From Minisyncoccota bacterium (lineage in GTDB: Bacteria; Patescibacteriota; Minisyncoccia; Phycocordibacterales; SBAW01), in contig DASZWM010000002.1 of NCBI GenBank assembly GCA_035546615.1, forward strand, positions 32,001 through 96,000: a DNA stretch of 64,000 bases, in the 5' to 3' direction. Within the stretch, counting starts at the first letter, position 1. Each line of letters opens with the position of its first letter. Of the stretch, positions 1 to 64,000 are shown one piece after another. Both the position numbers and the translations under genes were made by a program. A model generated the notes under the pieces. That model saw only the letters and a list, made by a program, of their open reading frames with translations, ran no database searches and had not been told where the DNA came from.

Positions 1-492
1 GCCCTCCACGTACGTCAGCGCGTTCATCTGGTAGTCGGTGAGAACGATTCCGTATTCGCGCAGCTTCTGCTCGCGGAAGCGCCGGAACGCCTCCTTGGTC
101 TGCAAGCCTTCCGCGTTGCTGGCTTCTCCGTTCTTAACTTGGATTCGCCACGGCTTCTCCAGGTCGTGAAGGAAGAATATCAGCGTGAAATCGTCGAGCT
201 CAAAGCGCATTGGCCTTCCGAAGGCCTTCTCGAACTCGTACAGGTGTCGCCCGTAGTTGAGGCCGTCGGTGATGTGGTCGATGTAGCCGCCTGCCCACGT
301 TTGATGGTTGTGGGTTGAACCCTGAGCCTTCTCGAAGAGCTTGCGATTATCCTGCAGGATGCGTTCGCAAGCGCCCCTCAGGCTGGTATCGCGGATATGA
401 GTCAGGCATTCATCGATAGTTTCGTAGTCGAAACCGAGGTTTATGGTCCGCACGGCTGTCTCCCTGGGTTTTGAAAGGACTGTTTTTACCAT
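1..492 (-). CDS. HD-domain-like phosphohydrolase, C-terminal part beyond window edge
   Basis: Minus-strand ORF: ATG at 492 with no stop before the window edge at position 1. Translation MVKTVLSKPRETAVRTINLGFDYE...HNHQTWAGGYIDHITDG...FFLHDLEKPW has H...HD spacing like HD-domain hydrolases. Confidence 0.35.
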   Translation of the reverse strand, partial: MVKTVLSKPRETAVRTINLGFDYETIDECLTHIRDTSLRGACERILQDNRKLFEKAQGSTHNHQTWAGGYIDHITDGLNYGRHLYEFEKAFGRPMRFELDDFTLIFFLHDLEKPWRIQVKNGEASNAEGLQTKEAFRRFREQKLREYGIVLTDYQMNALTYVEG

Positions 493-534
493 ACCACCTT
501 GTAAGGTTTTAATGAACGGCGCGTCAAAAGGGGT

Positions 535-954
535 ATGAAATTACAATTTTTTGCGGGATTTTTAGTAGCTATCTTGGCACTTGTGGGCGTTTGGGCGTAT
601 GCCTCTTGGGACCGCAACAAGATGCTGGACGGACAGGCGAACCAAAATATAGTTTCTAATGACGCCTCATCTTCTCCCGCGACCGGCGGCAAAAAGTCGC
701 CTACTTCGGAAACTTTGACCGGCACCATTGAGTGCCTCCCGCATAAGGGCGACGGCCCCCACACTATGGAATGCGCCGTCGGCATCAAGACCGACCAGGG
801 CCAGCACTACGCCCTCACCATGTTCGACTATCCGTCCGCTGCCGACGTTGGCGACCATGTGAAGCTCGTCGGAGTTACCGTAACTACAGACGAACTTCAT
901 GCGAGCTATGACATAGTCGGTACATTCCAGGTCGCAAGCGTTGAAAAGATATGA
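535..954 (+). CDS. hypothetical membrane-anchored/secreted protein
   Basis: 139-aa ORF with N-terminal hydrophobic segment (FFAGFLVAILALVGVWAYA); no recognizable family. Confidence 0.4.
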   Translation: MKLQFFAGFLVAILALVGVWAYASWDRNKMLDGQANQNIVSNDASSSPATGGKKSPTSETLTGTIECLPHKGDGPHTMECAVGIKTDQGQHYALTMFDYPSAADVGDHVKLVGVTVTTDELHASYDIVGTFQVASVEKI

Positions 955-1067
955 AAGCGCGCATCGTAAAAATGAAAAACGAATACGGAGGGGAGCTGAC
1001 GGTCATCCTGATAGCGCTTGCGGCGGTATTGGCCTACGCGTTCTGGGGCTCGCTGCTCATCAAGTAA
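951..1067 (+). CDS. possible 38-aa single-TM micro-protein
   Basis: ATG at 951; MKARIVKMKNEYGGELTVILIALAAVLAYAFWGSLLIK; stop followed directly by the GC-rich hairpin at 1072-1096. Confidence 0.2.
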   Translation: MKARIVKMKNEYGGELTVILIALAAVLAYAFWGSLLIK

Positions 1068-1071
1068 TAAC

Positions 1072-1096
1072 AGTACAAGCCCCCGCGGGGGCTTGT
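1072..1096. terminator. putative bidirectional intrinsic terminator
   Basis: Hairpin caagcccccgcgggggcttg between convergent ORFs. Confidence 0.4.
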
Positions 1097-1363
1097 TTAG
1101 AATTCGCGACCGAACCATTTCCCCTGATGCGGAGGCGCATCGTCCTCCATATCGCCCGGGGATGTGCTGACCGCCGCCTTTCGCATAAGAGCCGTCTGGA
1201 TGATGGTGTTGAGGTGCTCCGCTCTCGCGCGGTAGACAAGCACCGCGCCTCTCTTCACGTCATATCGCCGGTAGGCCTTGATCCCTGCCGCCGTCAATTC
1301 GCGGCGTATCGCCAGAACCGTTCTCTTGGCGGCTCTGACTTTTAGAACAGTCTCCTTCATTGC
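1097..1363 (-). CDS. hypothetical protein (88 aa)
   Basis: MKETVLKVRAAKRTVLAIRRELTAAG...; the track ORF 1097..1708 is its upstream extension and overlaps the plus-strand methyltransferase. Confidence 0.35.
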   Translation of the reverse strand, partial: AMKETVLKVRAAKRTVLAIRRELTAAGIKAYRRYDVKRGAVLVYRARAEHLNTIIQTALMRKAAVSTSPGDMEDDAPPHQGKWFGREF

Positions 1364-1432
1364 CGCTCCTGCCGCAGTATGCGCCTGAACCGACACGACT
1401 ATACCATGCGTTCGTGGGGTATACTTATACGC

Positions 1433-1990
1433 ATGGCAGAGAGTACTTTTTTGCACCCGGGTGCGGCGGTGCGAGCGGCCGGCATACATGAGGGGCTGCT
1501 CGTAGCCGACTTCGGGGCGGGGTCCGGCTTTTTTACCCGGGCGGCGGCGCGCGAGGTAGGCGATGCGGGCGCAGTGTGGGCGGTAGACCAGAATCGCGAC
1601 CTGTTGCCGCGCATCAAGAACCTTTCGGCAGGCGAAGGACTCAACAATGTAGAGGTTATGCACGGCGATATCGAGGTGGTGGGCGGCACCAACCTGCCGG
1701 AGAACCATTTCGACTTCGTTATTCTCGCCAACGTGCTTTTCATGCTCTCCGAGCGCGGCGAATGCATGGCGGAGATGCGCCGTGTGCTCAAAAAGACCGG
1801 CCGCGTTCTTGTTATCGACTGGAAGGATTCATTCGGGGGCCTTGGGCCGCATCCGGACCATGTGATCACTCAGGAAGCGGCACAGGCGCTGTTTGAAAAG
1901 CACGGCTTCACCATGGGCCCCGCGGTGCCGGCGGGCGAGTATCATTGGGGATTTGTCGTTCGCAAAAAAGCCGCGCAGGGCGCATTATAG
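1433..1990 (+). CDS. class I SAM-dependent methyltransferase
   Basis: Motif I VADFGAGSGFFT and a downstream acidic motif typical of Rossmann-fold MTases; an alternative start lies at 1379. Confidence 0.7.
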   Translation: MAESTFLHPGAAVRAAGIHEGLLVADFGAGSGFFTRAAAREVGDAGAVWAVDQNRDLLPRIKNLSAGEGLNNVEVMHGDIEVVGGTNLPENHFDFVILANVLFMLSERGECMAEMRRVLKKTGRVLVIDWKDSFGGLGPHPDHVITQEAAQALFEKHGFTMGPAVPAGEYHWGFVVRKKAAQGAL

Positions 1991-1999
1991 ATACAGGAT

Positions 2000-3301
2000 A
2001 TGTCCACGTTCCAAATCGTCGTCCTCGGCATCTTTTCTTCGCTTATCCTTATAGGCGTCGGCGTGTTCGCCGCCTTTGGCGGCGTGCTGGGCGGCGCGGC
2101 CATCGGCCCGGTTACTATTTGGGGCACGCTTGATAGGAACACGATGGACGGTCTTATAGAGGCCCTGCGCGCGGAGGACAAGGGCTTTGAAACCGTTACC
2201 TATGTGCAGAAAAGCGAAGCCGCGTACGAGGGCGACCTGGTAAACGCCATGGCATCCGGCTCCGGCCCCGATCTGTTCCTCCTTTCGGGCGACGAGGTGC
2301 TCCCGTTTTCCGACAAGATACTCACCATTCCGTACGGCTCCATTTCGCAGGGAAGCTACTTAGCTTCGTACGTGGACGAGGCGCAGCTATTTTTGACGCC
2401 GCAGGGCGTGCAGGCGCTGCCCTTCACGCTCGACCCCCTCGTGATGTACTGGAATCGCGACCTTTTCGCCTCCGCCGGCATCGCGTCGCCGCCGAGCGTC
2501 TGGAGCGAGTTTTTGACGCTGGCGCCCAAGATAACCTCGCTCGATACCCGGTCCACCGTGCAGAAAAGCGCGGTGGCACTCGGCGAATGGCGCAACATTC
2601 CGCACGCCAAGGATATTCTTGCCGCCCTGTTCATGCAGGTGGGGGACACTATCGTCGCCCGCGACGGTGCCGGAGCGCCTACGGTTACGTTCGGCTCGGA
2701 GCCCGAAGGCTCGGCCGGCAATCCGGCGGAGTCGGCCCTGCGCTTCTATACCGAGTTCGCAAATCCTTCAAAGACCAGCTACTCGTGGAACCGGGCGCTG
2801 CCTCCGGCGGCTGACGCGTTCGTGTCGGGCGACGTGGGCGTCTACTTTGGCTTCGCAAGCGAGTATACGGAAATTAGCCAGCGCAACCCTAACTTGCGGT
2901 TCGGCGTCGCGCTTCTGCCGCAGATAGACCAGGGCGGAAGCCGGGTCACCTACGGCGACATCACCGGCATCGCTATAGCGCGCACGGCAGCGAACGTTAA
3001 AGGCGCGCTTACGGTAGCGCAGATACTCTCGGGCAAAACATCGGTCGGCATTATCTCCGGAGCGCTCTCCTTGCCGCCCGTTCGGCGCGATGTCGCGGTG
3101 GATACCGCATCCAGCGCCACAGCGGGCGTCTTCGTGCAGTCGGGGCTTATCGCGCGCGGCTGGCTTGATCCGTCCCCGAAAGGAAGCGATACCGTGTTCC
3201 AGACCATGATAGAATCCGTGGTGAGCGGCAAGGAGGCGCCCGCCACTGCGGTAAGCGAAGGCAAGGGGGCGCTCAGCGAGCTGCTGCCGTCGACCAGATA
3301 A
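2000..3301 (+). CDS. extracellular solute-binding protein (ABC transporter family 1-like), membrane anchored
   Basis: N-terminal TM followed by an SBP-like region (LVMYWNRDLFASAGI..PPSVWSEF). Confidence 0.5.
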   Translation: MSTFQIVVLGIFSSLILIGVGVFAAFGGVLGGAAIGPVTIWGTLDRNTMDGLIEALRAEDKGFETVTYVQKSEAAYEGDLVNAMASGSGPDLFLLSGDEVLPFSDKILTIPYGSISQGSYLASYVDEAQLFLTPQGVQALPFTLDPLVMYWNRDLFASAGIASPPSVWSEFLTLAPKITSLDTRSTVQKSAVALGEWRNIPHAKDILAALFMQVGDTIVARDGAGAPTVTFGSEPEGSAGNPAESALRFYTEFANPSKTSYSWNRALPPAADAFVSGDVGVYFGFASEYTEISQRNPNLRFGVALLPQIDQGGSRVTYGDITGIAIARTAANVKGALTVAQILSGKTSVGIISGALSLPPVRRDVAVDTASSATAGVFVQSGLIARGWLDPSPKGSDTVFQTMIESVVSGKEAPATAVSEGKGALSELLPSTR

Positions 3302-3304
3302 GCG

Positions 3305-3787
3305 ATGAAACTATTTTTCTTCAAGCATAAGGAAGTCATGCGCGTGCTATTTACGGTGACAATATTCTTATTGCCAATCATAGCTCTTGGGGCAACTTCT
3401 TCGGGCGGCAATACGTTGCCCACGTCCTCCGGCGGCAACACCTTGCCGACCTCCTATGGCGGCAATACGGCAAATTCAGGCGACAACTGCGACCCCAGGG
3501 TCCAGGTATGCAACCCGCTCCAGTTCCATAGCATCTGCGGCCTGGTGACCGGCGTGTTGGATGCCATCATGGTAATCGGCATTCCGATAGCTATAATGTT
3601 CGTCGTATGGGCCGGATTTAAATTCGTCGTAGCGCAAGGCAATCCGGAATCCATTTCACAGGCTAAAACCAATTTTCTGCATGTCATCATCGGCATCGCC
3701 ATATTCGTGGGTGCTTCGCTAATCGCGCATGTCATCATGCAAACGATCGAAAATCTCGGAGTGACCGGCATTAGTTCCTGCCAATAA
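3305..3787 (+). CDS. TrbC/VirB2-like pilin family small membrane protein
   Basis: Signal peptide, SSGGNTLPTS repeats, Cys pair, then two hydrophobic helices (IPIAIMFVVWAG ... IGIAIFVGASLIAHV), the VirB2-type topology. Confidence 0.5.
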   Translation: MKLFFFKHKEVMRVLFTVTIFLLPIIALGATSSGGNTLPTSSGGNTLPTSYGGNTANSGDNCDPRVQVCNPLQFHSICGLVTGVLDAIMVIGIPIAIMFVVWAGFKFVVAQGNPESISQAKTNFLHVIIGIAIFVGASLIAHVIMQTIENLGVTGISSCQ

Positions 3788-3788
3788 T

Positions 3789-4145
3789 ATGCCGCTCACC
3801 GCCGCCGCTACGCTTTCAAACCAATCGTCGCTCAAAGATGTCGCATTATTCGCGGTGGAGATTCTCAACTCCCTGGTTCCGGTCCTCCTGGTGCTTATCC
3901 TCGTGCTCTTTCTCTGGATAGGGGTGCAGTATATCTACCGGGCCGACGGTGAGAACAAGGCCTCTACCCGGGAAGCGATTCTCTGGGGGCTTATAGCGCT
4001 ATTTGTCGCCTTCTCAGTGTGGGGAATAGTGCGCCTGGCTTGCAGCACGCTTCTTGGCACCAGCGAATGCAGTTCAGGCAGCAGCGGTGGAGGGGGAAAT
4101 GCAAACCAGGCGCCGCTCAATATCATTCCCGAATCGGCCCGCTAA
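3789..4145 (+). CDS. pilin-like small membrane protein (paralog)
   Basis: Two TM helices with the REAILWGLIALFVAFSVWGIVRL motif shared with the neighbours. Confidence 0.4.
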   Translation: MPLTAAATLSNQSSLKDVALFAVEILNSLVPVLLVLILVLFLWIGVQYIYRADGENKASTREAILWGLIALFVAFSVWGIVRLACSTLLGTSECSSGSSGGGGNANQAPLNIIPESAR

Positions 4146-4224
4146 GCTAAAAACTATCCACACGGCCGCCTTGTGCCGGAGCGCCCCGCGGCATACAGTT
4201 AAGCCATACCCATTTAATACTCGT

Positions 4225-4572
4225 ATGAAAAAAACAGCACTTATCTCATCTCTTTTGTTCGCCTTGCCGGCGTTCGCCTTCGCTCAGGTGCAGGGTAACA
4301 ACCTCCAGGGGCTTATCGCATGGCTGGGCGATACGCTCAATATGCTCATTCCGGTCCTTATCGCGCTCGCGCTCGTGGCATTCTTCTGGGGATTGGTCCG
4401 CTACGTTTGGGGTGCAGGCGGCGAAGGCGCAGCTGACGGCAAGAGCATCATGATAGCAGGGCTCCTTGGCCTTTTCATCATGGTGTCCGTCTGGGGCATC
4501 ATCAAGCTCGCGCAGAATACCCTTGGCGTTAACAACAGCAACGCTCCTCAATATCCGCAGGTTCCGCGCTAA
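4225..4572 (+). CDS. TrbC/VirB2-like pilin family protein (paralog)
   Basis: MKKTALISSLLFALPAFAFA signal peptide, two TM helices, GLLGLFIMVSVWGIIKLAQNTLGV motif. Confidence 0.5.
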   Translation: MKKTALISSLLFALPAFAFAQVQGNNLQGLIAWLGDTLNMLIPVLIALALVAFFWGLVRYVWGAGGEGAADGKSIMIAGLLGLFIMVSVWGIIKLAQNTLGVNNSNAPQYPQVPR

Positions 4573-4578
4573 CCGGGT

Positions 4579-4878
4579 ATGAACAACGCGGCGGCGGTTA
4601 CCGTGTCGGGCCAGTGCATAGACAGCGCGCGGCTCTTTGCGGGCTGCCTGGCTGACCTCATCATCAATCCAATACTGCTGCTCATATTCGTAGCGGGGCT
4701 CGTCGTATTCATTTACGGCATTGTCGAGTTCGTCTGGGGCCTTTCCGCGAACGGCGAGGAAAAGGAGAAAGGGAAGCAGCACATGCTCTACGGCCTTATC
4801 GGCATGTTCATCATGGCGGCGGCCTTCAGCATCATAAAAATAATTGCCAACACGATCGGCGTCTCGGTGCCGCACTAG
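4579..4878 (+). CDS. pilin-like small membrane protein (paralog)
   Basis: MLYGLIGMFIMAAAFSIIKIIANTIGV is paralogous to the C-terminus of 4225..4572. Confidence 0.45.
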   Translation: MNNAAAVTVSGQCIDSARLFAGCLADLIINPILLLIFVAGLVVFIYGIVEFVWGLSANGEEKEKGKQHMLYGLIGMFIMAAAFSIIKIIANTIGVSVPH

Positions 4879-4895
4879 CTTTTAGAAATAGAAAA

Positions 4896-4922
4896 GGCGC
4901 GGGAAAGAAATTTCCCGCGCCC
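4896..4922. terminator. putative bidirectional terminator
   Basis: Hairpin ggcgcgggaaagaaatttcccgcgcc between convergent genes. Confidence 0.4.
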
Positions 4923-4939
4923 TCAGTGTTGTTGACCTC

Positions 4940-5761
4940 CTAGTTGTACCGGGGAGGCGAGAGTGCGACCCCCAGTATGAAGGGAGTGTCGGCGCTCCAT
5001 GCCCACTCGGCGTCGTTTGGGAGACTTCCTCCACACACCTCGTAAGGGGTGGTATCTCCCGTCCATGCGGCACGCTGGACGATAATGCAGTGCCCGTCGT
5101 GCCACAGGTCCGGCGCGCACATGCCGCCGGGATTGAAGTTAGTGGGCGTTTCAGTATCCAGCGCGTAGCTTGTCTTCGAGGAACATGAATCCTGCGGACC
5201 CACGCTTCCGACAGCTACCTGCTCCGGCGCGCCACTGCCGCTCATGAGCGAAGCCAGCATCGGAATTGCGAAGAACCCGAGCAGGATGGTGAGGAAGACA
5301 GCGAATACCCGCCGCCCTCCTTTGCTGGTAAGTACCAGCACCGCCGTAGCCAACATGCCTGCAACGAGCAGACCTGTGAGCAATTGCGTTGTGAAGAACT
5401 TCGCTGCTGCCGTGCCTGTATTTCCTACGCTCGCCCAGATCGAAGCCTGGAATGAAGCAAGGAAGGCAAGCGGAGCGAGCAGCGCGGTGGCAAGCACAAT
5501 CAGAGTGATCGCCACTGCCACCCAAAGCCACCGAGGCAAGGCATACCACCGGGGACCGGTATGGGTCGCGGGTTCTTCGTGCCCGTGGCCACCACCCGCC
5601 GCAGGAGCGGCGGGTGCAGCTGCAGGCGTATGTACTGCCGGGGGAAGAGTCGCTCTCCCGGCAGGTGTTCTTGTTCTGCGCCCCCTGCTGAGCATGGCTG
5701 CGGAAAATATGATCGCAACGATACCAGCAGAGGCGACAGCGATAATCCAACCCTGAAGCAT
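4940..5761 (-). CDS. hypothetical polytopic membrane protein with Cys-containing C-terminal domain
   Basis: Several TM segments and a Pro/Ala-rich linker; start overlaps the upstream gene's stop (ATGA). Confidence 0.45.
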   Translation of the reverse strand: MLQGWIIAVASAGIVAIIFSAAMLSRGRRTRTPAGRATLPPAVHTPAAAPAAPAAGGGHGHEEPATHTGPRWYALPRWLWVAVAITLIVLATALLAPLAFLASFQASIWASVGNTGTAAAKFFTTQLLTGLLVAGMLATAVLVLTSKGGRRVFAVFLTILLGFFAIPMLASLMSGSGAPEQVAVGSVGPQDSCSSKTSYALDTETPTNFNPGGMCAPDLWHDGHCIIVQRAAWTGDTTPYEVCGGSLPNDAEWAWSADTPFILGVALSPPRYN

Positions 5762-7035
5762 TACGTTTCAGCTCCTTCTCTAAGTCTACGGACCTCGCGT
5801 ATGAGAGCAGCCTGTCCTGGGTCGATTTGAGCTCCACCCAGGATTACGATGCCGCCGTTCCTTCCGGCCGCTTCGGCCGCGCGAACCGTACCTTCGATCT
5901 GGGGAATGACAGTGGCGTCGGGGTATTCCTTGAGCGCTGCGCCGGTTTCCCGTATCAGTGCCGCCTGCCCCTTCGCCCGTTCGATTTGGGCATCCTTGTC
6001 CACCCGGGCTATCGCGAGGTCGCCAAGGCGAGCTCCGATAGCCGGATTTGTCGGAGTAATGTCCCGGATTTGCACCCGGACGTTCATTACGCCGAAGTCC
6101 AGCGTCGTACCGTCGGTGGTTTTTGCATCCACCGCCGGAGCCGGCTTTCCCGTGCGGGCGATGGCGTCTGCCAATTCCCGCGCCTCGTCTTCGTCCTGTG
6201 CTGATAGTACCGCGTTTAGGGAGTGCGACCTCGTGAACGCGGTTACAGCATCGGAAGTAGTAGTTAGCAGGCGGCGAGTCCAGTCATCATCCGTGTTATA
6301 GGCCGTATCGTACGGGTTGGTAACCCGCTCGATAAGGTCGACATGGATACTCACGGGAATCTTGTCCTGCGTGTCCGCCTTGGGGATGATGATGGGATAG
6401 AGGAAGTCAGCGACACGATAGTGGTCGCTATAGTCCTCGACCCGTACGAAGTCAACTTCCCCGTCCGGTCGGGTAATTTCCTTGAAGCGTTCGACCGGAT
6501 ACACGCGGATGTTCTGGAAGGGCGGGATGCCGGTGAATATGGCACCCGTGATCCAGTAGGTCCAACGCTTCCATGCCCACCAGAGAACGCTGATAGGCGA
6601 GTAGAGCAGCCAGACGAAAAAGAACCACCCGCGTTTTCTTCCCGGAAAGGGTATAGGATGAGAGTCGGTATAGCCGCCCTCGCCCGGCAGATTCGTTTCC
6701 TCCACCTTCCAATAGGCGTTATCACGCCGATGGAGGGGGTTATCTTTCTCGCCTTTGAACTTATGCCCTTCGAATGCCATGATGGCATCGACGAACCGCT
6801 GCCCGCGCTCCTTGATCTTCACCCGGCCTGGTTGCAGGTAGGTGAAAAAGCCGGCACGCGACGGCGGGTAATTCAGCTCATTGTTCCAGTCGTCCGGACG
6901 ATATTCGTTCGGGTCGTTGGTGAGCCGATCGACGGCATGCGGTATAAGCGGCAGAAGAAAGAGCACGGCAAAGATACCTGCTCCCGCCCATGCCACCCAA
7001 CCAAGTACCGTTACGAGCGTGAACAGAATTTCCAT
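5761..7035 (-). CDS. SPFH/band-7-like membrane protein (tentative)
   Basis: N-terminal TM; C-terminal region ERAKGQAALIRETGAALKE...GGIVILGG resembles stomatin/flotillin C-termini. Confidence 0.35.
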   Translation of the reverse strand: MEILFTLVTVLGWVAWAGAGIFAVLFLLPLIPHAVDRLTNDPNEYRPDDWNNELNYPPSRAGFFTYLQPGRVKIKERGQRFVDAIMAFEGHKFKGEKDNPLHRRDNAYWKVEETNLPGEGGYTDSHPIPFPGRKRGWFFFVWLLYSPISVLWWAWKRWTYWITGAIFTGIPPFQNIRVYPVERFKEITRPDGEVDFVRVEDYSDHYRVADFLYPIIIPKADTQDKIPVSIHVDLIERVTNPYDTAYNTDDDWTRRLLTTTSDAVTAFTRSHSLNAVLSAQDEDEARELADAIARTGKPAPAVDAKTTDGTTLDFGVMNVRVQIRDITPTNPAIGARLGDLAIARVDKDAQIERAKGQAALIRETGAALKEYPDATVIPQIEGTVRAAEAAGRNGGIVILGGAQIDPGQAALIREVRRLREGAET

Positions 7036-7195
7036 CTAGGTTACTCCTATTGAATTTTCAAGCATCTATTGCGAATAGCAGCCCAAAGGCAGCTACACGC
7101 TTCACCTACTATTATATCATACTTAGTACCACTTTGTCAAGCTACAAAAGCCTTGGAATATAAGGCCAAATCGAACGTTTTCCTACTGCTTTTTG

Positions 7196-7279
7196 TGCCG
7201 GGGGTGGGAATCGAACCCACACGAACTCGCGTTCTCAGGATTTTAAGTCCTGTATGTCTACCAATTCCATCACCCCGGC
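7196..7279 (-). tRNA. tRNA-Leu(TAA)
   Basis: Reverse complement GCCGGGGTGATGGAATTGGTAGACATACAGGACTTAAAATCCTG...GGGTTCGATTCCCACCCCCGGCA: cloverleaf with long variable arm, anticodon UAA. Confidence 0.85.
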
Positions 7280-7284
7280 GTTTC

Positions 7285-7332
7285 ATATTTTTACCACGAA
7301 TTTATGCTCTGTATATGATACAGTGTCAGCAC
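7285..7332. promoter_or_regulatory. putative divergent promoter region between two tRNA-Leu genes
   Basis: ttacca-17nt-tatgat on the plus strand; tgacac-17nt-ataaat on the minus strand; near-palindrome ctgtatatgatacag. Confidence 0.25.
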
Positions 7333-7414
7333 GCTGGGGTGGCGGAATTGGTATACGCACCTGCCTTAGGAGCAGACGGGGTAACCCATGGAGGTTCAAG
7401 TCCTCTCCCCAGCA
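7333..7414 (+). tRNA. tRNA-Leu(TAG)
   Basis: GCTGGGGTGGCGGAATTGGTATACGCACCTGCCTTAGGAGCAG...GAGGTTCAAGTCCTCTCCCCAGCA; type II variable arm, anticodon UAG. Confidence 0.85.
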
Positions 7415-7534
7415 CATTGTAAGAGATAAGTTTTTGTTGTATTTTGATTCATACGCGCCTATATCTTCCCCAGGTCGATATAGCCGTTCGTTCGGGGCGA
7501 ATGCAAAACAGGATTTTGCGCTCTTCCTCACTTC

Positions 7535-7607
7535 GCGCCTATAGCTCAGCTGGTAGAGCTGCTCCCTCTTAAGGAGAAGGTCCCAGGTTCGAATCCTGGT
7601 GGGCGCA
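7535..7607 (+). tRNA. tRNA-Lys(CTT)
   Basis: GCGCCTATAGCTCAGCTGGTAGAGCTGCTCCCTCTTAAGGAGAAGGTCCCAGGTTCGAATCCTGGTGGGCGCA. Confidence 0.85.
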
Positions 7608-7618
7608 CAGACGACAGT

Positions 7619-7642
7619 AAAATCCCGCTTGAGCGGGATTTT
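7619..7642 (+). terminator. hairpin immediately 3' of tRNA-Lys
   Basis: aaaatcccgcttgagcgggatttt. Confidence 0.4.
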
Positions 7643-7650
7643 CTGCGCTG

Positions 7651-7759
7651 TGCGGGGCGCAGCCATGTCCCGCACTGGCGGGACGGCGAGCCGGGGTCGC
7701 GAAACTATTTCGCGACGGCGAAATAGTATTTGTGACCACAAAGTGCGAGACGCTTTTTT
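7651..7759 (+). repeat. structured repeat family F1, copy 1 (3' of tRNA-Lys)
   Basis: Hairpin gtcccgc-actg-gcgggac, conserved GAGCCGGGGTCGCGAAA, hairpin actatttcgc-GACG-gcgaaatagt, conserved TATTTGTGACC, then gcgagacgc plus T-run. The second copy at 17829..17945 has different stem sequences that still pair. Confidence 0.6.
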
Positions 7760-7765
7760 GAGGCC

Positions 7766-7897
7766 AGGAGAAATCGATCAGGCGTTCAAAAATTGTCGTC
7801 ACAATTTTTGCCGCACGACCCTGCCTCGCTCCCAAGTCTGCTGACTTGGGGCCCGCTCCGGCTTGCGATTCCCGACGAGAAGCACCCCGTGCTTCTC
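7766..7897 (-). repeat. structured repeat family F2, copy A (sense on minus strand, 3' of infB-rbfA)
   Basis: Reading the minus strand: 9-bp hairpin with GGG loop; GGAATCGCAAGCCGGAGCGGGCCCC; 8-bp hairpin; GGGAGCGAGGCAGGGTCGTGCGG; AU-rich hairpin with GACG loop; tail CTGATCGATTTC complementary to the 5' GGAATCG. Confidence 0.65.
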
Positions 7898-8052
7898 TCC
7901 ATGGCCGCTTGCGTCGAAGACTCCTTAGAGGCCACGGCGGGAATCGCACCCGCGTATAAAGGATTTGCAGTCCCTTGCCTTACTACTTGGCTACGTGGCC
8001 ATTGCCTAGCGGCAGGCACGTGCCCGCACGCGTAGGTGTAATTACAATACCG

Positions 8053-8370
8053 TTACTGCGAGAGTTCGTCGAGGCGCTGCCGGTTCTTTTCGCCCATATC
8101 TATTTCGAATACGATGTCCGGCGGAAGCGCACCCTTGATGCGCGTCTTGAAGAAATCCTTCATCTCGGTGCGATTGCGATTGGCGAATGACAACGCGTTC
8201 TCCTCCGCAGTCTCAGGCAGTACGGTCATATAAATAGTCGCGTGCTTGTTGTCTTCGGTTAACATGGCGCGGGTAATGGTGATGAGCGAGCCGCGGCCCG
8301 CTTCGCGCACCATGAATTCCGCCGCGACATCGCGCAGTCCTGCCTCAAGCCGTTCGTGTCGGTTGTCCAT
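8053..8370 (-). CDS. rbfA: ribosome-binding factor A
   Basis: About 105 aa, downstream of infB in the conserved infB-rbfA order; RbfA-like sequence (SLITITRAMLTEDNKHATIYMTV). Confidence 0.7.
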   Translation of the reverse strand: MDNRHERLEAGLRDVAAEFMVREAGRGSLITITRAMLTEDNKHATIYMTVLPETAEENALSFANRNRTEMKDFFKTRIKGALPPDIVFEIDMGEKNRQRLDELSQ

Positions 8371-8381
8371 ACGTTTCTATA

Positions 8382-9902
8382 CTATTTGTATACGATCGTA
8401 AACGCCTGGAGAATATCACCGGCAGCCGGTTCGGCCTGCGTTTTTATCTGCGCGCCGAATTCGTTTCCGGCCTCTACCTTTTTAGTAGGCGCCTTCTGCG
8501 TCTGGAGGCTTACGACCGTGCCGCGCCCGAGCTCCATGTCGCGGCGCATGATCTTCACTTCCTCGCCCTGTATCAATTCGCCCTCCTCGACGCGGCCGCC
8601 GAGTATCACTTTGCCTTTGGCCGTGCTGAATACCTTGAGCACTTTGGCGGTGCCGGTGGCTTCCTCAGCACGCTCCTGCGGCACACGCTTCCGGATTTCC
8701 TCCCCAAGCCATTCGGATAATTTGTAGATGATGTCAAAGAGGCCTATCGAGACGCCAAGGCGGTCGGCCAAATCGCGCGCGACGCCTTCGGCCTTCACGT
8801 TGAAGCCGACCACAAGGCCCGGCGGCGTGCCGGAGCCCGCGAGCTTCACGTCCGATTCCGATATGGGGCCCACCGCCTTCGAGACGATGCGCACTTCGAG
8901 GCGCTCGTCTTGCGGCAATTTCTCAAGCTCGTGCATGACCGCGTCGGCGGTGCCGGCTACGTCGGTTTTGATGACGAGCGGGAGTATGATGTGCGTCTTT
9001 TCCTCCTCGCCCTCGACGGTCTGCTGCTGGGCGGCGCGCGCAGGAGGCGCTTTGACCGGCGTCACGGCCGCCTCTTCCGCCTCTTTCTTCGATTTCACCG
9101 CGCGCCACTTGGCGCCCACTGCCGGAAGTATTGAAAAGCCCACGATGCCGATGGCGCTCCCGGCCGAAGCTTCCTTGATAGGCTTGCCGAGGAAATTTTC
9201 CATGATGCGCACGGGCGCGGTCGCGGCTCCGGAGACGATATGCTCGCCGCTGTGGATAGTGCCGTTTTGCACAATAAGTGTAGCGGTATTGCCGCGGCGG
9301 TTGTCGACATGCGCTTCTATGACAAGCCCTTCGGCTGCGGCGTTCGGATCAGCAGTGATTCCTTCAAGCTCGCCGGCAAGCAAAATAAGGTCGAGCAGTT
9401 CAGGAATGCCTTCGCCGGTTTTGCCGGACACGGGGATGTAGGGGACGCTGCCGCCCAGGCCCTCGAGATATATATTGTGTTCAAGCAGAGACATCTTCGC
9501 TTTCTCGACATTGGCGCCTGGCTTGTCGACTTTCGTGAGCGCTACAACGTACGGGATCTTCGTCTCCTCGATAAGTTTCAGCGCTTCGACCGTCTGCGGT
9601 TTGACGCCTTCTTCGGCGGATACAACGAGTATCGCGACGTCGGCGACTTCGAGACCGCGCGAGCGCATCGCCTTGAACGCCTCGTGGCCCGGCGTGTCGA
9701 GGAAGGTAATGCGGTGTTCGCCGGTCGCATTTTTGTGGACGGCTTCGTAGGCCGAAAGATGCTGGGTGATGCCGCCCGCTTCGCCGGCCACGACGTTGGT
9801 TTTGCGGATATAGTCAAGAAGCGTCGACTTGCCGTGGTCGATGTGTCCTACAATAGCAACGATAGGGGGCCGCGCCCCCGCTGTGGGCTTCTGTTCAGGC
9901 AT
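8382..9902 (-). CDS. infB: translation initiation factor IF-2 (short form)
   Basis: G-domain motifs GHIDHGKST, DTPGH, NKVD; C-terminal IF-2 beta-barrel domains. Confidence 0.9.
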   Translation of the reverse strand: MPEQKPTAGARPPIVAIVGHIDHGKSTLLDYIRKTNVVAGEAGGITQHLSAYEAVHKNATGEHRITFLDTPGHEAFKAMRSRGLEVADVAILVVSAEEGVKPQTVEALKLIEETKIPYVVALTKVDKPGANVEKAKMSLLEHNIYLEGLGGSVPYIPVSGKTGEGIPELLDLILLAGELEGITADPNAAAEGLVIEAHVDNRRGNTATLIVQNGTIHSGEHIVSGAATAPVRIMENFLGKPIKEASAGSAIGIVGFSILPAVGAKWRAVKSKKEAEEAAVTPVKAPPARAAQQQTVEGEEEKTHIILPLVIKTDVAGTADAVMHELEKLPQDERLEVRIVSKAVGPISESDVKLAGSGTPPGLVVGFNVKAEGVARDLADRLGVSIGLFDIIYKLSEWLGEEIRKRVPQERAEEATGTAKVLKVFSTAKGKVILGGRVEEGELIQGEEVKIMRRDMELGRGTVVSLQTQKAPTKKVEAGNEFGAQIKTQAEPAAGDILQAFTIVYK

Positions 9903-9936
9903 ACTCAGAGGCAGTATATAGTAGATTAGACAAAGT

Positions 9937-11127
9937 ATGAAGTTATGGCAAAAAAATATCTATGCCGACGCGGCGGCGGCAACGCCGGTGTCCGGCGAGG
10001 TGCGGCGCGAGCTTGTACGCCTGCTGGGGCTTTTTGGCAACCCCGGCGGGCTCCATGCGGAAGCTAACGAGGCCAAACGCGAGCTGGATGCCGCGCGAGA
10101 GCGGACCGCGGCGGCAATCGGCGCGCATGCGGACGAAATAGTCTTCACCTCGGGCGGAACGGAAGCGAACAATCTCGCGGTTTTCGGGGCCCTGCGGCGG
10201 ATGCTGCGCGTGGGGGAGGACGTGCATGCGATAACAAGCGCGATAGAGCACTCGTCGGTGCTGGAGCCCCTGCGCGCGCTTGAAAAAGAGGGTCTGCGGC
10301 TTACGGAGCTTCCGGTCGATATGAGCGGATTCGTGTCGCACAAGGATCTGCGCGAAGCGCTGGAGGCGCGCACGGTCTTTGTTTCCATACAAATGGTCAA
10401 CAGCGAAGTGGGTACCGTGCAGGACATCCGCGAGCTTGCCAAAGAGATCCGGCACCAGCGCAAGGCGCGCGAAGGCGTAGGCGCGCCGCTGTATTTCCAT
10501 ACCGACGCCGCGCAGGCGCCGCTGTGGCTCCCTCTTAATGTCGAAAAGCTCGGCGTCGATCTGCTGACGCTGGACGCGCAAAAAATGCTTGGCCCCAAGG
10601 GCGCGGGGCTTTTGTACGTCCGCCGGGGCACCCGGCTGGAGCCGCATATATGTGGAGGGGGACAGGAGCGCGGATTGCGCAGCGGCACCGAGAACGTCGC
10701 AATGGCCGGGGCATGCGCGCTCGCGCTTTTGCGGGCGCAGGAAGCCGCCGAAGCCCGGGCAGAAAAGATATCACGCGTACAGGACTATCTATTGGAATCG
10801 ATACAGAAACTCCTTCCGGGAGTAATGCTCAACGGCCCAAAGGGGGAAGGCCGGATAGCGAACAACATCAATATTTCCCTGCCGAACCTGAACGGCGACA
10901 TGGCGGTTGTTGCCATGAGCGCGCAAGGCGTGGCCATTTCCACACGCTCGGCGTGCGATACCGACGACGAGGCCCCTTCGCATGTGCTTCAGGGGATCGG
11001 AGTCTTGCCGGAGAGGGCAAAAAATACCGTCCGCATCGCGCTTTTGCCCGACGCGACGCGACGCGACGCCCGATGCATTGCCCGGACGCTTTTTAAAGTC
11101 GCAGCGCGATACGCTAAGACGCCGTAG
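9937..11127 (+). CDS. cysteine desulfurase (class V aminotransferase, IscS/NifS family)
   Basis: HTDAAQA and LDAQKMLGPKGAGLLYV (PLP-lysine region) and the SACD C-terminal segment. Confidence 0.85.
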   Translation: MKLWQKNIYADAAAATPVSGEVRRELVRLLGLFGNPGGLHAEANEAKRELDAARERTAAAIGAHADEIVFTSGGTEANNLAVFGALRRMLRVGEDVHAITSAIEHSSVLEPLRALEKEGLRLTELPVDMSGFVSHKDLREALEARTVFVSIQMVNSEVGTVQDIRELAKEIRHQRKAREGVGAPLYFHTDAAQAPLWLPLNVEKLGVDLLTLDAQKMLGPKGAGLLYVRRGTRLEPHICGGGQERGLRSGTENVAMAGACALALLRAQEAAEARAEKISRVQDYLLESIQKLLPGVMLNGPKGEGRIANNINISLPNLNGDMAVVAMSAQGVAISTRSACDTDDEAPSHVLQGIGVLPERAKNTVRIALLPDATRRDARCIARTLFKVAARYAKTP

Positions 11128-11169
11128 CACTGGCAAATCCGCGCTTAAGTGCTATAATATCCAGTAAGT

Positions 11170-11934
11170 ATGGATCTCGAAAAGCTGACAAAACACCAAA
11201 TCGTCCTCCTAACCCTCCTGGTGTCCTTCGTCACGTCCATCGCTACCGGCATCGTTACCGTTTCCCTTATGGACCAGGCGCCGGCGGGCGTGACTCGGGT
11301 GGTGAATCAGATAGTCGAGCATACGGTAGAGAAGGTCGTGCCGGCCACGCAAAGCGCCGCCGCGATAACGACCACGGAAAAGACGGTTGTGGTGAAGGAC
11401 GACGACCTGGCCGCGCAGTCGATAGCGAAAGTGCAGAAGTCGATAGCGCGCGTGGTGCTTCCGGGCGGAAACGTTCTGGTCTCCCGCGGGATTATTATCG
11501 ATGCCAAGGGGACCGTGCTCGCCGACAAGGCGGCGCTTGCCGCGGCGAACGTTCGGAACTTCGAAGTCCTGCTGCCGGACGGGACCCGCGCTTCGGCCAA
11601 GTGGCGCGACCCGAAGGCAACCTCGACGCTCGCGACGCTGGATGTGAACGTCGGCACCTCGACCGGCTTCGCGCCGGCAACGATAGCCGACTCGAGTAAG
11701 CTTGCCCTGGGCCAATCCGTCATTCGCATAGGCGGAACGGGCGGCGACCAGGTAGGCACCGGTGTTGTTGCCTCGCTTCCCGGGGGCGCGGCGCATTCGG
11801 TGGACGCGAGCATTTCCTCGGCTACTCCCGGCTCGCTGCTTATGACTTTATTCGGCGAAGTCGTCGGCCTCTCGACCACGGCCGCGATACAAGCCGGCGG
11901 CAGCCTTTACACGACACTCTCGCTACCAAGCTAA
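11170..11934 (+). CDS. hypothetical membrane-anchored protein, possibly degenerate trypsin-like fold
   Basis: N-terminal TM; weak resemblance to HtrA-type protease cores but no GDSGG motif. Confidence 0.3.
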   Translation: MDLEKLTKHQIVLLTLLVSFVTSIATGIVTVSLMDQAPAGVTRVVNQIVEHTVEKVVPATQSAAAITTTEKTVVVKDDDLAAQSIAKVQKSIARVVLPGGNVLVSRGIIIDAKGTVLADKAALAAANVRNFEVLLPDGTRASAKWRDPKATSTLATLDVNVGTSTGFAPATIADSSKLALGQSVIRIGGTGGDQVGTGVVASLPGGAAHSVDASISSATPGSLLMTLFGEVVGLSTTAAIQAGGSLYTTLSLPS

Positions 11935-11947
11935 CTACTAAAAAACC

Positions 11948-14647
<2,700 letters not shown>

Positions 14648-14664
14648 AAAGAAAAAGCGGAGCC

Positions 14665-14695
14665 CGTCGCGCATCGAAAAATGCGCGACGGGCTT
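14665..14695. terminator. putative bidirectional terminator
   Basis: Hairpin cccgtcgcgcatcgaaaaatgcgcgacggg between clpB and the convergent GNAT gene. Confidence 0.45.
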
Positions 14696-15053
14696 ATGCG
14701 TGGTGGTATAGGAAATCATTCGTGACGTTCCCGACCCTGGAGAACCTGTTCTTTTCCCAGAATCGCTCGCTTTGGCGCTGGACTTGCACGGCGCGAATGT
14801 CCCGCAATCCGGCCTCCCAGGCTTGTTCGAGCAGTACAGCCAGCGCTTGGCTCCCGAAGCCGCGTCCATATGCCGTATGGGGTATGACGGTCATATTGGT
14901 AATGACCAGGTCGGCCCCGGTCTGCCGGTCGTTGAACACGATGCGGATGTGCGCCCGCACGGCGTTAGGGAAGGGAAAATGCAGGATGTATGCTTCTTCC
15001 GCGCGGTCGTCGGGTTCGATCTCGCAATACTCAGCCAGCTTCTTGATCAGCAT
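14694..15053 (-). CDS. GNAT family N-acetyltransferase
   Basis: Acetyl-CoA binding motif GRGFGSQAL; 119 aa. Confidence 0.7.
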   Translation of the reverse strand: MLIKKLAEYCEIEPDDRAEEAYILHFPFPNAVRAHIRIVFNDRQTGADLVITNMTVIPHTAYGRGFGSQALAVLLEQAWEAGLRDIRAVQVQRQSERFWEKNRFSRVGNVTNDFLYHHA

Positions 15054-15061
15054 GGTCCCTC

Positions 15062-15301
15062 CTAGTGTTTCGGTTGGGTTTTGGCGTAGAGCATGACCGC
15101 AACGGCATATACGGCCGTTAGGGTCGGCGCGCCCGTGGGGTACGTCTTCACCGCATGCTTGCCCTGATTGATCTCCTCAAGCGCCCGCTCGATGTATTCT
15201 CGCGGAACAGGAGTATCTCCCCGGCCTTGCGCCGTATCCTCGACTAGTTTTACCATGTCCGACATCCGCAGATTCTCCTTACTAACGCGTTCTGCCTCCA
15301 A
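15062..15301 (-). CDS. hypothetical protein (79 aa)
   Basis: ORF lying just upstream of the GNAT gene on the same strand. Confidence 0.3.
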   Translation of the reverse strand: MEAERVSKENLRMSDMVKLVEDTAQGRGDTPVPREYIERALEEINQGKHAVKTYPTGAPTLTAVYAVAVMLYAKTQPKH

Positions 15302-15416
15302 AATGCACTATACGGCACCGGAGCGGAATGGGAAAGGCGAGACAGTTTTATAGTGGATAGAATAGTGGACCAAGATAGAAAAAGCTGGCAATAAGCCAGC
15401 AGTTTCTTTTTTAGTG

Positions 15417-15553
15417 CGCCGGGGAGGAATCGGTCAGGAATAAAGTGTTCGCCGTCGCGAATACTTTTTCACGACCCTGCCTCGCTCCCGCATCTGGTGA
15501 TGCGGGGCCCGCTCCGGCTTGCGAATCCTCACGCAAGGTATCCCATACCTTGC
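15417..15553 (-). repeat. structured repeat family F2, copy B (immediately 3' of tRNA-Tyr)
   Basis: Same architecture as copies A and C: hairpin gcaaggtat-CCC-ataccttgc (plus-strand text), core GGATTCGCAAGCCGGAGCGGGCCCC...GGGAGCGAGGCAGGGTCGTG, hairpin with GACG loop, tail CCTGACCGATTCC. Confidence 0.65.
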
Positions 15554-15611
15554 TCCCGCGCAGCACATAACGCAAAAAGTCCTAGCAAGAGCTAAGACTT
15601 TTTGACGTTTG

Positions 15612-15694
15612 TGCGCCGGGGAGGATTCGAACCTCCGTAGCCCGAAGGCGACAGGTTTACAGCCTGTTGTAATTGACCACTCTACCACCGACGC
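15612..15694 (-). tRNA. tRNA-Tyr(GTA)
   Basis: Reverse complement GCGTCGGTGGTAGAGTGGTCAATTACAACAGGCTGTAAACCTGTCGCCTTCGGGCTACGGAGGTTCGAATCCTCCCCGGCGCA; long variable arm. Confidence 0.85.
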
Positions 15695-15735
15695 GTTTCA
15701 ATAGAACGTTCTTACTTTACACTGTTTGCTTTTCC

Positions 15736-15766
15736 TTGTCAGCAGGCGAAAATTGGGTGCTACAAT
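15736..15766 (+). promoter_or_regulatory. putative sigma70-like promoter (TTGTCA...TACAAT); the transcript may be leaderless
   Basis: ttgtca-19nt-tacaat ending 6 nt before the ATG at 15773. Confidence 0.3.
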
Positions 15767-15772
15767 ATTGGC

Positions 15773-16873
15773 ATGCGCAATAGGGGTGCCGTACTCATAT
15801 TTGCGGGAGGGCTGCTCTTTACCCTCTTGCCGTTTATCGCCTCGGCCGCCGGGATTGTTCCATGTGGCGATACCACGGGCCTTGCGCCAGGTACTCCTCA
15901 GTATTACGCGGCCGCAACAAGTTGTCAGGCATGCAGCGTAATTCAACTGATTCAGACCCTTATTAACTTCATGATAGGACTCTCCATTCCTATCGCGATG
16001 GCGCTCTTCGCCTGGGCCGGCGTCCTGTATTTTACAGCCGCTACCAAGGAGGAGAATATATCAAAGGCAAAGAGCATTTTCCGCAGCGTATTTGTCGGAT
16101 TCATCATAGTTCTCGGCGCATACCTTATGGTAGAGACGCTCCTGCACGCCATTCTTAATCAGGATTACTTTACCGGCTGGAACAAGATCGAATGCGTTGA
16201 TAATACCAAGCGCCCAACCCAGGGCACGCTCGGTCAACTGATAAATGAAGTAATAGGCCATCCGGAAGATTCTTTAGTTGTTGGGAAGGCTCCTGTCGCG
16301 GTAAGCGATCCGTCTACATGTACCGGCAAACTGAGCTACGACAGCTCTATCAATCAGTATTACTGCTTGAATACAGTCAGCGGCATGGTCAGTCAAACAG
16401 GCTCTGGACAGTGTGCGCCCGGCAGCATACAAGCTGCTGCTGCGGCGGGAGGATATCCCATTACACCAGCACAAGCTCAGACCTTTTCCTGCCTTGCGGC
16501 TCCGGAAAGCGGTTGCCAAGGGAATCCTGGCCAAGCCAGGACGCCGACCGGCGACCCGACAAGCGCTTCCGGCCATTTTCAGATCGTCCTTGGCCTCAAT
16601 GATCAGTGTCATAATCTGAATATTCCTGCATGCACCCAGGCTGCGCAAGCAGCCGGCTATTCGGTAAGCGGGAATCTCAATTGCTCCAGCCACTTCAGGG
16701 GAGGCGTTCCTATAGACGCAGTAGGACAGGCATGCAAGGCGGCGGCAAGCAACTTTACCTGCAATGCTTCGGCTGCGGCTTGTCTGGTAACGCAGAATCC
16801 AAGCTTTAGCGACTGGACGGCGGACCCTCGCAGCAGTTCACAGAAATCATGCGTCAATACGTATAATCATTAG
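15773..16873 (+). CDS. TrbC/VirB2-like pilin domain fused to a large Cys-rich C-terminal extracellular domain
   Basis: N-terminal 130 aa paralogous to 3305..3787 (C..C, IPIAMALFAWAG, ISKAKS, two TM helices), followed by about 230 aa with many Cys/Gly/Ala/Ser. Confidence 0.5.
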   Translation: MRNRGAVLIFAGGLLFTLLPFIASAAGIVPCGDTTGLAPGTPQYYAAATSCQACSVIQLIQTLINFMIGLSIPIAMALFAWAGVLYFTAATKEENISKAKSIFRSVFVGFIIVLGAYLMVETLLHAILNQDYFTGWNKIECVDNTKRPTQGTLGQLINEVIGHPEDSLVVGKAPVAVSDPSTCTGKLSYDSSINQYYCLNTVSGMVSQTGSGQCAPGSIQAAAAAGGYPITPAQAQTFSCLAAPESGCQGNPGQARTPTGDPTSASGHFQIVLGLNDQCHNLNIPACTQAAQAAGYSVSGNLNCSSHFRGGVPIDAVGQACKAAASNFTCNASAAACLVTQNPSFSDWTADPRSSSQKSCVNTYNH

Positions 16874-16876
16874 GAT

Positions 16877-17485
16877 ATGAAAAGCACTACTCTATATGGA
16901 CTTATAGGATTGGGGGTCATCGCAGTGCTTTTTGCGGGCATATGGATCTGGCGCACGACGTCCGCTGCGCCTGCGGAACAAATTCCCTCCAATGACGGAA
17001 CCCCGGTATCCATCGGCGGAAATTCCTCTTCTGTAAATGTTCCGGTAAACCCGTCAAATCCATCTTCCGGCAGGGATACGGAGCCGACTATCTCAATTAG
17101 CGGTCAAAACGGAAGTTCTTTCGTAACGAAAGACTTCATCCATAACGGGGAGACCGCTTCTGACGTGGTAAATCCGGGCAATTACTATCTGGCAGGCTCT
17201 ATCGGATACTGCCTTGCTGACGGCAGATGTCCGGCAGGAGCCACCACTACGGATTTTAACGTGAGCTATGACAGCAACCACAGCTCATTCAGTATATTGT
17301 TGCTGGAAGAACCGCTGGGCCAATCCCGACTCCATGCCGAAACATTCCTTGAGGAAAAGCTCGGCCTTACGGAGGCTCAATTGTGCGGCCTCAATTATTG
17401 GCTGGGCACGACCTATTGGGTAAACGAGATCTACGCCGGCAAGAACCTCGGATTCAGCTTCTGCCCGGGCGCGACCCAGCTCTAG
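16877..17485 (+). CDS. hypothetical membrane-anchored extracellular protein
   Basis: N-terminal TM and a Ser/Asn/Pro-rich linker; translationally coupled to the upstream gene. Confidence 0.4.
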   Translation: MKSTTLYGLIGLGVIAVLFAGIWIWRTTSAAPAEQIPSNDGTPVSIGGNSSSVNVPVNPSNPSSGRDTEPTISISGQNGSSFVTKDFIHNGETASDVVNPGNYYLAGSIGYCLADGRCPAGATTTDFNVSYDSNHSSFSILLLEEPLGQSRLHAETFLEEKLGLTEAQLCGLNYWLGTTYWVNEIYAGKNLGFSFCPGATQL

Positions 17486-17544
17486 GATGGTCCTGGCGCG
17501 CCTGGGTTGCGCAAAAGGCCCTTATACGGTATAGTCTTCTGGTC

Positions 17545-17703
17545 ATGTCACAAGATAGGCTTATACGGCTCGCCTGCACCAAGTGCAAGCGCATAAACTA
17601 CTGGTCTTCCAAGAATAAGAAGCTGGTGACCCGCAAGATAGAGCTCAAGAAGTGGTGCAAATGGTGCCGGGCTCAAACCGTGCACAAAGAGGCAAAAAAG
17701 TAG
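17545..17703 (+). CDS. rpmG: 50S ribosomal protein L33
   Basis: 52 aa: MSQDRLIRLACTKCKRINYWSSKNKK...LKKWCKWCRAQTVHKEAKK, the CxxC...CxxC zinc-ribbon form of L33. The track's longer ORF 17383..17703 is an upstream extension. Confidence 0.8.
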   Translation: MSQDRLIRLACTKCKRINYWSSKNKKLVTRKIELKKWCKWCRAQTVHKEAKK

Positions 17704-17718
17704 TATCCTAAGCCGTAC

Positions 17719-17789
17719 GGGCCTATAGTTTAACGGTAGAACGTCGGTCTCCAAAACCGTCGGTCGAGGTTCAATTCCTCGTGGGCCCG
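17719..17789 (+). tRNA. tRNA-Trp(CCA)
   Basis: GGGCCTATAGTTTAACGGTAGAACGTCGGTCTCCAAAACCGTCGGTCGAGGTTCAATTCCTCGTGGGCCCG; anticodon CCA, discriminator G. Confidence 0.8.
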
Positions 17790-17828
17790 CAAAAGACGCA
17801 AAATGCAACCTTCGTTGCTTTTTGTGCG

Positions 17829-17945
17829 TTGCGGGAGACGGAGCGATGCCGCGCAATGGCGCGGCCGCGAGTCGGGGTCGCGAAAATTTTTTGCGACGGC
17901 AAAAAGTTATTTGTGACCGCTCAAAAATTTTTTTGCGAGCCGCAT
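17829..17945 (+). repeat. structured repeat family F1, copy 2 (3' of tRNA-Trp; its 3' part overlaps the miaA stop region)
   Basis: Hairpin gccgcgc-aatg-gcgcggc, GAGTCGGGGTCGCGAAA, hairpin aattttttgc-GACG-gcaaaaagtt, TATTTGTGACC, gcgagccgc after a T-run. Confidence 0.6.
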
Positions 17946-18800
17946 AGCCTTCGCTTTGTTCCCGATCCAGATAATGTCCTTGTTCCGCTTGAACCAGCGC
18001 ATCTGGCGCTTGGCATAATCCCAGTTTCCCCGTTCTATTTCCGCTACAAGCGCCTCTTTGTTCAGCAAGCCTTGCAGATACTGCGCAAGAGAACGGTATT
18101 CAAGCCCCAGCTCATGCATGCGCTTGTATGACACTCCTGCCTTGTGCAAACGTTTTGCTTCCATCACCATGCCTGCTTTCATGCGCCGGATGGTGCGAAG
18201 ATGGATATTTTTCTTGAGCTTTTTCTCATCTGGCGCCAGCCCCAGCCACAGGACGTCATATTTCTGTTCAGGCTTGGGTAGAGGGCTTTTGCCGATAGCC
18301 TTGGCTATCTCTATCGCGCGTATGATACGCCGCTTGTGTCCGGGTTCAATAGTGCCAGCGCGGCGCAGGTCGAGCTTTTTAAGAATTGACAGCAGCTCTT
18401 CGGCGCTCTTTTTCTCGAGCCGCGCACGAAGTGCGGGGTTAGGCGCCACATTGGGCATAGTCATGCGGCCCAGGAGCATATCGATATACAGCCCCGTTCC
18501 ACCAACTACTATGGGGAAAGTATGATATATCATACTTTTTTCGATCACGTTTTGCGCCTTCTTTACGAAGTCGTCGACGGAGAACTGCCTTTTAGGCGAC
18601 GCGACGTTGAGCAGGTGGTGGGGGATGCCGGCCATCTCTTTTTTTGTAACTTTGCCGGTCGCAATATCGAGGCCGCGGTAGACTTGCCGCGAGTCGGCGG
18701 AGATTATCTCGCCGCCCAACTTTTGCGCAAGAAAAATACCAAGGGCGCTCTTGCCCGAAGCGGTCGGTCCGACTATAGCGATAACTTTAGGCTTTGACAT
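17907..18800 (-). CDS. miaA: tRNA dimethylallyltransferase
   Basis: P-loop GPTASGKS and the IISADSRQVYRGLDIATGK motif. Confidence 0.9.
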   Translation of the reverse strand: MSKPKVIAIVGPTASGKSALGIFLAQKLGGEIISADSRQVYRGLDIATGKVTKKEMAGIPHHLLNVASPKRQFSVDDFVKKAQNVIEKSMIYHTFPIVVGGTGLYIDMLLGRMTMPNVAPNPALRARLEKKSAEELLSILKKLDLRRAGTIEPGHKRRIIRAIEIAKAIGKSPLPKPEQKYDVLWLGLAPDEKKLKKNIHLRTIRRMKAGMVMEAKRLHKAGVSYKRMHELGLEYRSLAQYLQGLLNKEALVAEIERGNWDYAKRQMRWFKRNKDIIWIGNKAKAMRLAKKFLSGHK

Positions 18801-18898
18801 CTCGACACTTTTACACTGTTTGTATAAAAAGGGAAGAGAAGCTAGAATGCCCTCGGCTCGTACAAAGTACTGTACGGCAGCAATACGGAGGTGTATCA

Positions 18899-19630
18899 GT
18901 GAAAGACATAGGAAGGAAAGCGATAATCCTTGCTCTAGACGAGCTTACGCTCGACCAGGCCTTGGAACTCTGCTCCAAAGTGGGCGACCGGATATTTGCC
19001 GTTAAGGGCCACAGTATTGTGGACCACTACGGCCCCGGTGTCGTTTCGCAGCTTCTCCAAGCGGGCGCTCCGCAATTTTGGGAAGATGCCAAACTTCTCG
19101 ATATCCCGAACACGGTGCGGCTGCGCGCTCAAGCAATCGCTTCGTCGGGCGTCAACATACTTACCCTGCAAGCAGAGGGAGAAATCGAAATGATGCTGGC
19201 CGGCCGCAAGGGCGGGTCTGGCATGAAGCTCTACGCCATTACCGTGCTAACCTCGCTCTCCGAAGAAGAAGTGCAGCTCCAGTCCGGACACTCGGTGAAA
19301 GCGACGGTGCTCTACCGCGCGCGTCTTGCCAAGCTGGCGGGAATGGACGGCATCGTTTGTTCGCCTCAGGAAGTTGAGCTCATTGCGAAACGCCCCGAGC
19401 TAAATGGGCTTGAGATCGTCGTTCCCGGCAGCAGATCTGCCGGCAAGGACCATGGCGACCAAAAGCGGGTCGGCACGCCAACGGCAGTGATCAAAGCGGC
19501 AGGCGATCGGCTTGCACGTCTGGTTATTGGGCGGCAAGTTACGCAGGCTTCCGACCCGATTGCTGCCCTTGAAGAACTCGAAGCCGAGATTGCAGCGGCG
19601 ATCAAAGAGAAGGAAGCAGGAGTACCATGA
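18899..19630 (+). CDS. pyrF: orotidine 5'-phosphate decarboxylase
   Basis: ALD..T...A, KLLDIPNTV motif; GTG start at 18899 preceded by a ggagg RBS. The track ORF starts further upstream. Confidence 0.75.
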   Translation: MKDIGRKAIILALDELTLDQALELCSKVGDRIFAVKGHSIVDHYGPGVVSQLLQAGAPQFWEDAKLLDIPNTVRLRAQAIASSGVNILTLQAEGEIEMMLAGRKGGSGMKLYAITVLTSLSEEEVQLQSGHSVKATVLYRARLAKLAGMDGIVCSPQEVELIAKRPELNGLEIVVPGSRSAGKDHGDQKRVGTPTAVIKAAGDRLARLVIGRQVTQASDPIAALEELEAEIAAAIKEKEAGVP

Positions 19631-20343
19631 TACACGCTACGGACGTTCTCAAAATGGGTCTCCCGGAACTTCGTAAGCTGCAGGTGGACGACTTTGGTGT
19701 CCTCATGTCGCGAGCGGAGTTCGACCACATCCTCGAGACATGCCAGGCCCTCTGGCTCCACTCCGGGAAGCCACAGGACCCGCACGCACTTCTCACCAGT
19801 CTTCGGCACAGTGACGGGTTCGTCGACACGCTCCGAATGCTCCGGTATGCCAACCTGTGCATGATCATGGCCCAGCAGGTCGTGCTCAGGTTGCAGGAGT
19901 GCTACGACGACCGGGTCGATTGGGTCATCGGCTCCGACCACGCAGGCGCGACGCTCTCGTTTGCGGTTGCGTACCTGCTGGGTGCCAAGCACGACTTCAG
20001 CGAAAAAGACCCGAAGAACGACAAGAAACAGATCTGGAAGCGCTTCGAGATCGAACCGGGCGAAGTCGTCCTCCAGGTGGAGGAACTTGTAACCACTACG
20101 CAGACCCTGCACGCGGTGCGGGACGCTATCCGCGCCGGCAACTCGACACCGGTCCAGTTTGCGCCGATTGTCATGACGCTGGTCCACCGCTCCGATACCC
20201 TAGAGTTTGAGGGCGGACCGATCGGCCACGTCGTGCATTACGACATCAAGAGCTGGACAGCGGAAGAATGTCCTCTGTGCGCAGGGGGCTCGAAGGTACT
20301 TCCGCCGAAGAAGAATTGGTTGGAACTCACCCGGAAGGAATGA
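19627..20343 (+). CDS. phosphoribosyltransferase-like protein (possible orotate PRTase)
   Basis: PRPP-binding-like VVLQVEELVTTTQTL; start overlaps the pyrF stop by 4 bp. Confidence 0.4.
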   Translation: MIHATDVLKMGLPELRKLQVDDFGVLMSRAEFDHILETCQALWLHSGKPQDPHALLTSLRHSDGFVDTLRMLRYANLCMIMAQQVVLRLQECYDDRVDWVIGSDHAGATLSFAVAYLLGAKHDFSEKDPKNDKKQIWKRFEIEPGEVVLQVEELVTTTQTLHAVRDAIRAGNSTPVQFAPIVMTLVHRSDTLEFEGGPIGHVVHYDIKSWTAEECPLCAGGSKVLPPKKNWLELTRKE

Positions 20344-20352
20344 TATGCAAGA

Positions 20353-20390
20353 TCGAGGGTGTACGCGAATTGTCTCGCGCACACCCTTTT
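20353..20390 (+). terminator. putative intrinsic terminator
   Basis: gggtgtacgcgaattgtctcgcgcacaccc followed by tttt. Confidence 0.4.
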
Positions 20391-20557
20391 GCTTTTTATG
20401 GCGGGGGGAATCGGCTACCACGTAGCCAGGTACTTTTCGATCTCGATGACTCGATAACGAAAAGTCTTTCGATTCTCCCATGGAAGCAAATCAATTTGCT
20501 TCCTCCCCGGACTCCAGACAGAAAAAGAGCCGGGCGGTAAGCCTGGCCTGTTTTCTG

Positions 20558-20644
20558 TGGTGCCGGGGGGGAGAATCGAACTCCCATGCCATTGCTGGCG
20601 CGGGATTTTGAGTCCCGTGCGTCTACCAATTCCGCCACCCCGGC
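20558..20644 (-). tRNA. tRNA-Leu(CAA) with encoded CCA
   Basis: Reverse complement GCCGGGGTGGCGGAATTGGTAGACGCACGGGACTCAAAATCCCG...GGGAGTTCGATTCTCCCCCCGGCACCA. Confidence 0.85.
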
Positions 20645-20673
20645 TTGTGTTGGCTCGTGTTAGAATATCGTTT

Positions 20674-21672
20674 ATGGCAGGGTTTTACAATAACGCTATT
20701 TTCTGGGTCGAAGTAGAGAAGATACGGCCGAATCCCTTTCAGCCGCGCAAGGAATTCGACGAGGCGAAATTGCGCGATTTGGCAAACTCCGTGCGCCAGT
20801 ACGGCGTAATCCAGCCGCTTACCGTCACGCGACACGAGGTGCAGAAGGAGGACGGCGGGCTGGCTTCCGAATACGAGCTTATCGCCGGCGAGCGCCGGCT
20901 GCGCGCGGCGAAGATGGCGGGCATCACCTCGGTGCCCGTGCTTATCCGCGACTCGTTCGACGACGACAAGACCAAGCTGGAGCTCGCGATAATCGAGAAC
21001 CTTCAGCGCGAGGACCTCAATCCCATAGACCGTGCGCTGGCCTTCGACCGGCTGGTGAAGGAATTCAGCTTCAAGCACGCCGAAGTTGCCGAAAAGATAG
21101 GCAAGAGCCGCGTGTACGTCTCCAACACCATCCGCCTGCTGGGAATGCCTCCGGAAATGCAGCAGGCGCTTTCGGAAGGCAAGATAAGCGAAGGCCACAC
21201 ACGGCCGCTCCTCATGCTTGCCGACCGGCCGCAGGAGCAGAGCGTGCTCTTCCGCGAAATAATGCTGAAGCGGCTCACCGTGCGCGACACAGAAAGCATT
21301 GCGCGGCGCATCGCCTTCGACCGCGTGCGCAAGAAGGAATATCTCTATTCGCCGCAGATACTCGAAATGGAGCGCGAGCTGACCGAGGCGCTCGGCACCC
21401 GCGTTGCCATAGAGCCCAAGGAGAACGGCGGCAAAGTGTCCATAGATTTTATGAGCGAGGAGGACTTGCAGATACTTTTCGCGCACCTGGCGGCCAAGAT
21501 CAATGCTTCAAAAGAGGTGTCGACACAGCTGATACCCGCAGCCGCCACAGCTCTTGCTGAGGAACAGCCGGCGGCTTCCGACGTGCCGCTGGCGCAAAGC
21601 CTCGACGATCGTTCGCGCGACGAAATCACGAAGGACGAAAACACCTTCGACCCGACGAATTTCTCTATCTAG
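20674..21672 (+). CDS. parB: chromosome partitioning protein ParB/Spo0J
   Basis: ParB box motifs (YELIAGERRLRAAK, LELAIIENLQREDLNP). The track ORF start at 20557 overlaps the tRNA; ATG at 20674 chosen. Confidence 0.85.
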   Translation: MAGFYNNAIFWVEVEKIRPNPFQPRKEFDEAKLRDLANSVRQYGVIQPLTVTRHEVQKEDGGLASEYELIAGERRLRAAKMAGITSVPVLIRDSFDDDKTKLELAIIENLQREDLNPIDRALAFDRLVKEFSFKHAEVAEKIGKSRVYVSNTIRLLGMPPEMQQALSEGKISEGHTRPLLMLADRPQEQSVLFREIMLKRLTVRDTESIARRIAFDRVRKKEYLYSPQILEMERELTEALGTRVAIEPKENGGKVSIDFMSEEDLQILFAHLAAKINASKEVSTQLIPAAATALAEEQPAASDVPLAQSLDDRSRDEITKDENTFDPTNFSI

Positions 21673-23219
21673 CCGCTCTTCTCCGCTTCAAGCGCATTCC
21701 GGATGTGCCTTCGGGCAAGAGTGGTTTTGGCGAAGTCGAGCCATTTCTGCTTGGGCCGCGCGTTCTTCTTAGTCTGTATCTCAACGATGTCGCCGTTGTG
21801 AAGCTCGGTATCAAGCGGAACCATCTTGCCGCCCACTTTTGCGCCGAACAGGCGGTCGCCCAGGTCGGAGTGTATGGCGTATGCGAAATCCACGGGGGTT
21901 GCGGCAACCGGCAGGTCTACCACGTCGCCGTGCGGCGTAAAGACGAACACGCGGTGGGAAAATATGTCGCCGCGCACCGCGGTGTCGAAGTCAGGGTCCT
22001 CAAGCTCGTTTTCCTCAAGGCCCGAAAGCCATTCAGGCACCGGCGCGGAGCCGTAGCGCGTGCGCTCGGGGCCTTTTGGCGCGGCATCGGCCTCCGGCTT
22101 TTTCTCGGGCGCGCGGCGGAAACCCGGCAGGAGCGAGCGTATCCAATCGAAGCTGGAACCGCGGCCGCGCGCCGGATCGCCGGCCCCGCCGCGTTCTTTA
22201 TAGATAACGTGGGCGGCGATGCCGAAGAGCGCGTCGCGATGCATCTCTTTGGTGCGTATCTGGACCTCGACGATGCCGCCGTCGCCCGCGAACACCGTGG
22301 TATGGAGCGACTGGTAGCCGTTGGGCTTCGGGAAGGCGATATAGTCCTTGATTTTGTAGGGAAGCGGCTGCCAGAGATTGTTCACGAGCCCCAGCACGCG
22401 GTAGCAGTCCGCGACGTTCTCCACCACGACGCGCAGCGCGGCAATGTCGTAGACCTTGTCGAGCTCGCCGCCTTTGCGCTTGAGCTTCTGCCACAGGCTC
22501 CAGAGGCCCTTCACGCGGAAGTCGGTCTCGAAGTTGCGGATATCGTTCTTGCCGAGCTCTTTCTTGAGCGTGCGGCTCATCTCCTCGAGCCTGTTCTGCG
22601 TTTCTTTGGACTTCTCGGTCAGGAGCTTGCGCGCCTCGGCATATTCTTCCGGGTACGCGTACTCGAACGCGAGGTCTTCCAATTCCTTGCGCACCACTCC
22701 CATGCCTAAACGGTGGGCGATAGCGGCGTATATCTCGAGCGTTTCGAGCGCGATACGCTTTCGTTTCTCGGGCGGGACATGCTTGAGCGTGCGCATGTTG
22801 TGGAGCCTGTCCATCAGCTTGATGATAAGCACGCGCACGTCCTTGCCGGTCGCCACCAGCAGCTTGCGCAAGGACTCGCGATGGCGCTCCGCGCCGCGGT
22901 ACTTGAGGTGTCCGAGCTTGGTAACGCCTTCCACCAAAAACAGCACATCCTTGCCGAACTCTTTCTCAATAGTGGCGGCTTCGACGCCCATATCCTCGAT
23001 GGTGTCGTGGAGCAGTCCGGCGGCGATAGTGCGCGCGCTCATGCCTATTTCGGCGAGCGACTCGGCCGTGGCGGCCAGGTGGGTGATGTACGGCGCGCCG
23101 GAGAAGCGCTTGTGGTCGCGGTGCGCGTGCGCCGCGAACGCGTACGCTTTTTCAACCAGCGCCCTATCCTCCGCGGTGGGGGAGCTCATCTTGCCCAGTA
23201 TGTCTTTCACTTCGGGCAT
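21669..23219 (-). CDS. (p)ppGpp synthetase/hydrolase, RelA/SpoT family (short form)
   Basis: HD domain (HLAATAESLAEIG...LLHDTIED), synthetase domain (YQSLHTTV), TGS domain. Confidence 0.9.
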   Translation of the reverse strand: MPEVKDILGKMSSPTAEDRALVEKAYAFAAHAHRDHKRFSGAPYITHLAATAESLAEIGMSARTIAAGLLHDTIEDMGVEAATIEKEFGKDVLFLVEGVTKLGHLKYRGAERHRESLRKLLVATGKDVRVLIIKLMDRLHNMRTLKHVPPEKRKRIALETLEIYAAIAHRLGMGVVRKELEDLAFEYAYPEEYAEARKLLTEKSKETQNRLEEMSRTLKKELGKNDIRNFETDFRVKGLWSLWQKLKRKGGELDKVYDIAALRVVVENVADCYRVLGLVNNLWQPLPYKIKDYIAFPKPNGYQSLHTTVFAGDGGIVEVQIRTKEMHRDALFGIAAHVIYKERGGAGDPARGRGSSFDWIRSLLPGFRRAPEKKPEADAAPKGPERTRYGSAPVPEWLSGLEENELEDPDFDTAVRGDIFSHRVFVFTPHGDVVDLPVAATPVDFAYAIHSDLGDRLFGAKVGGKMVPLDTELHNGDIVEIQTKKNARPKQKWLDFAKTTLARRHIRNALEAEKSG

Positions 23220-23248
23220 ATCCTCTAATACTACTCCTTTTGCAGTAA

Positions 23249-25468
23249 TTATTCCGCTTTTTTCTTTGCAAAGCCTCTGCGCTTCTTTTCTTCGCTCAGT
23301 ATCTCAAGCGCGCGATCGAGCGTAATCGCATATACGTCATCGGTTTTGAGTGAGCGGAAGTCGGGTTTGGGCTTCGTATTGTGGGCGATATAGGGACCAA
23401 AACGGCCGATGTTTGCAGTAATGGTCTCCTCGGTATCGGGGTGTACACCGAGCACGCGTGGGAGGCTCAAATACTTAAGAGCATCTTCAAGCGTAACTTC
23501 TTCGGGCACTTTTTCTTTGGGGATGGAGCCGCGCTTGGGCTTGTTCTTGGACTTCGAGCCCTTGCCGGTCGGCGTTTCGCCCACCTGCACGTACGGGCCG
23601 AATCGTCCGGTCAGCACGTAAATGGGCTCGCCGGTCTCCGGATAATTGCCGATGGGCTTGGGCGGCTCGTTTGAAATAACTTCGCCGGTCTCCGTGCGCG
23701 CGCCGAGGCAGTCGGGGAAGCGCGAGCAGGACATGAACTTGCCCTGGCGCGAGAGCTTGAACACCATGGGGCTGCCGCAGAGGGGGCATTTGAACTCTTC
23801 CGGCGCGGGACCGAGATCGGTAATCTTACCGGCCTCCTTATCCTTCAATTTAACGTCCTTAAGGAACGGGGTGTAGAAATCGCCGAGGGTCTTGGCATAT
23901 TCGCGCTTGCCCTGCGCGATGTCGTCGAGCTCGTCTTCCATCTCGGCGGTAAAGGTATCTGAAATATAGTTGGCGAAGTTATCCTCGAGGAAGCTCGATA
24001 CCACGTCGCCGGTGTCGGTGGGCATAAGCGTGCGGCCTTCCTTCAATACGTAGCCGCGGTCCTGGAGCGTCTTCATGATGCTCGCGTACGTGGACGGGCG
24101 GCCGATGCCGCGCTTCTCAAGCTCCTTTATGAGGCCGGCCTCGGTATAGCGGTTGGGCGGAGTGGTAGCCTTTTCCTCGGCCGACACGTCCTTAACGTCG
24201 AGCACTTCCTTGGCCGATACTTTCGGCAGTTCCACATCCTCGCCGCGGGCCGCAGGGTCGGCCTTGAGCCAGCCGTCGAATACGACGCGCGAGCCGTTGG
24301 CCGCAAATTGGGGGATCTTGGCGTTCTTGGTCTCGGCTACGACTTTCGTCTTGAGGAGCTTTGCATCCGCCATCTGGGAGGCGATTGTGCGCGCCCAGAT
24401 AAGCTCGTAGAGCTTTTTCTGGTCCGGGGTCGTGCCGACCGACTCCTTTTCTATGTGGGTGGGACGCACCGCCTCGTGGGCTTCCTGCGCGTTCTTGGAC
24501 TTGGCGGCGAAGGTATGCGCCTCGACATAGTTCTTGCCGTACTTCTTTTCGGCGTGGGCAAGTATGGAGGCGCGCGCCGGAGCGCCGAGGTTGGTCGAGT
24601 CGGTGCGCATGTAGGTGATATGCCCGGCTTCATACAGCTTCTGCGCGATGCGCATAGTATTGGAAGGGGAATACCCGAGGCGCGTCGAAGCCGCCTGCTG
24701 GAGGGTGGAAGTGGTGAACGGCGCCCGGGGTGCGCGCTTCATTTCGCTTTCGGTCACGTCCAAGACGGTAAGCCCGTCCTTTTTGACGGCCTCTAGTATC
24801 TTGTCAGCCTCGTCCTTCTTGCGCGGCTCCTCGACGCAGGTAAGCATCAGGTCATCCTTTGCCTCGGTCTTCGTCGCCGCAGTTATTACATAAAACGTTT
24901 CGGGTACGAAGGCGCGTATCTCGCGCTCGCGCTCCATGATGATGCGCAAGGCGGGGCTCTGCACGCGTCCGGCCGAAAGCCCGTAGCGCACTTTCTTCCA
25001 AATGAGGCCGGAGAGGTCGTAGCCCACGAGGCGGTCGAGCACGCGGCGGGCCTCCTGGGCGAAGCGGAGGTTCTGGTCTATCTGGCGCGGATTCGCGAGC
25101 GCCTCGGCAATGGCTTCCTTGGTAATTTCGTGGAATACGATGCGCTCGGGCTTTTTGAGCTTAAGCTCCTGGCCGATGTGCCAGGCGATAGCCTCGCCCT
25201 CGCGGTCGGGGTCGGTCGCGAGTATGACCTCGTCGGCCTTCTTGGCGAGATGCGCCAGCTCGTCGATGACCTTGGCCTTGCCGGGCACGACCTCGTAGTG
25301 GGGGACGAAGCCCGCCGGAATGTCGATGGCTTTCTTATTGGACTTCGGCAGGTCGCGCACGTGGCCCACGGATGCCCGCACGACGAAATCGCCTTTCTTG
25401 TCTATTTCGGAAAGGTACTTCTCAATAGTTTTCGCCTTGGCGGGCGACTCGACGATGACCAGTTTCAT
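23249..25468 (-). CDS. topA: DNA topoisomerase I
   Basis: TOPRIM start MKLVIVESPAKAKTIEKYL; C-terminal Zn-ribbon CPLCGSPM. Confidence 0.9.
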   Translation of the reverse strand: MKLVIVESPAKAKTIEKYLSEIDKKGDFVVRASVGHVRDLPKSNKKAIDIPAGFVPHYEVVPGKAKVIDELAHLAKKADEVILATDPDREGEAIAWHIGQELKLKKPERIVFHEITKEAIAEALANPRQIDQNLRFAQEARRVLDRLVGYDLSGLIWKKVRYGLSAGRVQSPALRIIMEREREIRAFVPETFYVITAATKTEAKDDLMLTCVEEPRKKDEADKILEAVKKDGLTVLDVTESEMKRAPRAPFTTSTLQQAASTRLGYSPSNTMRIAQKLYEAGHITYMRTDSTNLGAPARASILAHAEKKYGKNYVEAHTFAAKSKNAQEAHEAVRPTHIEKESVGTTPDQKKLYELIWARTIASQMADAKLLKTKVVAETKNAKIPQFAANGSRVVFDGWLKADPAARGEDVELPKVSAKEVLDVKDVSAEEKATTPPNRYTEAGLIKELEKRGIGRPSTYASIMKTLQDRGYVLKEGRTLMPTDTGDVVSSFLEDNFANYISDTFTAEMEDELDDIAQGKREYAKTLGDFYTPFLKDVKLKDKEAGKITDLGPAPEEFKCPLCGSPMVFKLSRQGKFMSCSRFPDCLGARTETGEVISNEPPKPIGNYPETGEPIYVLTGRFGPYVQVGETPTGKGSKSKNKPKRGSIPKEKVPEEVTLEDALKYLSLPRVLGVHPDTEETITANIGRFGPYIAHNTKPKPDFRSLKTDDVYAITLDRALEILSEEKKRRGFAKKKAE

Positions 25469-25506
25469 TGGATGCCTTGGATACTACAGTAGCACAGTGC
25501 GGAACA

Positions 25507-28500
25507 TTACCCTTTTTCCACTTCGCTTGGCAAGCGCCCCGGCCAGCGGTACACGAGCGTCGGAATGAGAATGAGCGTCAGTATCATCGCGAAGGAAAGC
25601 CCGAAAAGAATGGCGAACGCCAGCGGCCCCCACAGGGCGGACGCGAAGGTGAGCGGTATCATGCCGATCACCGTGGTGATGGTCGTGAGGACGATGGGGC
25701 GCAGGCGCGAGGTCGCCGCCTCGACCACGATGTCGGAGAATGTGCGGCCCGCTCCCGCGTGGAGGCGCTGGAGTATGGAGTCCATGAGGATGATGGCGTG
25801 GTTGATAATGACGCCCGCGAGCGCAATGACGCCCAGAAGCGAGGAGAACGAGAGCGTCTGGCCGGTCAGCACCAGGCCGCCGAACACGCCGATGAGAGAA
25901 AGCGGGATAATGGCGAGCAGATACGTGGTGTAGCGGAATGAGTTGAAGGCAAGCACGAGAATGACGAACATAAGCGCCATGCCCGCCAACAGCGCGATAC
26001 CCATCTCGGCGAAGGACTGATTGGTCTCTTCGTTCTCGCCGCCGATAGATACCGTGACGCCCACGGGAAGCTCGACGCTCTTCATCTTCTCGTTGTACGC
26101 GGCAAGCACCGCTCCGGCGGTGTAGCCCGGCAGCGTATTGGCCGACAAGGTTACTATGCGCTCCCGGTCCTCGTGGTTGATTGTCGAGTCGTTGCGCGCC
26201 ACGCTTTCCTCAAGGAGCGAGCCGAGCAGTATCGTAGTCCCGCTCTGGGTGGTGATAGGCACCTGATGAAGCGCGTCTATGGTGGCGTTTGAGGCGTCAT
26301 GCGGGTCAATGTAGGACGGGTTTAGATTGAGAAGCACGTTTATGTCCACGTCGCGCTCGGCGCCCGAAATGGACGTTGCCTTCATGCCCGACACCGCGGT
26401 GCGCAGGGTAGAGGCCACTTGCGCGGCCGTCACGCCCGCCTGCGCGAGCCGCGAGCGGTCGATGCGAAGCTCGAACTGAACGGTCTCGTTCTTGTTTGAA
26501 GCGTCGACGCTGGTGGCGCCGGGTGTCGACTCGAGCACGCCGCGCGCGGCCGCCACCGCCGCATCCAGCGCGTCGCGGTCGGAGCCGAGGAACTTAATAA
26601 GTACGGGCGCGCCCACGGGCGGGCCGCCGGTCGGCTGGTCGGACGTTACCTTGGCGCTCCGGATGCCGGAAAGCTCTTTCCGGACTTGGCTCAGCACTTC
26701 GGTGCTGGTCTTCGAGCGGCCTTTCGGCAAATTGATGGTGAGGCTCGCAAATCGCGGATCGGACTGGGGATTGCCGCTGAATTCGCTGGTGCGGCCGACG
26801 GTCGTCACGAAGGACGCGATGTCGTGGTCGTTGTACAGCACTTCCTCCACCTGGCGCGCGACCAGATCGCTCTGATTGAGCGACGAGCCCGGCGGAAGCT
26901 CAATATCGGTATATAAAAAGTCTATGTCATCCTGCGGGAAAAAGCTCACGGGAAGCAGTCCCGCGATGGGCAGGGCGAGGGCCAGAACGAACGCGAGCGC
27001 CATGCCCCACAGGAAGCGGTTCTGGTTCTTCTTGTGATGCAGGAAGCTTTTCAGCTTCGCGGAGTACCAGGTACGCGCCGCCTCGGCGTACTCTTCCTGC
27101 TTGTCCAAGAGCCAGCCGCGCGCGCCTATCTTCTGCGAGAACATCATGGTGAGCGTCGGCACCAGCCCCAGCGCCACGAAAATGGAGGCGATGAGCACGA
27201 ATATGAGCGTGTACGGGATGCCGGCGATGAATTTGCCCACGATGCCCGAAATAAAGAAGAGCGGGAAGAACACCGCGACGGTCGTCATCGTGCCGCCGAT
27301 GAGCGGCCAAGCGTACTCGCGGAGGGCCTCGAAGGCAGCCACTTTTTTGTCGCCGAACGTGCGTATGCGGGTGTGTATGGCTTCGACGACGACGATGCCG
27401 GAGTCCACGAGGATGCCGATGGCGAGAATGAGCGAGAAGAGGGAAATAAAGTTGAGCGTGTTGCCGGTGTAGAGGAGCCCGACGAACGCGATAAGGAACG
27501 AAAGGGGAATGGAAAGGCCCGCGACTATCGCCTCGCGCCAGCCGATGGTCGCAAAGAGCACGAGCATCACGAGCACGACGGTCTCAAGCCCCGTGCGGGT
27601 AAGCTCGGTCAGGTCCTGCTGCACCTCGTCGCCGGCGTCCAGCGACACCACGACCTGGCTGCCGTCCAGAAGCCCTGCCTTGAGCGTATCAAGCCTTGCC
27701 TTCACCGCGCGGGTCACAGCGGTCACGTCCTGTCCGCGCACTTTGTATACCAAAAGGGTCATGGCCTGCTCGGAGGGCGCGCCCGCAACCGAGATGCGCG
27801 AGTAGGAGGTCGCCTTCTCGACGCCGTCGGACACGTCGGCGATATCGCGCACGTAGATGACCTGCCCGCCGACGTTCAGTATCGCCACCGAGCCGATGTC
27901 CTCGGTCGTATCGAAGCTGCCGTCGAAGGCGATATTGTAGTTGATGTCATTGACCTCGATGGAGCCCACCGGAAGCGACGAGTTCGCAGCGCCTATGGCC
28001 GCCACGACCTGGGGGAGCGAAATGCCGTAGCGCGCGAGGTCCTCCTTGCGCACGACGACGTCTATCTCGCGGTTGCGCACACCGGAGATGTCTACGCGCT
28101 GGACTCCCTTCACGGCCTGGAGCTCGTTCTGTACCTGATCGGCCAGTTCCGCCAGCTGGGCGAAGGGCTCGTTGGCGGAAATGGAGATTATCTGTATAGG
28201 CTGGTCGACGAAGTTCACGTCAGATACCGTCGGGTCCTTCGCTTCCGCCGGGAGGTCCACTTTCGCCTTATCGACCTCGTCCTTGAGCTTCTGGATGGAC
28301 TTGTCGAGGTCGGCCGACGCGAGGAACTGCACGGTCACGACCGAGATGCCGTCGCGCGATGTCGAGGTGAGCGTGTCGAGGTTCTCGATGTTGGCCAGAT
28401 GCTCTTCAAGCTTGTTAGTGACCAGGCGCTCGACGTCCTCGGCCGATGCGCCCGGAAGCACGGTCGATACGATGCCCACCGGGATGGATACTTCCGGCGC

Positions 28501-28611
28501 CGACTCCTTGGTGATGCGTACGGCCGCGAAGACGCCCGATATCGTGACCGCCGCGATGACGAGCAGGGTGAACTGGCGCTTTTCTATGAAGAATTTCCAG
28601 AATGACAGCAT
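25507..28611 (-). CDS. RND family efflux transporter permease (AcrB-like)
   Basis: 1034 aa, 12-TM RND architecture with two large periplasmic loops. Confidence 0.9.
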   Translation of the reverse strand: MLSFWKFFIEKRQFTLLVIAAVTISGVFAAVRITKESAPEVSIPVGIVSTVLPGASAEDVERLVTNKLEEHLANIENLDTLTSTSRDGISVVTVQFLASADLDKSIQKLKDEVDKAKVDLPAEAKDPTVSDVNFVDQPIQIISISANEPFAQLAELADQVQNELQAVKGVQRVDISGVRNREIDVVVRKEDLARYGISLPQVVAAIGAANSSLPVGSIEVNDINYNIAFDGSFDTTEDIGSVAILNVGGQVIYVRDIADVSDGVEKATSYSRISVAGAPSEQAMTLLVYKVRGQDVTAVTRAVKARLDTLKAGLLDGSQVVVSLDAGDEVQQDLTELTRTGLETVVLVMLVLFATIGWREAIVAGLSIPLSFLIAFVGLLYTGNTLNFISLFSLILAIGILVDSGIVVVEAIHTRIRTFGDKKVAAFEALREYAWPLIGGTMTTVAVFFPLFFISGIVGKFIAGIPYTLIFVLIASIFVALGLVPTLTMMFSQKIGARGWLLDKQEEYAEAARTWYSAKLKSFLHHKKNQNRFLWGMALAFVLALALPIAGLLPVSFFPQDDIDFLYTDIELPPGSSLNQSDLVARQVEEVLYNDHDIASFVTTVGRTSEFSGNPQSDPRFASLTINLPKGRSKTSTEVLSQVRKELSGIRSAKVTSDQPTGGPPVGAPVLIKFLGSDRDALDAAVAAARGVLESTPGATSVDASNKNETVQFELRIDRSRLAQAGVTAAQVASTLRTAVSGMKATSISGAERDVDINVLLNLNPSYIDPHDASNATIDALHQVPITTQSGTTILLGSLLEESVARNDSTINHEDRERIVTLSANTLPGYTAGAVLAAYNEKMKSVELPVGVTVSIGGENEETNQSFAEMGIALLAGMALMFVILVLAFNSFRYTTYLLAIIPLSLIGVFGGLVLTGQTLSFSSLLGVIALAGVIINHAIILMDSILQRLHAGAGRTFSDIVVEAATSRLRPIVLTTITTVIGMIPLTFASALWGPLAFAILFGLSFAMILTLILIPTLVYRWPGRLPSEVEKG

Positions 28612-28628
28612 GGGATGATGCGGCGGGA

Positions 28629-30158
28629 TTACTGCGCTACTTCTACCGTTTCCCTCGCGCGCAGGCCCCGGGCGTCCGTGACTATCAGCATGTCGGGAGT
28701 GGCGCCGTCGAGTATGACCACGCGGTCGCCGAGCAGCTCGCCTATCGTTACTGTATGCGCCACGAGCATATTGTTCGCGTCCACCGTAAAGACGCTCATG
28801 CCGCCCTGGCCAATCTTAAGCGCCGCAAGGGGAATGACGAGGCGCGCGGGAGCGGCGGCCGTGGCGGCGTTTTGCGCGCGGGCAAGCTCGACCGTGACCG
28901 ACTGGCCGTTGATGAGAGCGGTCGCGGAGCCGCTGATGCCGACGCGCACCTCTATTTTCTTGGTGACGGGGTCAATGGCGGGCGCGATGCGGGTTATGAC
29001 GCCGTCTGCCGAGCCGCCGAGCTTCGCCTTGCCGCCTACCGCAAGCTGGCGGGCGTCGGATTCGGTGACATAGGCTACCACTTCAAGCGCGCCGTTGTTG
29101 GCTACCGTAAGGACCGCGGAGCCGAGCTGGACGTAGTCGCCGCGCTTCAGCGACAGGGAATTGATAGTGCCGGAAATGGGGGCGCGGATGAGCGTATGCT
29201 CAAGGTTGGCGCGCGCGGAGGCGAGGCCCGCCTGGGCCTGCTTTACCGCCGCGGCGCTGACCGAGGCGTTTGCGCCGGTGCCCGCGATGCTCTGGCGGGC
29301 GCTGCCGAGCGCGGTTATGGAGGCGGTCACGGCCGTGCGCGCCGCGATAGTGGCAGCCTTATAGCCGTCCAGCACCGATGCGGTCACGACCTCGTCGGGC
29401 TCGCCGGCGTTAAGCGCGCGCAGGAGGGCATCGAGGAAGTTGCGCACCTGCTGGAGCTCGGCTTCGGTTTGAGCAAGCTCGCCGCTTTGGTCTGAGGCGG
29501 AAGAGATCTGCGCCGATGCGGCCTTCTGCCTGTCGAGCGCGGCATCGAGCGCGCTGCGCAGGCTTTCGGCCTCGCGTTTGGAGGCGGAATCTTCCGTCTT
29601 TACGCGCAGGTAATACGTGTGCGGCGTGGTATCCGGATTGATGAACATAGGGTCCGCCGCGTTGTGCACCGCGTTGTCTGCCGCCGCGTAGGCGGAGAGG
29701 AGCGCGCTTGCGGCGCTGGTGCCTGAAATGCCGGCGGAGGCCTGCGCCGCCTCGACGCCGGCCTGCGCCTGGAGCACCGCCGCGCGCTCGGACGCGTTCT
29801 CGACTTCCGCTACCACCGCGCCCGCGCCGACGTAGTCGCCGAGCTGGTAGTTGAGCGAGGTAATCTCGCCGGATTTCTCCGCGCGCACGGTAGCCTCGGA
29901 CTTGGAGCTCACGGTGCCCGCTACCGAAAGCCCGGAGGTCTGGTTGGAAAGGTCGGCGATGGAGCGCAGCTCAACGCTGCGGGTATTGTTCGGCGCCGCC
30001 GCTTCGGAAGCGCCGCCTGAGAACGCCGCGTGGAGGACGATAAGCAGGACGACCAGAACGCCCGCCCCCGCGGCGAGTTTTTTCCAGCCCAGACGCTTGG
30101 CTGTACGGGTCAGATACGAAACGAAGTCCTGGAGGCGCGCGAAAATAGATTGCAACAT
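28629..30158 (-). CDS. efflux RND periplasmic adaptor (membrane fusion protein, HlyD family)
   Basis: N-terminal TM, biotinyl/lipoyl-like hairpin (SGEITSLNYQLGDYV), long coiled coils, beta-barrel C-terminus. Confidence 0.8.
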   Translation of the reverse strand: MLQSIFARLQDFVSYLTRTAKRLGWKKLAAGAGVLVVLLIVLHAAFSGGASEAAAPNNTRSVELRSIADLSNQTSGLSVAGTVSSKSEATVRAEKSGEITSLNYQLGDYVGAGAVVAEVENASERAAVLQAQAGVEAAQASAGISGTSAASALLSAYAAADNAVHNAADPMFINPDTTPHTYYLRVKTEDSASKREAESLRSALDAALDRQKAASAQISSASDQSGELAQTEAELQQVRNFLDALLRALNAGEPDEVVTASVLDGYKAATIAARTAVTASITALGSARQSIAGTGANASVSAAAVKQAQAGLASARANLEHTLIRAPISGTINSLSLKRGDYVQLGSAVLTVANNGALEVVAYVTESDARQLAVGGKAKLGGSADGVITRIAPAIDPVTKKIEVRVGISGSATALINGQSVTVELARAQNAATAAAPARLVIPLAALKIGQGGMSVFTVDANNMLVAHTVTIGELLGDRVVILDGATPDMLIVTDARGLRARETVEVAQ

Positions 30159-30167
30159 ATGAAAATA

Positions 30168-30419
30168 TTATCTGTTCTTCTTAATAATACCCTGAATGAC
30201 GTTGAGCCGCTTGGACAGGTGGGTGGCGAACTTCTCGACGCCCGATAGCTTCGCGAAGGTCACCATCTCGCCGCCCATGCCGAACACAAGCAGTTTCTGG
30301 CCCTTCTTGAGGCCCATCGCCTCGCGGGCGTCCGCGGGAATGACTATCTGGCCCTTTTCGCCCAAGGTCGTGATGCCGTATATCTTCTCCGCGGGGTGGT
30401 GAGCATGGTTCTTAAGCAT
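30168..30419 (-). CDS. AbrB/MazE/SpoVT family DNA-binding protein
   Basis: Swapped-hairpin motif GEKGQIVIPADAREAMGLKKGQKL; first gene of the efflux operon. Confidence 0.65.
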   Translation of the reverse strand: MLKNHAHHPAEKIYGITTLGEKGQIVIPADAREAMGLKKGQKLLVFGMGGEMVTFAKLSGVEKFATHLSKRLNVIQGIIKKNR

Positions 30420-30507
30420 AGTATGAAATGTATTACTTTTCCTACACTGTACCGCAGGAAGGCCGTGCGGTCAATGAAGGCTTACGTGGCGTAAAAAATG
30501 CCCCGCG

Positions 30508-30535
30508 CGACTATGAGTCGCGCGGGGTGATGTTG
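30508..30535 (-). terminator. intrinsic terminator 3' of the gcrA-like gene
   Basis: Minus-strand ccccgcgcgactcatagtcgcgcgggg followed by a T-run. Confidence 0.45.
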
Positions 30536-30542
30536 TCTGGGC

Positions 30543-31070
30543 CTAGTAGGCCCCATACTGCGGATTGACCGGCGTTGCGGCCTGCCGTCCATAATGCGCG
30601 TGATAGAGGCAATACTGATTCCTTTTTCCTCCCGTATCCGCGCCGCAGTACAGCGCGGGGCTCGTTTCCGTCTGGTCGCGCACGATAGTGTGACACATCC
30701 CTTCCTCAACCTGCAGGAGCGTCACGTTGATGCTCTTCGGTTGCGGGATTTCCATGACGGCACGGGGCAGCGCAGCCTGCCGCGCGGCTTCCGGATGCAG
30801 CTTGGGCGGCTCGCGCCTTGCTTTTATCCGTAACCGCATGAGCGCGGCATTGTTTGTTGAGCCTGTTCGCGGTTTGCGCGGCCGGGCCTGGCTGGGTGCG
30901 GGCTTCGGCCGTCCGGAAAGGTTGAGACGGTGGATTTTTCCAATGACGGCATTCGCCGTAACTCCGCCCAGCTGGGCGGCTATCTGGCTTTTGGAAAATC
31001 CCTCGCTCCAGAGCTTTTTGAGCAATTCAATGCGCTCGTCCGTCCAGCCATGATTCTTGGTAGAACCCAT
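30543..31070 (-). CDS. GcrA-family cell-cycle regulator-like protein
   Basis: N-terminus WTDERIELLKKLWSEGFSKSQIAAQLGGVTANAVIGKIHRLNLSGR and C-terminal Cys/His block (MCHTIV...YCGADTGGKRNQYCLYHAHY) match the GcrA (PF07750) pattern; 175 aa. Confidence 0.6.
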   Translation of the reverse strand: MGSTKNHGWTDERIELLKKLWSEGFSKSQIAAQLGGVTANAVIGKIHRLNLSGRPKPAPSQARPRKPRTGSTNNAALMRLRIKARREPPKLHPEAARQAALPRAVMEIPQPKSINVTLLQVEEGMCHTIVRDQTETSPALYCGADTGGKRNQYCLYHAHYGRQAATPVNPQYGAY

Positions 31071-31123
31071 AGGCTTTTACTCCTTGTACTGATAGTGGAA
31101 CAAATGTCCTGTCCTTACTATAA

Positions 31124-31984
31124 CTATGTCCGTACTATCTTGCCAAGACGCTCTTCTACGAGCCCGCGGATCTGCAGCGATGAAAGCGCGATGTTCGCTT
31201 CCTGAGCGGAAAGCCCCGCGCGCTCAATAAGCTCGTCTTTTTCGAGTGCTTCGGCCAATGCCTCGAGTATTTTCGCTTCGGCAGGCGTCAGATCGGACGG
31301 GAAGGAGGCTTCCGCAGCATCTTCGACTTTCAGTCCGAGCGCTTCAAGAATATCTTCGCTGTTGCGAACGAGCGTTGCGCCTTCGCGAATCAGCCGGTTG
31401 ACGCCCGCGCCGCTCTCGCGCCCCAGCTCGTGCGGCACGGCGAGCACTTCGCGGTTGTAGTCAAGCGCGAGCCGCGCGGTAATAAGCGTGCCGGACTTTT
31501 CTCCCGCTTCTATTATGAGCGTGGCAAGCGCCATGCCGGCCCCGATGCGGTTTCGCTTGGCGAAATCGAACAGCTGGGGCCGGTAGGGGCCGGGATTCTC
31601 GCTTACGAGCGCGCCGCCCTTCTCAAGTATCCGCTGCGCCAGCCCGCGGTTGCTTGCGGGATATATAGAAGAGTCATCGCATGAGGAGGGGAGCACCGCT
31701 ACGGTTGCCAGCCCGGCATCGAGCGCCGCCTTGTGCGCTTCGGCGTCTATGCCTAAAGCGAGGCCCGAGACTATCGCGACCGGATACCGCGCTAGCCCCG
31801 CGATAAGCGCTTGGCACATACGCCTTCCATATATAGACGTAGCGCGCGAGCCCACGACGCACAGGAGCTTGTACTCGGGCGGGGGAAGTTCGCCGCGTAG
31901 GTACAGCATTTTCGGCTTGTCCGGAATTTCCCTCAAAAGGTCGGAAAATCCGTCAGGCGGCAGTTGTCGGATAGGGAAAGCCAT
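31124..31984 (-). CDS. dprA: DNA processing protein DprA (SMF family)
   Basis: Rossmann-like GSR...VSGLALGID and C-terminal winged-helix region. Confidence 0.85.
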   Translation of the reverse strand: MAFPIRQLPPDGFSDLLREIPDKPKMLYLRGELPPPEYKLLCVVGSRATSIYGRRMCQALIAGLARYPVAIVSGLALGIDAEAHKAALDAGLATVAVLPSSCDDSSIYPASNRGLAQRILEKGGALVSENPGPYRPQLFDFAKRNRIGAGMALATLIIEAGEKSGTLITARLALDYNREVLAVPHELGRESGAGVNRLIREGATLVRNSEDILEALGLKVEDAAEASFPSDLTPAEAKILEALAEALEKDELIERAGLSAQEANIALSSLQIRGLVEERLGKIVRT

Positions 31985-32009
31985 TGTATTCTATGGATAT
32001 TCTGAACAT

Positions 32010-33281
32010 ATGTTAGATATCACGTTCATCCGCGAGAATCTAGAGCTCGTGAAGGCCGGCGCCAAGAAGAAGCATATCGAGGTCGACCTCGACCGGCTCA
32101 TGTCCGTGGACGAAAAGCGCCGCGCGCTCCTGGTGGAGATAGAGACCATGCGCGCCAAGCAGAACGAGGTGTCCGACATGGTGGTCAAGGCGAGCCCCGA
32201 GGAAAAAGAAAAGGCTATCGGCGAAATGCGGGTGCTCAAGGAGACGCTTCAGGGCAAAGAGAAGGAAATGGAGGAGGTGATGCATGAATGGCAGCTCCTT
32301 ATGGTGGCGGTGCCGAACATTCCGGATTTGTCAGTGCCCGACGGCGACTCCGACGCGGACAATAAAGAGGTGAAGGTGTGGGGCGGAAAGCCGCAGTTCG
32401 CTTTTACCCCGAAGAGCCACGTCGAATTGATGCAGGACCTCGAGATGGCGGACTTCGAGCGCGGCACCAAGGTCGCCGGATTCCGCGGCTACTTCCTCAA
32501 GGGCGACGGGGCGCTCTTATCTTTCGCTATCTGGCGCTACGCGCAGGATTTTTTCCTGAAAAAGGATTTTACGCCGATGATAGTGCCGAGTTTGGTAAAG
32601 CGCGTCGCATTTTTGGGCAGCGGGTACCTGCCCCAGGGCGAGGACGACCTGTATAAGACGCAGGACGGCGATTTTTTGGCCGGCACCGCGGAAGTGGCGA
32701 CGATGGGGTACTACATGAACGAAGTATTGCCGAAAGAAAAACTGCCGATGAAATTCCTTTCCTTCTCGCCGTGCTTCAGGCGCGAGGCGGGCGCGCACGG
32801 CAAGGACGTCAAAGGCCTTATCCGGGTACACGAATTCTTCAAATGGGAGCAGGTCATCGTGTGCGAGGGCACGCATGAGGAGTCGGTCAAATGGCACGAA
32901 TGGGTGAATCGCAACACGGAAGAGTTCATCGAGTCGCTTGAGATCCCGTACCACACGGTGCTCAACTGTGGCGGTGACCTCGGGCTGGGCCAGGTAAAAA
33001 AGTATGACATCGAGCTGTGGGTGCCGGGCGAGAATACGTATCGCGAGATAAGCTCGGCCTCGTACTTCCATGACTTCCAGACCCGCCGTCTTAACATCCG
33101 CTATCGCGACGAGAACGGAAAGATGCAGTACTCGCATTCGCTTAATTCCACCGCCATTCCGACTCCGCGTATCCTCGTGTCTTTGATAGAGAATTACCAG
33201 CAGGAAGACGGCTCCATCCTCATCCCGAAAGCCCTGCAGCAGTACATGGGCAAGGAAAAAATAGAAAAAGCGAAAGCGTAA
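32010..33281 (+). CDS. serS: seryl-tRNA synthetase
   Basis: N-terminal coiled coil and class II core motifs (FRREAGAHGKD, GLGQ); 423 aa from the ATG at 32010. The track ORF from 31650 is an upstream extension overlapping dprA. Confidence 0.9.
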   Translation: MLDITFIRENLELVKAGAKKKHIEVDLDRLMSVDEKRRALLVEIETMRAKQNEVSDMVVKASPEEKEKAIGEMRVLKETLQGKEKEMEEVMHEWQLLMVAVPNIPDLSVPDGDSDADNKEVKVWGGKPQFAFTPKSHVELMQDLEMADFERGTKVAGFRGYFLKGDGALLSFAIWRYAQDFFLKKDFTPMIVPSLVKRVAFLGSGYLPQGEDDLYKTQDGDFLAGTAEVATMGYYMNEVLPKEKLPMKFLSFSPCFRREAGAHGKDVKGLIRVHEFFKWEQVIVCEGTHEESVKWHEWVNRNTEEFIESLEIPYHTVLNCGGDLGLGQVKKYDIELWVPGENTYREISSASYFHDFQTRRLNIRYRDENGKMQYSHSLNSTAIPTPRILVSLIENYQQEDGSILIPKALQQYMGKEKIEKAKA

Positions 33282-33283
33282 GT

Positions 33284-34123
33284 ATGGCACGCGTGCAACT
33301 GCCGGTCTCCAAGCTCAAGGCGCGCAAGCGCCGCAGGCGCGTGCTTGCGCTGGTGTTCGCGCTTGCGGGCGCCCTCGCGCTTGCGGCAGGCGCGATAGCG
33401 CTTACATGGGCGCCGTTCCTGCGCATCCAGAAGCTTGAGGTAGCAGGAGTGTCGTCGGTAAATAAAGAGCTGGTGGAGGAGCAGATCCGCAAAAGCCTCA
33501 GCGGCGCGTATTGGGGCGTATTTCCGCGCGACAATATCTTTTTGTATTCCAAAGCCGAGATGCGCGCGCGGCTGCTTTCGCAGTTTCCGGTGTTCGCAAG
33601 CGCGAGCCTTTCTTCCGAGGGCTTCGACGGCCTGCGCGTAGACCTGGTCGAGCGCAAGCCGGCGGCGCTTTGGTGCGGCGAGGGGCCGGAGCTTTCAGGC
33701 TCATGCCTTACGCTCGACGAAAGCGGCGCGGCGTATACCCTCGCGGCGGATTTCTCCGGCTCGGTATATGCGCGGTACACCGGAGCGCTTCCGCAAGGGC
33801 CTTTGCCGCGGCAGTTCCTGGCGCCCGAGCAGTTCCGCGGCCTTGCAGCCTTCGTGAGCGAGCTGTCGGGCAAGCTTTCAAGCACGTCGATAAGCGTCGT
33901 CGCTGTCGGCGGGGACGGCGACGTGCAGGTGGTGTGCGAGAACGGCTTCAGGCTGGTGTTCTCGCTGGATGATAACGGCGCCGATGTGCTTGAGCGCTTC
34001 GCGCTGGCGCTGACCGCGGGGCCGTTCGCAACCCACAAGCTTTCGGACTTTGAATATCTCGACCTTCGCTTTGGCGACAAGCTGTACTACAAGCTGAAAG
34101 GGGAGGAAAAAGCGGAAGAATAA
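33284..34123 (+). CDS. FtsQ/DivIB-like cell division protein (POTRA domain)
   Basis: Basic N-terminus, one TM, then IQKLEVAGVSSVNKELVEEQI typical of FtsQ POTRA. Confidence 0.45.
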   Translation: MARVQLPVSKLKARKRRRRVLALVFALAGALALAAGAIALTWAPFLRIQKLEVAGVSSVNKELVEEQIRKSLSGAYWGVFPRDNIFLYSKAEMRARLLSQFPVFASASLSSEGFDGLRVDLVERKPAALWCGEGPELSGSCLTLDESGAAYTLAADFSGSVYARYTGALPQGPLPRQFLAPEQFRGLAAFVSELSGKLSSTSISVVAVGGDGDVQVVCENGFRLVFSLDDNGADVLERFALALTAGPFATHKLSDFEYLDLRFGDKLYYKLKGEEKAEE

Positions 34124-34126
34124 AAG

Positions 34127-34148
34127 AGGGCGCGCCGTACGGCGCGCC
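34127..34148. terminator. putative bidirectional terminator
   Basis: gggcgcgccgtacggcgcgccc. Confidence 0.45.
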
Positions 34149-34159
34149 CCGCTTCGTTT

Positions 34160-34405
34160 TCATCGCCCGGTGAGATTTCCCCACCAGTCGTCTATTCGCT
34201 TCAGCAGCCGCCGGAGTTTGCCCGGCTCCTTCTGCTTTTGCTGCATGGGCTCTTCGGGATCCTCGGGTTCAGGCTTCATGACCTCAAGGCAGCTTGCCTC
34301 CCAATCATAGTGAATGCCCTGCTTTCCGGGCGGGATTTGCTTTAAAGCCCGTTCTGCCGGGGAATCACCCGGGTTGATCGGACCCAGTCCTATTCTGGCT
34401 GTCAC
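34160..34405 (-). CDS. hypothetical protein (81 aa)
   Basis: ORF only. Confidence 0.3.
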   Translation of the reverse strand: MTARIGLGPINPGDSPAERALKQIPPGKQGIHYDWEASCLEVMKPEPEDPEEPMQQKQKEPGKLRRLLKRIDDWWGNLTGR

Positions 34406-34466
34406 GTCGATTGCTCCTCGTACTGGTTCAGTTGACTATTACACCGCCGCTCGGTAGCCTTGTCAA

Positions 34467-35444
34467 ATGAAGTCAAAAGAAAGCTTCTGGAACGGCCTTC
34501 CCAAGCCCTTGTTCGTGCTCGCGCCTTTGGCGAACGTCACCGACGCGGCGTTCCGGCGCATAATCGCCAAGTACAGCAAGCCGGCGGGGCCGCACGTGTT
34601 CTGGACTGAATTCGTCTCGGCGGACGGGCTTGTCCTCGCCAATGAGGAAGGGAAGGCAAAGCTCATGCGCGACCTTATATATACGGAAGCGGAGCGGCCC
34701 ATAGTGGCGCAGTTCTTCACCTCGACTCCGGCGCATATGGAGAAAGCCGCCGCGCTTGCGGCCGAGCTTGGCTTCGACGGCATCGATATAAACATGGGAT
34801 GCCCCGACAAAAGCATTGAGAAGCAGGGTGCGGGGGCGAAGCTCATTCAGACCCCTGAAGTTGCGCAAGAACTCATTGCCGCGGCAAAGCGCGGGGCGCC
34901 GAATCTGCCCGTTTCGGTCAAAACGCGGCTCGGCTACAACAAGGATATTCTTGAAGAATGGCTGCCTAAGCTGCTTGCCGCTGAACCGGCTGCCCTGACC
35001 TTGCACGCGCGCACGCGCAAGGAGATGTCGGCCGTGCCCGCGCATTGGGACAGAGTGAAGCGCGCGGTTGAGATCCGCAACGAGCTCGGAAGCAAAACTC
35101 TCATCATCGGCAACGGCGATGCGATGGACCTCGAAGATGCTAAAAAGAAGGCGGAAGAGTCGGGAGCTGACGGTGTTATGCTCGGCCGCGCCATTTTCGG
35201 CAAGCCGTGGCTCTTCAGCGGGGCCGAGGCACCCGCGCTTACGGAGCGGCTGCGCATCGCGGTGGAGCACAGCAAGCTCTTTGAGGAGCTTTTGGGCGAT
35301 ATCAAGAATTTTGCCATCATGAAAAAGCACTTCAAAGCATATGCCGAAGGGTTTCCGGGCGCGAAGGAGCTTCGCATGGAGCTGATGGAGACGAAAAGCG
35401 CCGCGGAGATAGAAAAGGTGGTTGAATACTTTCTCGCATCCTGA
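34467..35444 (+). CDS. dus: tRNA-dihydrouridine synthase
   Basis: APLANVTD...GIDINMGCP...SVKTRLG TIM-barrel Dus motifs. Confidence 0.85.
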   Translation: MKSKESFWNGLPKPLFVLAPLANVTDAAFRRIIAKYSKPAGPHVFWTEFVSADGLVLANEEGKAKLMRDLIYTEAERPIVAQFFTSTPAHMEKAAALAAELGFDGIDINMGCPDKSIEKQGAGAKLIQTPEVAQELIAAAKRGAPNLPVSVKTRLGYNKDILEEWLPKLLAAEPAALTLHARTRKEMSAVPAHWDRVKRAVEIRNELGSKTLIIGNGDAMDLEDAKKKAEESGADGVMLGRAIFGKPWLFSGAEAPALTERLRIAVEHSKLFEELLGDIKNFAIMKKHFKAYAEGFPGAKELRMELMETKSAAEIEKVVEYFLAS

Positions 35445-35479
35445 TATAAAAACTGTAGGCAGTAGGCAGGGAGGCTTCA

Positions 35480-35794
35480 GTGAAGCAGGGACAGAAAAAG
35501 CCAATCACTACGGGTAGTCTGCTCCGGGCTGCCCGGGAGCTAAAGGCGGAGGGCCAAAAGGTCACGTATTCGAGTTTGGGAAAAAAGACTGGCCAACACG
35601 GCCATTCGATCAAACGTTTTTTAGATCGAGTGCCGTGGATAATTGCTGAACTCGAAATAGTACGGGTAGCAAAGGGATATGCTCCCCAAGAACCTGACCG
35701 GCTCAGACGGCTTATCTTGACGTTTCCTGAGGATGGAGCGTTCGGCTGGCTCGCCCAAAGGATCGGGCCTCGTATCTTTCAGGAAAGCTTGTGA
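35480..35794 (+). CDS. hypothetical protein (GTG start)
   Basis: 104-aa basic protein; region slightly lower in GC than surroundings. Confidence 0.3.
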   Translation: MKQGQKKPITTGSLLRAARELKAEGQKVTYSSLGKKTGQHGHSIKRFLDRVPWIIAELEIVRVAKGYAPQEPDRLRRLILTFPEDGAFGWLAQRIGPRIFQESL

Positions 35795-35807
35795 GTCCGC
35801 CCGCAGC

Positions 35808-35836
35808 CACGACCGATGGTAGGAATACTATCGGTC
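35808..35836 (+). terminator. putative terminator hairpin
   Basis: acgaccgat-ggtaggaatact-atcggtcgt. Confidence 0.35.
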
Positions 35837-35874
35837 GTTTTCGTTCCTCTTAATTAGTAGCGTATACTAAGGCC

Positions 35875-36186
35875 ATGAACGAGCTGGTGCATGCCGATAT
35901 CTTCTTTTTTATAACGTCCGTTGCTGTCATAGCACTGTCGGCCGCCATGCTCGTCCTCCTCTTGTATCTTATTCCGGCCGCACGCGATCTGCGGTCGATT
36001 ACGGCCAAAGTGCGGAAGGCCGGCGACGAGATGGAGAAGGATTTCGAGGACCTTCGCGCGAATCTGCGGGCGGAAGGTAGCAAGGGAAAGATGCTGGTAG
36101 ATATCGTGCTCGGCTGGGCGGGCCACGTACTCAAGGCGCCCGCCGCGCGTCGGGCAAAGAAACAGCCGCCTTCATCCGAAGTTTAG
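35875..36186 (+). CDS. small membrane protein (DUF948-like topology)
   Basis: One N-terminal TM then a charged coiled region. Confidence 0.35.
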   Translation: MNELVHADIFFFITSVAVIALSAAMLVLLLYLIPAARDLRSITAKVRKAGDEMEKDFEDLRANLRAEGSKGKMLVDIVLGWAGHVLKAPAARRAKKQPPSSEV

Positions 36187-36243
36187 GTTAGGGCTGTATT
36201 GTGAAGAAGAGCGGAAATATTCATTAACCTAATTACTGTTACT

Positions 36244-36651
36244 ATGGCAAAGAAAAATTCTGGAATGGGCATGTCAGTGGGCGTCGGGGCGGGGCTCGCT
36301 GCGGCTGCTACGGCTGGAGCGGCGGCGTACTGGCTCTACGGCTCCAAGCACTCGGCACAGCACCGCAAATTGGCCAAGAGCTGGATGCTCAAGGCGCGCG
36401 CCGAGGTAATGGAGGCGATAGAGAAGATACAGGACATAGACAAGGAGCAGTACATGGCTGCGGTCAACGGCGTGCTCAAGAACTACGCGGGCGCAAGCTC
36501 AACCGAGATGGCGGCCATGATGCGCGATTTCAAGACCGCATGGACCCACATGCAGGCCGCGCAGAAGAGCGGCAGCAAGGGCGCAAAGAGCGCCAAGCGC
36601 ACCGGCAAGAAGATGGTGAAAAGCGCTCGTAAAATGGTCCGCGGAAAGTAA
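36244..36651 (+). CDS. hypothetical Ala/Lys-rich protein
   Basis: N-terminal Gly/Ala hydrophobic segment, basic C-terminus. Confidence 0.35.
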   Translation: MAKKNSGMGMSVGVGAGLAAAATAGAAAYWLYGSKHSAQHRKLAKSWMLKARAEVMEAIEKIQDIDKEQYMAAVNGVLKNYAGASSTEMAAMMRDFKTAWTHMQAAQKSGSKGAKSAKRTGKKMVKSARKMVRGK

Positions 36652-36701
36652 TACTTTAATCAGCAAGCAAAAGGTCGTCGAGGAAGGTTCCCGGCGGCCT
36701 T

Positions 36702-37778
36702 TTGTTATATACTGGCTTCATGGCAAAGGGCTCCAAGGAAGAAATCGCTGCGCCTATGGCGCTGTATCGCAAATACCGGCCTTCCGGCTTTGCGGAAGTG
36801 CGCGGGCAGGAAGAGGTCGTTTCGGTCCTTGAGGCCGCTATAAAGAAGAACGAAATCGCGCACGCCTACCTTTTCTCCGGCGGGCGCGGCACCGGCAAGA
36901 CCTCGATGGCGCGCATTTTGGCCCGCGCGGTCGGGACCAGCGAGCAGGATATCTACGAGATGGACGCCGCATCCAACCGCGGTATCGACGAGATACGCGA
37001 GCTTCGCGAAGGTGTCTCGACGATGCCGTTCGATTCCAAATACAAGTTCTATATCATCGACGAGGCTCACGCGCTCACCAAAGACGCCTGGGGAGCGTTT
37101 CTCAAGACCCTTGAGGAGCCGCCGGCGCACGCGATATTCGTGCTTGCGACGACCGAGCTCGACCGCGTGCCCGAAACCATCCAGTCGCGCTGCCAGGTGT
37201 TCCGTTTCAAGAAGCCCAGCCACGAAACGCTTAAGAAGCTCGTCCTCGATGTAGCCAAGAAAGAAGGCGTCGCGCTTGCGCCCGCAGGTGCGGAGCTTGT
37301 CGCTTTGGTAGGGGAAGGCTCGTTCCGCGACACACTCGGCACGCTCCAGAAGGCGCTTACGATTTCGGAAGACAAGAAACTGACGGAAGAGGAGATAGCG
37401 AAGGTAATTGGTGCGCCATCGGCCGGGCTGGTAAATAATTTTATCTCGGCGCTTGCCCAGAAAAATATAGACGACGCGCTTGCCGCCTTCTCGGCCGCGG
37501 TAAAAAACGGCTCGGAGCCGCAGATATTCATCTTGCTCGCCGTTGCGAAAGTGCGCGGGATATTGCTCCTGCGCTTTGCCCCCAAAATGCGCGGAGAGCT
37601 TGCCGAGCAGTTCGGCGAGGACGATATGAAGCTGCTTGAGTCGCTCGCAAAGGGCGAGGGCGCAAGCATTAACTCCCAAACCCTGGCAGAATTCCTGACC
37701 GCGCTCATTGAAACTCCGCGCGCTCCGCTTCCGACTATTCCGCTGGAGCTTGCTCTGTACCGCCTCTTCCAACAATAG
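36702..37778 (+). CDS. dnaX: DNA polymerase III subunit gamma/tau (short form)
   Basis: YRKYRPSGF, GGRGTGKTS, IIDEAH, SRCQVF box motifs. True start may be the internal Met at about 36720 or 36756. Confidence 0.85.
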   Translation: MLYTGFMAKGSKEEIAAPMALYRKYRPSGFAEVRGQEEVVSVLEAAIKKNEIAHAYLFSGGRGTGKTSMARILARAVGTSEQDIYEMDAASNRGIDEIRELREGVSTMPFDSKYKFYIIDEAHALTKDAWGAFLKTLEEPPAHAIFVLATTELDRVPETIQSRCQVFRFKKPSHETLKKLVLDVAKKEGVALAPAGAELVALVGEGSFRDTLGTLQKALTISEDKKLTEEEIAKVIGAPSAGLVNNFISALAQKNIDDALAAFSAAVKNGSEPQIFILLAVAKVRGILLLRFAPKMRGELAEQFGEDDMKLLESLAKGEGASINSQTLAEFLTALIETPRAPLPTIPLELALYRLFQQ

Positions 37779-37780
37779 AT

Positions 37781-38446
37781 ATGGAATTTATACAGTCATC
37801 GAATCCGAGCGAGGGCGCCCAGGCTATGGCGCAGAAGATAGTTGAATCTTTGCGGAAGGGAAAAGTGCTGTGGCTGATATGCGGCGGCTCGAACGTGCCG
37901 CTTTCGGCGGAGGCCATGGATGCCGTACGCGCCGCAGTTTCTGCGGATGAATTGCGGAACCTAACGGTCGGCATGACGGATGAGCGGTACGGGCCGCTTG
38001 GGCACGCCGACTCCAACTGGAAGCAGCTTGAGGATGTTGGGTTCAATATAGAAGGAGTCACGGCTATTCCGGTACTTACGGGAAAGCCGCTTGAAGAGAC
38101 TGTTTCGGAATATGCTCAGAAGCTCGAAGATGCGCTGCAAGAAGAACCGCTTGTTATCGCGCAATTCGGCATCGGCGCGGACGGGCATATCGCGGGCATG
38201 CTTCCGCACAGCCCCGCGGTCTCAAGCACGGACACTATATACGCATACGAAGCCGCGCCATTCACGCGCATTACAATAACCCAGCCGGTATTCAAGAAAA
38301 TATCCGTCGCGTATGCGATAGTATTCGGCGAGTCCAAAAAAGCCGCCATCGACCGCCTCAAGAACGAGGACCTTCCGGTTGAGGAAATGCCCTGCCAGTT
38401 GCTTAAGCAAATCCCCGAAGCGTATTTTTATACCGACCAGCTTTAA
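37781..38446 (+). CDS. 6-phosphogluconolactonase-like protein (NagB/Pgl family)
   Basis: LICGGS and GIGADGHIAGMLP motifs of 6PGL/glucosamine-6-P deaminase-fold enzymes. Confidence 0.65.
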   Translation: MEFIQSSNPSEGAQAMAQKIVESLRKGKVLWLICGGSNVPLSAEAMDAVRAAVSADELRNLTVGMTDERYGPLGHADSNWKQLEDVGFNIEGVTAIPVLTGKPLEETVSEYAQKLEDALQEEPLVIAQFGIGADGHIAGMLPHSPAVSSTDTIYAYEAAPFTRITITQPVFKKISVAYAIVFGESKKAAIDRLKNEDLPVEEMPCQLLKQIPEAYFYTDQL

Positions 38447-38485
38447 GAAAAACATCCTTACAAACTTGAGAATGTAAGGATGTTT
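38447..38485. terminator. bidirectional hairpin built from the ACATCCTTACA / TGTAAGGATGT inverted repeat
   Basis: aaaacatccttaca-aacttgagaa-tgtaaggatgtttt between convergent genes. Confidence 0.4.
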
Positions 38486-38791
38486 TTAGAGATTCTGGAA
38501 GGATTTTAGGAAGCGGACGAATATCTTACCGTAGGGCGAAAGCCGGTGCTCCACGAACTTGCCGCGATACTTTTTTGCGATAAGGCCGGCCACATAGAGC
38601 CGCCTGGTGTGCTCGCCGATGGTCTTCTCGTTCGCATTAAGGGTCGCCGCAATAGTATCGAGCGTAACGCCCTCGTGCCGGGCGATAAGAAGCAGTATCT
38701 CGATGCGGTAATGATTTGCCATGCCCTTGAGATGGCGTTCCATCTGCTTTGCCGTCTTCGTATTTTTCATGCGGGAGAGTATACATGACAC
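38486..38791 (-). CDS. ArsR/SmtB family transcriptional regulator
   Basis: HYRIEILLLIARHEGVTLDTIAATL wHTH signature. Confidence 0.7.
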   Translation of the reverse strand: MSCILSRMKNTKTAKQMERHLKGMANHYRIEILLLIARHEGVTLDTIAATLNANEKTIGEHTRRLYVAGLIAKKYRGKFVEHRLSPYGKIFVRFLKSFQNL

Positions 38792-38797
38792 CCCAAC

Positions 38798-38819
38798 ATT
38801 CTCAAGTTTGTAAGGATGT
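38798..38819. promoter_or_regulatory. putative operator half of a 22-bp inverted repeat flanking the ArsR gene
   Basis: attctcaagtttgtaaggatgt is the exact reverse complement of 38452..38473. Confidence 0.35.
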
Positions 38820-38890
38820 GTGGAAAGGGAAGAGGCGGGGCTGGAAGCGTTTTGTGAAGGAGCCTTAAATTTGCTATCCTCAGATTGTAT

Positions 38891-38961
38891 TGCCCGATCG
38901 TCTAATGGTAGGACAGAGGCCTTTGAAGCCTTTAATTGGGGTTCGAATCCCTGTCGGGCAG
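38891..38961 (+). tRNA. tRNA-Gln(TTG)
   Basis: TGCCCGATCGTCTAATGGTAGGACAGAGGCCTTTGAAGCCTTTAATTGGGGTTCGAATCCCTGTCGGGCAG; U1-A72 pair as in bacterial tRNA-Gln. Confidence 0.8.
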
Positions 38962-38992
38962 CAAATGTAGCGAAGCGTAATTTGCGCCCGAA

Positions 38993-39125
38993 GGAAGCAA
39001 TGGGATTGCTTCCGGCAGGGATTCGAAAGCCGGAGCGGGACCCGCATCAGCAGATGCGGGAGCGAGGCAGGGTCGTGCGGCTAAAGTTGCGACGGCAACT
39101 TTAGAACGCCTGACCGAATCCCTAA
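38993..39125 (+). repeat. structured repeat family F2, copy C (3' of tRNA-Gln)
   Basis: ggaagcaat-GGG-attgcttcc; GGATTCGAAAGCCGGAGCGGGACCC; gcatc-AGCA-gatgc hairpin; GGGAGCGAGGCAGGGTCGTGCGGC; aaagttgc-GACG-gcaacttt; tail CCTGACCGAATCC pairs with the 5' GGATTCG. Confidence 0.65.
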
Positions 39126-39185
39126 GAAGTTTCTAGTTTTCTCTGTCTCTAGGCAGAATCACTTTTTGATGGTAAATCTGTCCTG

Positions 39186-40859
39186 ATGCCGTATTCGACT
39201 GATATGTCAGTGTATTTAGATTTGGGCGGCGCTTTAGCTGCTTTTGGCCTTTTATTTACTGTTTACCAACTTCGGCGACCAAGGTGGGAGGTAATTTTGC
39301 GAATTAGAAATAATTGGCAAAGTGATATTTTCTGGATATTAGGTTTTATAGGTTTGTTTTATGCCCTAGTTGGCGTGCTTGTATCTGAACTCCCAATTAA
39401 TTCTTTCAACTTTCCGTTTAATACCCCATTACTTTACGAGGTGGCAGCGTACCTATCGTTTGTAGCTTCACCTCTGTCATTAATATATTTTGCGACCAAT
39501 GACAAAAAGTTATTTAACGCAAAAACTGCAGAAACTTTCTACGAAGTAATCTTGCAAGAAATTTCTAAATCTAGTGATGTAAACCTAGATGCGGCATTGG
39601 AAATAGTCTTGAGAAACTTTAATGAAATTTGTGATGCAACTCTTCAAAATACAGATAAAGATTTGCGCTCATACGCAAGGTCAATTTTAGACGTTGTACT
39701 AAGTGACGAGTCTGTAGTAAAAGTGCTCACTACCAAGAGGCTTGATGCTTTGCAATATATCTTTTATTTAATAAAGGAAAAGAATATCACTCGTGCTCAT
39801 TCGGGGATAGGTATACCGAGAATTGTAAATAATCTTTTCTTTGACGAAAATTCCTTCCTCTATAAACAACTCGATAGAAAAGGGTTGGCACTTTCATCAA
39901 ATATATACACGAGCATTTTTGAATCTCCAGTTATACTCACCAACTTTGATCTGTTTGGGTACCCGACTATCGGTTATGGAATGAGTAGAGATACTGGCAA
40001 TGCTGGTATAAGAGTATTTATCAAAGCCTTATCTCTAAGCATTGAAACTTACTTTAAAACAGGGAGCGTGCCTCCGAGGCACATTAATAATGGGTTGTCT
40101 TACTTAAGCAATATATTTGGAGGGTTGTGTGCAAAAATTGCCATCAAAGAAAATAAAGGTGTTGATACTAAATCTAGTTTAGAAGATGAGTGGTGGGGCT
40201 TACATCAAATAGCCTCCTTTTTAGGACATGATTATATTTTTCTTGCCTATGAAGAAAAACTAAATCAGCAAGTTCTGGAAAACGAAAAAACTGCCCATGA
40301 GGCTCGATTTGGCTCAAATGCAACTATAAATGAGGGTATTGCAGCTGTTATCTATAAAGCTTTTGAGCAGCTTTCACAAATTAAAAAAACCACAGACATA
40401 TATCATACAGTTCTGGAGCTCTTGCATGGAATGATGAATGAGCCTACCTACAAGGAAGGTTATAGACCGCCTTTTGAAAAGAGACTCTGGCAACAAATCG
40501 GTGCAAATGTTGCTAAACGTTATTATCCTGCCGTCGTTAGAACGTATTTAACCTTTGTTGGGTTCTGTCTTGGCGCAGATGCAAACCAACGACAAGGTTG
40601 GATTGGCGAACAAGCGGAACGTATGAGACGACTTTTGTATATTGACCTTAAGCCTTTATTTGATAAGAATGAAAAAATGATAAATAAGGAATTTATGAAA
40701 GACGTTTTGCTCCCAGATTCCATGTCCTATAAAGATGGTAAATTTACTTATACCTCTGGATTCGGAGAAGGTACAACCACTGAAGTAGCACCACCCCCTG
40801 AGGGTGCGACATCAGGTTTGGAAGGAATAGATTTAGAGAGTATGCCTCACTTCGTCTAG
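39186..40859 (+). CDS. hypothetical membrane protein (AT-rich island gene 1; 557 aa)
   Basis: Three N-terminal TM helices and a large soluble domain with no recognizable family. Codon usage and GC clearly differ from the flanks. Confidence 0.5.
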   Translation: MPYSTDMSVYLDLGGALAAFGLLFTVYQLRRPRWEVILRIRNNWQSDIFWILGFIGLFYALVGVLVSELPINSFNFPFNTPLLYEVAAYLSFVASPLSLIYFATNDKKLFNAKTAETFYEVILQEISKSSDVNLDAALEIVLRNFNEICDATLQNTDKDLRSYARSILDVVLSDESVVKVLTTKRLDALQYIFYLIKEKNITRAHSGIGIPRIVNNLFFDENSFLYKQLDRKGLALSSNIYTSIFESPVILTNFDLFGYPTIGYGMSRDTGNAGIRVFIKALSLSIETYFKTGSVPPRHINNGLSYLSNIFGGLCAKIAIKENKGVDTKSSLEDEWWGLHQIASFLGHDYIFLAYEEKLNQQVLENEKTAHEARFGSNATINEGIAAVIYKAFEQLSQIKKTTDIYHTVLELLHGMMNEPTYKEGYRPPFEKRLWQQIGANVAKRYYPAVVRTYLTFVGFCLGADANQRQGWIGEQAERMRRLLYIDLKPLFDKNEKMINKEFMKDVLLPDSMSYKDGKFTYTSGFGEGTTTEVAPPPEGATSGLEGIDLESMPHFV

Positions 40860-40861
40860 AT

Positions 40862-41419
40862 ATGAATCCAAACATTTGGTTTTACACTTTTAGTACAGCA
40901 GCCCAAGTAATGGCGGCTTTGGCCGGTTTATTTGCAGTATTTGTTGTATATAAGATTCAAGATTTTAGTCAGCTTATAAAAGACGCCCGCTCTAGTCTGT
41001 CCCGGTTGATTCCATACAATTCAGCGAATACGGGCGGAGATACAATCTCTAAGCAGGAAGTATTAGATATGACTGATAGAGAATTGGTTACTACGCTTGC
41101 CGAGTTGTTAGTACTTGAGACATCTCAGAATGGAGCGTTCTTTAGCGGACATTCAGAAACTATAGATGGCACAACGATAGCTGTAAACTCGAATACCTAC
41201 GACTATTTCGCAGCCCTTGTTGATAAAAAGGAAAGAATACTAAAACGTCTGATTTTTGTCTTGGGTTTAAGTTTAGGAACTATTTGTGTTTGTCTAGTAT
41301 CATTGGTGCTAATTGACGTGTTATCAAAGTTTGAGTGGTTTATTTGGATGTGTTTGGCTTTATTTATATACACCCTTTGGACAATCGGAATGGATATTTA
41401 CAAGATAACCCTAGAGTAA
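40862..41419 (+). CDS. hypothetical membrane protein (island gene 2)
   Basis: One N-terminal and two C-terminal TM helices; starts 3 nt after gene 1. Confidence 0.45.
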   Translation: MNPNIWFYTFSTAAQVMAALAGLFAVFVVYKIQDFSQLIKDARSSLSRLIPYNSANTGGDTISKQEVLDMTDRELVTTLAELLVLETSQNGAFFSGHSETIDGTTIAVNSNTYDYFAALVDKKERILKRLIFVLGLSLGTICVCLVSLVLIDVLSKFEWFIWMCLALFIYTLWTIGMDIYKITLE

Positions 41420-41428
41420 TCTTTCTCT

Positions 41429-41752
41429 ATGAAAGGAATAATTATCGAAAATAGTCTCAAAGACAAAAGTATTATCACCGAAGCTGAAATTATTCGAACT
41501 TGGGAAGATGGAAGTTGGAAGTTGCGGGAGGTAAAAGTTTCAACAGAATGGGCTGAAAAATTTGGAGGATACTTAAATGATGGACCCTGGTATGTTCACT
41601 TTTGGGAATCCGACAGCGACGATGTACTAGTAGTATTTAAAGACAAAAGCTTCTGGATCAAACATTCGGACAAGAATACTTGGCAAGATGCTATTGCTCA
41701 TGGAAAGTCGTTACATATACCCGTGGAGCAATTAGACTTTCCTATTGATTGA
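41429..41752 (+). CDS. hypothetical soluble protein (island gene 3, 107 aa)
   Basis: ORF only; AT-rich. Confidence 0.4.
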   Translation: MKGIIIENSLKDKSIITEAEIIRTWEDGSWKLREVKVSTEWAEKFGGYLNDGPWYVHFWESDSDDVLVVFKDKSFWIKHSDKNTWQDAIAHGKSLHIPVEQLDFPID

Positions 41753-41790
41753 GATTTCGATTTCTCCCTTTTATATTATATAATCAAGAT

Positions 41791-42174
41791 ATGAAGTATT
41801 TGCTAATCACGGCTTTATTTTTGGTTGTCTTTGTGTTTGCTACTCCAGCAAAGGCCGCACCATTAACCCAATCCCAAGTAAATGCAATAATTACTATTAT
41901 GCAGTCTTTCGGTGTAGATAGTGCTACGATTTTAAATATCAAAACAACACTCTCTAATTCGACTTCCGCTAAGGTAGAATCCGTCGTCAAAACTACTTTT
42001 AAAGGAGTTCCTACCTACGCACAAGTGAAAAGAGAGTTAGCAAAATCACGCAATAAGGAGGTGACTTATATGGAGAATGGATGTGTATACTCAATAAACC
42101 ATTTAGTGAGTGAACATATTTTCAAAACACGCGATATGAGTATTCGCGATCTTGCATCTGGAGCAAGTTGTTAG
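41791..42174 (+). CDS. hypothetical secreted protein (island gene 4)
   Basis: Signal peptide MKYLLITALFLVVFVFATPAKA. The track start at 41749 would overlap gene 3. Confidence 0.4.
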   Translation: MKYLLITALFLVVFVFATPAKAAPLTQSQVNAIITIMQSFGVDSATILNIKTTLSNSTSAKVESVVKTTFKGVPTYAQVKRELAKSRNKEVTYMENGCVYSINHLVSEHIFKTRDMSIRDLASGASC

Positions 42175-42217
42175 TGCTCCTTGGTGTATAAAGTTTAAAA
42201 ATATAGTTAATCTTCTC

Positions 42218-42700
42218 TTACCCCCGTCGCGCCGCATCAATAGCGGCAACGTCGAGCTTTTTCATCGTCATCATCGCGTCAAACGCGCGTTTTGCCTCAT
42301 CGCCGCCCTTGGCAAGTGCTTCGGTCAGCGTGCGCGGCGTTATTTGCCACGATACTCCCCAGCGGTCCTTGCACCAGCCGCACTCGCTCTCCTGGCCGCC
42401 GTTTCCGACGATGGCATTCCAGTAGCGGTCCGTCTCTTCCTGATCGTCCGTCGCTATCTGGAAGGAAAACGCCTCGCTTTGCTTGAAATACGAGCCGCCG
42501 TTAATGCCCATGCAAGGAATCCCGCAGACCGTGAACTCTACCGAGAGCACGTCGCCTTTCTTGCCCGACGGGAAATCGGCAGGCGCATGGAAGACGCCCG
42601 TTACCTTGCTGTCGGGGAACGTAGCGGCATAGAAATTCGCCGCCCCTTCCGCATCCTTATCAAACCAGAGGCAAATAGTGTTTTTTGGTATCATATACAT
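42218..42700 (-). CDS. VOC superfamily protein (PhnB-like, 3-demethylubiquinone-9 3-methyltransferase domain)
   Basis: CLWFDKDAE...NGG...SFQI...DQEETDRYW...CGWCKDRWGVSWQI pattern. Confidence 0.6.
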   Translation of the reverse strand: MYMIPKNTICLWFDKDAEGAANFYAATFPDSKVTGVFHAPADFPSGKKGDVLSVEFTVCGIPCMGINGGSYFKQSEAFSFQIATDDQEETDRYWNAIVGNGGQESECGWCKDRWGVSWQITPRTLTEALAKGGDEAKRAFDAMMTMKKLDVAAIDAARRG

Positions 42701-42800
42701 ATATTTTATAGCACCTCAGGATAATCTACAAAATAAGCGGAGGCTCCGGAAAAGGCCCGACATCGTCCCAGAGGATCCATCCTTTGCTATACTGGCCACT

Positions 42801-43154
42801 ATGAAGGCTTTGATAAGACGCCTCTCACACCCGTTTCGCGGGCTTAAGTACGCCCTTATGCACGATTTCGCCGTACGCTTCGAAGTATTTGTCTTCGGGG
42901 GAATCGGCCTGCCGGCTGCGTACTTCTTTTTCGGGCCGTTTTCAGCGCGCGAAATGCTGCTGCTCATATTCTGCTGGTTTTTTGTGGTAGTGGCGGAACT
43001 GCAGAATTCGGCTATCGAAGTTGCCCTCGACAAGATTCATCCCGAACGCCATGAGGCGATTGGCCGTAGCAAAGACCTGGCTGCAGCGGCCGTGGTGTGG
43101 GCGTCGTTTTTCGGCATTATAAGTTTTATTTTTGTAGTGACCGGATTGATCTAA
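42801..43154 (+). CDS. dgkA: diacylglycerol kinase (prokaryotic DgkA family)
   Basis: ELQNSAIE...DKIHPE...GRSKDLAAAAV motifs; three TM helices. Confidence 0.6.
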   Translation: MKALIRRLSHPFRGLKYALMHDFAVRFEVFVFGGIGLPAAYFFFGPFSAREMLLLIFCWFFVVVAELQNSAIEVALDKIHPERHEAIGRSKDLAAAAVVWASFFGIISFIFVVTGLI

Positions 43155-43160
43155 AGGAGT

Positions 43161-43412
43161 ATGACTACCCAAAAAATCGCCGGAGGCGTGGTTCACACCA
43201 TGCCGGACGACTTGCGAAAGGCGATTGCCTCGGTGCCTGCGGCGCTGGCCGTGTGGGAGGACGTCACGCCGCTGGCGCGCAACGAGTGGATCTGCTGGGT
43301 CATCTCCGGCAAAAAAACGGAGACGAGAAGCATTCGCATCAAGAAGGCGATATCGAAGATGAAGAGCGGCATGCGCAGGCCTTGCTGCTGGGCGGGCTGT
43401 CCGCATCGGTAA
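43161..43412 (+). CDS. YdeI/OmpD-associated family protein
   Basis: DLRKAIASVPAALAVWEDVTPLARNEWICWVISGKKTETRSIRIKKAI matches the family pattern. Confidence 0.5.
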   Translation: MTTQKIAGGVVHTMPDDLRKAIASVPAALAVWEDVTPLARNEWICWVISGKKTETRSIRIKKAISKMKSGMRRPCCWAGCPHR

Positions 43413-43513
43413 AATCTGCGCGAGGATATACACGCTCGGAAGGTATCTATAGACATTTTATAAATTCCATTGTAGAGTACTCCCTGGATTGAAATACAAG
43501 ATGGGAGCGAAGG

Positions 43514-44263
43514 ATGTATCTACCGACACAACCGGTTTTGGCTTCTCGCGTGATTAGGGGAATGGGCGGCGTGGGCAACTACGAGCTCTACCCCAGCAAC
43601 GGCTCATACCTGCGTACGCCGGAGGGGAAGATGCTCCGCAAGGCGCCTCTCAAAAAGTGGCTCGCCTATATGTTCGAGACCGACAGCGGAATATACCGCG
43701 GAGCGATAACGGATACGATCCTTGTCGAGCGCATCATGGAGTACATGGCGCGCTATCATGGCAAGCATTTCACGAACTGCTCCGCGCTCGCGCACTTTCT
43801 GACCACCGGCGAGTTCGTCGAATGCTCGGAAGATCGAGGCCTGCTGGTTGCCGAACAGGGCATGCGCCTCTATACAGGCCAGACGGTCGGCGTAGGAGAC
43901 ATGCTGTGCATCTTCTATGCGAATGAGCGCCGCTTACGGTCCCGCAAGGAGCCGTGGCGCAGGCTCTACTTGAATTCGCAAAAGGGCCGGCATGAAGACG
44001 GGCGGTTCAGTCACGGATGCGTGCCGGCGCAGAAAGTCTTCACTGCGCAGGACCTGCACAAAATCCAAAAGGACTATCGCGTCGACGACTATCACTTTCT
44101 CGTGTGCGTCGCGAAGCATAACGGCGAGCCCGTTTGGATCGCGCAGTGGGGCTATTCTCGCCCTAATGAGGCGCCCGCCTCGCTGGTGCTTACGGTGGGA
44201 GAGCATGACGGCTACCATATCCGTACGCCATTCCTAGTGTTCATCAAGAAACGCAGGAACTGA
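43514..44263 (+). CDS. hypothetical protein (249 aa)
   Basis: ORF only. Confidence 0.35.
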   Translation: MYLPTQPVLASRVIRGMGGVGNYELYPSNGSYLRTPEGKMLRKAPLKKWLAYMFETDSGIYRGAITDTILVERIMEYMARYHGKHFTNCSALAHFLTTGEFVECSEDRGLLVAEQGMRLYTGQTVGVGDMLCIFYANERRLRSRKEPWRRLYLNSQKGRHEDGRFSHGCVPAQKVFTAQDLHKIQKDYRVDDYHFLVCVAKHNGEPVWIAQWGYSRPNEAPASLVLTVGEHDGYHIRTPFLVFIKKRRN

Positions 44264-44317
44264 AGATCTTGAAGCGTTGGCGGCCGCGCAAGCGGCTGCC
44301 ATTTCTTTTTTACGTAC

Positions 44318-44824
44318 TTACTTAGCCAGTTGTTTGTATTCCCGAAAGAGCAGTGTACACGCCGCGGCCACGCCCGCAAAAATAGCCGCCGTGCCGGTTG
44401 CATACAGCGTGCCGGCTACTTGCGGCGTCCAGTACAAAAAGTTAGTCGTGCTCAGCAGGTAGTGCCAGTCGTGCATCACGCCATCGCCGCCCAGAAGCGG
44501 CAGCTGCATGGCAAGGGCATCGCCGGCGTATATGGAGACGTTCACCAAGCTTTGACCCGCCCACATGAGGCACACGGCCGCGGAGAGCTTTTGGCCGGTG
44601 TAGAAAAAATATCCGGCTAGGAACGCGGGGAGGGCAACCTGAAAACCGGAACCCATCAGGACATGGATGAACTGCCCGAAGAATATGAATATAGCGTGGC
44701 CGGCCTCGTGGAAGATAAGGTTGGCGCCGTCGATAAAGTGCCATTGCGCGGGCGTTGCGGCGCAGCGCAGAAAATATATGCTTGCGAGCGCGACTCCGGC
44801 CGCCCGGGCGTACCAGGAATTCAT
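44318..44824 (-). CDS. membrane protein with HEXXH motif (putative intramembrane zinc metalloprotease-like)
   Basis: FHEAGHAIF sits in a TM segment; four predicted TMs. Confidence 0.35.
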   Translation of the reverse strand: MNSWYARAAGVALASIYFLRCAATPAQWHFIDGANLIFHEAGHAIFIFFGQFIHVLMGSGFQVALPAFLAGYFFYTGQKLSAAVCLMWAGQSLVNVSIYAGDALAMQLPLLGGDGVMHDWHYLLSTTNFLYWTPQVAGTLYATGTAAIFAGVAAACTLLFREYKQLAK

Positions 44825-44914
44825 GCTGGTAGTATACTTCCTCTAAAAAACGTACGAAAAAGCGCCGCTTACTGAGAAGGTGAGCGGCGCTTTTTAGCAA
44901 TTCAGAACAAGTGG

Positions 44915-45379
44915 TCAGGCTACTGCGATGGCGAGCGACTGAGGCATGCGGCCTCCTATGCGCACATTCTCACCGCCGGCCGATTGCAGTTTCTCCAGGA
45001 ACGGAAGGTACCAGAGCAGCCACACGACGTCTGCAGGGCTGTCGATGTATCCTTCAAACGCGTCGGCAACCTGTGCAGGTAACGGGGCAGAAGCCGGCAT
45101 CGTACGCAAGCCGTCGGTTCCGGTCCTCACAAACGCGCCGAACTGGCCGATAATAGTCAGTACGAATTCCTCGTCCGGATTCAGGCTGCCACCGGCATAC
45201 CATACGCTTTTCAGCGTTCCGTCGAGGAATAGGCGAGCTATCGCGGCCCGTTTCTGCGAAGGCCAGCCGTGCTTTAGGCCAATCCTTATCAGATGCGCAT
45301 GATACGGCAGCCAAATGGCCAAGAACCAGAAAGCGGCTAAGCCTCCGCAGATCAGCAGGCAAATTTTCCAAAGAGACAT
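44915..45379 (-). CDS. hypothetical membrane-anchored protein
   Basis: N-terminal TM only. Confidence 0.3.
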   Translation of the reverse strand: MSLWKICLLICGGLAAFWFLAIWLPYHAHLIRIGLKHGWPSQKRAAIARLFLDGTLKSVWYAGGSLNPDEEFVLTIIGQFGAFVRTGTDGLRTMPASAPLPAQVADAFEGYIDSPADVVWLLWYLPFLEKLQSAGGENVRIGGRMPQSLAIAVA

Positions 45380-45482
45380 GTCGCGTCCTCCGTGCTATCC
45401 AGGCGCGATTAAACCATACAAATCAGCCTAACAAAAGCAATACCCTCGCTTCTTTCTTTTGCTACAATAGCCCCACTATCCA

Positions 45483-46748
45483 ATGCCCCAAAAAAATTCA
45501 TACGATGTCATAGTGGTGGGCGGCGGGGCCTCGGGCCTTATGGCCGCGGGCCGGGCCGCGGAGCGGGGGTTCAAAGTGCTTTTGTTGGAGAAAAATCGCA
45601 AAGTGGGGGAGAAGCTCAGGATAACCGGCGGGGGGCGGTGCAATATCACGAATGCCGAGGAAGACGCGCAGGCGCTTTTGCGCGCGTACGGCAAGGCGGA
45701 GCAGTTTCTGTACTCGCCGTTCTCGCAATTCGGCGTGAAGGATACGTTCGCGTTTTTCGAATCGCGGGGATTGCCGCTTGTCGTGCAGGCCCGCAAACGC
45801 GCGTTCCCAAAGAGCGAGAAAGCGGCAGATGTCCTCGCGGTGCTCGAGAAATACACGAAAGATGGCGGGGTAATTTTCAAAACTGGTTCTCCGGTGACGG
45901 AAGTGCACGCGGCAGGAGAAGGAATCACGGGTATTTCCTGCGGCAAGGAAACATACGCCGCTTCCAACTATATTTTCGCGACCGGCAGCGTATCGCACCC
46001 GGAGACCGGCTCAAGCGGCGACGGGCTCAAGTGGCTCACTCAGCTTGGGCACACGGTAGAAGAGCCCACTGCGGCAATCGTGCCGCTTGCGGTGAAAGAA
46101 GACTGGAGCAAGGCGCTTGCGGGCACGACTATCTCGGGCATGAAATTGACGTTTTTCGTAGAAGGTAAAAAGGCGTTTTCTGAAACGGGCGGGCTTTTAT
46201 TCACTCACTTCGGCCTTTCAGGGCCGCTTGTCCTCAATAGCGCGCATAAAGTCGCGGACTTGCTTCATGGCGGGGTGGTGACCGCAGCCATAGACCTCTA
46301 CCCGCAGACCGACTTGGGGGCGCTTGAGAAAAAGATACTCGCGGCGTTCGATGCGAACAAGAACAAGGCGCTCAAGAATGTCGTGAAGGAATTCGTACCG
46401 GAAGGAACGCACAAGGGCGTTGCGATGCTCATCGCCGCGCAAACGGATATCGAGAAAAAAGTGCATCTCGTGAGCCGCGCTGAGCGCAAGCAGATGGCGA
46501 GGCTGCTCAAAGCCCTGCCGCTCACTATCGTGGGGCTCATGGGGTTCGATAGGGCGGTCATCGCCGACGGCGGCGTCGTGCTTGAGGAAGTGGACACGCG
46601 CACGATGCGCTCCAAAAAAGTGCCGAACTTGTACGTGACCGGCGATTTGCTGCATATCAACCGGCCTTCAGGCGGCTACAGCCTCCAGCTGTGCTGGTCC
46701 ACCGGCTTCGTGGCAGGGGACCATGTCGGGGAGAAAGAGCCTCTCTGA
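45483..46748 (+). CDS. NAD(P)/FAD-dependent oxidoreductase, HI0933/BaiN family
   Basis: YDVIVVGGGASGLMAAGRAAERG dinucleotide-binding motif; about 420 aa, typical of this family. Confidence 0.8.
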   Translation: MPQKNSYDVIVVGGGASGLMAAGRAAERGFKVLLLEKNRKVGEKLRITGGGRCNITNAEEDAQALLRAYGKAEQFLYSPFSQFGVKDTFAFFESRGLPLVVQARKRAFPKSEKAADVLAVLEKYTKDGGVIFKTGSPVTEVHAAGEGITGISCGKETYAASNYIFATGSVSHPETGSSGDGLKWLTQLGHTVEEPTAAIVPLAVKEDWSKALAGTTISGMKLTFFVEGKKAFSETGGLLFTHFGLSGPLVLNSAHKVADLLHGGVVTAAIDLYPQTDLGALEKKILAAFDANKNKALKNVVKEFVPEGTHKGVAMLIAAQTDIEKKVHLVSRAERKQMARLLKALPLTIVGLMGFDRAVIADGGVVLEEVDTRTMRSKKVPNLYVTGDLLHINRPSGGYSLQLCWSTGFVAGDHVGEKEPL

Positions 46749-46760
46749 TACAATGGATAG

Positions 46761-47636
46761 GTGAAGCATCTTCTTTATATAGGAATATGCGCCGCGGCCT
46801 TCTTCGCCTTTTTTCCTCAGGCCTCTTTTGCCGCCGCAGTTACGGCTCCTTCAATACTCGTTTCTTCAAGCACTCCGCTTCAGGGCGAGCCGGTGCTCGT
46901 GACGTTTGAGGGCGTCACCGCCACATCTTCCATACAAAGCATTTCGTATAACGGCGGCAAGCCGGGCACCTTCTTATACGCGGGCAAGGTCCATGCGCTT
47001 TTGGCTGTCGACCTGCATCAGAAGCCGGGGCCGTATGCTGTCTCGGCGCTTCTGGCCACGGGCAAGAAGCTCGAAAAGATTATTACGGTCATAGAGCGGC
47101 CGCAGGTAAAAGCCCCGCTGGGCATTCCGGAAAAGCTCGGCGGAAATACGGCGGCGAGCCAGGCGACGCTGGTATCCACGCTTGCGAGCGAGAATGCGAG
47201 CCTTGCGAACATTTGGACCGGCACGAAGGCGTTCTGGTCGCAGAACTTCCAGTGGCCGCTTAAAAGTATTACCGTGACCGACCCGTACGGCTACTCGCGG
47301 GAAACCGGCGCGTATTCGATCGCCCATAAGGGCACCGACCTTCGCGCGGCGGAAGGCACGCCCGTTGCGGCGATAAACCGCGGGGTAGTGCGCGTTGTGC
47401 ACGAGTATCGCGACTACGGAAAGACGATAGTGGTCGACCACGGGCTCGGGCTGATGTCCTTTTACATGCATCTCTCAAAAATAAATGTCGTCGCGGGCCA
47501 GCTGGTGCTCCCGGGGCAGATAATGGGCTTGAGCGGCCATACCGGCTATGCCGACCAGCCGCACCTTCATCTCACCATCCGAATTAACGGAATCTCCATA
47601 GACCCGGTGCTGTTCTTCAAGCTCTTTAATTTATAG
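46761..47636 (+). CDS. M23 family metallopeptidase
   Basis: HKGTDL...HTGYADQPHLHLTI signature (HxxxD...HxH). Confidence 0.75.
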   Translation: MKHLLYIGICAAAFFAFFPQASFAAAVTAPSILVSSSTPLQGEPVLVTFEGVTATSSIQSISYNGGKPGTFLYAGKVHALLAVDLHQKPGPYAVSALLATGKKLEKIITVIERPQVKAPLGIPEKLGGNTAASQATLVSTLASENASLANIWTGTKAFWSQNFQWPLKSITVTDPYGYSRETGAYSIAHKGTDLRAAEGTPVAAINRGVVRVVHEYRDYGKTIVVDHGLGLMSFYMHLSKINVVAGQLVLPGQIMGLSGHTGYADQPHLHLTIRINGISIDPVLFFKLFNL

Positions 47637-47651
47637 TGGTACGCTAAGGGT

Positions 47652-48350
47652 ATGAAAAAACTAATAGGCCTGCTGTTCGTCGCTGGGGCCGTGGCGGTGA
47701 ATATTCCGTACGCGCTCCTTATCTCCAATTTCAATTATCCGGATATCCTGCGCGAGCCGGCGGGGACGGTGCTGACGCAGTTCGCGGCGGGAGGCGATAC
47801 TCTTATATACACCTGGCTTTTCTTCGCGCTCTCGGGCCTGCCGCTCTTGTTCGCTACGATCCTGCTCGGCCGGCTGTGGAACGACGCGTCGAAGGCGCTG
47901 GTCGGCCTCGCGACGACCTTCGGGGTTATCGCGCTCACAGCCCAGCTTATCGGCCTGCTTAGGTGGGTGTTCGTCGTTCCGATGCTGGCGCGAGAGTACG
48001 CCGCGGCAGGCTCGTCGGACGCGCTCAAAGAGGCTTCGGTCGTCGCGTTCCAGACGGTGAACCAGTTCGGCGGCGTGCTCCTGGGCGAATACGTCGGCCA
48101 GCTCTTCAGCATCATCTCGATGCTCCTGTTCAGCATCGTTATCTTCCGGGAGAGGCTTCTGAGCCGGGCGGTGGCATGGCTCGGATTCGCGGCGTCGGCG
48201 GTGTACTTGCTGGCCCAGGGTGAGCTCTTCCATACGGTCGTTCCGGCGTTCCCGGTACTTGATATAGCCGGCCTTTTGGGCAGCATGCTGTGGATACTCT
48301 GGCTTATCGCGCTCGGCGCTTTCCTCATTCTCCGCAAGGACCGTTCCTAA
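47652..48350 (+). CDS. DUF4386-like polytopic membrane protein
   Basis: Six predicted TM helices; no catalytic motif. Confidence 0.35.
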   Translation: MKKLIGLLFVAGAVAVNIPYALLISNFNYPDILREPAGTVLTQFAAGGDTLIYTWLFFALSGLPLLFATILLGRLWNDASKALVGLATTFGVIALTAQLIGLLRWVFVVPMLAREYAAAGSSDALKEASVVAFQTVNQFGGVLLGEYVGQLFSIISMLLFSIVIFRERLLSRAVAWLGFAASAVYLLAQGELFHTVVPAFPVLDIAGLLGSMLWILWLIALGAFLILRKDRS

Positions 48351-48453
48351 TAAACGGCTTAGATACAGGCTTATTCGGGCACTATTGCCCGTACCCCGCC
48401 TGTGCTTTAATAGATAGGTTAGAGGGGCACCCGATTAGCCGTAATAATTTTCC

Positions 48454-49359
48454 ATGAAAAAATCACTCATTGCAGTTATTGTCATTATCCTCGTCATTAT
48501 TCTCGGCGCCGGGGTCTACTTTTGGATGCAGCAATCCTCCAACACCGCAAACGTAACTCCGCCTGATACGACCGGCACTACGCCGGACACTACGCAAGCG
48601 ACCACGACCGCGGAGGGAGCGTCGGTGGTCATCGGCAAGTCGGCCGGAGGCAACGACATCACCGCGTACAACTACGGCACCGGCGATACCCGCATCCTCT
48701 TCGTCGGGGGCATACACGGCGGCTACGAGTGGAACACCTCGCTCGTCGCGTACCAGCTCATGGATTATCTCGAAGCGCATCCGGACGCGATTGCAAAGAA
48801 CGAAACCGTTACCGTCATCCCCGTGGTCAATCCGGACGGCCTTAAGAAGGTAGTCGGCACCGCAGGGCCGTTTACCGCGGCGGACGTTACCGTCTCCTCG
48901 GCCGCGACCGTGCCGGGCCGCTTTAACGCCAACACCGTGGATCTTAACCGCAACTTCGACTGCGACTGGCAGGCGGAGGGCACGTGGCAGAATACGAAGG
49001 TCAGCGGCGGCACTTCCGCCTTCTCCGAGCCGGAATCGCAGGCCATCAAGGCATACGTCGAGTCGCATGATCCGGCGGCCGTCATAGTCTGGTACTCTTC
49101 GGCGGGCGGCGTATATGCCTCGAGCTGCCACAACGGCGTTTCCGCCGCCACGGCCGCGCTCACAAAGACATTCGCCGACGCCTCCGGCTATCCGGCGCAC
49201 CAGACCTTCGACTTCTACGAGATAACCGGCGACATGGTCAACTGGCTCGCCAAGAACCAGATCCCGGCCATCAGCGTATTGCTCACCAACCACACCGACA
49301 CCGAGTGGACTAAGAACTGGAAGGGCATCGCGGCGGTCCTCAACGCCTACGCCGAGTAA
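48454..49359 (+). CDS. M14 family zinc carboxypeptidase-like protein
   Basis: GGIHGGYEW...VDLNRNFDC...SEPESQA motifs. Confidence 0.6.
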   Translation: MKKSLIAVIVIILVIILGAGVYFWMQQSSNTANVTPPDTTGTTPDTTQATTTAEGASVVIGKSAGGNDITAYNYGTGDTRILFVGGIHGGYEWNTSLVAYQLMDYLEAHPDAIAKNETVTVIPVVNPDGLKKVVGTAGPFTAADVTVSSAATVPGRFNANTVDLNRNFDCDWQAEGTWQNTKVSGGTSAFSEPESQAIKAYVESHDPAAVIVWYSSAGGVYASSCHNGVSAATAALTKTFADASGYPAHQTFDFYEITGDMVNWLAKNQIPAISVLLTNHTDTEWTKNWKGIAAVLNAYAE

Positions 49360-50243
49360 TGCCGCCTCTCGCTAAGCGCATTCTTATCGCGGTAATCGCC
49401 CTCGCCGTCTTGGGCGGGGGGATCGCCGCATGGATGGCGCTAAATAAAAAAGCTCCCGTTCCGGCCGCTCAGGCGCCGGTTGAGAAGCCCGGTCCTGTAG
49501 CCGAAGTCATCGGTTCTTCGGTGGAAGGCCGCAGCATCACTGCCTACACCTACGGCAAGGGCGCGACAAAGCTCCTATTCGTTGGCGGCATGCACGGCGG
49601 CTACGAGTGGAACAGCGTGCTCCTGGCATACCAGTTCATGGATTACCTTGATGCAAATCCCGCGGCCGTTCCCTCAAATCTCTCTATAACGGTCGTTCCA
49701 TCCATCAATCCCGATGCGGTGTACGAAGCGGTAGGCAAGGAAGGCCGATTCACTGCAGCCGACGCGACGACGAGCGCTTCGGCGCTGGCGGCGGCGCGCT
49801 TCAACGCCCACAACGTGGACCTCAACCGCAACTTCGATTGCCATTGGGCACCGACGAGCATGTGGCAGAACAAGACCGTAAGCGCGGGCACCGCGGCATT
49901 CTCCGAGCCGGAAGCGCAGGCGCTCCGCGGCTTCGTCGCCAGGTATCGCCCTGCGGCGGCGGTGTTCTGGCACAGCGCGGCCGGAAGCGTGTACGCTTCC
50001 GAGTGCGATGCGGGCGTCCTGCCGGGCACAATGGATGCGATGAACGCATACGCGAAGGCCGCCGGCTATCCCGCGGTCGCGTCGTTCGACGCGTATCCGA
50101 TAACCGGCGACTCGGAAGGCTGGCTCGCCTCGCAGAACATCCCGGCTATAACAGTGGAGCTCTCAAGCCACACCGCGGTGGAGTGGGACAAGAACCTCGC
50201 GGGCATCAAGGCGCTCATCGCGCTCTATGCGTCCGCGCGGTAG
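49359..50243 (+). CDS. M14 family carboxypeptidase-like protein (tandem paralog)
   Basis: Same motifs, about 50% identical by eye to 48454..49359; start overlaps the upstream stop (taATG). Confidence 0.6.
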   Translation: MPPLAKRILIAVIALAVLGGGIAAWMALNKKAPVPAAQAPVEKPGPVAEVIGSSVEGRSITAYTYGKGATKLLFVGGMHGGYEWNSVLLAYQFMDYLDANPAAVPSNLSITVVPSINPDAVYEAVGKEGRFTAADATTSASALAAARFNAHNVDLNRNFDCHWAPTSMWQNKTVSAGTAAFSEPEAQALRGFVARYRPAAAVFWHSAAGSVYASECDAGVLPGTMDAMNAYAKAAGYPAVASFDAYPITGDSEGWLASQNIPAITVELSSHTAVEWDKNLAGIKALIALYASAR

Positions 50244-50308
50244 AGTACTTTACTTAGTAAAGTATCGGCTGGTATACTGTACGCATATCACTAACTTTCA
50301 GTCATCCT

Positions 50309-50923
50309 ATGCGACTCTATTATTCTCCCGGTTCGTGCGCGCTGTCCCCGCATATCGTCGCGCGCGAAGCGGGGCTCGACGTCGAGATCGAAAAGGTCGT
50401 CTTCTCCGCCGACGGCCGCCGCACGCAGGAGCACGACGAGAACTTCTACGACGTGAATCCGCGCGGCTACGTGCCGGCCCTCAAGCTTGATTCCGGAGAC
50501 ATTCTGACCGAGGGCGTGGCTATCGTCCAATACTTGGCGGACCAGGCGCCCGGCGCCGGCCTAATGCCCAAGCATCAGAGCGGGGACTATTACAAAGCGC
50601 TCAGCTGGCTCACGTTCATCAGCTCGGAAGTGCATAAGGGCTTCAGCCCGTTCTTCCGCTCCAATCTGCCGGAGGAAGAGAAAAAGATAGCGCTGGACCG
50701 GCTGCTCAAGCGCTTTGACTGGATAAACGGCGCGCTTGAGGGAAACGATTATCTGGTGGGCGGAGCGTTCAGCATTGCGGACGCGTATTGCTACACCATC
50801 CTGCGCTGGCACCCGAAGGCCGGCATTGATCTGGGCAAGTATCCGAATATCAAGGAATACTACGAGCGCATCGGCTCGCGCCCTGCGGTCAAGACGGCGC
50901 TTAAGGAGGAAGGACTCGAATAG
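50309..50923 (+). CDS. glutathione S-transferase
   Basis: MRLYYSPGSCALSPHI thioredoxin-like N-domain plus alpha-helical C-domain. Confidence 0.8.
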   Translation: MRLYYSPGSCALSPHIVAREAGLDVEIEKVVFSADGRRTQEHDENFYDVNPRGYVPALKLDSGDILTEGVAIVQYLADQAPGAGLMPKHQSGDYYKALSWLTFISSEVHKGFSPFFRSNLPEEEKKIALDRLLKRFDWINGALEGNDYLVGGAFSIADAYCYTILRWHPKAGIDLGKYPNIKEYYERIGSRPAVKTALKEEGLE

Positions 50924-51193
50924 CCTCTAGGCCCGATTTAAGAGCCTTCATCCTTTTCAGGACGAACTGTGGTAGACTGCTTATCTGGTCGCTTCTTACC
51001 AGCCGTTCGCTAATCGATATTGACTTTATGACAGACGAAACAACGAAGCCCGCAGCACCGGTCGAGATTCCTCCGATGGAACAGCCGGCGACTACGACCC
51101 CTCCTCAGGCGGACACGACGACCGCCTAAGCGAAAAACACCGGCCACGCGCCGGTGTTTTTCGTGCACCCCTTCAGTATTCCTTCATCGATGC

Positions 51194-52609
51194 GTGCTAC
51201 CCTGTATATACGTGATTACATACCTGTATAAGGGCGCAGTTGGATTTGCGCTATGCTTGGCCATTATCCTGCCGTTCGGTTTTTTGTACACGCCTGCCCA
51301 TGCCGCAACCCGGACATACGGGGGGTTCTATACGGCCGACGGCTCCAGCGAATCCTCCGCCGAGCGCCAGCAGCGCATAAACAGCTACCGCCGGCAATCG
51401 AGCGACCTGCAGAAAAAAATAGACGCGCTTGACGACGATGCCGACGAAGACGTTACGATGCCCGTTCTCTTCGGCGTGACGCTGAATGACATATCGCCGA
51501 ACTTCGGCGACCCGCGCAGCGGGGGCCGCACCCACGAGGGCGAAGACATTCTAGGGGTCAAAGGCACGCCCGTCGTCTCGCCGACCGAGGCGGTCGTGCT
51601 GCGCGCGGTTACGGGAGCGAGCGAAGGCAATGCGGTATACACCGCCAACCCCGGCGGGGAAGTATTCGTGTATATGCACCTGGACCGCTTCGGCGAAGGC
51701 GTATCGGCCGGCGACGTGCTGGAGCGGGGCTCGCTTATCGGCTACTTGGGAGACACCGGCAACGCCGCGGGCGGGCCGGCGCACCTGCATTTCGAGATAC
51801 ACGACAAGTCAAACAAGCCTACCGACCCGTTCCCGCGCCTGACCGAGGAATTTTCGCTCAAGCAGAAGATATCGTATTTGGAAGACATCCTAAAGCAGAC
51901 AGACGACGAGGACGAGCTGGCGGAATTCCTCGTAACCAATTTTCGCGCCACGTTCAATGCCGCCCTGGCCGCGGACATCGAACTCCCGGATTCCATGGTG
52001 AAGGCGCTTGCTACGGTGCCGGTTAACGCTCCTCGCGCCGCAAGCGCCGGCTCGGCGCTGCCGTCCGGCGACCTTGATCTCGGCTCATCCGGCGCGGCGG
52101 TCATAGCGCTGCAGACATATCTGATACAGGCGGCAAGCGGCCCGGCCGCCGCGAGCCTTGCCAAGGCGGGCGCCACAGGCACCTTCGGCCCCCTGACAAA
52201 AGCGGCGCTCATAGAGCTTCAGATCGGTTTGGCTATTAAGCCGGCAAGCGGCTACTACGGGCCGGAGACGCGTTCGTATGTAGAAAAGCATCCTAATAAG
52301 GGTTCCGCGGTTGTTACAACGCCGGTTGCTTCGCCGACACAAATTCCTGCTGCAGGCACGGCTTCCTCCGGTGCCGTACGCGACCTTGAACTGGGAATGA
52401 CCGGCGAGGATGTGCGCGCGCTCCAGATAGTGCTGAATGCGAACGGCTATCCGGTGGCAATAACCGGTTCCGGCTCGCTCGGCAATGAAACAACATATTT
52501 TGGCCCGGCTACGAAAGCGGCGGTTATAAAATTCCAGACAGAAAACGCCATACGGCCTGCGGCAGGATACGTAGGCCCGGTCACGCGCGCGGCGCTGGCG
52601 TTCTTATAA
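51194..52609 (+). CDS. M23 peptidase with two C-terminal peptidoglycan-binding (PG_binding_1) domains
   Basis: HEGEDI...HLHFEIH M23 motifs; two repeats LxxGxxGxxVxxLQxxL...FGPxT. Confidence 0.7.
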   Translation: MLPCIYVITYLYKGAVGFALCLAIILPFGFLYTPAHAATRTYGGFYTADGSSESSAERQQRINSYRRQSSDLQKKIDALDDDADEDVTMPVLFGVTLNDISPNFGDPRSGGRTHEGEDILGVKGTPVVSPTEAVVLRAVTGASEGNAVYTANPGGEVFVYMHLDRFGEGVSAGDVLERGSLIGYLGDTGNAAGGPAHLHFEIHDKSNKPTDPFPRLTEEFSLKQKISYLEDILKQTDDEDELAEFLVTNFRATFNAALAADIELPDSMVKALATVPVNAPRAASAGSALPSGDLDLGSSGAAVIALQTYLIQAASGPAAASLAKAGATGTFGPLTKAALIELQIGLAIKPASGYYGPETRSYVEKHPNKGSAVVTTPVASPTQIPAAGTASSGAVRDLELGMTGEDVRALQIVLNANGYPVAITGSGSLGNETTYFGPATKAAVIKFQTENAIRPAAGYVGPVTRAALAFL

Positions 52610-52621
52610 AAAAGCCGCAGC

Positions 52622-52858
52622 CTACGCCATTTCGCTGTTATGGAGCGGAAGCCAATCCATTATTTTTTTGCGGTGCTCGTCGAGCGACCAGGACTCGCCG
52701 TGCTTGAAAAACGAAGCATGCTCTTCCTTGAATTTCTTCAGGAGCGATTCGGAGGCGTGGGGAAAGCCCTCCGGAATGTTCTTATTGTACGACCGCAGGA
52801 ACTCGCCGATGGATATCTGCACTTCGCTCACCGGGGTAGGCTTAGGAGTCATCTTCAC
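52622..52858 (-). CDS. hypothetical protein (78 aa)
   Basis: ORF only. Confidence 0.3.
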   Translation of the reverse strand: MKMTPKPTPVSEVQISIGEFLRSYNKNIPEGFPHASESLLKKFKEEHASFFKHGESWSLDEHRKKIMDWLPLHNSEMA

Positions 52859-52920
52859 GCCTTAAGAATACCATAAATAGGAGCGATAATCAACACGCTT
52901 TTGCTTGATATACTCATTCC

Positions 52921-53436
52921 ATGACGCTACGGATTCGCACGCTCGACGATTTTTATGAGCAGTCAAAGAAATATGCGGGGATCTTTGACGCATTCGCCGC
53001 TAAGCACGCCCTCGTCGGGGAAGTGAAGGCGGACCATATCTGCTACAAATGCGGCTCTGCGGAATCTTTCGAGCATATTCGCGCGCTTTTCGAGCAGGGG
53101 AGCCGGTACGTCTTCCAATCGATAATTTCCGGGAGGCGGATAGCGTATATCCGTATGAAAAAGGGTATCGAGACCTCGCTGGGCACCATAGAATTCCTCG
53201 AATTGTCCGATCAGAAACCCGACGGGCCTCAAAGGGACGGCTTCGACCATATAGAAGCGTATGCGACGGCTTATTCGTATGACGACATGGTGAAAAAGCT
53301 CGAGGCGGTCGAAAAGGTAGTAAGGGTAGAGCGCCCGCACCATACCACGCATGATATCGAGATCGGCGAAGAATTCCTGTTTCGATGCACACGAGGGCCG
53401 CTCATCGAAAAGATAACCAAAGAAGAGATGCTATAA
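52921..53436 (+). CDS. hypothetical protein, possibly VOC/YecM-like
   Basis: Weak resemblance only. Confidence 0.3.
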   Translation: MTLRIRTLDDFYEQSKKYAGIFDAFAAKHALVGEVKADHICYKCGSAESFEHIRALFEQGSRYVFQSIISGRRIAYIRMKKGIETSLGTIEFLELSDQKPDGPQRDGFDHIEAYATAYSYDDMVKKLEAVEKVVRVERPHHTTHDIEIGEEFLFRCTRGPLIEKITKEEML

Positions 53437-53855
53437 TCGGGTAGTACCAAGTAAGTTTTACATATGGGAAAAGGGAACAACGCGTATCGCAAGGACAAGA
53501 AGAAGCCGAAAAAGGGCGGCAAATAATACGCCCGTCTTAACCGAGCCTACATGCATGCTCGCGTATGCTTGGAGCGAGGTCGAGATTATTGGTCGTAAGA
53601 GCAGGAATTCGTATGGCAAACAATGATAGGAGTTCCAGCACGAGCAGCCGCAGCTCTTCATCGGGCAGCAACTCGCATCAAGGGGGCAGTTCGCGCGGGG
53701 GGCGCTCAAGCGGCAGCGATAGCGACAGATAGCGTACACTAGCGCACAGGGATGCTGGACATCCGCTGTGCGGCAAAAGGCAGCCTTACACAGGCTGCCT
53801 TTTGCAGGGCCCCTATCAAAAGTAAAAGGGCGGCGCGCAAGCGCCGCCCCCAACG

Positions 53856-54680
53856 CTACCTGACCACGGCCCTCTTCTGCCGTATGTTGGCCTCCATGTT
53901 CGCTATTTCCGCGTCGAATGCCGGATCGTTCGACCGGCGCAGCTTCACCACGTTCACGCTATGGAGAATGGTCTTTGAATCCCGGTCCCCGAAGTAGGAG
54001 GACATCTTCGCATAGATCATGCCGGTCATGGACCTCACCAAAAAAATCGCGACGTGACGCGCGAGCCGGTATCTGCCGACCTTGATATCGGATTCAAGAT
54101 CGGAAACCGTTACGTCATAGTGCAGGGCAACAGTTTCCTTTATCAGCGTGATGAGGTCTTCCTCGTCCTCCGTGTTTTTCTGGCTCTCGAGTACCGCCTC
54201 AATCCCGTCGAAGCTCTCGAGAACGACAGGCGCTGCTGAGAGCGGCTGTGCAGCCGGCTTTTCAGAAGATGCGTCTTCAGGAGTATCCTCCCGGGGCGGC
54301 GGCTTAGCCTTCGCCTCGGTCTTGGGGTTTTTTGTCGCAGCGGCCTTTTTGGCGGCTTCTTGCGCAGCCGTGGCCGCTTGATAGATGCGGCCCTTTTGCG
54401 TCGCGATGCTGCGCACCGCAACCAGCACCTCCGTCACGCCGTTGCGCTCTGCCTGCCAGGCGGCAAGCAGGCGCGCGCGATAGATGTCGAGTATCTGTCT
54501 GCGCAGGCCCGCTACGGGGACGCTGACACTGACGGTTGCCTGCGTTATTCCTTCAAGTTCCATTCGCCGGAAGAAGGCACTGAAGGCATCCTCGCCCAGA
54601 TCCTTTTTCAGGCGTTCCTGCACGCGCGACCACTGCTTTGCCGCGTTCGTGCCTTCCCCCACGGGGGTTTGAGCATCCAT
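53856..54680 (-). CDS. DnaA-like protein with DnaA N-terminal domain I and C-terminal DNA-binding domain IV but no AAA+ domain
   Basis: N-terminus WSRVQERLKKDLGEDAFSAFF..MEL (domain I pattern); C-terminus LARHVAIFLVRSMTGMIYAKMSSYFGDRDSKTILHSVNVVK (domain IV FGGRDHTTV-like). ATG at 54680 with a GGAG RBS; only 274 aa. Confidence 0.55.
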   Translation of the reverse strand: MDAQTPVGEGTNAAKQWSRVQERLKKDLGEDAFSAFFRRMELEGITQATVSVSVPVAGLRRQILDIYRARLLAAWQAERNGVTEVLVAVRSIATQKGRIYQAATAAQEAAKKAAATKNPKTEAKAKPPPREDTPEDASSEKPAAQPLSAAPVVLESFDGIEAVLESQKNTEDEEDLITLIKETVALHYDVTVSDLESDIKVGRYRLARHVAIFLVRSMTGMIYAKMSSYFGDRDSKTILHSVNVVKLRRSNDPAFDAEIANMEANIRQKRAVVR

Positions 54681-54842
54681 CCCTATACTCCTTTTGCCTC
54701 TTAGGCGCCCCAAGGCGCGAAAACAAAATCCAAATACACTTAAACACATCCTCCTGGATTTTCAAGTGAATGGGGCAGGGCAGATTGACAATATCCGTTC
54801 TATTATATATAATCATAAGCGACTGAATCTCTTTTAGTCGTT

Positions 54843-56081
54843 ATGTATCAAGGCAATTCTTCATCTCGCCGCCCTACTAACCGCTCCGGCGGCCGGCCTC
54901 AATTCGGTACCAGGAAGCCCTTTCACAGCGGCGGCCCTTCTAGGCGCTTTGCCCGCCCGGCTCCGCGCACGAACCATATCGACGTATCGCGCTATATCAA
55001 CAAGGCGGTCATTACCGAGGAAGTGGAGCGCTTCGTGCCCGAGCACAAGTTCGCCGATTTCGCGCTTGATGAGCGCCTCAAGGCAAATATCGTAAAGAAA
55101 GGCTATGTCGAGCCGACGCCAATACAGGACCGCTCTATTCCGCACATCCTGCGCGGGGAAGACGTCGTCGGCATCGCCAATACCGGAACGGGCAAGACCG
55201 CGGCATTTCTCATACCGCTCATCCATAAAGCTATTACTCAACGCAGTGAGCGCGTGCTTGTTATGGTGCCCACGCGCGAGCTCGCCCAGCAGATAGCAGC
55301 GGAGCTCAAGGAGTTCACGCCGGGACTCCAGATATTCTCGGCAGTAGGCGTAGGCGGCGCGGGCATCGGCCCGCAGATGGCGGATCTCCGTAAGAAGCCG
55401 CAATTCGTTATCGGCACGCCGGGGCGCCTCAAGGACCTGCTCGAGCGCAAAGCGCTTATCCTCTCCAACTTCCAGACGGCGGTCCTCGACGAAGCCGACC
55501 GCATGCTCGACATGGGCTTTATCGCCGATATGCGCCGCATCCTTTCGCTTTTGCCTTCCCCGCGCCATACCCTTTTCTTTTCCGCGACGCTTTCCCCGGA
55601 AATAGAGAAGCTCATCGGCGAGTTCCTCCGCACGCCGGTGCGCGTCTCGGTTAAGACCCGCGACACCTCCTCGACCATCGACCAGGATGTCGTGCGCGTG
55701 GCACCCGGCACCAACAAGCTCGACGTCCTCCACGACATGCTCGTAAAGCCTGAGTTCAACAAGGTGCTTATCTTCGGCCGCACCAAGCACGGCGTCGAGC
55801 GCCTCTCTAAAACGCTTGTGGAGCGCGGCTTCCGCGCGGAGTCCATTCACGGCAACAAGACGCAGGGCAAGCGCCAGAAAGCGCTCGAGCTCTTCAAGCG
55901 CGACCATGTGCAGGTGCTCGTTGCGACCGACGTCGCCGCGCGCGGCCTGGACATCAACGGCGTCTCGCACGTCATCAACTATGACCTTCCTGCGTCGCAT
56001 GAGGATTACATCCACCGCATCGGCCGCACCGGCCGGGCAGGGAAGAAGGGTCAGGCGCTTACCTTTATCGACGGCAAGTAG
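54843..56081 (+). CDS. DEAD-box ATP-dependent RNA helicase
   Basis: Q motif, ANTGTGKT, DEAD (VLDEADRMLDMGF), SAT, HRIGRTGR motifs. Confidence 0.9.
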   Translation: MYQGNSSSRRPTNRSGGRPQFGTRKPFHSGGPSRRFARPAPRTNHIDVSRYINKAVITEEVERFVPEHKFADFALDERLKANIVKKGYVEPTPIQDRSIPHILRGEDVVGIANTGTGKTAAFLIPLIHKAITQRSERVLVMVPTRELAQQIAAELKEFTPGLQIFSAVGVGGAGIGPQMADLRKKPQFVIGTPGRLKDLLERKALILSNFQTAVLDEADRMLDMGFIADMRRILSLLPSPRHTLFFSATLSPEIEKLIGEFLRTPVRVSVKTRDTSSTIDQDVVRVAPGTNKLDVLHDMLVKPEFNKVLIFGRTKHGVERLSKTLVERGFRAESIHGNKTQGKRQKALELFKRDHVQVLVATDVAARGLDINGVSHVINYDLPASHEDYIHRIGRTGRAGKKGQALTFIDGK

Positions 56082-56084
56082 GGG

Positions 56085-56270
56085 ATGGCACGAAATTTTA
56101 TGAAAGAGAAAGAAGTGGAAAAAAAGAAAGCGAACACCTGGGGTCATTGGACCGCAGCTCCCCGCCGCACCACGACCCTGGTGTGCGAATGCGGCGCACG
56201 CTACATCAAGACCCGCCCGGGCCAGACCATGTGCATGGTATGCACCCGCAAGGCGGGGGAAGCAAAATAA
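56085..56270 (+). CDS. small zinc-ribbon protein
   Basis: CEC...C.VC cysteine pairs; starts 4 nt after the helicase stop. Confidence 0.35.
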   Translation: MARNFMKEKEVEKKKANTWGHWTAAPRRTTTLVCECGARYIKTRPGQTMCMVCTRKAGEAK

Positions 56271-56365
56271 GCGCCTCTTAATGTACGCTTCATGTGCCGC
56301 CCCTTACTGTGTGTAATGCAGGCGGTTTTTTAGACCCTTATTCATTAAATATCTATACCTAACTT

Positions 56366-56518
56366 ATGTTGGTAACTGTCGCAGCGCTTCTGGTTATTTT
56401 GTGGCTTCTCGGACTCGTGACGTCCTACACGCTGGGCGGCTTCATCCATATCCTTTTGGTGGTGGCCATCATCGCGGTGCTCATCCGCCTCATTCGCGGC
56501 GAGAACCCCATCGCCTAA
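56366..56518 (+). CDS. Lmo0937-family small membrane protein (50 aa)
   Basis: MLVTVAALLVILWLLGLVTSYTLGGFIHILLVVAIIAVLIRLIRG matches this widespread micro-protein family; absent from the ORF track because it is under 60 aa. Confidence 0.5.
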   Translation: MLVTVAALLVILWLLGLVTSYTLGGFIHILLVVAIIAVLIRLIRGENPIA

Positions 56519-56551
56519 ATTCTGGACTTCGTAAGTCCAGAATGGCACAAG

Positions 56552-56572
56552 CCCGCGTCAGGCGGGTTTTTG
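56552..56572 (+). terminator. intrinsic terminator
   Basis: cccgcgtcaggcggg followed by ttttt. Confidence 0.5.
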
Positions 56573-56585
56573 CTATGATGTATAC

Positions 56586-57113
56586 ATGCAAAAGGAAACT
56601 ATCGTGCTCGGCGGCGGCTGCTTCTGGTGCACAGAAGCGGTGTTTAACATGTTGAAGGGCGTGTCGGGCGTCGAGCCCGGCTACGCGGGCGGGCACGTGG
56701 ATAATCCTACCTATGAGCAAGTCTCGACCGGGGAAACCGGGCATATCGAGGTCATAAAAATAGACTACGACCTCGACCAAATAGCGTTCGAGGAAATTCT
56801 CCAGGTGTTTTTCGAGACGCACGATCCGACCACCGCGAACCGGCAGGGGAACGACGTGGGGCCGCAGTATCATTCGGCCATTTTCTACACCACCGACCGG
56901 CAGAAGGAAAAAGCCGAGCACTATATAAAAATGATAGCGGGGAAATACACGAAGCCCATCGTCACGACCGTGGCGCCGCTGAAGACTTTCTACAAGGCCG
57001 AGGACTATCATCAGAAATACTACGAGAACCACAAGGACGCCGGCTACTGCCAGGTGATAATCGAGCCGAAGGTAGAGAAGGTGCAGGAGAAGTTCAAGAA
57101 TCTGCTCAAGTGA
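56586..57113 (+). CDS. msrA: peptide methionine sulfoxide reductase MsrA
   Basis: GGGCFWC active site and the conserved MsrA core. Confidence 0.9.
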   Translation: MQKETIVLGGGCFWCTEAVFNMLKGVSGVEPGYAGGHVDNPTYEQVSTGETGHIEVIKIDYDLDQIAFEEILQVFFETHDPTTANRQGNDVGPQYHSAIFYTTDRQKEKAEHYIKMIAGKYTKPIVTTVAPLKTFYKAEDYHQKYYENHKDAGYCQVIIEPKVEKVQEKFKNLLK

Positions 57114-57523
57114 CCGCGCAAGAGTTCGAAATACTCGTTGCAGAAGAATTTCCGGGAGCGGTGCCGGAAAAGTTTCGCGCGCAGATAGAGAACGTCGCGT
57201 TTCTTGTGGAGGAACAGCCGTCGGCCGATCTCCGGCGGGAAGAGGGCCTTGGCCCGCACGAGACACTGCTCGGGCATTACCGCGGCATTCCGCATACCAG
57301 CCGCGGCGATTGGTACGGCGTCGGAGGAACCTTGCCGGATACCATCACCCTGTACCGTTTGCCTATCGAAATGGAGGCGCAGGAGCTTGCACAGCGACTG
57401 AACCTCTCCGAAGAGGAGAGCGTGCGCAAGGTCATACGCGAGACCATCTGGCATGAGGTCGCGCATCACTTCGGCATGGACGAGCGCGAAGTGCGGGAGC
57501 GCGAAAGCGAAATGGGGTTTTAG
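57110..57523 (+). CDS. zincin-like metallopeptidase family protein (DUF1025-like)
   Basis: C-terminal IWHEVAHHFGMDE HEXXH motif; acidic N-terminus typical of the family. Confidence 0.55.
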   Translation: MTAQEFEILVAEEFPGAVPEKFRAQIENVAFLVEEQPSADLRREEGLGPHETLLGHYRGIPHTSRGDWYGVGGTLPDTITLYRLPIEMEAQELAQRLNLSEEESVRKVIRETIWHEVAHHFGMDEREVRERESEMGF

Positions 57524-57545
57524 GCGGACGTGATACCATACGGAT

Positions 57546-58106
57546 ATGGAGCGGAAGATACTTATTCTGATAGGAACGCTTGCGGCACTCGTTCTTATCG
57601 CCGCGGCGTATGCTGTCCTGCATGGCCCGCAGGGTGCGAACGGTTCCGCGCCGGGCTCTAAACTCGTTCCATACATTTCGCAGGACCTCGGCATAGCGTT
57701 CGCCTATCCCGCGCGATACGAATTGTCGGAAGACGTCACCGCCGGCGGATATGTGCTGACGCTGGGCGATAAAGAGGCGCTCGCCGCCGCCCGCGCCAGG
57801 GAAGTATCCGAGGGTCCGCCGACCATCGCTATCGCCGCCGTCCAAAATCCCGACAACCTTTCGCTTGACGAATGGGTCAAGCAGGCGATAGAAGCCAATA
57901 GCAGCGCGACGGACCAGGAGCCCGCATCGACAATCCTGGCGGGGGAGCCGGCGCTCAAGTACCGCCTTATCGGCCTGTACGACAGCGATGCGACGGCGCT
58001 GATCCATAACGGGAGGATATATGTCTTCAGCGTCGCATGGCTTACGCCCGCGGATTCCATGGTCAAAGACTTTGAGCAAATCATAAAGAGCGTTACATTT
58101 ATCTGA
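57546..58106 (+). CDS. hypothetical membrane-anchored protein
   Basis: N-terminal TM only. Confidence 0.35.
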   Translation: MERKILILIGTLAALVLIAAAYAVLHGPQGANGSAPGSKLVPYISQDLGIAFAYPARYELSEDVTAGGYVLTLGDKEALAAARAREVSEGPPTIAIAAVQNPDNLSLDEWVKQAIEANSSATDQEPASTILAGEPALKYRLIGLYDSDATALIHNGRIYVFSVAWLTPADSMVKDFEQIIKSVTFI

Positions 58107-58537
58107 TGGAAAAGCCCCTCCTTGCCCCGTTCTATCTTATCGCCGCGACATTCATCGGCTTGGCGGACACCCTCTACCTTTCGTACTTCGCGTTTATGAA
58201 CGCCGTGCCCGGGTGCGCCATCGGCGGCTGCGAGGCCGTGCTCACCAGCGCTTACTCGAAGTTCTTCGGCGTACCCTTGGCGTATATCGGCCTCGTCTTC
58301 TATATATACATGCTGGCGCTTGCCGTTCTTCTTGCAATGGAGCCGCGCTCGCGGACGCTGAGCCTGGCGACGCTCGGCTATACCCTCGTCGGCTTGGGGC
58401 TCTCGCTCGTGTTCGAGTTCTACATTCAGGGCATGCTCATCGGCGAGTACTGCATGTACTGCGCCATCTCAGCGGTAACGACCCTGGCGCTGTTCGGAAC
58501 CGCGGTGTGGCATTTCCGGAGCACTCGCGTACAATAA
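58106..58537 (+). CDS. vitamin K epoxide reductase (VKOR) family protein
   Basis: Loop cysteines PGCAIGGC and active-site CMYC within TM4. Confidence 0.65.
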   Translation: MEKPLLAPFYLIAATFIGLADTLYLSYFAFMNAVPGCAIGGCEAVLTSAYSKFFGVPLAYIGLVFYIYMLALAVLLAMEPRSRTLSLATLGYTLVGLGLSLVFEFYIQGMLIGEYCMYCAISAVTTLALFGTAVWHFRSTRVQ

Positions 58538-58548
58538 AGAAAAGATAT

Positions 58549-59295
58549 ATGACCGACATCCAGGGACAGAAATTTCTCGACAAGCCGTTCGTGCTTCCGG
58601 CGATACTGCTGGGCATCGGGCTTTTCCTGAGCGCCGTTGCGGTTTCCTACACTCTGTATGCGATACGCGGCCTGGATAACACGCTCTCCGTGACCGGCTC
58701 CGCCAAGCAGGACGTGAAGGCCGACAGCGCCAAGTGGACCGTGCAGGTGTTCCGCAGCGTGTCTGAGGAGGGCGTTTCCGCCGCGTACGGGCAGGTTGGC
58801 CGCGATGCCGACGCGGTCAAGGCGTACTTCGCGCAGGCGGGGATTCCGGCGGAAAGCATTACCGTTACGACCGTCGTTGCCGACCAGGACTGGAGCTATA
58901 ACCAGAACGGCGGCCCCAAGCACTACAACGTGCACGAGGACATCACGATACAGTCCGGCGATGTTGAAAAGATACAGGGCCTTTCGCAGAACATAACCGC
59001 GCTCGTTGCCAAGGGCGTTTCCATAATGCCGCAGCAGCCGCAGTATTTCGTAAGCACCCTGCCCGATCTTCGCATACAGCTTCTGGGCCAGGCGATAGCC
59101 GACGCGAAGGCCCGCGCGCAATCGATAGCAGGGACCGCGGGTGCAGGCGTCGGCCGGCTCAAGAGCGCATCAAGCGGCGTGGTTCAGGTATTGGCTCCGA
59201 ACGCGACCAACGTGGAGGATTACGGCTCGTACGACACCTCGACCATCGACAAGGAAGTGATGGTCACCGCCCGCGCGACCTTCTTGGTGAGATAA
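58549..59295 (+). CDS. SIMPL domain-containing protein (DUF541)
   Basis: N-terminal TM and SIMPL-like length and pattern. The track ORF from 58213 is an upstream extension overlapping the VKOR gene. Confidence 0.55.
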   Translation: MTDIQGQKFLDKPFVLPAILLGIGLFLSAVAVSYTLYAIRGLDNTLSVTGSAKQDVKADSAKWTVQVFRSVSEEGVSAAYGQVGRDADAVKAYFAQAGIPAESITVTTVVADQDWSYNQNGGPKHYNVHEDITIQSGDVEKIQGLSQNITALVAKGVSIMPQQPQYFVSTLPDLRIQLLGQAIADAKARAQSIAGTAGAGVGRLKSASSGVVQVLAPNATNVEDYGSYDTSTIDKEVMVTARATFLVR

Positions 59296-59298
59296 TTT

Positions 59299-60084
59299 TT
59301 AGTACGCGTAGCTCGGCCTGCGGAAGCGCTTATACGTGCGCCACAGGACGAAGAAAAACAGTATCGCAAGGAGCGGGTAGAAGATGCCCGCGCTTCCGAC
59401 GAGGAACCGCAAGATAGTGAAGAGATATAGGCTTATCGTCGCCAGAAAGAACCAGAGCGTGCCCATGATGCCGCTTGGGCTCGGGTCGGCGGTAGAGGCG
59501 CCGAGCACTTCGCCGGGCTTCTTGCCGCCTGTCGTATCTTTTGCCCACTCGATGCCGCTGTCCAGCGCATCCGCCGCTTTGGAGCGCGCGGAATCTATTG
59601 CGTTGAAGACCGGCGCGGCGGCATTGGCCGCCGCGGGGGAATATTTTTCTATCCCGTCCTGAATATCCTGGGACGATTCGACAGCCGCGGCGGAAGAGCG
59701 CGTATTCGATGACGCCGGCTTCGGCTTTGCGTCAACCTTGAACGTCGCGGATTCCTTTTCTACGACCGCGCCGGCGGGATCGGTAAGCTCCGCGGTGACC
59801 GGATGAGAGCCGGGACCCGGCTTCCAGGAAATAGAAGTCGCCGCGGCGCCCCCGGGGGAAATGGTCACGGCGACCGAGCCGATAGTGACGCCCTCGTCCG
59901 CGAATTTGACGCTTCCCGTGAATTTGTCGGCGCCCTCGTTCGCCACGACGGCGTGGATAAGCACGGTTTCGCCTTCCGTAACAGGGGTCTTTGACAGGAA
60001 CAGGGATTCCTTTGCAAAACCCGCAGCCGAGGCGGGGAGAGGGAGCATTGCCAACAGGAGAAGCGCCCACGCCGTGATTCGCAT
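59299..60084 (-). CDS. hypothetical secreted protein with C-terminal TM anchor
   Basis: Signal peptide, Ig/CARDB-like beta region, C-terminal TM. Confidence 0.35.
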   Translation of the reverse strand: MRITAWALLLLAMLPLPASAAGFAKESLFLSKTPVTEGETVLIHAVVANEGADKFTGSVKFADEGVTIGSVAVTISPGGAAATSISWKPGPGSHPVTAELTDPAGAVVEKESATFKVDAKPKPASSNTRSSAAAVESSQDIQDGIEKYSPAAANAAAPVFNAIDSARSKAADALDSGIEWAKDTTGGKKPGEVLGASTADPSPSGIMGTLWFFLATISLYLFTILRFLVGSAGIFYPLLAILFFFVLWRTYKRFRRPSYAY

Positions 60085-60107
60085 GATAGTATTGTACTAC
60101 ACAGCCT

Positions 60108-61253
60108 ATGAAGCCCGTGAAGGATTTTTTCAGGAAGGTTAAGGACCACTTCATTCCCTCCGCGCGCAATGTCTACCGTCCGCACGTGCTGCGCCGGCCG
60201 TTCCTCGTCTTTTTCCTGGCCGTCATACTCACCGCGGAAGGCGTGTTCGTATTCGACCTCGTAGCGCGCCAATACGCCTTCAATTTCCTTGCTTCGGTGC
60301 TTCCGGGCGAGGTCATCGCGCTTACCAATACCGAGCGCGTGGACAATAATGTCGGCCGGCTCAGCGAGAACGCGCTTTTGGACGCCGCCGCGCAGGCCAA
60401 GGCCGACGACATGGCGGCGAAGGGATATTTTTCGCACGTGGGGCCGGACGGCAAGGAGCCGTGGGCCTGGATAACGGGCGCAGGCTACGGCTACAACTCC
60501 GCCGGCGAGAACCTTGCCGTGCGCTTCTCCGACTCGACCGACGTGGTGAACGCATGGATGGCGTCGCCCACGCATCGCGCCAACATCGTGAAGCCGGTGT
60601 ATCAGGAAATTGGCGTCGGCGTGGCACAGGGCACCTTCCAGGGTCAGCCGGCGACCTTCGTGGTGCAGTATTTCGGTACGCCGTTATCGACCGGACTTGC
60701 AGCCGCTCCTGAACAGCGTCTGGCAGTAGCTTCCGCGCCTGCGGCTCCGGAAGAAGCAGCTTCGCCCGCTTCGGCTCCGGCGGGCGCGGCCGCCTCCGCC
60801 GACGTGCAGGGCGCGGAAACGCAAGAGGCGGCCGCTGAAGGCACGCCGCCCGTCGAGGAGCAGCCCCAAGCTGCTACCGCTCCCGAGCCCGTCACCGCAT
60901 CCGCGCCTGTTGAAGCGGCGTCTCAGCACAGCCAGACTCCCTGGAGCTCGTTCGCCCGCGAGCTGGTGCGCGGCGACGTGCAGCCGGGCGGCGCTATCTT
61001 GTGGGTGCTCGGGGGCACGGCAACGCTTCTCATAATCGCGCTTGCGCTCGCTTTCTTCGTCCACATACAGGTGCAGGCGACCGACATGCTGGTGGGCGGC
61101 GCGGTAGTGGCCGTGGTCGCCATTTCCTTCCTCGCGCTTAACGTAAAGACGCCCTACTCGGAACACGCGAACTATCAATCGGCGGCGGTGTTCGGGGCGA
61201 TGCCGCACAGCGGCGGTTTCATAGATTCGGTAGCCGCCAGCACCCAGCAGTAA
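60108..61253 (+). CDS. CAP (SCP/PR-1-like) domain protein with Ala/Pro-rich linker and C-terminal TM
   Basis: GYFSHVGPDG...GENLA...WMASPTHRANI motifs of the CAP superfamily. Confidence 0.65.
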   Translation: MKPVKDFFRKVKDHFIPSARNVYRPHVLRRPFLVFFLAVILTAEGVFVFDLVARQYAFNFLASVLPGEVIALTNTERVDNNVGRLSENALLDAAAQAKADDMAAKGYFSHVGPDGKEPWAWITGAGYGYNSAGENLAVRFSDSTDVVNAWMASPTHRANIVKPVYQEIGVGVAQGTFQGQPATFVVQYFGTPLSTGLAAAPEQRLAVASAPAAPEEAASPASAPAGAAASADVQGAETQEAAAEGTPPVEEQPQAATAPEPVTASAPVEAASQHSQTPWSSFARELVRGDVQPGGAILWVLGGTATLLIIALALAFFVHIQVQATDMLVGGAVVAVVAISFLALNVKTPYSEHANYQSAAVFGAMPHSGGFIDSVAASTQQ

Positions 61254-61260
61254 TCAGCGT

Positions 61261-61713
61261 CTACTTGGCCGATACAAAAGCGGCCCAGCGCTCGGACTTC
61301 GTAAAAAGCGGATCTTTCCAGCGTCGCTCAAATTCTTCGAGCACTAAGGAAGTCGTGCCGGTCCGAGAATCGGGATCGATAAGCGTTATTGCCCCCTTCT
61401 CTATCTTTTCAACGATAGCGTAGTGACCCCACTCAAGCACGGGCTCCGTATAGCATACGACGCAGACTTTTTCTTCCGATACCGCAGCCGCTAAGTCGTC
61501 GATAGTCCGTTTTTCAGCCGCGTCCACTGACAGTCCCAGTCCTTTTAATGCGCCGACTAATCCTTCTATAGGCGTTCCGACCTCTTCGTTTGTCTGGGCA
61601 AGGACGGCCGCTTCTTGCTGTGTTATCGTGCGTCCAAACGCGCCGAGCGTCATGGCGATAATGGCCGGACCGCAAAAGTAATCGTTTTCCTGCAATACGT
61701 GAGGAATATTCAT
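61261..61713 (-). CDS. peptidase C39-like (papain-fold) domain protein
   Basis: YFCGPAIIAMTL Cys motif and a downstream His (WGHYAIV); ATG at 61713 preferred over the track start. Confidence 0.45.
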   Translation of the reverse strand: MNIPHVLQENDYFCGPAIIAMTLGAFGRTITQQEAAVLAQTNEEVGTPIEGLVGALKGLGLSVDAAEKRTIDDLAAAVSEEKVCVVCYTEPVLEWGHYAIVEKIEKGAITLIDPDSRTGTTSLVLEEFERRWKDPLFTKSERWAAFVSAK

Positions 61714-61787
61714 GCTTGGATAGTAATACATAATGCGCGGGGATAACAGGAGTTGCTTGGGCCCCTGCGGGGGAGTACCGTATACGT

Positions 61788-62258
61788 ATGACAACACAAA
61801 CACTTATCCGGGGCATCGCGGTCACGGTCGCGCTGGCCGTCGTCCTCGTATTCTTCATCCTGTTCGGCAATCCGCTGGGCGGCGACATCCTATCCGGCTC
61901 GGTAGATCAGATGAGCGGGGGACAGCCGACCCAGCTTATCGCGCAGGACGAGGTTGTCGGCACGGGCGCGGAGGCGCGCGTGGGCGATACGCTTTCGGTC
62001 AATTACACGGGCAAGCTCGAAGACGGTACGGTATTCGACACGTCGGTCGGCCGCGGCCCGTACCCGTTCGTGCTTGGCGCCGGCGAAGTCATTCCGGGCT
62101 GGGACCAGGGGCTTGCCGGCATGAAGGTGGGCGGCAAGCGCCTCCTTATCATTCCGGCTTCGCTCGCCTACGGCTCGCAGGGCAGGGGCCCCATTCCGCC
62201 TAACGCGACGCTCATATTCGAGGTCCAGCTTGTTGGCATAACGCCGCAGGGACAGTAG
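61788..62258 (+). CDS. FKBP-type peptidyl-prolyl cis-trans isomerase
   Basis: [16 protein letters not shown]...[23 protein letters not shown]...LIFEVQL. Confidence 0.85.
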
Positions 62259-62268
62259 ACTGCTTCCC

Positions 62269-63486
62269 GTGCGCCCTATTTCCTTCACTATCGAGAAAGA
62301 ACTTCCCGGCTCCCTTGCGAGGGCCGGGATTTTGAAGACCGCGCACGGGGAATTGAAGACCCCCGCCTTTATTGCCGTGGCGACCAAGGCGACGGTCAAA
62401 GGCATATCCTCGCAGAGCTTCCGGGAACTGGGCGTGCAGGGCGTTATCGCCAACACATACCATCTATACCTAAACCCGGGGGAGAAAACGGTGGAGAAGG
62501 CCGGCGGCGTGAACAAGTTTATGCAGTGGAATGGCCCGAGTATGACCGATTCGGGCGGCTTCCAGGTGTTTTCCCTGGGCGTCGGATTCGGCAAGAAGCT
62601 CTCGAAGTTCCTTCCGGAGCAGGCCTCGCCGGAAGAGGGCGTTGCGGTGTTCGACGAGGAGCTCGCGACCTCCCACGGCAAGCTCGCGGTCATCGATGAG
62701 GACGGCGTGTCCTTTACCTCGCATTTGGACGGCTCTCTCCACCGCTTCACGCCGGAGCGCTCTATCGAGATACAGCACGCGCTCGGCGCCGATATCATCT
62801 ACGCGTTCGACGAATGCACGGCGCCGAGCGCCGATTGGGACTACCAGAAGGAAGCGATGGACCGCACGCACCGCTGGGCCCGCCGGAGTCTCGCCGCGCA
62901 CCGGGGCAATGTCGCCAAGAACGCCGCGCAGGGCATCTACGGCATCGTCCAGGGCGGCCGCTACGCGGACCTGCGCATCGAGAGCGCCCGCGAGATAGCG
63001 TCGATGGATTTCGACGGCATCGGCATCGGCGGCTCCTTCAGCAAGCACGACCTGCTCGGCATCCTCGACAAGGTGAATGCGGAACTCCCCAAGGAAAAGC
63101 CGCGGTACCTATTGGGCATCGGCGAGCCGGAGGATATCTTCATCGGCGTTGCCGCGGGCATCGACACCTTCGACTGTGTGCTCCCGACGCGCACGGGCCG
63201 CACCGGCGGGCTCTATACTAGAGGCGGCAAGATACAGATCCCGAACGCACAGTACAAAGAGGACTTCACGCCGATAGACGACAAGTGCGGCTGCCCGGTC
63301 TGCACAACGTTCACTAAAAGCTATATCCACCACCTGTTCCGCAGCGGCGAAATGCTGGGGCCCATGCTCGCGAGCGAGCACAATCTCTATTTCCTGGCCA
63401 ATCTCACCGCGCGGATACGCGAATCGCTTATTGACGGGAGCTTCGATAAGTTCCGCGATGCGTTTTTAGGGGGTTATCACCGTTGA
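62269..63486 (+). CDS. tgt: queuine tRNA-ribosyltransferase
   Basis: TDSGGFQV, YAFDEC, Zn site CGCPVCTTF...H. Confidence 0.9.
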   Translation: MRPISFTIEKELPGSLARAGILKTAHGELKTPAFIAVATKATVKGISSQSFRELGVQGVIANTYHLYLNPGEKTVEKAGGVNKFMQWNGPSMTDSGGFQVFSLGVGFGKKLSKFLPEQASPEEGVAVFDEELATSHGKLAVIDEDGVSFTSHLDGSLHRFTPERSIEIQHALGADIIYAFDECTAPSADWDYQKEAMDRTHRWARRSLAAHRGNVAKNAAQGIYGIVQGGRYADLRIESAREIASMDFDGIGIGGSFSKHDLLGILDKVNAELPKEKPRYLLGIGEPEDIFIGVAAGIDTFDCVLPTRTGRTGGLYTRGGKIQIPNAQYKEDFTPIDDKCGCPVCTTFTKSYIHHLFRSGEMLGPMLASEHNLYFLANLTARIRESLIDGSFDKFRDAFLGGYHR

Positions 63487-63662
63487 CGCTGAACCGAGTG
63501 AACGTATAGTGAAAAAGTCGACGCTTTGTCCGGCACTTCCTCCCTCCGGACTCCCTGGGCGACGACCACCTTCGGACCGCCTCGCCCTCCGCGAGCGGTC
63601 CTTTTTCTTTTTTCGGCAAAATATATAAAAATACGCTGCAATATGTTAAAATGCTTGTAAAT

Positions 63663-64000
63663 GGCCAATTTCAAGCTCAAATCCGAATACGCTCCGGCCG
63701 GCGACCAACCCAAGGCTATCGAGGCGCTGGTAAAGGGTATCAAGGCGGGGGAGCGGCACCAGACGCTTCTTGGCGTTACAGGCTCCGGCAAGACATTCAC
63801 CGCGGCGAACGTCATCGCGCAAATAGACAAGCCGACGCTCGTTATCGCGCACAACAAGACGCTCGCGGCCCAGCTGGCGCAGGAGTATCGCGAGTTCTTC
63901 CCCGACGCGTCGGTGCAGTACTTCGTGTCCTACTACGACTATTACCAGCCGGAGGCGTACATCCCGCACAGCGACACCTATATAGAAAAGGAGGCGCAGA
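63663..64000 (+). CDS. uvrB: excinuclease ABC subunit B (N-terminal part, continues past window end)
   Basis: [24 protein letters not shown]...[12 protein letters not shown]...[16 protein letters not shown]. Confidence 0.9.

Follow-up and report, generated by a model that had tools for sequence, protein, structure and literature searches.

The closest described counterparts of the protein analyzed here are the VirB1-type lytic transglycosylases (LTs) of type IV and type III secretion, such as A. tumefaciens VirB1 and EtgA, and the membrane-anchored hydrolases of monoderm conjugation, including PrgK of pCF10, TraG of pIP501 and the CD419/Orf14-like proteins of Tn916 (PMC12102498). According to a 2025 survey of the type IV secretion systems (T4SS) of Patescibacteria, most genomes with VirB2-like pilins carry no recognisable VirB1, from which it was concluded that pilus biogenesis may need no VirB1 or that other glycosidases substitute for it (PMC12102498).

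The window considered here, the whole stretch of DNA that was analyzed, is 64,000 nucleotides (64 kb) long. Its source is an uncultured ultrasmall Paceibacteria (CPR/Patescibacteria) bacterium, and we consider it probable that the 366-aa product of one of its genes, annotated only as 'pilin', is an envelope enzyme of that organism. The reading that we favor, with reasonable confidence, is that of a pilin-anchored, lysozyme-like wall-cutting enzyme with a leaderless mRNA and a dedicated partner. The protein is laid out as follows.

15773..16873, plus strand: complete ORF of 366 aa plus stop, a pilin-like membrane module followed by a lysozyme-like domain
15773..15850, plus strand: predicted Sec signal peptide, aa 1-26 (MRNRG, a hydrophobic core, ASA/AG)
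15944..16159, plus strand: two-helix membrane hairpin, with TM1 at about aa 58-90, a basic loop TKEENISKAKS and TM2 at about aa 102-129
16160..16387, plus strand: post-membrane segment and variable linker, aa 130-205, with the conserved motif W136/C141 followed by a length-variable stretch of low confidence
16388..16870, plus strand: lysozyme-like (SLT_3/SLT-related) domain, aa 206-366, with 10 Cys
16505..16507, plus strand: codon of Glu245, the predicted catalytic acid, in an E-S motif at a helix end
16571..16582, plus strand: G267-H-F-Q270, counterpart of the G-L-M-Q or G-I-x-Q motif of lytic transglycosylases and lysozymes

The ATG at 15773 is the earliest start codon available to the 366-aa ORF. 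The signal peptide, which is presumably cleaved, is predicted from hydropathy, from a helix at residues 2-25 of the structural model and from the alignment of homologue N-termini as MR.R followed by a hydrophobic stretch. Beyond the hairpin, homologues retain W136 and C141 with few or no exceptions; the model then falls below pLDDT 50 at aa 146-173, and homologues vary in length here, with insertions. The linker of aa 130-205 is probably flexible. The preliminary description, which took the gene for a VirB2-like pilin fused to a Cys-rich adhesin or tip domain, is confirmed in part as an observation and supported in part as an interpretation.

The extension that follows the pilin-like part (aa 138-366, 229 aa) is, as originally noted, rich in Ala (12.7%), Ser (11.4%), Gly (9.6%) and Gln (7.4%), and equally in Thr (7.4%), but it contains 13 Cys rather than the 17 or more first reported (16 in the whole protein, 10 in the folded C-terminal domain). 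Structure prediction of this domain, an early suggestion, gave an AF2 model of pLDDT 90.2 and pTM 0.87, in which a helix stops at E245 and beta-strands come after. We counted this predicted arrangement as a lysozyme fold, although Foldseek returned no significant match in the PDB, the full-length model yielding none at all and the C-domain model only non-significant c-type lysozymes (best E 3.2). The window protein's own C-domain matched no Pfam, PDB, NCBIfam or PHROG model, with no SLT_3 hit even at E<=1; when the extension was compared with the PDB as a single sequence, only chance matches to dynein came up, and the C-domain by itself retrieved four proteins in a word-indexed homologue search.

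Its relatives are more telling. A profile search with the C-domain recovered 488 clusters at E<=1e-3; the counts given below refer to 169 cluster representatives that carry the domain. Among 29 aligned full-length members, eight match SLT_3 (PF18896, 'Lysozyme like domain') and five match SLT; 15 of 24 isolated C-domains match SLT_3 at E<=0.1 (best 1.5e-8), and P0010, a T4SS_pilin + SLT_3 protein, scores 28.2 against the SLT_3 cut-off of 27. Searched against the PDB, the family profile also matches the c-type lysozyme 6ukc_A (E 3.6e-4), the alignment placing CIAxxES over the catalytic Glu. The window protein has the Glu at a helix end, the Ser and the downstream G-x-x-Q of lysozyme-like and SLT_3 domains, and thus shares E-S and G-x-x-Q with SLT_3 proteins such as P0010; it differs from SLT_3 in its lack of any score and in belonging to a 10-Cys subgroup with an extra insertion of about 25 residues (NLNIPxCTxAAxxAGY). 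Likeness to GH22 lysozymes and Rpf-type transglycosylase-like domains extends to CIAxxES...G(I/L)FQI and a small, disulfide-rich predicted lysozyme fold, whereas the fusion's domain is bacterial, would be membrane-tethered and has no equivalent of Asp52. GH22 (c-type lysozyme, PF00062) calls for two catalytic carboxylates: the Glu is present, but the Asp52 equivalent is Ala265, and in the family Ala (123) or Ser (44), never Asp. PF00062 matches one of 24 family members, at 0.0087, and hhalign of the family against hen lysozyme alone gave a motif-level match only (program probability 2.3%), so that this comparison supports the active-site motif and GH22 membership is not claimed. The family-1 lytic transglycosylase model SLT (PF01464), that of VirB1, Slt70 and MltE, does not match the window protein either; of the four family-1 motifs (E-S, G-L-M-Q, A-Y-N-x-G and a conserved Tyr), E-S is present, G-H-F-Q is a partial counterpart and [AS][YF]NxG is absent. 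We conclude that the C-terminal part is a lysozyme-like domain of divergent sequence and presumably a glycosidase.

The same anchor also carries a classical enzyme. In P0027 and P0030 the pilin module is joined to an SLT domain (PF01464, E 1e-10 and 3e-12), which in P0027 has the motifs ES..GLMQ..AYNSG; P0034 matches PF01464 as well. The P0027 and P0030 genes adjoin the same downstream neighbors (L33 or MiaA), and the SLT domain on the same pilin anchor points to an analogous enzyme. Compared with VirB1-type enzymes and the monoderm hydrolases, the fusion is alike in its predicted lysozyme-fold, glycan-cleaving domain with a catalytic Glu-Ser, in an N-terminal hydrophobic anchor that would place the domain at the outer membrane face, and in having close relatives with a true SLT. 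It is unlike them in that the anchor consists of a signal peptide and a T4SS_pilin hairpin instead of a single TM helix, the domain is Cys-rich, SLT_3-like and without AYNxG, the surroundings of the gene are housekeeping genes rather than a T4SS cluster, and a dedicated partner goes with it. A further pilin-fusion gene in the orthologous locus L002 (11618-12520) was considered as a carrier of a metallopeptidase C-domain and set aside, as no Pfam, PDB or PHROG model matched it.

The partner is encoded directly downstream.

16877..17485, plus strand: partner gene, 202 aa, with an N-terminal TM helix and a conserved Cys-containing ectodomain

Its start lies 4 nt past the stop of the fusion, and the two genes are therefore probably co-transcribed. 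The order ClpB, fusion, a protein of about 190 aa, MiaA recurs unchanged in six other contexts and holds for every one retrieved for the Cys-rich type. At least 261 homologues of the partner, of about 190-200 aa, were found. It adjoins the Cys-rich type in all loci examined, including that of the divergent P0020, where the partner shows 39% identity, and is absent beside the SLT type in both loci seen (n=2); since pilin-module relatives with a classical SLT are without it, the partner tracks the enzyme domain. Partner profiles built from 4 and 40 sequences gave no meaningful match in the PDB or Pfam, and NCBIfam and PHROGs returned nothing for fusion or partner. We suggest that the partner may serve the Cys-rich enzyme domain as regulator, inhibitor or cofactor.

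An effector-immunity pair would explain the same linkage differently, the domain attacking host or competitor peptidoglycan after linker cleavage or on contact and the partner guarding the producer's own wall as an immunity protein or inhibitor. The tight spacing and probable co-transcription of the genes, the partner's presence with every Cys-rich domain but neither classical SLT, and its co-divergence with the enzyme as far as P0020 all favor this idea. We nevertheless regard it as rather unlikely: the pair occupies a fixed, vertically conserved core-genome site among housekeeping genes, unlike the variable loci typical of effectors, the partner has no resemblance to known families of lysozyme inhibitors or immunity proteins, and the covariation depends on two counter-examples.

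The other half of the protein is recognized directly. Residues 58-121 match PF18895 (T4SS_pilin) with 28.4 bits, the gathering score being 26.6. The model is matched by 27 of 29 homologues as well, and the T4SS_pilin layout of signal peptide, two hydrophobic helices and short charged loop is present, with hydrophobic segments at aa 4-32, 54-90 and 100-129 and N-terminal model helices at 2-25, 42-88 and 93-127. Alignment of the first 137 residues to the 160-aa pilin encoded at 3305-3787 gives 31% identity over 84 aa (E 7e-12); IPIAMALFAWAG/IPIAIMFVVWAG and ISKAKS/ISQAKT fall within the aligned part. Both the PF18895 match and this alignment bear out the original view that this part is of VirB2/T4SS_pilin type and paralogous to the 3305 pilin. 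The window holds a four-gene array of such free paralogues (3305-4878), and the one at 3305 matches TrbC/VirB2 (PF04956) at E 1e-4, below its cut-off. Small pilins of the VirB2/TrbC and PF18895 kinds, among them those of the VirB2 arrays in Patescibacteria (PMC12102498), likewise have a signal peptide and a two-helix hairpin, but the fusion, at 366 aa, reaches two to four times their usual length, bears a putatively enzymatic C-domain and has no adjacent virB4. Solved VirB2 or TraA pilins were not recovered with the N-domain profile, which gave only non-significant TM-hairpin matches in the PDB. No match to VirB4, VirB6 or VirD4 was found among the larger ORFs of the window or the called genes of the syntenic loci, and the fusion's neighbors in the window are all housekeeping genes, so that the pilin-family name is the single tie to a T4SS.

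This bears on a second alternative, in which the fusion polymerizes together with the free pilins (3305-4878), as a tip or a shaft subunit of a T4SS-type filament, and the muramidases so displayed away from the cell open the wall of a host bacterium in episymbiosis. The N-terminal module shares its Pfam family with the neighboring free pilins, a long flexible linker would let the C-terminal domain sit outside the filament, and F-type pilin has both of its termini at the surface of the pilus. In cultures of Patescibacteria, T4SS pilins rank with the unknown genes of highest expression (PMC10936435), and lytic transglycosylases have been suggested as a means of breaking through host envelopes (PMC11665869). 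We judge such a filament quite improbable, however, as nothing shows PF18895 proteins forming filaments, a related monoderm class of T4SS is without pili (PMC12102498), no T4SS assembly genes lie nearby, a load of 230 aa per subunit would be sterically demanding, and the partner follows the enzyme domain and not the pilin module. A fuller version, to which we give a slim chance, makes the protein a 'lytic pilin' whose muramidase-bearing filament opens the host wall for attachment or for uptake of nutrients or DNA, with the partner as the producer's immunity protein or inhibitor.

In the pilin-anchored enzyme that we prefer, the Sec signal peptide and the VirB2/T4SS_pilin-type hairpin would insert the protein in the cytoplasmic membrane with both ends of the hairpin outward, and the linker would present aa 206-366, probably held by disulfides with Cys279-Cys337 as a predicted pair, on the outer face. 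E245, G267 and Q270 are invariant in 169 of 169 sequences, and S246 is kept in 144 of them. Catalysis would depend on E245 as the single Glu, with Ser next to it and G267-x-x-Q270 further on, and as there is no second acidic residue, the most likely reaction is cleavage of MurNAc-GlcNAc strands as by family-1 lytic transglycosylases or goose-type lysozymes. The role of the protein would be that of a VirB1-type wall cutter placed on a VirB2-type membrane anchor, acting on the producer's own wall or on that of a host.

The view proposed at the outset is that of a disulfide-rich adhesin or tip domain; such a non-enzymatic domain might be a lysozyme fold that binds glycans without cutting them, as in alpha-lactalbumin. 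The SLT_3 and SLT matches of positional orthologues and the lysozyme profile match speak against it; the invariance of the catalytic Glu and of G-x-x-Q, together with the replacement of the domain by a bona fide SLT enzyme in relatives, indicates selection for catalysis and leaves this reading highly improbable.

That the fusion is an artefact, a frameshift or assembly error having merged a pilin gene with another gene downstream, has practically no chance of being correct, since an identical 366-aa protein occurs in an independent Logan assembly, full-length homologues exist and 156 of the 169 representatives bearing the C-domain also have the pilin-like N-domain. The homologues number in the dozens, at 35-50% identity over 84-100% of the query, and across the 488 clusters the C-domain is almost always the C-terminal part of proteins of 310-360 aa; a scan of the genome collection with the single window protein returned two loci. 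By these comparisons, the fusion is genuine and conserved across the lineage. The check for fused versus split orthologues thus comes out for fusion, and the remark that pilin fusions of this size are unusual fails within the lineage, where the two-domain architecture is the shared one.

The start of the gene has a structure of its own.

15736..15741, plus strand: -35-like hexamer TTGTCA, 19 nt upstream of the -10 and weakly placed
15758..15766, plus strand: extended -10 TGcTACAAT (TG at 15758-15759, TACAAT at 15761-15766), ending 6 nt before the ATG

The sequence agrees with the TTGTCA...TACAAT promoter noted initially. A consensus scan did not report the site because the 19-nt spacer between the hexamers is outside the usual 16-18, and the TG makes it an extended -10 with less need for a -35. 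TTGTCA overlaps CTGACA on the minus strand, which is part of a promoter-like site that faces tRNA-Tyr, and TTGTCA is not conserved in orthologous loci. In contrast, TGcTAnnnT-N6-ATG is kept in four of five orthologous loci, including L002, L005 and L006, whose upstream regions are otherwise unrelated by eye. With TACAAT ending 6 nt before the ATG, the transcript should start at or next to the start codon, and no Shine-Dalgarno motif was found upstream of the ORF. The extended -10 promoter would then give a leaderless mRNA, probably shared with the membrane-anchored partner of about 200 aa. Conservation in the orthologous loci supports the leaderless start suggested earlier, but the gene is no exception in this: 12 of the 66 ORFs in the window have TAnnnT-N6-start, against about one expected. 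The pattern suggests that leaderless starts are a genome-wide habit in this organism, and the window would illustrate a bacterium that starts many of its transcripts at the start codon.

These findings have implications for the secretion apparatus of Paceibacteria. The fusion is a candidate for its 'missing' wall-cutting enzyme, one that escapes searches for VirB1 because it is annotated only as 'pilin'. More generally, the T4SS_pilin hairpin would function as an all-purpose membrane anchor of extracellular domains, and a match to PF18895 should be read with caution, as it need not always denote a filament subunit. A conserved core-genome gene and its dedicated partner would provide two targets for asking how ultrasmall bacteria that possess a wall and depend on a host reshape that wall or break through the host's.

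The identical protein to that encoded by the plus-strand ORF considered here is recorded as 'pilin [Candidatus Paceibacterota bacterium]', and the interval singled out in the preliminary description comprises this single ORF and a promoter-like stretch. The ATG at 15773 is the first possible start past the upstream stop.

15773-16873 (+), fusion ORF, 366 aa
16877-17485 (+), partner gene, 202 aa, starting 4 nt past the fusion stop

The genes around the fusion are housekeeping genes: IF-2, RbfA, a cysteine-desulfurase-like aminotransferase, ClpB and tRNA-Tyr (minus strand) upstream, and L33, tRNA-Trp, MiaA, PyrF, ParB, RelA/SpoT, TopA, an RND pump and DprA downstream. A scan of the larger ORFs over the 64-kb window turned up no VirB4, VirB6 or VirD4-type genes.

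The N-terminal part is a pilin module as previously described, with a Pfam T4SS_pilin (PF18895) match at residues 58-121 (28.4 bits, cut-off 26.6), and its paralogy to the 160-aa protein at 3305-3787 is confirmed by BLASTP (31% identity over 84 aa, E 7e-12). Since a profile of this domain recovered no solved VirB2 or TraA pilin from the PDB, the term 'pilin' is a label taken from the Pfam family. Both hydropathy and the AlphaFold model point to a signal-peptide-like N-terminus (residues 1-26, ...ASA|AG), then an outside segment containing Cys, and after it two long helices (~58-90 and 102-129) with the basic loop TKEENISKAKS between them. With this loop in the cytoplasm, we infer that all residues past 130 lie outside the membrane. 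The protein at 3305 heads a tandem array (3305-4878, plus strand) of four small PF18895-like genes, with E-values from 6e-9 to 2e-3, two above the cut-off and two below, similar to the 'VirB2 arrays' reported for Patescibacteria (PMC12102498); the orthologous locus L002 also has small T4SS_pilin genes, a few genes upstream of IF-2.

3305-3787 (+), small T4SS_pilin-like gene 1
3789-4145 (+), small T4SS_pilin-like gene 2
about 4225-4572 (+), small T4SS_pilin-like gene 3
4579-4878 (+), small T4SS_pilin-like gene 4

The C-terminal extension had been likened to an adhesin or tip domain with at least 17 Cys; it contains 13 (16 in the whole protein), and its homologues' SLT_3 and SLT matches, together with an invariant Glu245, indicate a lysozyme-like domain instead. 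Searched alone, the extension has no match in either Pfam or the PDB. Of the 29 aligned homologues, 27 match T4SS_pilin, eight SLT_3 (PF18896, 'Lysozyme like domain') and five SLT (PF01464), and 15 of 24 isolated C-domains match SLT_3 at E<=0.1 (best 1.5e-8). The C-domain profile finds the c-type lysozyme 6ukc_A in the PDB (E 3.6e-4), aligning the family CIAxxES with CIAEFES on the catalytic Glu; the match to the T3SS transglycosylase EtgA is weak and non-significant (E 1.0). The model of the domain is confident (pLDDT 90.2, pTM 0.87); in it, Glu245 closes a helix and short strands come next, an arrangement seen in lysozymes. When 169 representatives are aligned to the family HMM, Glu245, Gly267 and Gln270 are present in all and Ser246 in 144, while the position of lysozyme Asp52 is Ala in 123, Ser in 44 and never Asp, a single-carboxylate pattern like that of family-1 lytic transglycosylases and goose-type lysozymes. 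The fusion lacks the AYNxG motif of classical SLT domains, so we do not claim PF01464 membership, and hhalign of the family to hen lysozyme gives a motif-level match only, so neither do we claim GH22 membership; on these two grounds we place the domain in the lysozyme-like superfamily, with SLT_3 as its nearest relative. Cys279 and Cys337 are gained or lost jointly over the representatives (r 0.72; both in 78, neither in 64), which suggests a subgroup-specific disulfide.

The preliminary description considered such fusions unusual, and allowed that a frameshift might have joined two genes or that orthologues might uniformly be split after the pilin domain. A search of 1.84 billion representatives with the C-domain profile gave 488 clusters at E<=1e-3, 212 of them at E<=1e-10, with the domain almost always at the C-terminus of 310-360-aa proteins. 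By local HMMs, 156 of 169 proteins with the C-domain carry the pilin-like N-domain, and the other 13 are mostly short and fragment-like. Homologues at only 37-47% identity keep the same locus order of ClpB, fusion and a ~185-214-aa protein lacking a Pfam match, followed by MiaA wherever the contig reaches and, in longer contigs, by ParB, RelA/SpoT and TopA. With six syntenic contexts besides the window, and the identical protein in an independent Logan assembly, the fusion is genuine and no frameshift product, its orthologues are not uniformly split, and it is the rule among carriers of this domain.

Two relatives, P0027 and P0030, have an N-module nearly superimposable on the window's (MRNR..., LVPC..CQAC, LSIPIAI..FAWAGVLYFTSA) but end in a canonical SLT domain (PF01464, E 1e-10 and 3e-12; ES...GLMQ...AYNSG in P0027). 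The genes that follow, L33 after P0027 and MiaA and ParB after P0030, are also found downstream of the window's fusion. Because the same anchor carries an analogous enzyme in these relatives, there is a strong, indirect case that what is under selection is the cleavage of glycan strands at the surface of the membrane. In L002 the partner is followed by a third gene (11618-12520, plus strand), whose T4SS_pilin N-module (E 1.7e-9) is linked by poly-Gly to a Cys-rich C-domain of ~130 aa. That C-domain has no match in Pfam, the PDB or PHROG and is a second kind of domain on the same anchor.

The partner combines an N-terminal TM helix with a conserved ectodomain in which Cys112, Cys170 and Cys196 are invariant, and no likeness to known families was found. 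Its more than 260 homologues (~190-200 aa) are without exception annotated as 'hypothetical' and come only from Paceibacteria, Parcubacteria or Kaiserbacteria. It adjoins every fusion examined that has a window-like, Cys-rich C-domain and was not found by tblastn in either SLT-type locus (n=2), so it tracks the enzyme domain, not the pilin module. In this small sample of loci, the pattern suggests a cognate regulator, inhibitor or cofactor of the enzyme domain.

Upstream of the fusion, TTGTCA (15736-15741) and TACAAT (15761-15766) lie on the plus strand with a 19-nt spacer, owing to which a standard scan does not report the site. TACAAT and the TG at 15758-15759 together form an extended -10, TGcTACAAT, that ends 6 nt before the ATG with no Shine-Dalgarno motif between. 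Orthologous loci retain this layout, although their other upstream DNA looks unrelated by eye; L004 is an exception.

L002, upstream of start, TACAAT-N6-ATG
L005, upstream of start, TGcTATGAT-N6-ATG
L006, at an in-frame ATG lying four codons before the called start, TGcTACACT-N6-ATG

Across the window, TAnnnT ends exactly 6 nt upstream of 12 of 66 ORF starts (~1 expected; binomial P ~1e-9 to 1e-12), and SD-like motifs are rare. Given this excess, that rarity and the kept arrangement, the fusion transcript is likely leaderless; the suspected leaderless promoter holds up, without being peculiar to this gene. Leaderless mRNAs appear to be in wide use in this organism, as what would be its general expression mode for the first genes of operons. 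A minus-strand promoter-like site (CTGACA-17-TAAAGT, 15714-15742) faces tRNA-Tyr (15611-15694), its -35 overlapping TTGTCA, so that the 78-nt intergenic region may house two divergent promoters.

Elsewhere in the window, an AcrB-type RND transporter (1034 aa, E 1.7e-183) and an HlyD-type adaptor (509 aa) occupy 25507-30158 (minus strand), with no outer-membrane factor noticed nearby; the transporter is curious in a group generally regarded as having no outer membrane. A homologue of the cell-cycle regulator GcrA, best known from Alphaproteobacteria, lies at 30543-31070 (minus strand; PF07750, E 1e-32) in this Paceibacteria genome. A short DnaA-like protein (297 aa, 53856-54749, minus strand) has DnaA_N and the DnaA C-terminal HTH and lacks an AAA+ match, and the largest unannotated gene (557 aa, 39186-40859, plus strand) has no Pfam or NCBIfam match. 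There is also a run of cell-wall peptidase genes (46761-52609, plus strand).

46761-47636 (+), M23 peptidase
47652-48350 (+), DUF4386 gene, inside the run
48454-50243 (+), two M14 carboxypeptidases
51194-52609 (+), M23 + PG_binding_1

VirB2-like pilins (including arrays) and VirB1 homologues of Patescibacteria have been catalogued separately, with VirB1 missing from most VirB2-bearing genomes and the suggestion that other glycosidases might substitute (PMC12102498); that paper does not mention a VirB2-lysozyme fusion, and searches for PF18896 and related term combinations found no paper describing one. Precomputed Pfam annotations of some homologues already imply the architecture, which is therefore not a new category; the fusion is of the same kind as secretion-system-type wall hydrolases, differing in its unusual anchor and its partner.

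We suggest that the protein would be exported by Sec, lose its signal peptide and sit in the membrane as a hairpin with both ends outside, where disulfides would form and the tethered enzyme would cut peptidoglycan glycan strands near the membrane. The substrate could be the cell's own wall or that of a host. Cutting of the former would open space for envelope-spanning machines or serve division, the classical VirB1 role. A muramidase-bearing 'lytic pilus' with the partner as immunity protein strikes us as improbable. The gene's fixed place in the core genome speaks for a housekeeping role; the dedicated partner, together with the group's lifestyle, leaves an offensive one in play.

Follow-up and report, generated by a model that had tools for sequence, protein, structure and literature searches.

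We find that a member of the GcrA family is stably maintained in Patescibacteria, with its DNA-reading half nearly intact and its polymerase-docking half rebuilt and under selection. GcrA is treated in the literature as a regulator of Alphaproteobacteria (and of alphaproteobacterial phages) that works with CcrM methylation, Patescibacteria are a phylum with tiny genomes and few regulators, and we found no paper linking GcrA with Patescibacteria or CPR. The account that we favour, with moderate confidence, is that a Kaiserbacteria-like ancestor gained the gene from a Hyphomicrobiales-like alphaproteobacterium and kept it in one genomic slot, and that the remodelled product would act as a sigma-tethered activator. 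Family membership, host lineage, synteny, selection and the pattern of residues are observed; the mechanism is what we infer.

The window, by which we mean the whole 64-kb stretch of DNA analysed, carries the gene as an open reading frame of 175 aa whose ATG start lies at 31068-31070. The gene, the parts of its product, its signals and its neighbours are as follows:

31124-31984, minus strand: dprA (TIGR00732, 202 bits for a cutoff of 191), the upstream neighbour that marks the gcrA slot in all five CPR lineages
31117-31146, minus strand: promoter-like sequence, TTGGCA-18 nt-TATAGT, a 10/12 match to consensus
31080-31085, minus strand: ribosome-binding site AAGGAG, 9 nt 5' of the ATG, read directly from the sequence
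30543-31070, minus strand: gcrA-family gene (CPR-type GcrA), 175 aa, from the open reading frame and Pfam PF07750
31047-31070, minus strand: 8-residue N-terminal extension, MGSTKNHG, ahead of the conserved Trp, from the alignment
30909-31046, minus strand: three-helix HTH DNA-binding domain, residues 9-54, from alignments and the AlphaFold model compared with 5YIV
30735-30908, minus strand: disordered Arg/Lys/Pro-rich linker, residues 55-112, from AlphaFold pLDDT
30576-30734, minus strand: C-terminal CCCH zinc domain, residues 113-165 (C126, C142, C154, H157), from alignment and AlphaFold
30543-30575, minus strand: non-basic C-terminal tail, ATPVNPQYGAY plus stop, in place of the canonical RRR basic patch, from alignments
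30491-30527, minus strand: intrinsic gcrA terminator, a 12-bp stem with 10 G-C pairs, a 3-nt loop and a T-run, from the sequence
30168-30419, minus strand: AbrB/MazE-like small DNA-binding protein, by homology, between gcrA and the efflux operon
25507-30158, minus strand: HlyD-like membrane-fusion protein (MFP, 28629-30158) and RND efflux transporter (25507-28611), downstream, common to the three closest lineages

Membership of the GcrA family, which the first-pass annotation had proposed, is borne out by Pfam PF07750, against which the protein scores 114 bits (E = 1.1e-32; gathering cutoff 26.9 bits) over profile positions 3-147 of 155, with both domains covered; its best PDB matches are the Caulobacter GcrA entries 7YE1, 5YIU and 5YIV. 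Against NCBIfam NF050816 (cell cycle sigma 70 cofactor GcrA, equivalog) it reaches 105.3 bits and falls short of the curated cutoff of 280, so the equivalog label is unwarranted and, judged by this profile, the protein should not be named a functional equivalog of alphaproteobacterial GcrA. The host had been suspected to be a reduced-genome lineage outside the Alphaproteobacteria, and rightly: the identical protein in NCBI is labelled 'GcrA family cell cycle regulator [Candidatus Paceibacterota bacterium]', the named relatives of the nearby SerRS, 73-79% identical to it, belong to Ca. Kaiserbacteria and Patescibacteria, and the window has CPR-like gene content (a 506-aa IF-2, PF18895 pilins and a short DnaX). 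Homology and gene content confirm the contig as Patescibacterial (Paceibacterota, Kaiserbacteria-like) and not alphaproteobacterial.

The gene appears to be a working part of this genome. The -35 part of its promoter-like sequence falls within the final codons of dprA, where conservation is confounded by DprA coding, and the -10-like hexamer is kept across five CPR lineages. A terminator of its own, also claimed at first pass, is present as listed above, the stem plus T-run being placed at 30527-30501 (minus strand). Placement between dprA and the efflux operon is right as to both flanks, but the AbrB/MazE-like gene intervenes before the efflux genes; this insertion occurs in this lineage only, the position being empty in the related loci L002 and L094, to which the RND protein is 86% and the MFP 67-71% identical. 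The GC3 of gcrA, 0.69, resembles that of neighbouring genes. By codon comparison both structured domains are under purifying selection, with dN/dS of 0.18 in the DNA-binding domain and 0.20 in the zinc domain (against L002), 0.38 in the linker, the fastest-evolving part, and, for comparison, 0.16 in DprA and 0.28 in the MFP. Our reading of these sequences is that gcrA is kept as a functional gene in the CPR lineage.

The first-pass annotation saw a close GcrA match in the N-terminal 45 residues and in the Cys/His block, and the N-terminal part of that claim holds. The DNA-binding domain is 72% identical to that of Caulobacter GcrA and up to 87% identical to other alphaproteobacterial ones, and its AlphaFold model (pLDDT ~95) superposes on PDB 5YIV (chain 5YIV_A) with a TM of 0.93 and an RMSD of 0.4 A. 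It keeps Caulobacter W3, W15, N34, I37, G38, K39, H41 and R42, so that DNA-contact and structural Trp residues are common to both proteins, the DNA contacts being N40, I43, G44, K45, H47 and R48 in window numbering. In the mechanism we propose, this three-helix domain would act as a monomer and insert the same recognition helix as Caulobacter GcrA into the major groove of duplex DNA; since the Asn, Ile, Gly, Lys, His and Arg of that helix are all kept, both the second m6A pocket and the opposite-strand G contact would be intact.

One contact is gone. Arg33 of Caulobacter GcrA forms two hydrogen bonds with the GANTC G and stacks against the T before it, while also lining one side of the first m6A pocket (PMC5887438). 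The corresponding residue is Ala39 in the window protein, and across the three closest homologues the position reads Ala (window), Ala (P0002) and Asn (P0242); it is Arg in 116 of 120 database hits and at 81 of 85 loci. With Arg33 lost, the preferred DNA site is probably relaxed or a different motif, and dependence on CcrM-type GANTC methylation probably reduced or absent. The N-terminal extension, equal in length in all three closest CPR homologues, is a further departure from canonical GcrAs, which begin 1-2 residues before the Trp.

Does this GcrA work with CcrM? As stated in the first-pass annotation, that partnership is not supported, by the change at Arg33 or by the rest of the window. 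No DNA methyltransferase was found among the ~54 window ORFs scanned with Pfam (64 kb of genome), no [DNS]PP[YFW] motif accompanied by motif I in any ORF of seven CPR loci, and no Pfam, PADLOC or PHROGs hit in the low-GC island at 39-42 kb that might have been a source of restriction-modification or methyltransferase genes; a CcrM-like enzyme may nevertheless be encoded elsewhere in the genome. The footprint of GcrA and CcrM is a genome-wide depletion of GANTC with intergenic enrichment (PMC3973325). The window lacks CcrM-type depletion, with an observed-to-expected ratio (O/E) for GANTC of 0.96 in the window and in the pooled CPR loci versus 0.67 when 422 kb of gcrA loci from Alphaproteobacteria are treated in the same way, and the intergenic excess is marginal (24 vs 16.2, p = 0.049) and smaller than that of the control motif AGNCT. 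The Caulobacter GcrA box, YGAKTCG, has 24 scattered occurrences, none of them upstream of gcrA, dprA or the MFP gene, and the only GANTC near gcrA lies within the gcrA terminator stem. A GANTC cluster at 20408-20610, upstream of parB, was considered as a regulatory array and set aside, two of its sites lying in a tRNA-Leu and another in a tRNA-like fragment (T-arm sequence).

In alphaproteobacterial GcrA the zinc domain binds sigma70 at a coiled coil that lies between regions 1.2/2.1 and the non-conserved region, which is lineage-specific. By alignment, the CCCH domain of the window protein is homologous to this sigma70-interacting domain (SID) yet remodelled, and here the first-pass claim of a close match does not stand. 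The CCCH residues are invariant across a 92-sequence alignment, but their spacing in the window is C-X15-C-X11-C-X2-H versus C-X14-C-X9/10-C-X2-H elsewhere (14/10 in 196 other proteins, 14/9 in Caulobacter). The SID is ~25% identical to that of Caulobacter, with a TM of 0.67 to 5YIX_B, a match that may be biased by an AlphaFold alignment dominated by canonical sequences. In Caulobacter, a single Ala or Asp substitution at any of six residues (W120, G129, F130, F132, Y142 and Y151) abolishes sigma70 binding (PMC5887438). In the window protein W120 has become Thr, G129 Pro, F130 Ala and Y151 Arg; F132 is conservatively Tyr, and only Y142 is kept (window Y153). The C-K-W-P-x-G-D-P loop and the basic tail are also lost, with one basic residue among the last 15 (GRQAATPVNPQYGAY) versus 5-8 in canonical proteins, whereas in Caulobacter GcrA the C-terminal basic patch contacts the non-template strand and helps to stabilise the open complex (PMC9976885).

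Has the domain then stopped binding sigma? A protein that binds DNA on its own, for instance as a repressor or nucleoid-associated factor, or one whose C-terminal domain has been repurposed to another partner, would fit the change of four of the six essential sigma70-interaction residues, a W-P-x-G-D-P loop altered in the window and deleted in three relatives, the missing basic patch and the equivalog score of 105 against 280. We consider this reading doubtful, although it is the alternative that fares best. The protein retains the CCCH residues, the conserved Tyr that precedes the third Cys and, by prediction, the overall fold, and an architecture of DNA-binding domain, long linker and zinc domain, sensible only for tethering, is kept in all five lineages. 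The CPR homologues conserve the SID surface as rebuilt, and it is under purifying selection, as expected of a maintained protein-protein interface, though this does not identify the partner. Among 446 family proteins the signature [ED]xG[MQ]C...CGx[PD]T[GS]G[KA]RxxYCxxH is confined to five sequence types, each in a CPR-like context.

We therefore read the rebuilt and conserved docking surface as a possible re-adaptation to the Patescibacterial primary sigma factor; no rpoD lies in the window or in the other loci examined. The disordered basic linker of ~60 residues (pLDDT 41-60 over residues 51-100, below 50 at 58-64, 68-88 and 91-96, and ~70 over 101-110 toward the C-terminal domain) would tether the DNA-binding domain to the CCCH domain, and the protein would still be a sigma-tethered, promoter-selective activator, one that works without the open-complex-stabilising basic patch. 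We infer this sigma-cofactor mechanism by comparison with Caulobacter crescentus GcrA (5YIV/5YIW for the DNA-binding domain on DNA, 5YIX for the SID on sigma70 domain 2, 7YE1/7YE2 for activation complexes), which at 173 aa has the same architecture, with a linker of ~60 residues. Unlike Caulobacter, the organism here belongs to the Patescibacteria, and the 64 kb analysed show neither a CcrM gene nor a depletion of GANTC. RbpA of Actinobacteria and GrgA of Chlamydia offer a functional analogy only: they are small proteins that bind sigma domain 2 or the non-conserved region, sit on the same primary-sigma coiled-coil bridge and add DNA contacts (PMC5887438). They are unrelated to the window protein in both sequence and fold, and we do not propose family membership.

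Where did the gene come from? Horizontal acquisition from Hyphomicrobiales-like Alphaproteobacteria, as the first-pass annotation suspected for an acquired gene in general, is the best explanation that homology offers. The nearest non-CPR homologues, of which the named ones are from Bauldia sp., Bartonella, Chelativorans and Phyllobacterium, are 46-47% identical over their full length (up to 87% in the DNA-binding domain), lie in the classic Hyphomicrobiales contexts argD-gcrA-hslO/phoU, and share with the window a recognition helix of the type GGVT-x-NAVIGK-x-HRL-x-LSGR. Unlike the window's gene, Hyphomicrobiales gcrA adjoins argD, hslO and argF in genomes of roughly at least 2 Mb, and the Hyphomicrobiales proteins all have R33, C-K/R-W-P-x-G-D-P, A-Y/F-Q-P and an RRR tail, from which the window protein differs.

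On the scenario we favour, the ancestor of a small Kaiserbacteria-like clade of Patescibacteria would have taken up gcrA from such an alphaproteobacterium, and the gene would then have passed down mainly by vertical descent, its place between dprA and topA staying the same. The same gcrA arrangement occurs in an independent Logan assembly, and the dprA-gcrA pairing is also found in L002, L094, L117 (and a 35-kb contig) and L090/L091, placing the slot directly downstream of dprA in five CPR lineages. SerRS was dropped as a proxy for relatedness: L002 and L094 carry a xenologous SerRS, 35% identical, which would mislead, so relatedness was judged from TopA and DprA.

The sister CPR lineage L090/L091 complicates this history. 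Its gcrA (P0448, 180 aa) also lies directly downstream of dprA, in a genome whose SerRS and TopA are each 86% and whose DprA is 71-73% identical to those of the window. Unlike the window protein, this GcrA is fully canonical (R33, CKWPNGDP, FNFCG, AYQP, RRRAR), and it shares 57% identity with Chelativorans/Phyllobacterium GcrA but just 34% with that of the window. In the L090 slot a 108-aa secreted Cys-rich ORF (orf108), without a Pfam family, accompanies gcrA, where the window slot has the efflux operon. These features suggest that the lineage acquired its copy separately and later, or that an older copy was replaced in situ, and a canonical copy in the same slot implies more than one transfer in the history of gcrA; transfer of the CPR-type gene between CPR lineages is possible as well. 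In a neighbour-joining tree of the DNA-binding domain and SID (97 columns, 117 sequences, 200 bootstraps), the L090 copy joined the CPR-type clade in 0 of 200 replicates and tended to group with Chelativorans-like sequences. The tree did not resolve the CPR-type clade itself (the closest trio with P0263, 47/200; all five, 5/200), and its common ancestry therefore rests on rare shared indels, motifs and synteny.

A phage origin, raised in the first-pass annotation, found little to sustain it, and we regard it as very unlikely that gcrA is the cargo of a phage or mobile element that landed recently. GcrA-like genes do occur in phiCbK-like Caulobacter phages (PMC3556154), in proteins (PHROG 16311 and 12262) that share the Pfam family and two-domain layout with the window protein, and their existence means that GcrA genes move horizontally; GcrA DNA-binding domains also appear in phage-like proteins of several domains (P0114 on L089), L116, from a low-GC CPR organism only distantly related, has a CPR-type copy beside an HNH endonuclease at a different locus, and the dprA-topA interval varies in content. 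The phage proteins, however, come from Caulobacter hosts and are 30-34% identical to the window protein, and the best viral matches overall, at most 34% for deposited phages and 41% over full length for IMG/VR contigs, lie below the cellular alphaproteobacterial homologues. The flanks carry no integrase, phage or transposase genes, the composition of the gene is host-like, and five lineages, with TopA differences of 7-15%, have the same slot filled.

At least six CPR-like contigs have GcrA-family genes, which might suggest that GcrA is ancestral or widespread in Patescibacteria and was never transferred, but we hold this to be highly improbable. A profile search of 5.8 billion clusters returned three clusters at 284-314 bits and all others at 151 bits or less; the other two CPR-type sequences, P0263 (109.5 bits) and P0282 (103.9 bits, both from the exhaustive search), scored no higher than ordinary alphaproteobacterial GcrAs. 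The family comprises ~15,700 representative clusters that are overwhelmingly of the canonical alphaproteobacterial type, and gcrA is missing from L092, a close relative. Searches of 185,579 GTDB species-representative genomes gave no match to GVTANAVIGK, the recognition-helix pattern with R33A, and no confirmed relative by CPR-specific peptide patterns, so these CPR lineages are absent from that set. All 80 loci of a metagenome scan, which served as a control set, are canonical (R33, CxW, basic tail). The wider distribution of GcrA-like sigma70 cofactors that the first-pass annotation had entertained stands only in a narrow sense: the gene is present in a few related CPR lineages, but their sigma-contact residues are mostly changed, which leaves the sigma-cofactor function of CPR GcrA only putative.

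That an alphaproteobacterial gene or contig was misjoined to a CPR genome during assembly or binning, as alphaproteobacterial nearest non-CPR homologues and a contig GC of ~58%, high for CPR, might hint, is refuted by synteny to the point of deserving almost no credence: CPR-type genes lie on both sides of gcrA, the junctions recur when other samples are assembled independently by other pipelines (Logan, JGI, NCBI), the flanking SerRS, DprA, TopA and RND proteins are all closest to the same CPR clade, and, in a set of 5.8 billion proteins, no alphaproteobacterial sequence comes closer to the window protein than 47% identity.

Acquisition by transfer followed by remodelling has several implications. 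The canonical, intermediate and fully remodelled forms of GcrA in sister lineages are natural interface variants for the refitting of a sigma cofactor to a foreign RNA polymerase, and CPR GcrA is a test case for GcrA-type m6A reading without CcrM. The gene, which lies beside the competence gene dprA, is a concrete trace of gene flow from Hyphomicrobiales to a CPR clade and may help to find the partners of these organisms. A bolder version, which we offer as speculation and think improbable as a whole, is that an episymbiotic clade of Patescibacteria captured GcrA at least twice into the dprA-adjacent slot, refitted its sigma-docking domain to a very different primary sigma factor and changed its DNA and methyl readout (R33 to Ala or Asn), possibly toward another methylated motif. 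The three genomes with R33-less GcrA are also those in which GATC is depleted (O/E 0.49-0.73, versus 0.87-0.97 in relatives). If true, no sigma-tethered m6A reader would have been seen before outside Alphaproteobacteria, and nature would have run the experiment of moving a sigma cofactor from one phylum to another; gene flow on repeated occasions would also mark Hyphomicrobiales as the hosts, or as close partners, of these CPR bacteria.

The gene encodes a member of the GcrA family, as the first-pass annotation had proposed: its product scores 114 bits against the Pfam GcrA profile PF07750 (gathering cutoff 26.9 bits) over nearly the full profile, the only solved structures it matches by sequence are Caulobacter GcrA entries, and databases already file it under this family. 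Against NCBI's strict equivalog model 'cell cycle sigma 70 cofactor GcrA' (cutoff 280) it reaches only 105. The gene lies, as described earlier, between dprA and efflux genes (an HlyD-like MFP/RND pair) with its own terminator, and a small AbrB/MazE-like gene also intervenes on the efflux side.

Features of the gcrA locus
30543-31070 (-): gcrA, ORF of 175 aa
9 nt 5' of the gcrA ATG (-): ribosome-binding site AAGGAG
ending at 31117 (-): promoter-like TTGGCA-18-TATAGT, candidate gcrA promoter
30527-30501 (-): strong intrinsic terminator, 3' of gcrA
31124-31984 (-): dprA, upstream neighbour of gcrA

The contig is CPR, not alphaproteobacterial. A database entry of identical sequence carries the title 'GcrA family cell cycle regulator [Candidatus Paceibacterota bacterium]', and SerRS, encoded one gene from gcrA, is 73-79% identical to named relatives in Ca. 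Kaiserbacteria and the 'Patescibacteria group', with dozens of further relatives at 80-86%. Gene content is CPR-typical as well (a truncated 506-aa IF-2, PF18895 pilins, a 358-aa DnaX, numerous peptidoglycan hydrolases and few metabolic genes), and the reduced-genome, non-alphaproteobacterial host suspected from the sequence is thus confirmed. The reported pilin arrays are real, too: PF18895 (type IV secretion-type) domains occur in several genes at 3305-4145 and 15773-16873. Elsewhere, 53856-54749 (-) encodes a 297-aa protein that joins a DnaA N-terminal domain to the DnaA C-terminal DNA-binding helix-turn-helix, without the AAA+ ATPase module.

How much of GcrA has this lineage kept? Residue roles were taken from the Caulobacter structures (PMC5887438, PMC9976885). 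The N-terminal DNA-binding domain (DBD) is almost untouched, R33 excepted: it is at most 87% identical to alphaproteobacterial DBDs, keeps N34, I37, G38, K39, H41 and R42, and its predicted model superimposes on Caulobacter GcrA (5YIV) at 0.4 A. In Caulobacter, the G of GANTC receives its two direct hydrogen bonds from R33, which also stacks on the preceding T and forms a wall of the first m6A pocket (PMC5887438). Arginine holds this position in 116 of 120 database hits and 81 of 85 fetched loci; the window protein and its relative P0002 have Ala, and a third protein, P0242, has Asn. Among 185,579 species-representative genomes, none matched the signature peptide GVTANAVIGK.

The DBD also occurs apart from the rest of the protein. 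Repeated GcrA-type DBDs (2 to about 12), without a zinc domain, make up proteins of 292-714 aa (P0114, at L089 410-1288, and P0241, P0244, P0249); the L089 contig that carries P0114 is phage-like, with small unannotated ORFs. Because tblastn also matches Lactobacillus/Lacticaseibacillus and Synechococcus phages, this domain alone extends well outside Alphaproteobacteria.

The C-terminal Cys/His block, said at first to match GcrA closely, is present, but the closeness was overstated. This sigma70-interacting domain (SID) retains the CCCH ligands and the Tyr preceding the third Cys, with zinc spacing of X15/X11, compared with X9/X11 in P0002, P0242 and P0282 and X14/X10 in 196 sequences. W120, G129, F130, F132, Y142 and Y151 are each required for sigma70 binding in Caulobacter GcrA (PMC5887438); the window protein keeps one of the six (Y142) plus a conservative F132Y. 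The C-terminal basic patch, which in Caulobacter contacts the non-template strand (PMC9976885), is absent. A model of the domain aligns with 5YIX_B at TM 0.67 and 25% identity, a likeness possibly biased by an alignment dominated by canonical sequences.

The CPR-type proteins make up a distinct subfamily. A profile run against 5.8 billion clusters gave 284-314 bits for the window protein, P0242 and P0002 (the trio) and at most 151 for all others. The motif [ED]-x-G-[MQ]-C...C-G-x-[PD]-T-[GS]-G-[KA]-R-x-x-Y-C-x-x-H is restricted to five sequence types in the set of 446 family proteins compared.

Carriers of the CPR-type motif
1-3: the trio (window protein, P0002, P0242)
4: P0282/P0447, intermediate; R33 and C-H-W-P kept, X9/X11 spacing, PTSGAR insertion, no basic tail
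5: P0263, tandem-DBD protein

P0263 belongs to a low-GC (0.38) CPR-like genome, where its gene and an HNH endonuclease interrupt the interval from IF-2 to a class-V aminotransferase; the window has the syntenic interval at 8.4-14.6 kb. On that contig (L116, 2937-4193) it combines two tandem DBDs with a CPR-type zinc domain, and the endonuclease follows.

Purifying selection has kept the window gene functional. Comparison with L002, the P0002 locus, gives dN/dS values of 0.18 (DBD), 0.20 (SID) and 0.38 (linker), against 0.16 for DprA, 0.28 for MFP, 0.12 for RND and 0.07 for TopA, all approximate with dS near saturation. Of all proteins at the locus, GcrA has nonetheless changed fastest, with 51% identity versus 93% for TopA.

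The data show to which family the protein belongs, the lineage of its host, the synteny, the selection and the pattern of residues; on the function of CPR-type GcrA, we lean towards a sigma cofactor. Acting as a monomer, the protein would contact DNA with the conserved recognition helix. Where R33 reads the site, specificity would be looser or different, and the first methyl pocket would be weaker. The flexible linker would tether the DBD to a zinc domain whose surface has been adapted to the primary sigma of Patescibacteria. The docking site of GcrA is the coiled coil between sigma regions 1.2/2.1 and the non-conserved region, which is lineage-specific (PMC5887438); this part of sigma is the likeliest to differ between phyla. 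The main rival, which we regard as less likely, is that sigma binding has been lost and the protein acts alone or with another partner.

The gene is neither an artefact nor a fresh insertion: the order SerRS, DprA, GcrA, AbrB-like is reproduced in an independent Logan assembly, and its GC3 of 0.69 resembles that of its neighbours (0.7-0.8). In related genomes gcrA occupies one slot, directly downstream of dprA, and its -10-like hexamer is kept in five of five lineages.

The dprA-adjacent slot in CPR relatives
L002-L004, P0002: DprA-GcrA-MFP-RND-TopA
L094 (GCA_035546075.1), P0242: DprA-GcrA-MFP-RND
L117 and a 35-kb JGI contig, P0447/P0282: DprA-GcrA-TopA
L090/L091, P0448: DprA-GcrA-orf108-TopA
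L092/L093, without gcrA: DprA-G6PD-TopA

TopA and DprA identities yield three groups: A (window, L002, L094), B (L117, L090) and an outgroup (L092). The AbrB/MazE-type gene of the window (30168-30419 (-), SpoVT/AbrB fold) is solitary, without a toxin partner, and its insertion between gcrA and the efflux operon is confined to the window lineage, being absent there in L002 and L094. The window SerRS (32010-33281 (+)) shares 83-86% identity with its counterparts in L090 and L092 and only 34-35% with those in L002 (7776-9065) and L094 (2278-3594), although L002 is the closest relative by TopA (93%) and RND (86%); in one group, therefore, a xenologue has taken the place of SerRS, its position unchanged.

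Where did the gene come from? The best non-CPR matches (46-47% identity; Bauldia, Bartonella, Chelativorans, Phyllobacterium) sit in a classic Hyphomicrobiales context, argD-gcrA with hslO, argF and phoU-phoB nearby. Homologues from phages are far less similar (no more than 34% identity for deposited phages and 41% for IMG/VR), so the phage-derived origin entertained earlier finds no support. The family comprises about 15,700 representative clusters (E <= 1e-3), overwhelmingly canonical, that is, with R33 and a basic tail. By these observations the transfer ran from Alphaproteobacteria to CPR, and the horizontal acquisition first suspected stands: the nearest non-CPR homologues are alphaproteobacterial and the host is CPR.

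Transfer happened more than once. In L090, the dprA-adjacent slot (6489-7031 (-)) holds a Phyllobacteriaceae-like gcrA whose product, P0448, is fully canonical (R33, CKWPNGDP, FNFCG, AYQP, RRRAR), 57% identical to Chelativorans/Phyllobacterium GcrA (SID 71-76%) and only 29-34% to the trio, with which it grouped in 0 of 200 neighbour-joining (NJ) bootstraps, tending toward Chelativorans-like sequences. Because its sister lineage L117 (DprA 80%) has the intermediate CPR-type protein, the simplest history suggested by these sequences is an older acquisition that gave rise to the CPR type, and later, along the lineage of L090, a second acquisition or a replacement in situ. NJ trees support the CPR-type clade poorly (trio plus P0263, 47/200; all five, 5/200), so its common origin is argued from rare shared indels, motifs and synteny; CPR-type gcrA may also have moved between CPR lineages. 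Beside the canonical gene, orf108 (L090 6136-6462 (-)) encodes a Cys-rich 108-aa protein with a signal peptide that matched no Pfam family, and the two may be a co-transferred block.

Our literature search found no paper linking GcrA with Patescibacteria or CPR. New here are the CPR-type variant (R33-less, with a rebuilt sigma-docking domain and no basic patch), the fixed dprA-adjacent locus, the gradation of forms (canonical, intermediate, remodelled), and the evidence that Hyphomicrobiales-like donors passed on the gene repeatedly.

The partnership with CcrM and GANTC raised earlier finds no support. The roughly 54 window ORFs include no DNA methyltransferase, the sole SAM-dependent enzyme (1379-1990) being of small-molecule type, and no beta-class catalytic motif turned up when seven CPR loci were scanned in all six frames. 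The window and the pooled CPR loci both give a GANTC observed/expected (O/E) of 0.96, against 0.67 by the identical calculation in 422 kb of alphaproteobacterial gcrA loci, which reproduces the published CcrM-linked depletion (PMC3973325). Intergenic GANTC enrichment is marginal, weaker than that of a control motif. For the 64-kb window and the CPR loci, GANTC and methyltransferase results argue against a CcrM-type regime.

GATC, by maximal-order Markov expectation, is strongly under-represented in the window (O/E 0.49), L094 (0.53) and L002 (0.73), the genomes carrying R33-less GcrA, and not depleted in the related L090, L092 and L116 (0.87-0.97). A restriction system specific for GATC could be the cause, or the association could be coincidence.

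Six GANTC sites fall within about 200 bp 5' of parB (20400-20650), a cluster accounted for by tRNA-Leu (20558-20644) and, at 20468-20479, an inverted 12-nt copy of the T-arm of this tRNA, a tRNA fragment that may be an old integration scar. Since the annotated parB GTG start (20557) overlaps the tRNA, parB probably begins further downstream, near 20676. By composition, a single stretch of the window is foreign, a group of four genes at 39.2-42.2 kb. Its ORFs (39186-42174 (+); 557, 185, 107 and 141 aa) had no match in Pfam, PADLOC or PHROGs; with GC of 0.38-0.45, GC3 near 0.32 (0.7-0.8 in the remaining window) and a position just 3' of tRNA-Gln (38891-38962), the segment looks like a tRNA-adjacent foreign island.

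Follow-up and report, generated by a model that had tools for sequence, protein, structure and literature searches.

The window (the whole 64-kb stretch of DNA analysed here, from a Candidatus Paceibacterota genome) contains an AT-rich block with four genes, designated A to D. The block lies between a tRNA-Gln, trailed by a host repeat that we call F2, and a host gene of the VOC superfamily. The features of the locus are the following:

38891..38962, + strand: tRNA-Gln(UUG), detected with ARAGORN and with the Rfam tRNA model (60.7 bits)
39018..39123, + strand: F2 repeat, a GC-rich, tRNA-trailing host element with two further copies in the window
39124..42217, no strand: AT-rich horizontally acquired block, 37.6% GC
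39186..40859, + strand: gene A, 557 aa (NCBI model 551 aa from 39204, HVV14914.1)
40862..41419, + strand: gene B, 185-aa small membrane protein (HVV14915.1)
41429..41752, + strand: gene C, 107-aa soluble alpha/beta protein (HVV14916.1)
41791..42174, + strand: gene D, 127-aa predicted secreted protein (HVV14917.1; 141 aa if the upstream TTG start is used)
42218..42700, - strand: VOC-superfamily host gene, PF06983 (3-dmu-9_3-mt; Pfam E = 3.4e-48), the right flank, convergent on D

An earlier note on this DNA had reported, by eye, a sharp drop in base composition between the tRNA-Gln and the VOC gene. Computation confirmed this: GC is 0.376 in the block (39105-42215) versus 0.585 in the rest of the window. 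All the 3.1-kb windows that do not overlap the block have a mean GC of 0.587 (sd 0.024, minimum 0.523), which places the block approximately 9 sd below, and the block is the only part of the 64 kb with a sustained GC under 0.47. In 400-nt windows, GC runs at 0.55-0.62 until about 38200, at 0.35-0.41 over 39200-42200 and at 0.58 over 42200-42600. Codon usage deviates from the host as well, since the four genes (GC: A 0.378, B 0.380, C 0.380, D 0.378) have a GC3 of 0.32-0.37, while the genes flanking the block have a GC of 0.50-0.58 and a GC3 of 0.57-0.74; the VOC gene itself is host-like (GC 0.571, GC3 0.70). The fact that all four genes share one composition suggests that a donor of roughly 38% GC supplied them as a single piece.

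On the left the block begins just after F2 ends, and on the right it is bounded by the VOC stop codon. F2 is a resident host element located outside the island, and it constitutes the last host-like sequence on the left. Its other copies in the window also follow tRNAs, namely tRNA-Cys (7778-7873, - strand) and tRNA-Tyr (15470-15528, - strand), and its consensus fold comprises 47 pairs, 19 of which show compensatory changes. The tRNA-Gln ends at 38962 and the AT-rich DNA starts at approximately 39124, so the insertion sits beside a tRNA 3' end, as genomic islands do. Together with the GC and GC3 values, this bears out the view of a compositionally foreign, tRNA-adjacent block.

Signs of mobility were sought across the window. 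No integrase or recombinase was found in the whole 64 kb, and tblastn with eight recombinases, used to look for a remnant, gave no match in the window at E < 0.1. Around the block we found no convincing att-like direct repeat of the tRNA-Gln 3' end. In both respects these searches agree with the earlier note, which had seen neither an integrase nor such a repeat. The candidate att sequences were discarded: the 9-mer CGAATCCCT (39115-39123) is the 3' strand of the F2 closing helix, the inverted copy of the tRNA-Gln 3' end at 39012-39027 is part of the host F2 repeat, and an 11/14 match in the 3' end of the VOC gene was judged to be a chance resemblance. Note that serine recombinases require little att identity, and the missing att repeats are therefore weak evidence. 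The window also contains no methylase or Res gene, hence no type III Mod-Res pair, and no recognisable defence or restriction gene. An exact-match look-up of the flanking VOC protein, performed in search of an empty site, returned no record. The left flank (dnaX to tRNA-Gln) is common to the window and to L010, one of the loci that encode a gene A relative (loci carry L numbers throughout), and it is the only flank that the two have in common.

Gene A encodes a protein with N-terminal membrane helices at residues 8-26, 48-66 and, more weakly, 81-104. Hydropathy and the AlphaFold model agree on them, in keeping with the three helices previously read from the sequence. The first helix is highly conserved (GGALAAFGL). 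Since the loop spanning residues 29-45 holds five K/R residues, the positive-inside rule places it in the cytoplasm, and on this sequence criterion the bulk of the protein is probably cytoplasmic. The helices are followed by a large, helical-repeat-like domain of approximately 450 residues. The AlphaFold model (pLDDT 86.5, pTM 0.84) shows an all-helical fold, and fold searches with it returned generic helical-repeat matches with no specific structural relative; the gene A profile gave nothing significant against the PDB, and ATPase and nuclease signatures are absent from the protein. We considered the invariant GHDY motif of the family as an HD-type active site and dropped the idea, since relatives carry G, T, N or E in place of the Asp.

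None of the four products had been recognised at first reading, and this held on analysis: scans of A to D with Pfam, NCBIfam, PHROGs and PADLOC gave nothing above noise, and no PADLOC family matched any of them at E <= 1. Thus, of the DefenseFinder/PADLOC search that had been proposed, the PADLOC run on A to D identified no known system. A Pfam scan of ten distant gene A relatives had no match either. The family of membrane proteins to which gene A belongs is widespread and unannotated, with approximately 290 clusters at 50% identity, almost all of them from Patescibacteria. Relatives that are 48-65% identical span different classes, occurring in Nomura-, Kaiser-, Sacchari-, Magasanikii- and Campbellbacteria and in Eremiobacterota, the nearest sampled one being 65% identical. 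The family is patchy across distant lineages, and the species-genome survey recovered only 16 relatives among 185,579 genomes. Literature searches on the signature peptides of the family, and on membrane proteins linked to restriction in CPR, had no specific result.

The remaining genes had been described as a protein with 1+2 TM segments (B), a soluble protein (C) and a signal-peptide protein (D), and hydropathy supported all three descriptions. In the alignment of gene B, which has 26 homologue clusters, the N-terminal 33 residues are nearly invariant. Gene C belongs to a strongly conserved orphan family and has no hydrophobic segment. The N-terminus of gene D is signal-peptide-like (MKYLLITALFLVVFVFATPAKA); the gene is a singleton at 90% identity clustering, with no relative in any of the fetched loci. 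Neither the gene B profile nor genes C and D gave anything significant against the PDB. Homology between A and B in their N-terminal TM regions was rejected (hhalign probability 0.3%). Homology of A to a 541-aa recombinase-abutting gene in L012 was rejected as well, the latter being an Eco57I-like methylase.

The gene A relatives are repeatedly found beside tRNAs. In the window, as in L010, L013, L016, L048 and L086, A is preceded within some 550 nt by a tRNA on its own strand, and a tRNA-Ser 3' fragment is located 74 nt upstream of A in L014. It is tRNA-Gln that lies directly upstream of the A relatives in L010 and L013, and also of the B relative in L022/L023. The arrangement seen in the window, a tRNA and then cargo, recurs in L010, L013, L016, L023 and L048. 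Moreover, in L001, L010, L013, L014 and L016 a large serine recombinase of approximately 440 aa, with Resolvase, Recombinase and Zn_ribbon_recom domains, is convergent on A and abuts it, and remnants of this recombinase are present in L007 and L012. The A-abutting recombinases form one family, 52-84% identical to each other. The same recombinase family is found in L023, where a 65%-identical B relative is placed between tRNA-Gln and the recombinase, followed by MerR-HsdM. In the intact islands the gene order is the tRNA, cargo reading away from it, the convergent recombinase and then restriction-modification or other defence genes. A recombinase inside the island is thus a feature of the related loci, and the window has none; this bears out the suspicion that the mobilising element of the block has decayed. 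The GC of A falls below that of the distal flanks in 21 of the 23 dereplicated loci (mean -0.049, p = 8e-6).

The genes near the A relatives include restriction-modification, CBASS, SoFic and AbiE genes, and the defence systems linked to the A-family recombinase are type I, II and III restriction-modification, CBASS and SoFic. Beside the recombinase we found one set with type I hsdMSR and another with ResIII, two methylases and a PD-T4-1-like gene, while other loci have a D12 methylase with HNH or an Eco57I-like methylase with HNH. In L017, L019, L033, L046, L055/L101 and L083, which all have Mod and Res beside the A relative, the gene directly preceding A on its strand is a type III Res; in other loci this place is taken by MvaI/BcnI (L076), a MutH-like gene (L040), AAA+HNH (L038), an N6_N4 methylase (L049) or CBASS NucC (L001). 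A also occurs with no recombinase at all, in third place behind type III Mod-Res. Note that the gaps of 4-10 nt between A and the restriction genes are not proof of co-function, since CPR genomes are tightly packed.

An unselected tally of the 147 nearest neighbours of A in 52 further loci gave as its leading Pfam families, in raw counts, N6_N4_Mtase 7, HNH 6, ResIII 5, EcoRI_methylase 4, Resolvase/Recombinase 4, GmrSD_N 4, RE_TdeIII 2 and Eco57I 2, and the top PADLOC matches among these neighbours were methyltransferases. Approximately half of the A loci with flanks have no recognisable defence neighbour. In raw counts, recurrent defence flanking was found for A only; for B it was seen in one locus (L023), and for C it was not seen. 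The idea of a defence island, put forward in the earlier note, is thus supported for gene A by the surroundings of its relatives; in A to D themselves no known defence domain was found.

In our opinion the block is probably a remnant, lacking its recombinase, of a tRNA-targeted defence island, with gene A as a candidate membrane-anchored anti-phage or restriction-accessory protein; we give this reading a probability of about 0.6. Since the window has no recombinase, att repeats, restriction gene or defence gene, the remnant reading rests on other genomes. All the evidence for a candidate defence function of gene A is likewise of one kind, gene neighbourhood. The block would be a small horizontally acquired islet, inserted beyond the resident F2 repeat at a tRNA-Gln integration hot spot, and would belong to a type of tRNA-targeted island that is common in Patescibacteria, its recombinase having presumably been lost. 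Gene A would be anchored in the membrane via its conserved N-terminal helices, with the helical-repeat domain probably facing the cytoplasm as a putative binding or sensing scaffold. It may protect against phages, on its own or as an accessory to restriction, for example through abortive infection by membrane damage or through exclusion at the membrane. Gene B could be a second small membrane cargo gene fitting the same slot, and genes C and D may be orphan passengers.

Other explanations were weighed against this one. A MAG seldom shows a GC step as sharp as this one of approximately 21 points, which could indicate an assembly chimera or a contaminant on the Paceibacterota contig. This we find hardly credible, because the Logan contig L110 (run SRR12170516), from a separate assembly, is 100% identical to the window over 38907-42386 and spans both junctions, which therefore are not the artefact of a single assembler. 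In addition, the site, downstream of tRNA-Gln, is of the type occupied by A and B relatives in other Patescibacteria, and all the named close relatives of A, B and C are Paceibacterota or Parcubacteria. It is also very unlikely that A to D form one co-functional, horizontally transferred system, whether for defence, abortive infection or toxin/immunity. The genes are indeed tightly spaced on one strand, as first described (intergenic gaps of 2, 9 and 38 nt), their composition is identical, and two of the products are membrane proteins and one is secreted. However, in the 94 loci that encode a relative of A no relative of B, C or D was seen, and the A-B-C-D order does not recur in them. The B relatives have other partner genes, the C relatives are stand-alone genes in varied, unrelated and mostly ordinary neighbourhoods, and no other gene of the block accompanies the B relatives or the C relatives in their loci. 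The nearest sampled relatives are also unequally close (A 65%, B 89%, C 81% identity), and the scans of A to D revealed neither a toxin or immunity domain nor a known defence domain. The proposals of a four-gene cassette and of a toxin/immunity module are thus largely refuted, and on the preferred reading the four genes are independent cargo and not a co-evolving system.

The remaining alternatives concern gene A more directly. It is improbable, in our view, that A serves the mobile element itself (in its maintenance, in the exclusion of competitors or in the transfer of serine-recombinase islands), with the restriction genes as fellow cargo. In favour of this, A abuts the recombinase in at least seven loci, at the tRNA-proximal edge of the island, and in L003 an A relative lies inside a region with a Prim-Pol/AAA_25 gene and a 569-aa serine recombinase. 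Arguing against it are the copies of A that follow type III Mod-Res without any recombinase, and the failure of A and the recombinase to co-diverge significantly (overall rho 0.39, p = 0.15); thus, the recombinases of L010 and L013 are 84% identical and their A proteins only 52%. Moreover, searches of the IMG/VR viral contigs, of the INPHARED phages and of the PLSDB plasmids did not recover any relative of A. Distinctly improbable, too, is that the islet encodes surface or host-interaction proteins for episymbiosis, the proximity to defence genes reflecting shared integration hot spots. In its favour, three of the four genes code for membrane or secreted proteins, tRNA-site accessory islands hold many kinds of cargo, and the share of A loci without a recognisable defence neighbour fits as well. 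Against this, the positive-inside rule makes a cytoplasmic location probable for most of A, A is repeatedly located directly after nuclease genes of several unrelated types, and restriction-related families lead the unselected neighbour tally.

The reading as a remnant of a defence island can be compared with known systems. As in tRNA-adjacent genomic islands, the block is foreign in composition, has a tRNA directly upstream and carries patchy cargo, and its relatives carry a site-specific recombinase. The classic integrase of such islands is a tyrosine integrase; in contrast, the enzyme of the relatives is a large serine recombinase, which lies behind the first cargo gene and not at the edge of the island, and the copy in the window has neither recombinase nor att repeats. 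PrrC and RloC are restriction-linked abortive-infection genes. Gene A resembles them as an extra gene in or after restriction-modification operons (Mod-Res, MvaI, MutH-like, HNH), but it bears membrane helices at its N-terminus, lacks the signature of an ATPase or a nuclease and has no solved relative in sequence or fold. Single-gene membrane-anchored Abi or exclusion proteins are known as a class. With these gene A shares the N-terminal TM helices, a variable, predicted cytoplasmic domain, a location on mobile islands and a low GC; it differs in that it matches no PADLOC or PHROG Abi model and in its domain of about 450 residues, a helical-repeat-like fold without known counterpart. Finally, PMC13552941 presents small serine recombinases as markers of anti-phage systems, and the linkage of a serine recombinase to varied defence systems is similar here. 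In contrast to that work, the recombinase in our case is of a large, approximately 440-aa family, is found in Patescibacteria and is absent from the window.

A broader proposal, which we regard as rather doubtful, is that the family of A is a new one, largely specific to Patescibacteria, whose membrane-anchored helical-repeat proteins act as a common second-line module for unrelated restriction or nuclease systems, its partners being type I, II and III systems, HNH and CBASS NucC. In one version the protein would be an abortive-infection effector that fires once restriction is evaded; in another it would be a tether holding restriction at the point of the membrane through which DNA enters these ultra-small, DNA-scavenging cells.

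On the preferred reading, the islet in the window is in itself an ordinary decayed island, and A to D should not be annotated as a single system. Standard catalogues of defence systems come from cultivated phyla, which has left the repertoires of Patescibacteria (CPR) poorly charted. Here, an orphan family of approximately 290 clusters travels, at tRNA hot spots, with one lineage of serine recombinases and alongside genes for restriction, CBASS and Fic, which makes the gene A family a concrete, testable candidate for a defence or restriction-accessory gene. The architecture of the island (tRNA, cargo, convergent large serine recombinase and restriction genes) could be used as bait in CPR genomes.

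Computed base composition bore out the AT-rich block that the earlier note had placed beside tRNA-Gln by eye. GC is 0.55-0.62 until ~38200, 0.35-0.41 at 39200-42200 and 0.58 by 42200-42600, which amounts to 0.376 in the block vs 0.585 in the remainder of the window. Among 3.1-kb windows clear of the block the mean is 0.587 (sd 0.024, minimum 0.523), and this is the sole sustained low-GC stretch within the 64 kb. The block and its borders contain:

38891-38962: tRNA-Gln(UUG), left of the block
39186-40859, plus strand: gene A, ORF of 557 aa
40862-41419, plus strand: gene B, ORF of 185 aa
41429-41752, plus strand: gene C, ORF of 107 aa
41791-42174, plus strand: gene D, ORF of 127 aa
42218-42700: PF06983/VOC gene, converging on the block from the right

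Genes A-D are uniform (GC 0.378-0.380) and deviate in codon usage from the flanking genes (GC3 0.32-0.37 vs 0.57-0.74); this shared composition suggests that they came in together. The public record, a Candidatus Paceibacterota MAG, annotates all four (locus tags VHD55_00715 to VHD55_00730) as 'hypothetical'. An assembly chimera is an unlikely rival explanation for such a block; a Logan contig from a separate assembly matches window 38907-42386 without a difference and crosses both junctions, on which the two assemblies agree.

The 160 nt from tRNA-Gln to the AT-rich DNA are host sequence and include one copy of a GC-rich repeat of ~110-130 nt. Three copies are present in the window, each directly 3' of a tRNA and in its orientation:

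39018-39123, plus strand: copy downstream of tRNA-Gln
7778-7873, minus strand: copy downstream of tRNA-Cys
15470-15528 and flanks, minus strand: copy downstream of tRNA-Tyr

The three copies are compatible with one fold, built around the conserved core AAGCCGGAGCGGG...GGGAGCGAGGCAGGGTCGTG; compensatory double changes back 19 of its 47 pairs. One strand of the closing helix is complementary to the upstream tRNA's T-arm and the other is a sense copy of that T-arm segment; in the Tyr copy this sense strand matches the tRNA 3' end over 15 identical nt. The repeat matched no family in an Rfam search, and has the appearance of a so far undescribed structured RNA or miniature element linked to tRNAs. 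Note that CGAATCCCT (39115-39123), the sole direct-repeat-like copy of the tRNA 3' end, was rejected as an att scar because it is part of this closing helix. Since the sequence before ~39124 is host repeat and not an att scar, the foreign DNA begins at about 39124 and ends at the VOC stop codon (42218). The 94-aa ORF at 38820-39104 (plus strand) overlaps an RNA gene, tRNA-Gln, and the structured repeat, and is therefore almost certainly spurious.

Searches of Pfam, NCBIfam, PHROGs and PADLOC with A-D returned nothing above noise. At 48-65% identity, relatives of A fall into more than 120 clusters, and a profile search brought in 290 representatives at 50% identity. Relatives of B make up 26 clusters and those of C more than 128; D forms a singleton cluster at 90%. 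The proposal of a four-gene system, to be sought as the same cassette in unrelated genomes, proved wrong: none of 94 A-encoding loci (16 in species-representative genomes, 73 in metagenomes and the remainder retrieved by exact look-up) carries a relative of B, C or D. Relatives of B keep other partners, those of C are stand-alone genes in varied neighbourhoods, and no homology between A and B was detectable. A-D are thus unrelated cargo, not a conserved cassette.

Residues 1-33 of B (NIWFYTFSTAAQVMAALVGLFAVFVVYKIQDF; window 40862-40960) are almost invariant across 24 relatives, the rest being 30-50% identical; so constrained an N-terminal membrane segment is unusual. PF06983/VOC-superfamily genes flank A in two loci (L040:3518-4504, L053:33-404), as one does in the window, and a Glyoxalase-family gene directly follows the B relative in L026/L027 (L026:6550-6990); this proximity may be chance or weak linkage.

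In some loci A is found at a tRNA gene, next to a recombinase, or both. A has a tRNA directly 5' of it, on its own strand, in the window (tRNA-Gln), L010 (tRNA-Gln-UUG, with dnaX on the left flank as in the window), L013 (tRNA-Gln-CUG), L016 (tRNA-Ser), L048 (tRNA-Leu) and L086 (tRNA-Ser), and L014 has a 24-nt copy of a tRNA-Ser 3' end 74 nt upstream of A. A ~440-aa large serine recombinase (Resolvase + Recombinase + Zn_ribbon_recom; members 52-84% identical) converges on and abuts the A 3' end in L001, L010, L013, L014 and L016; in L007 and L012 a truncated copy takes this position. A recombinase of this family (57% identity) also abuts a 65% identical B relative in L023, ordered tRNA-Gln, B, recombinase, MerR-HsdM. 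Between L010 and L013 the recombinases are 84% identical and the A proteins only 52%. The two do not co-diverge, and A is therefore exchangeable cargo, not the recombinase's fixed partner.

The motif GTATCG[AG]..GACC, a candidate att or recombinase site, has seven occurrences in the 1.04 Mb of loci that were retrieved (L010:7744; L012:7811; L013:7654; L014:140/1918/1994; L068:1031), always on A's strand, and is absent from the window. Six sites either closely follow a tRNA or precede A by 110-350 nt (the latter in L010, L012 and L013), and one is 140 nt after A. A longer version (AGTCAGCRCAGTATCGAG..GACC) is common to L010, L013 and L068. The three tRNA-proximal copies in L014 (GTATCGGATAGACC and variants) bracket successive cassettes, a spacing that suggests accretion at the tRNA. 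In L003 (1407-11700), an A relative lies inside a low-GC stretch with a 569-aa serine recombinase overlapping a tRNA-Ser 3' end, a Prim-Pol/AAA_25 primase-helicase gene and a GIY-YIG gene, which looks like a self-replicating integrative element.

Defence genes neighbour A in a number of loci:

L001, L014, beyond the recombinase: type I hsdM/S/R
L010, beyond the recombinase: ResIII helicase, N6_N4 methylase, C5 methylase, PD-T4-1-like gene
L013, beyond the recombinase: D12 methylase and HNH
L012, beyond the recombinase: HNH and Eco57I-like methylase
L017, L019, L033, L046, L055/L101, L083, directly upstream of A, same strand: type III Res, with Mod before Res
L076, same position: MvaI/BcnI
L040, same position: MutH-like nuclease
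L038, same position: AAA+HNH
L049, same position: N6_N4 methylase
L001, same position: CBASS NucC, its cyclase before NucC

Gaps between A and the upstream restriction or nuclease genes are 4-30 nt, and SoFic, NERD and AbiEii genes are nearby in some loci. An unselected tally covered 147 proteins, the products of the two ORFs closest to A on either side in 52 more dereplicated loci. It was headed by N6_N4_Mtase (7), HNH (6), ResIII (5), EcoRI_methylase (4), Resolvase/Recombinase (4) and GmrSD_N (4), followed by RE_TdeIII, Eco57I and D12 (2 each), Tsp45I, MvaI_BcnI and MrcB_N; methyltransferases were the top PADLOC matches. At least 27 of the 147 are restriction-modification components, far above an informal genome-wide expectation of roughly 1%. 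At L101:548-10800 the Mod-Res-A operon lies beside an AbiEii toxin-antitoxin-like pair and a DUF7695 gene, and the locus carries a diversity-generating retroelement signature (bAvd-like gene and RVT_1 reverse transcriptase).

The A family is patchy and spans deep lineages: Nomura-, Kaiser-, Sacchari-, Magasanikii- and Campbellbacteria, Paceibacterota and two Eremiobacterota, with distant members in Peregrinibacteria and Omnitrophica. A pattern scan gave only 16 hits among 185,579 species genomes, a lower bound; searches of viral contigs, phage records and plasmids yielded no relative. In 21 of 23 dereplicated loci the A gene has a lower GC than the distal flanks; the mean difference is -0.049 (p = 8e-6). 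Fragments, either the C-terminal 100 aa (an Eremiobacterota genome) or the N-terminal ~200-320 aa (elsewhere), occur at L021:7869-8315, L083/L085:8001-8618 and L076:1983-2926, suggesting that the gene decays often.

The window islet occupies the slot where intact islands begin, a slot that A and B each fill elsewhere. As an island it is of a known kind, in a copy that lacks two classic features, a recombinase and att repeats; the absence of an integrase and of a tRNA 3' repeat, remarked on earlier, holds, and restriction genes were not found in the window either. The islet is most simply read as what is left, after truncation, of a defence island that was targeted to a tRNA and carried by a serine recombinase.

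The defence setting first proposed for the block is supported for A by its neighbourhood in other loci; A matches no PADLOC model, the sole direct test of membership among known defence genes. Restriction-linked abortive-infection genes such as PrrC are a near concept, with no sequence or fold in common with A. The same applies to the recombinase-marked defence islands of PMC13552941, a study that used small serine recombinases. A is probably membrane-anchored with a cytoplasmic helical scaffold, and no sign of catalysis was seen in its sequence or fold. It could act as a stand-alone anti-phage effector, via abortive infection or exclusion at the membrane, or as an accessory to restriction systems; our confidence in this mode of action is low. 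Two less likely rivals to the defence reading are an element-maintenance function and a surface or host-interaction function. Because A follows nucleases of unrelated types, its recurrence argues for a generic modular role over a specific enzymatic partnership. The A family is a modestly interesting lead.
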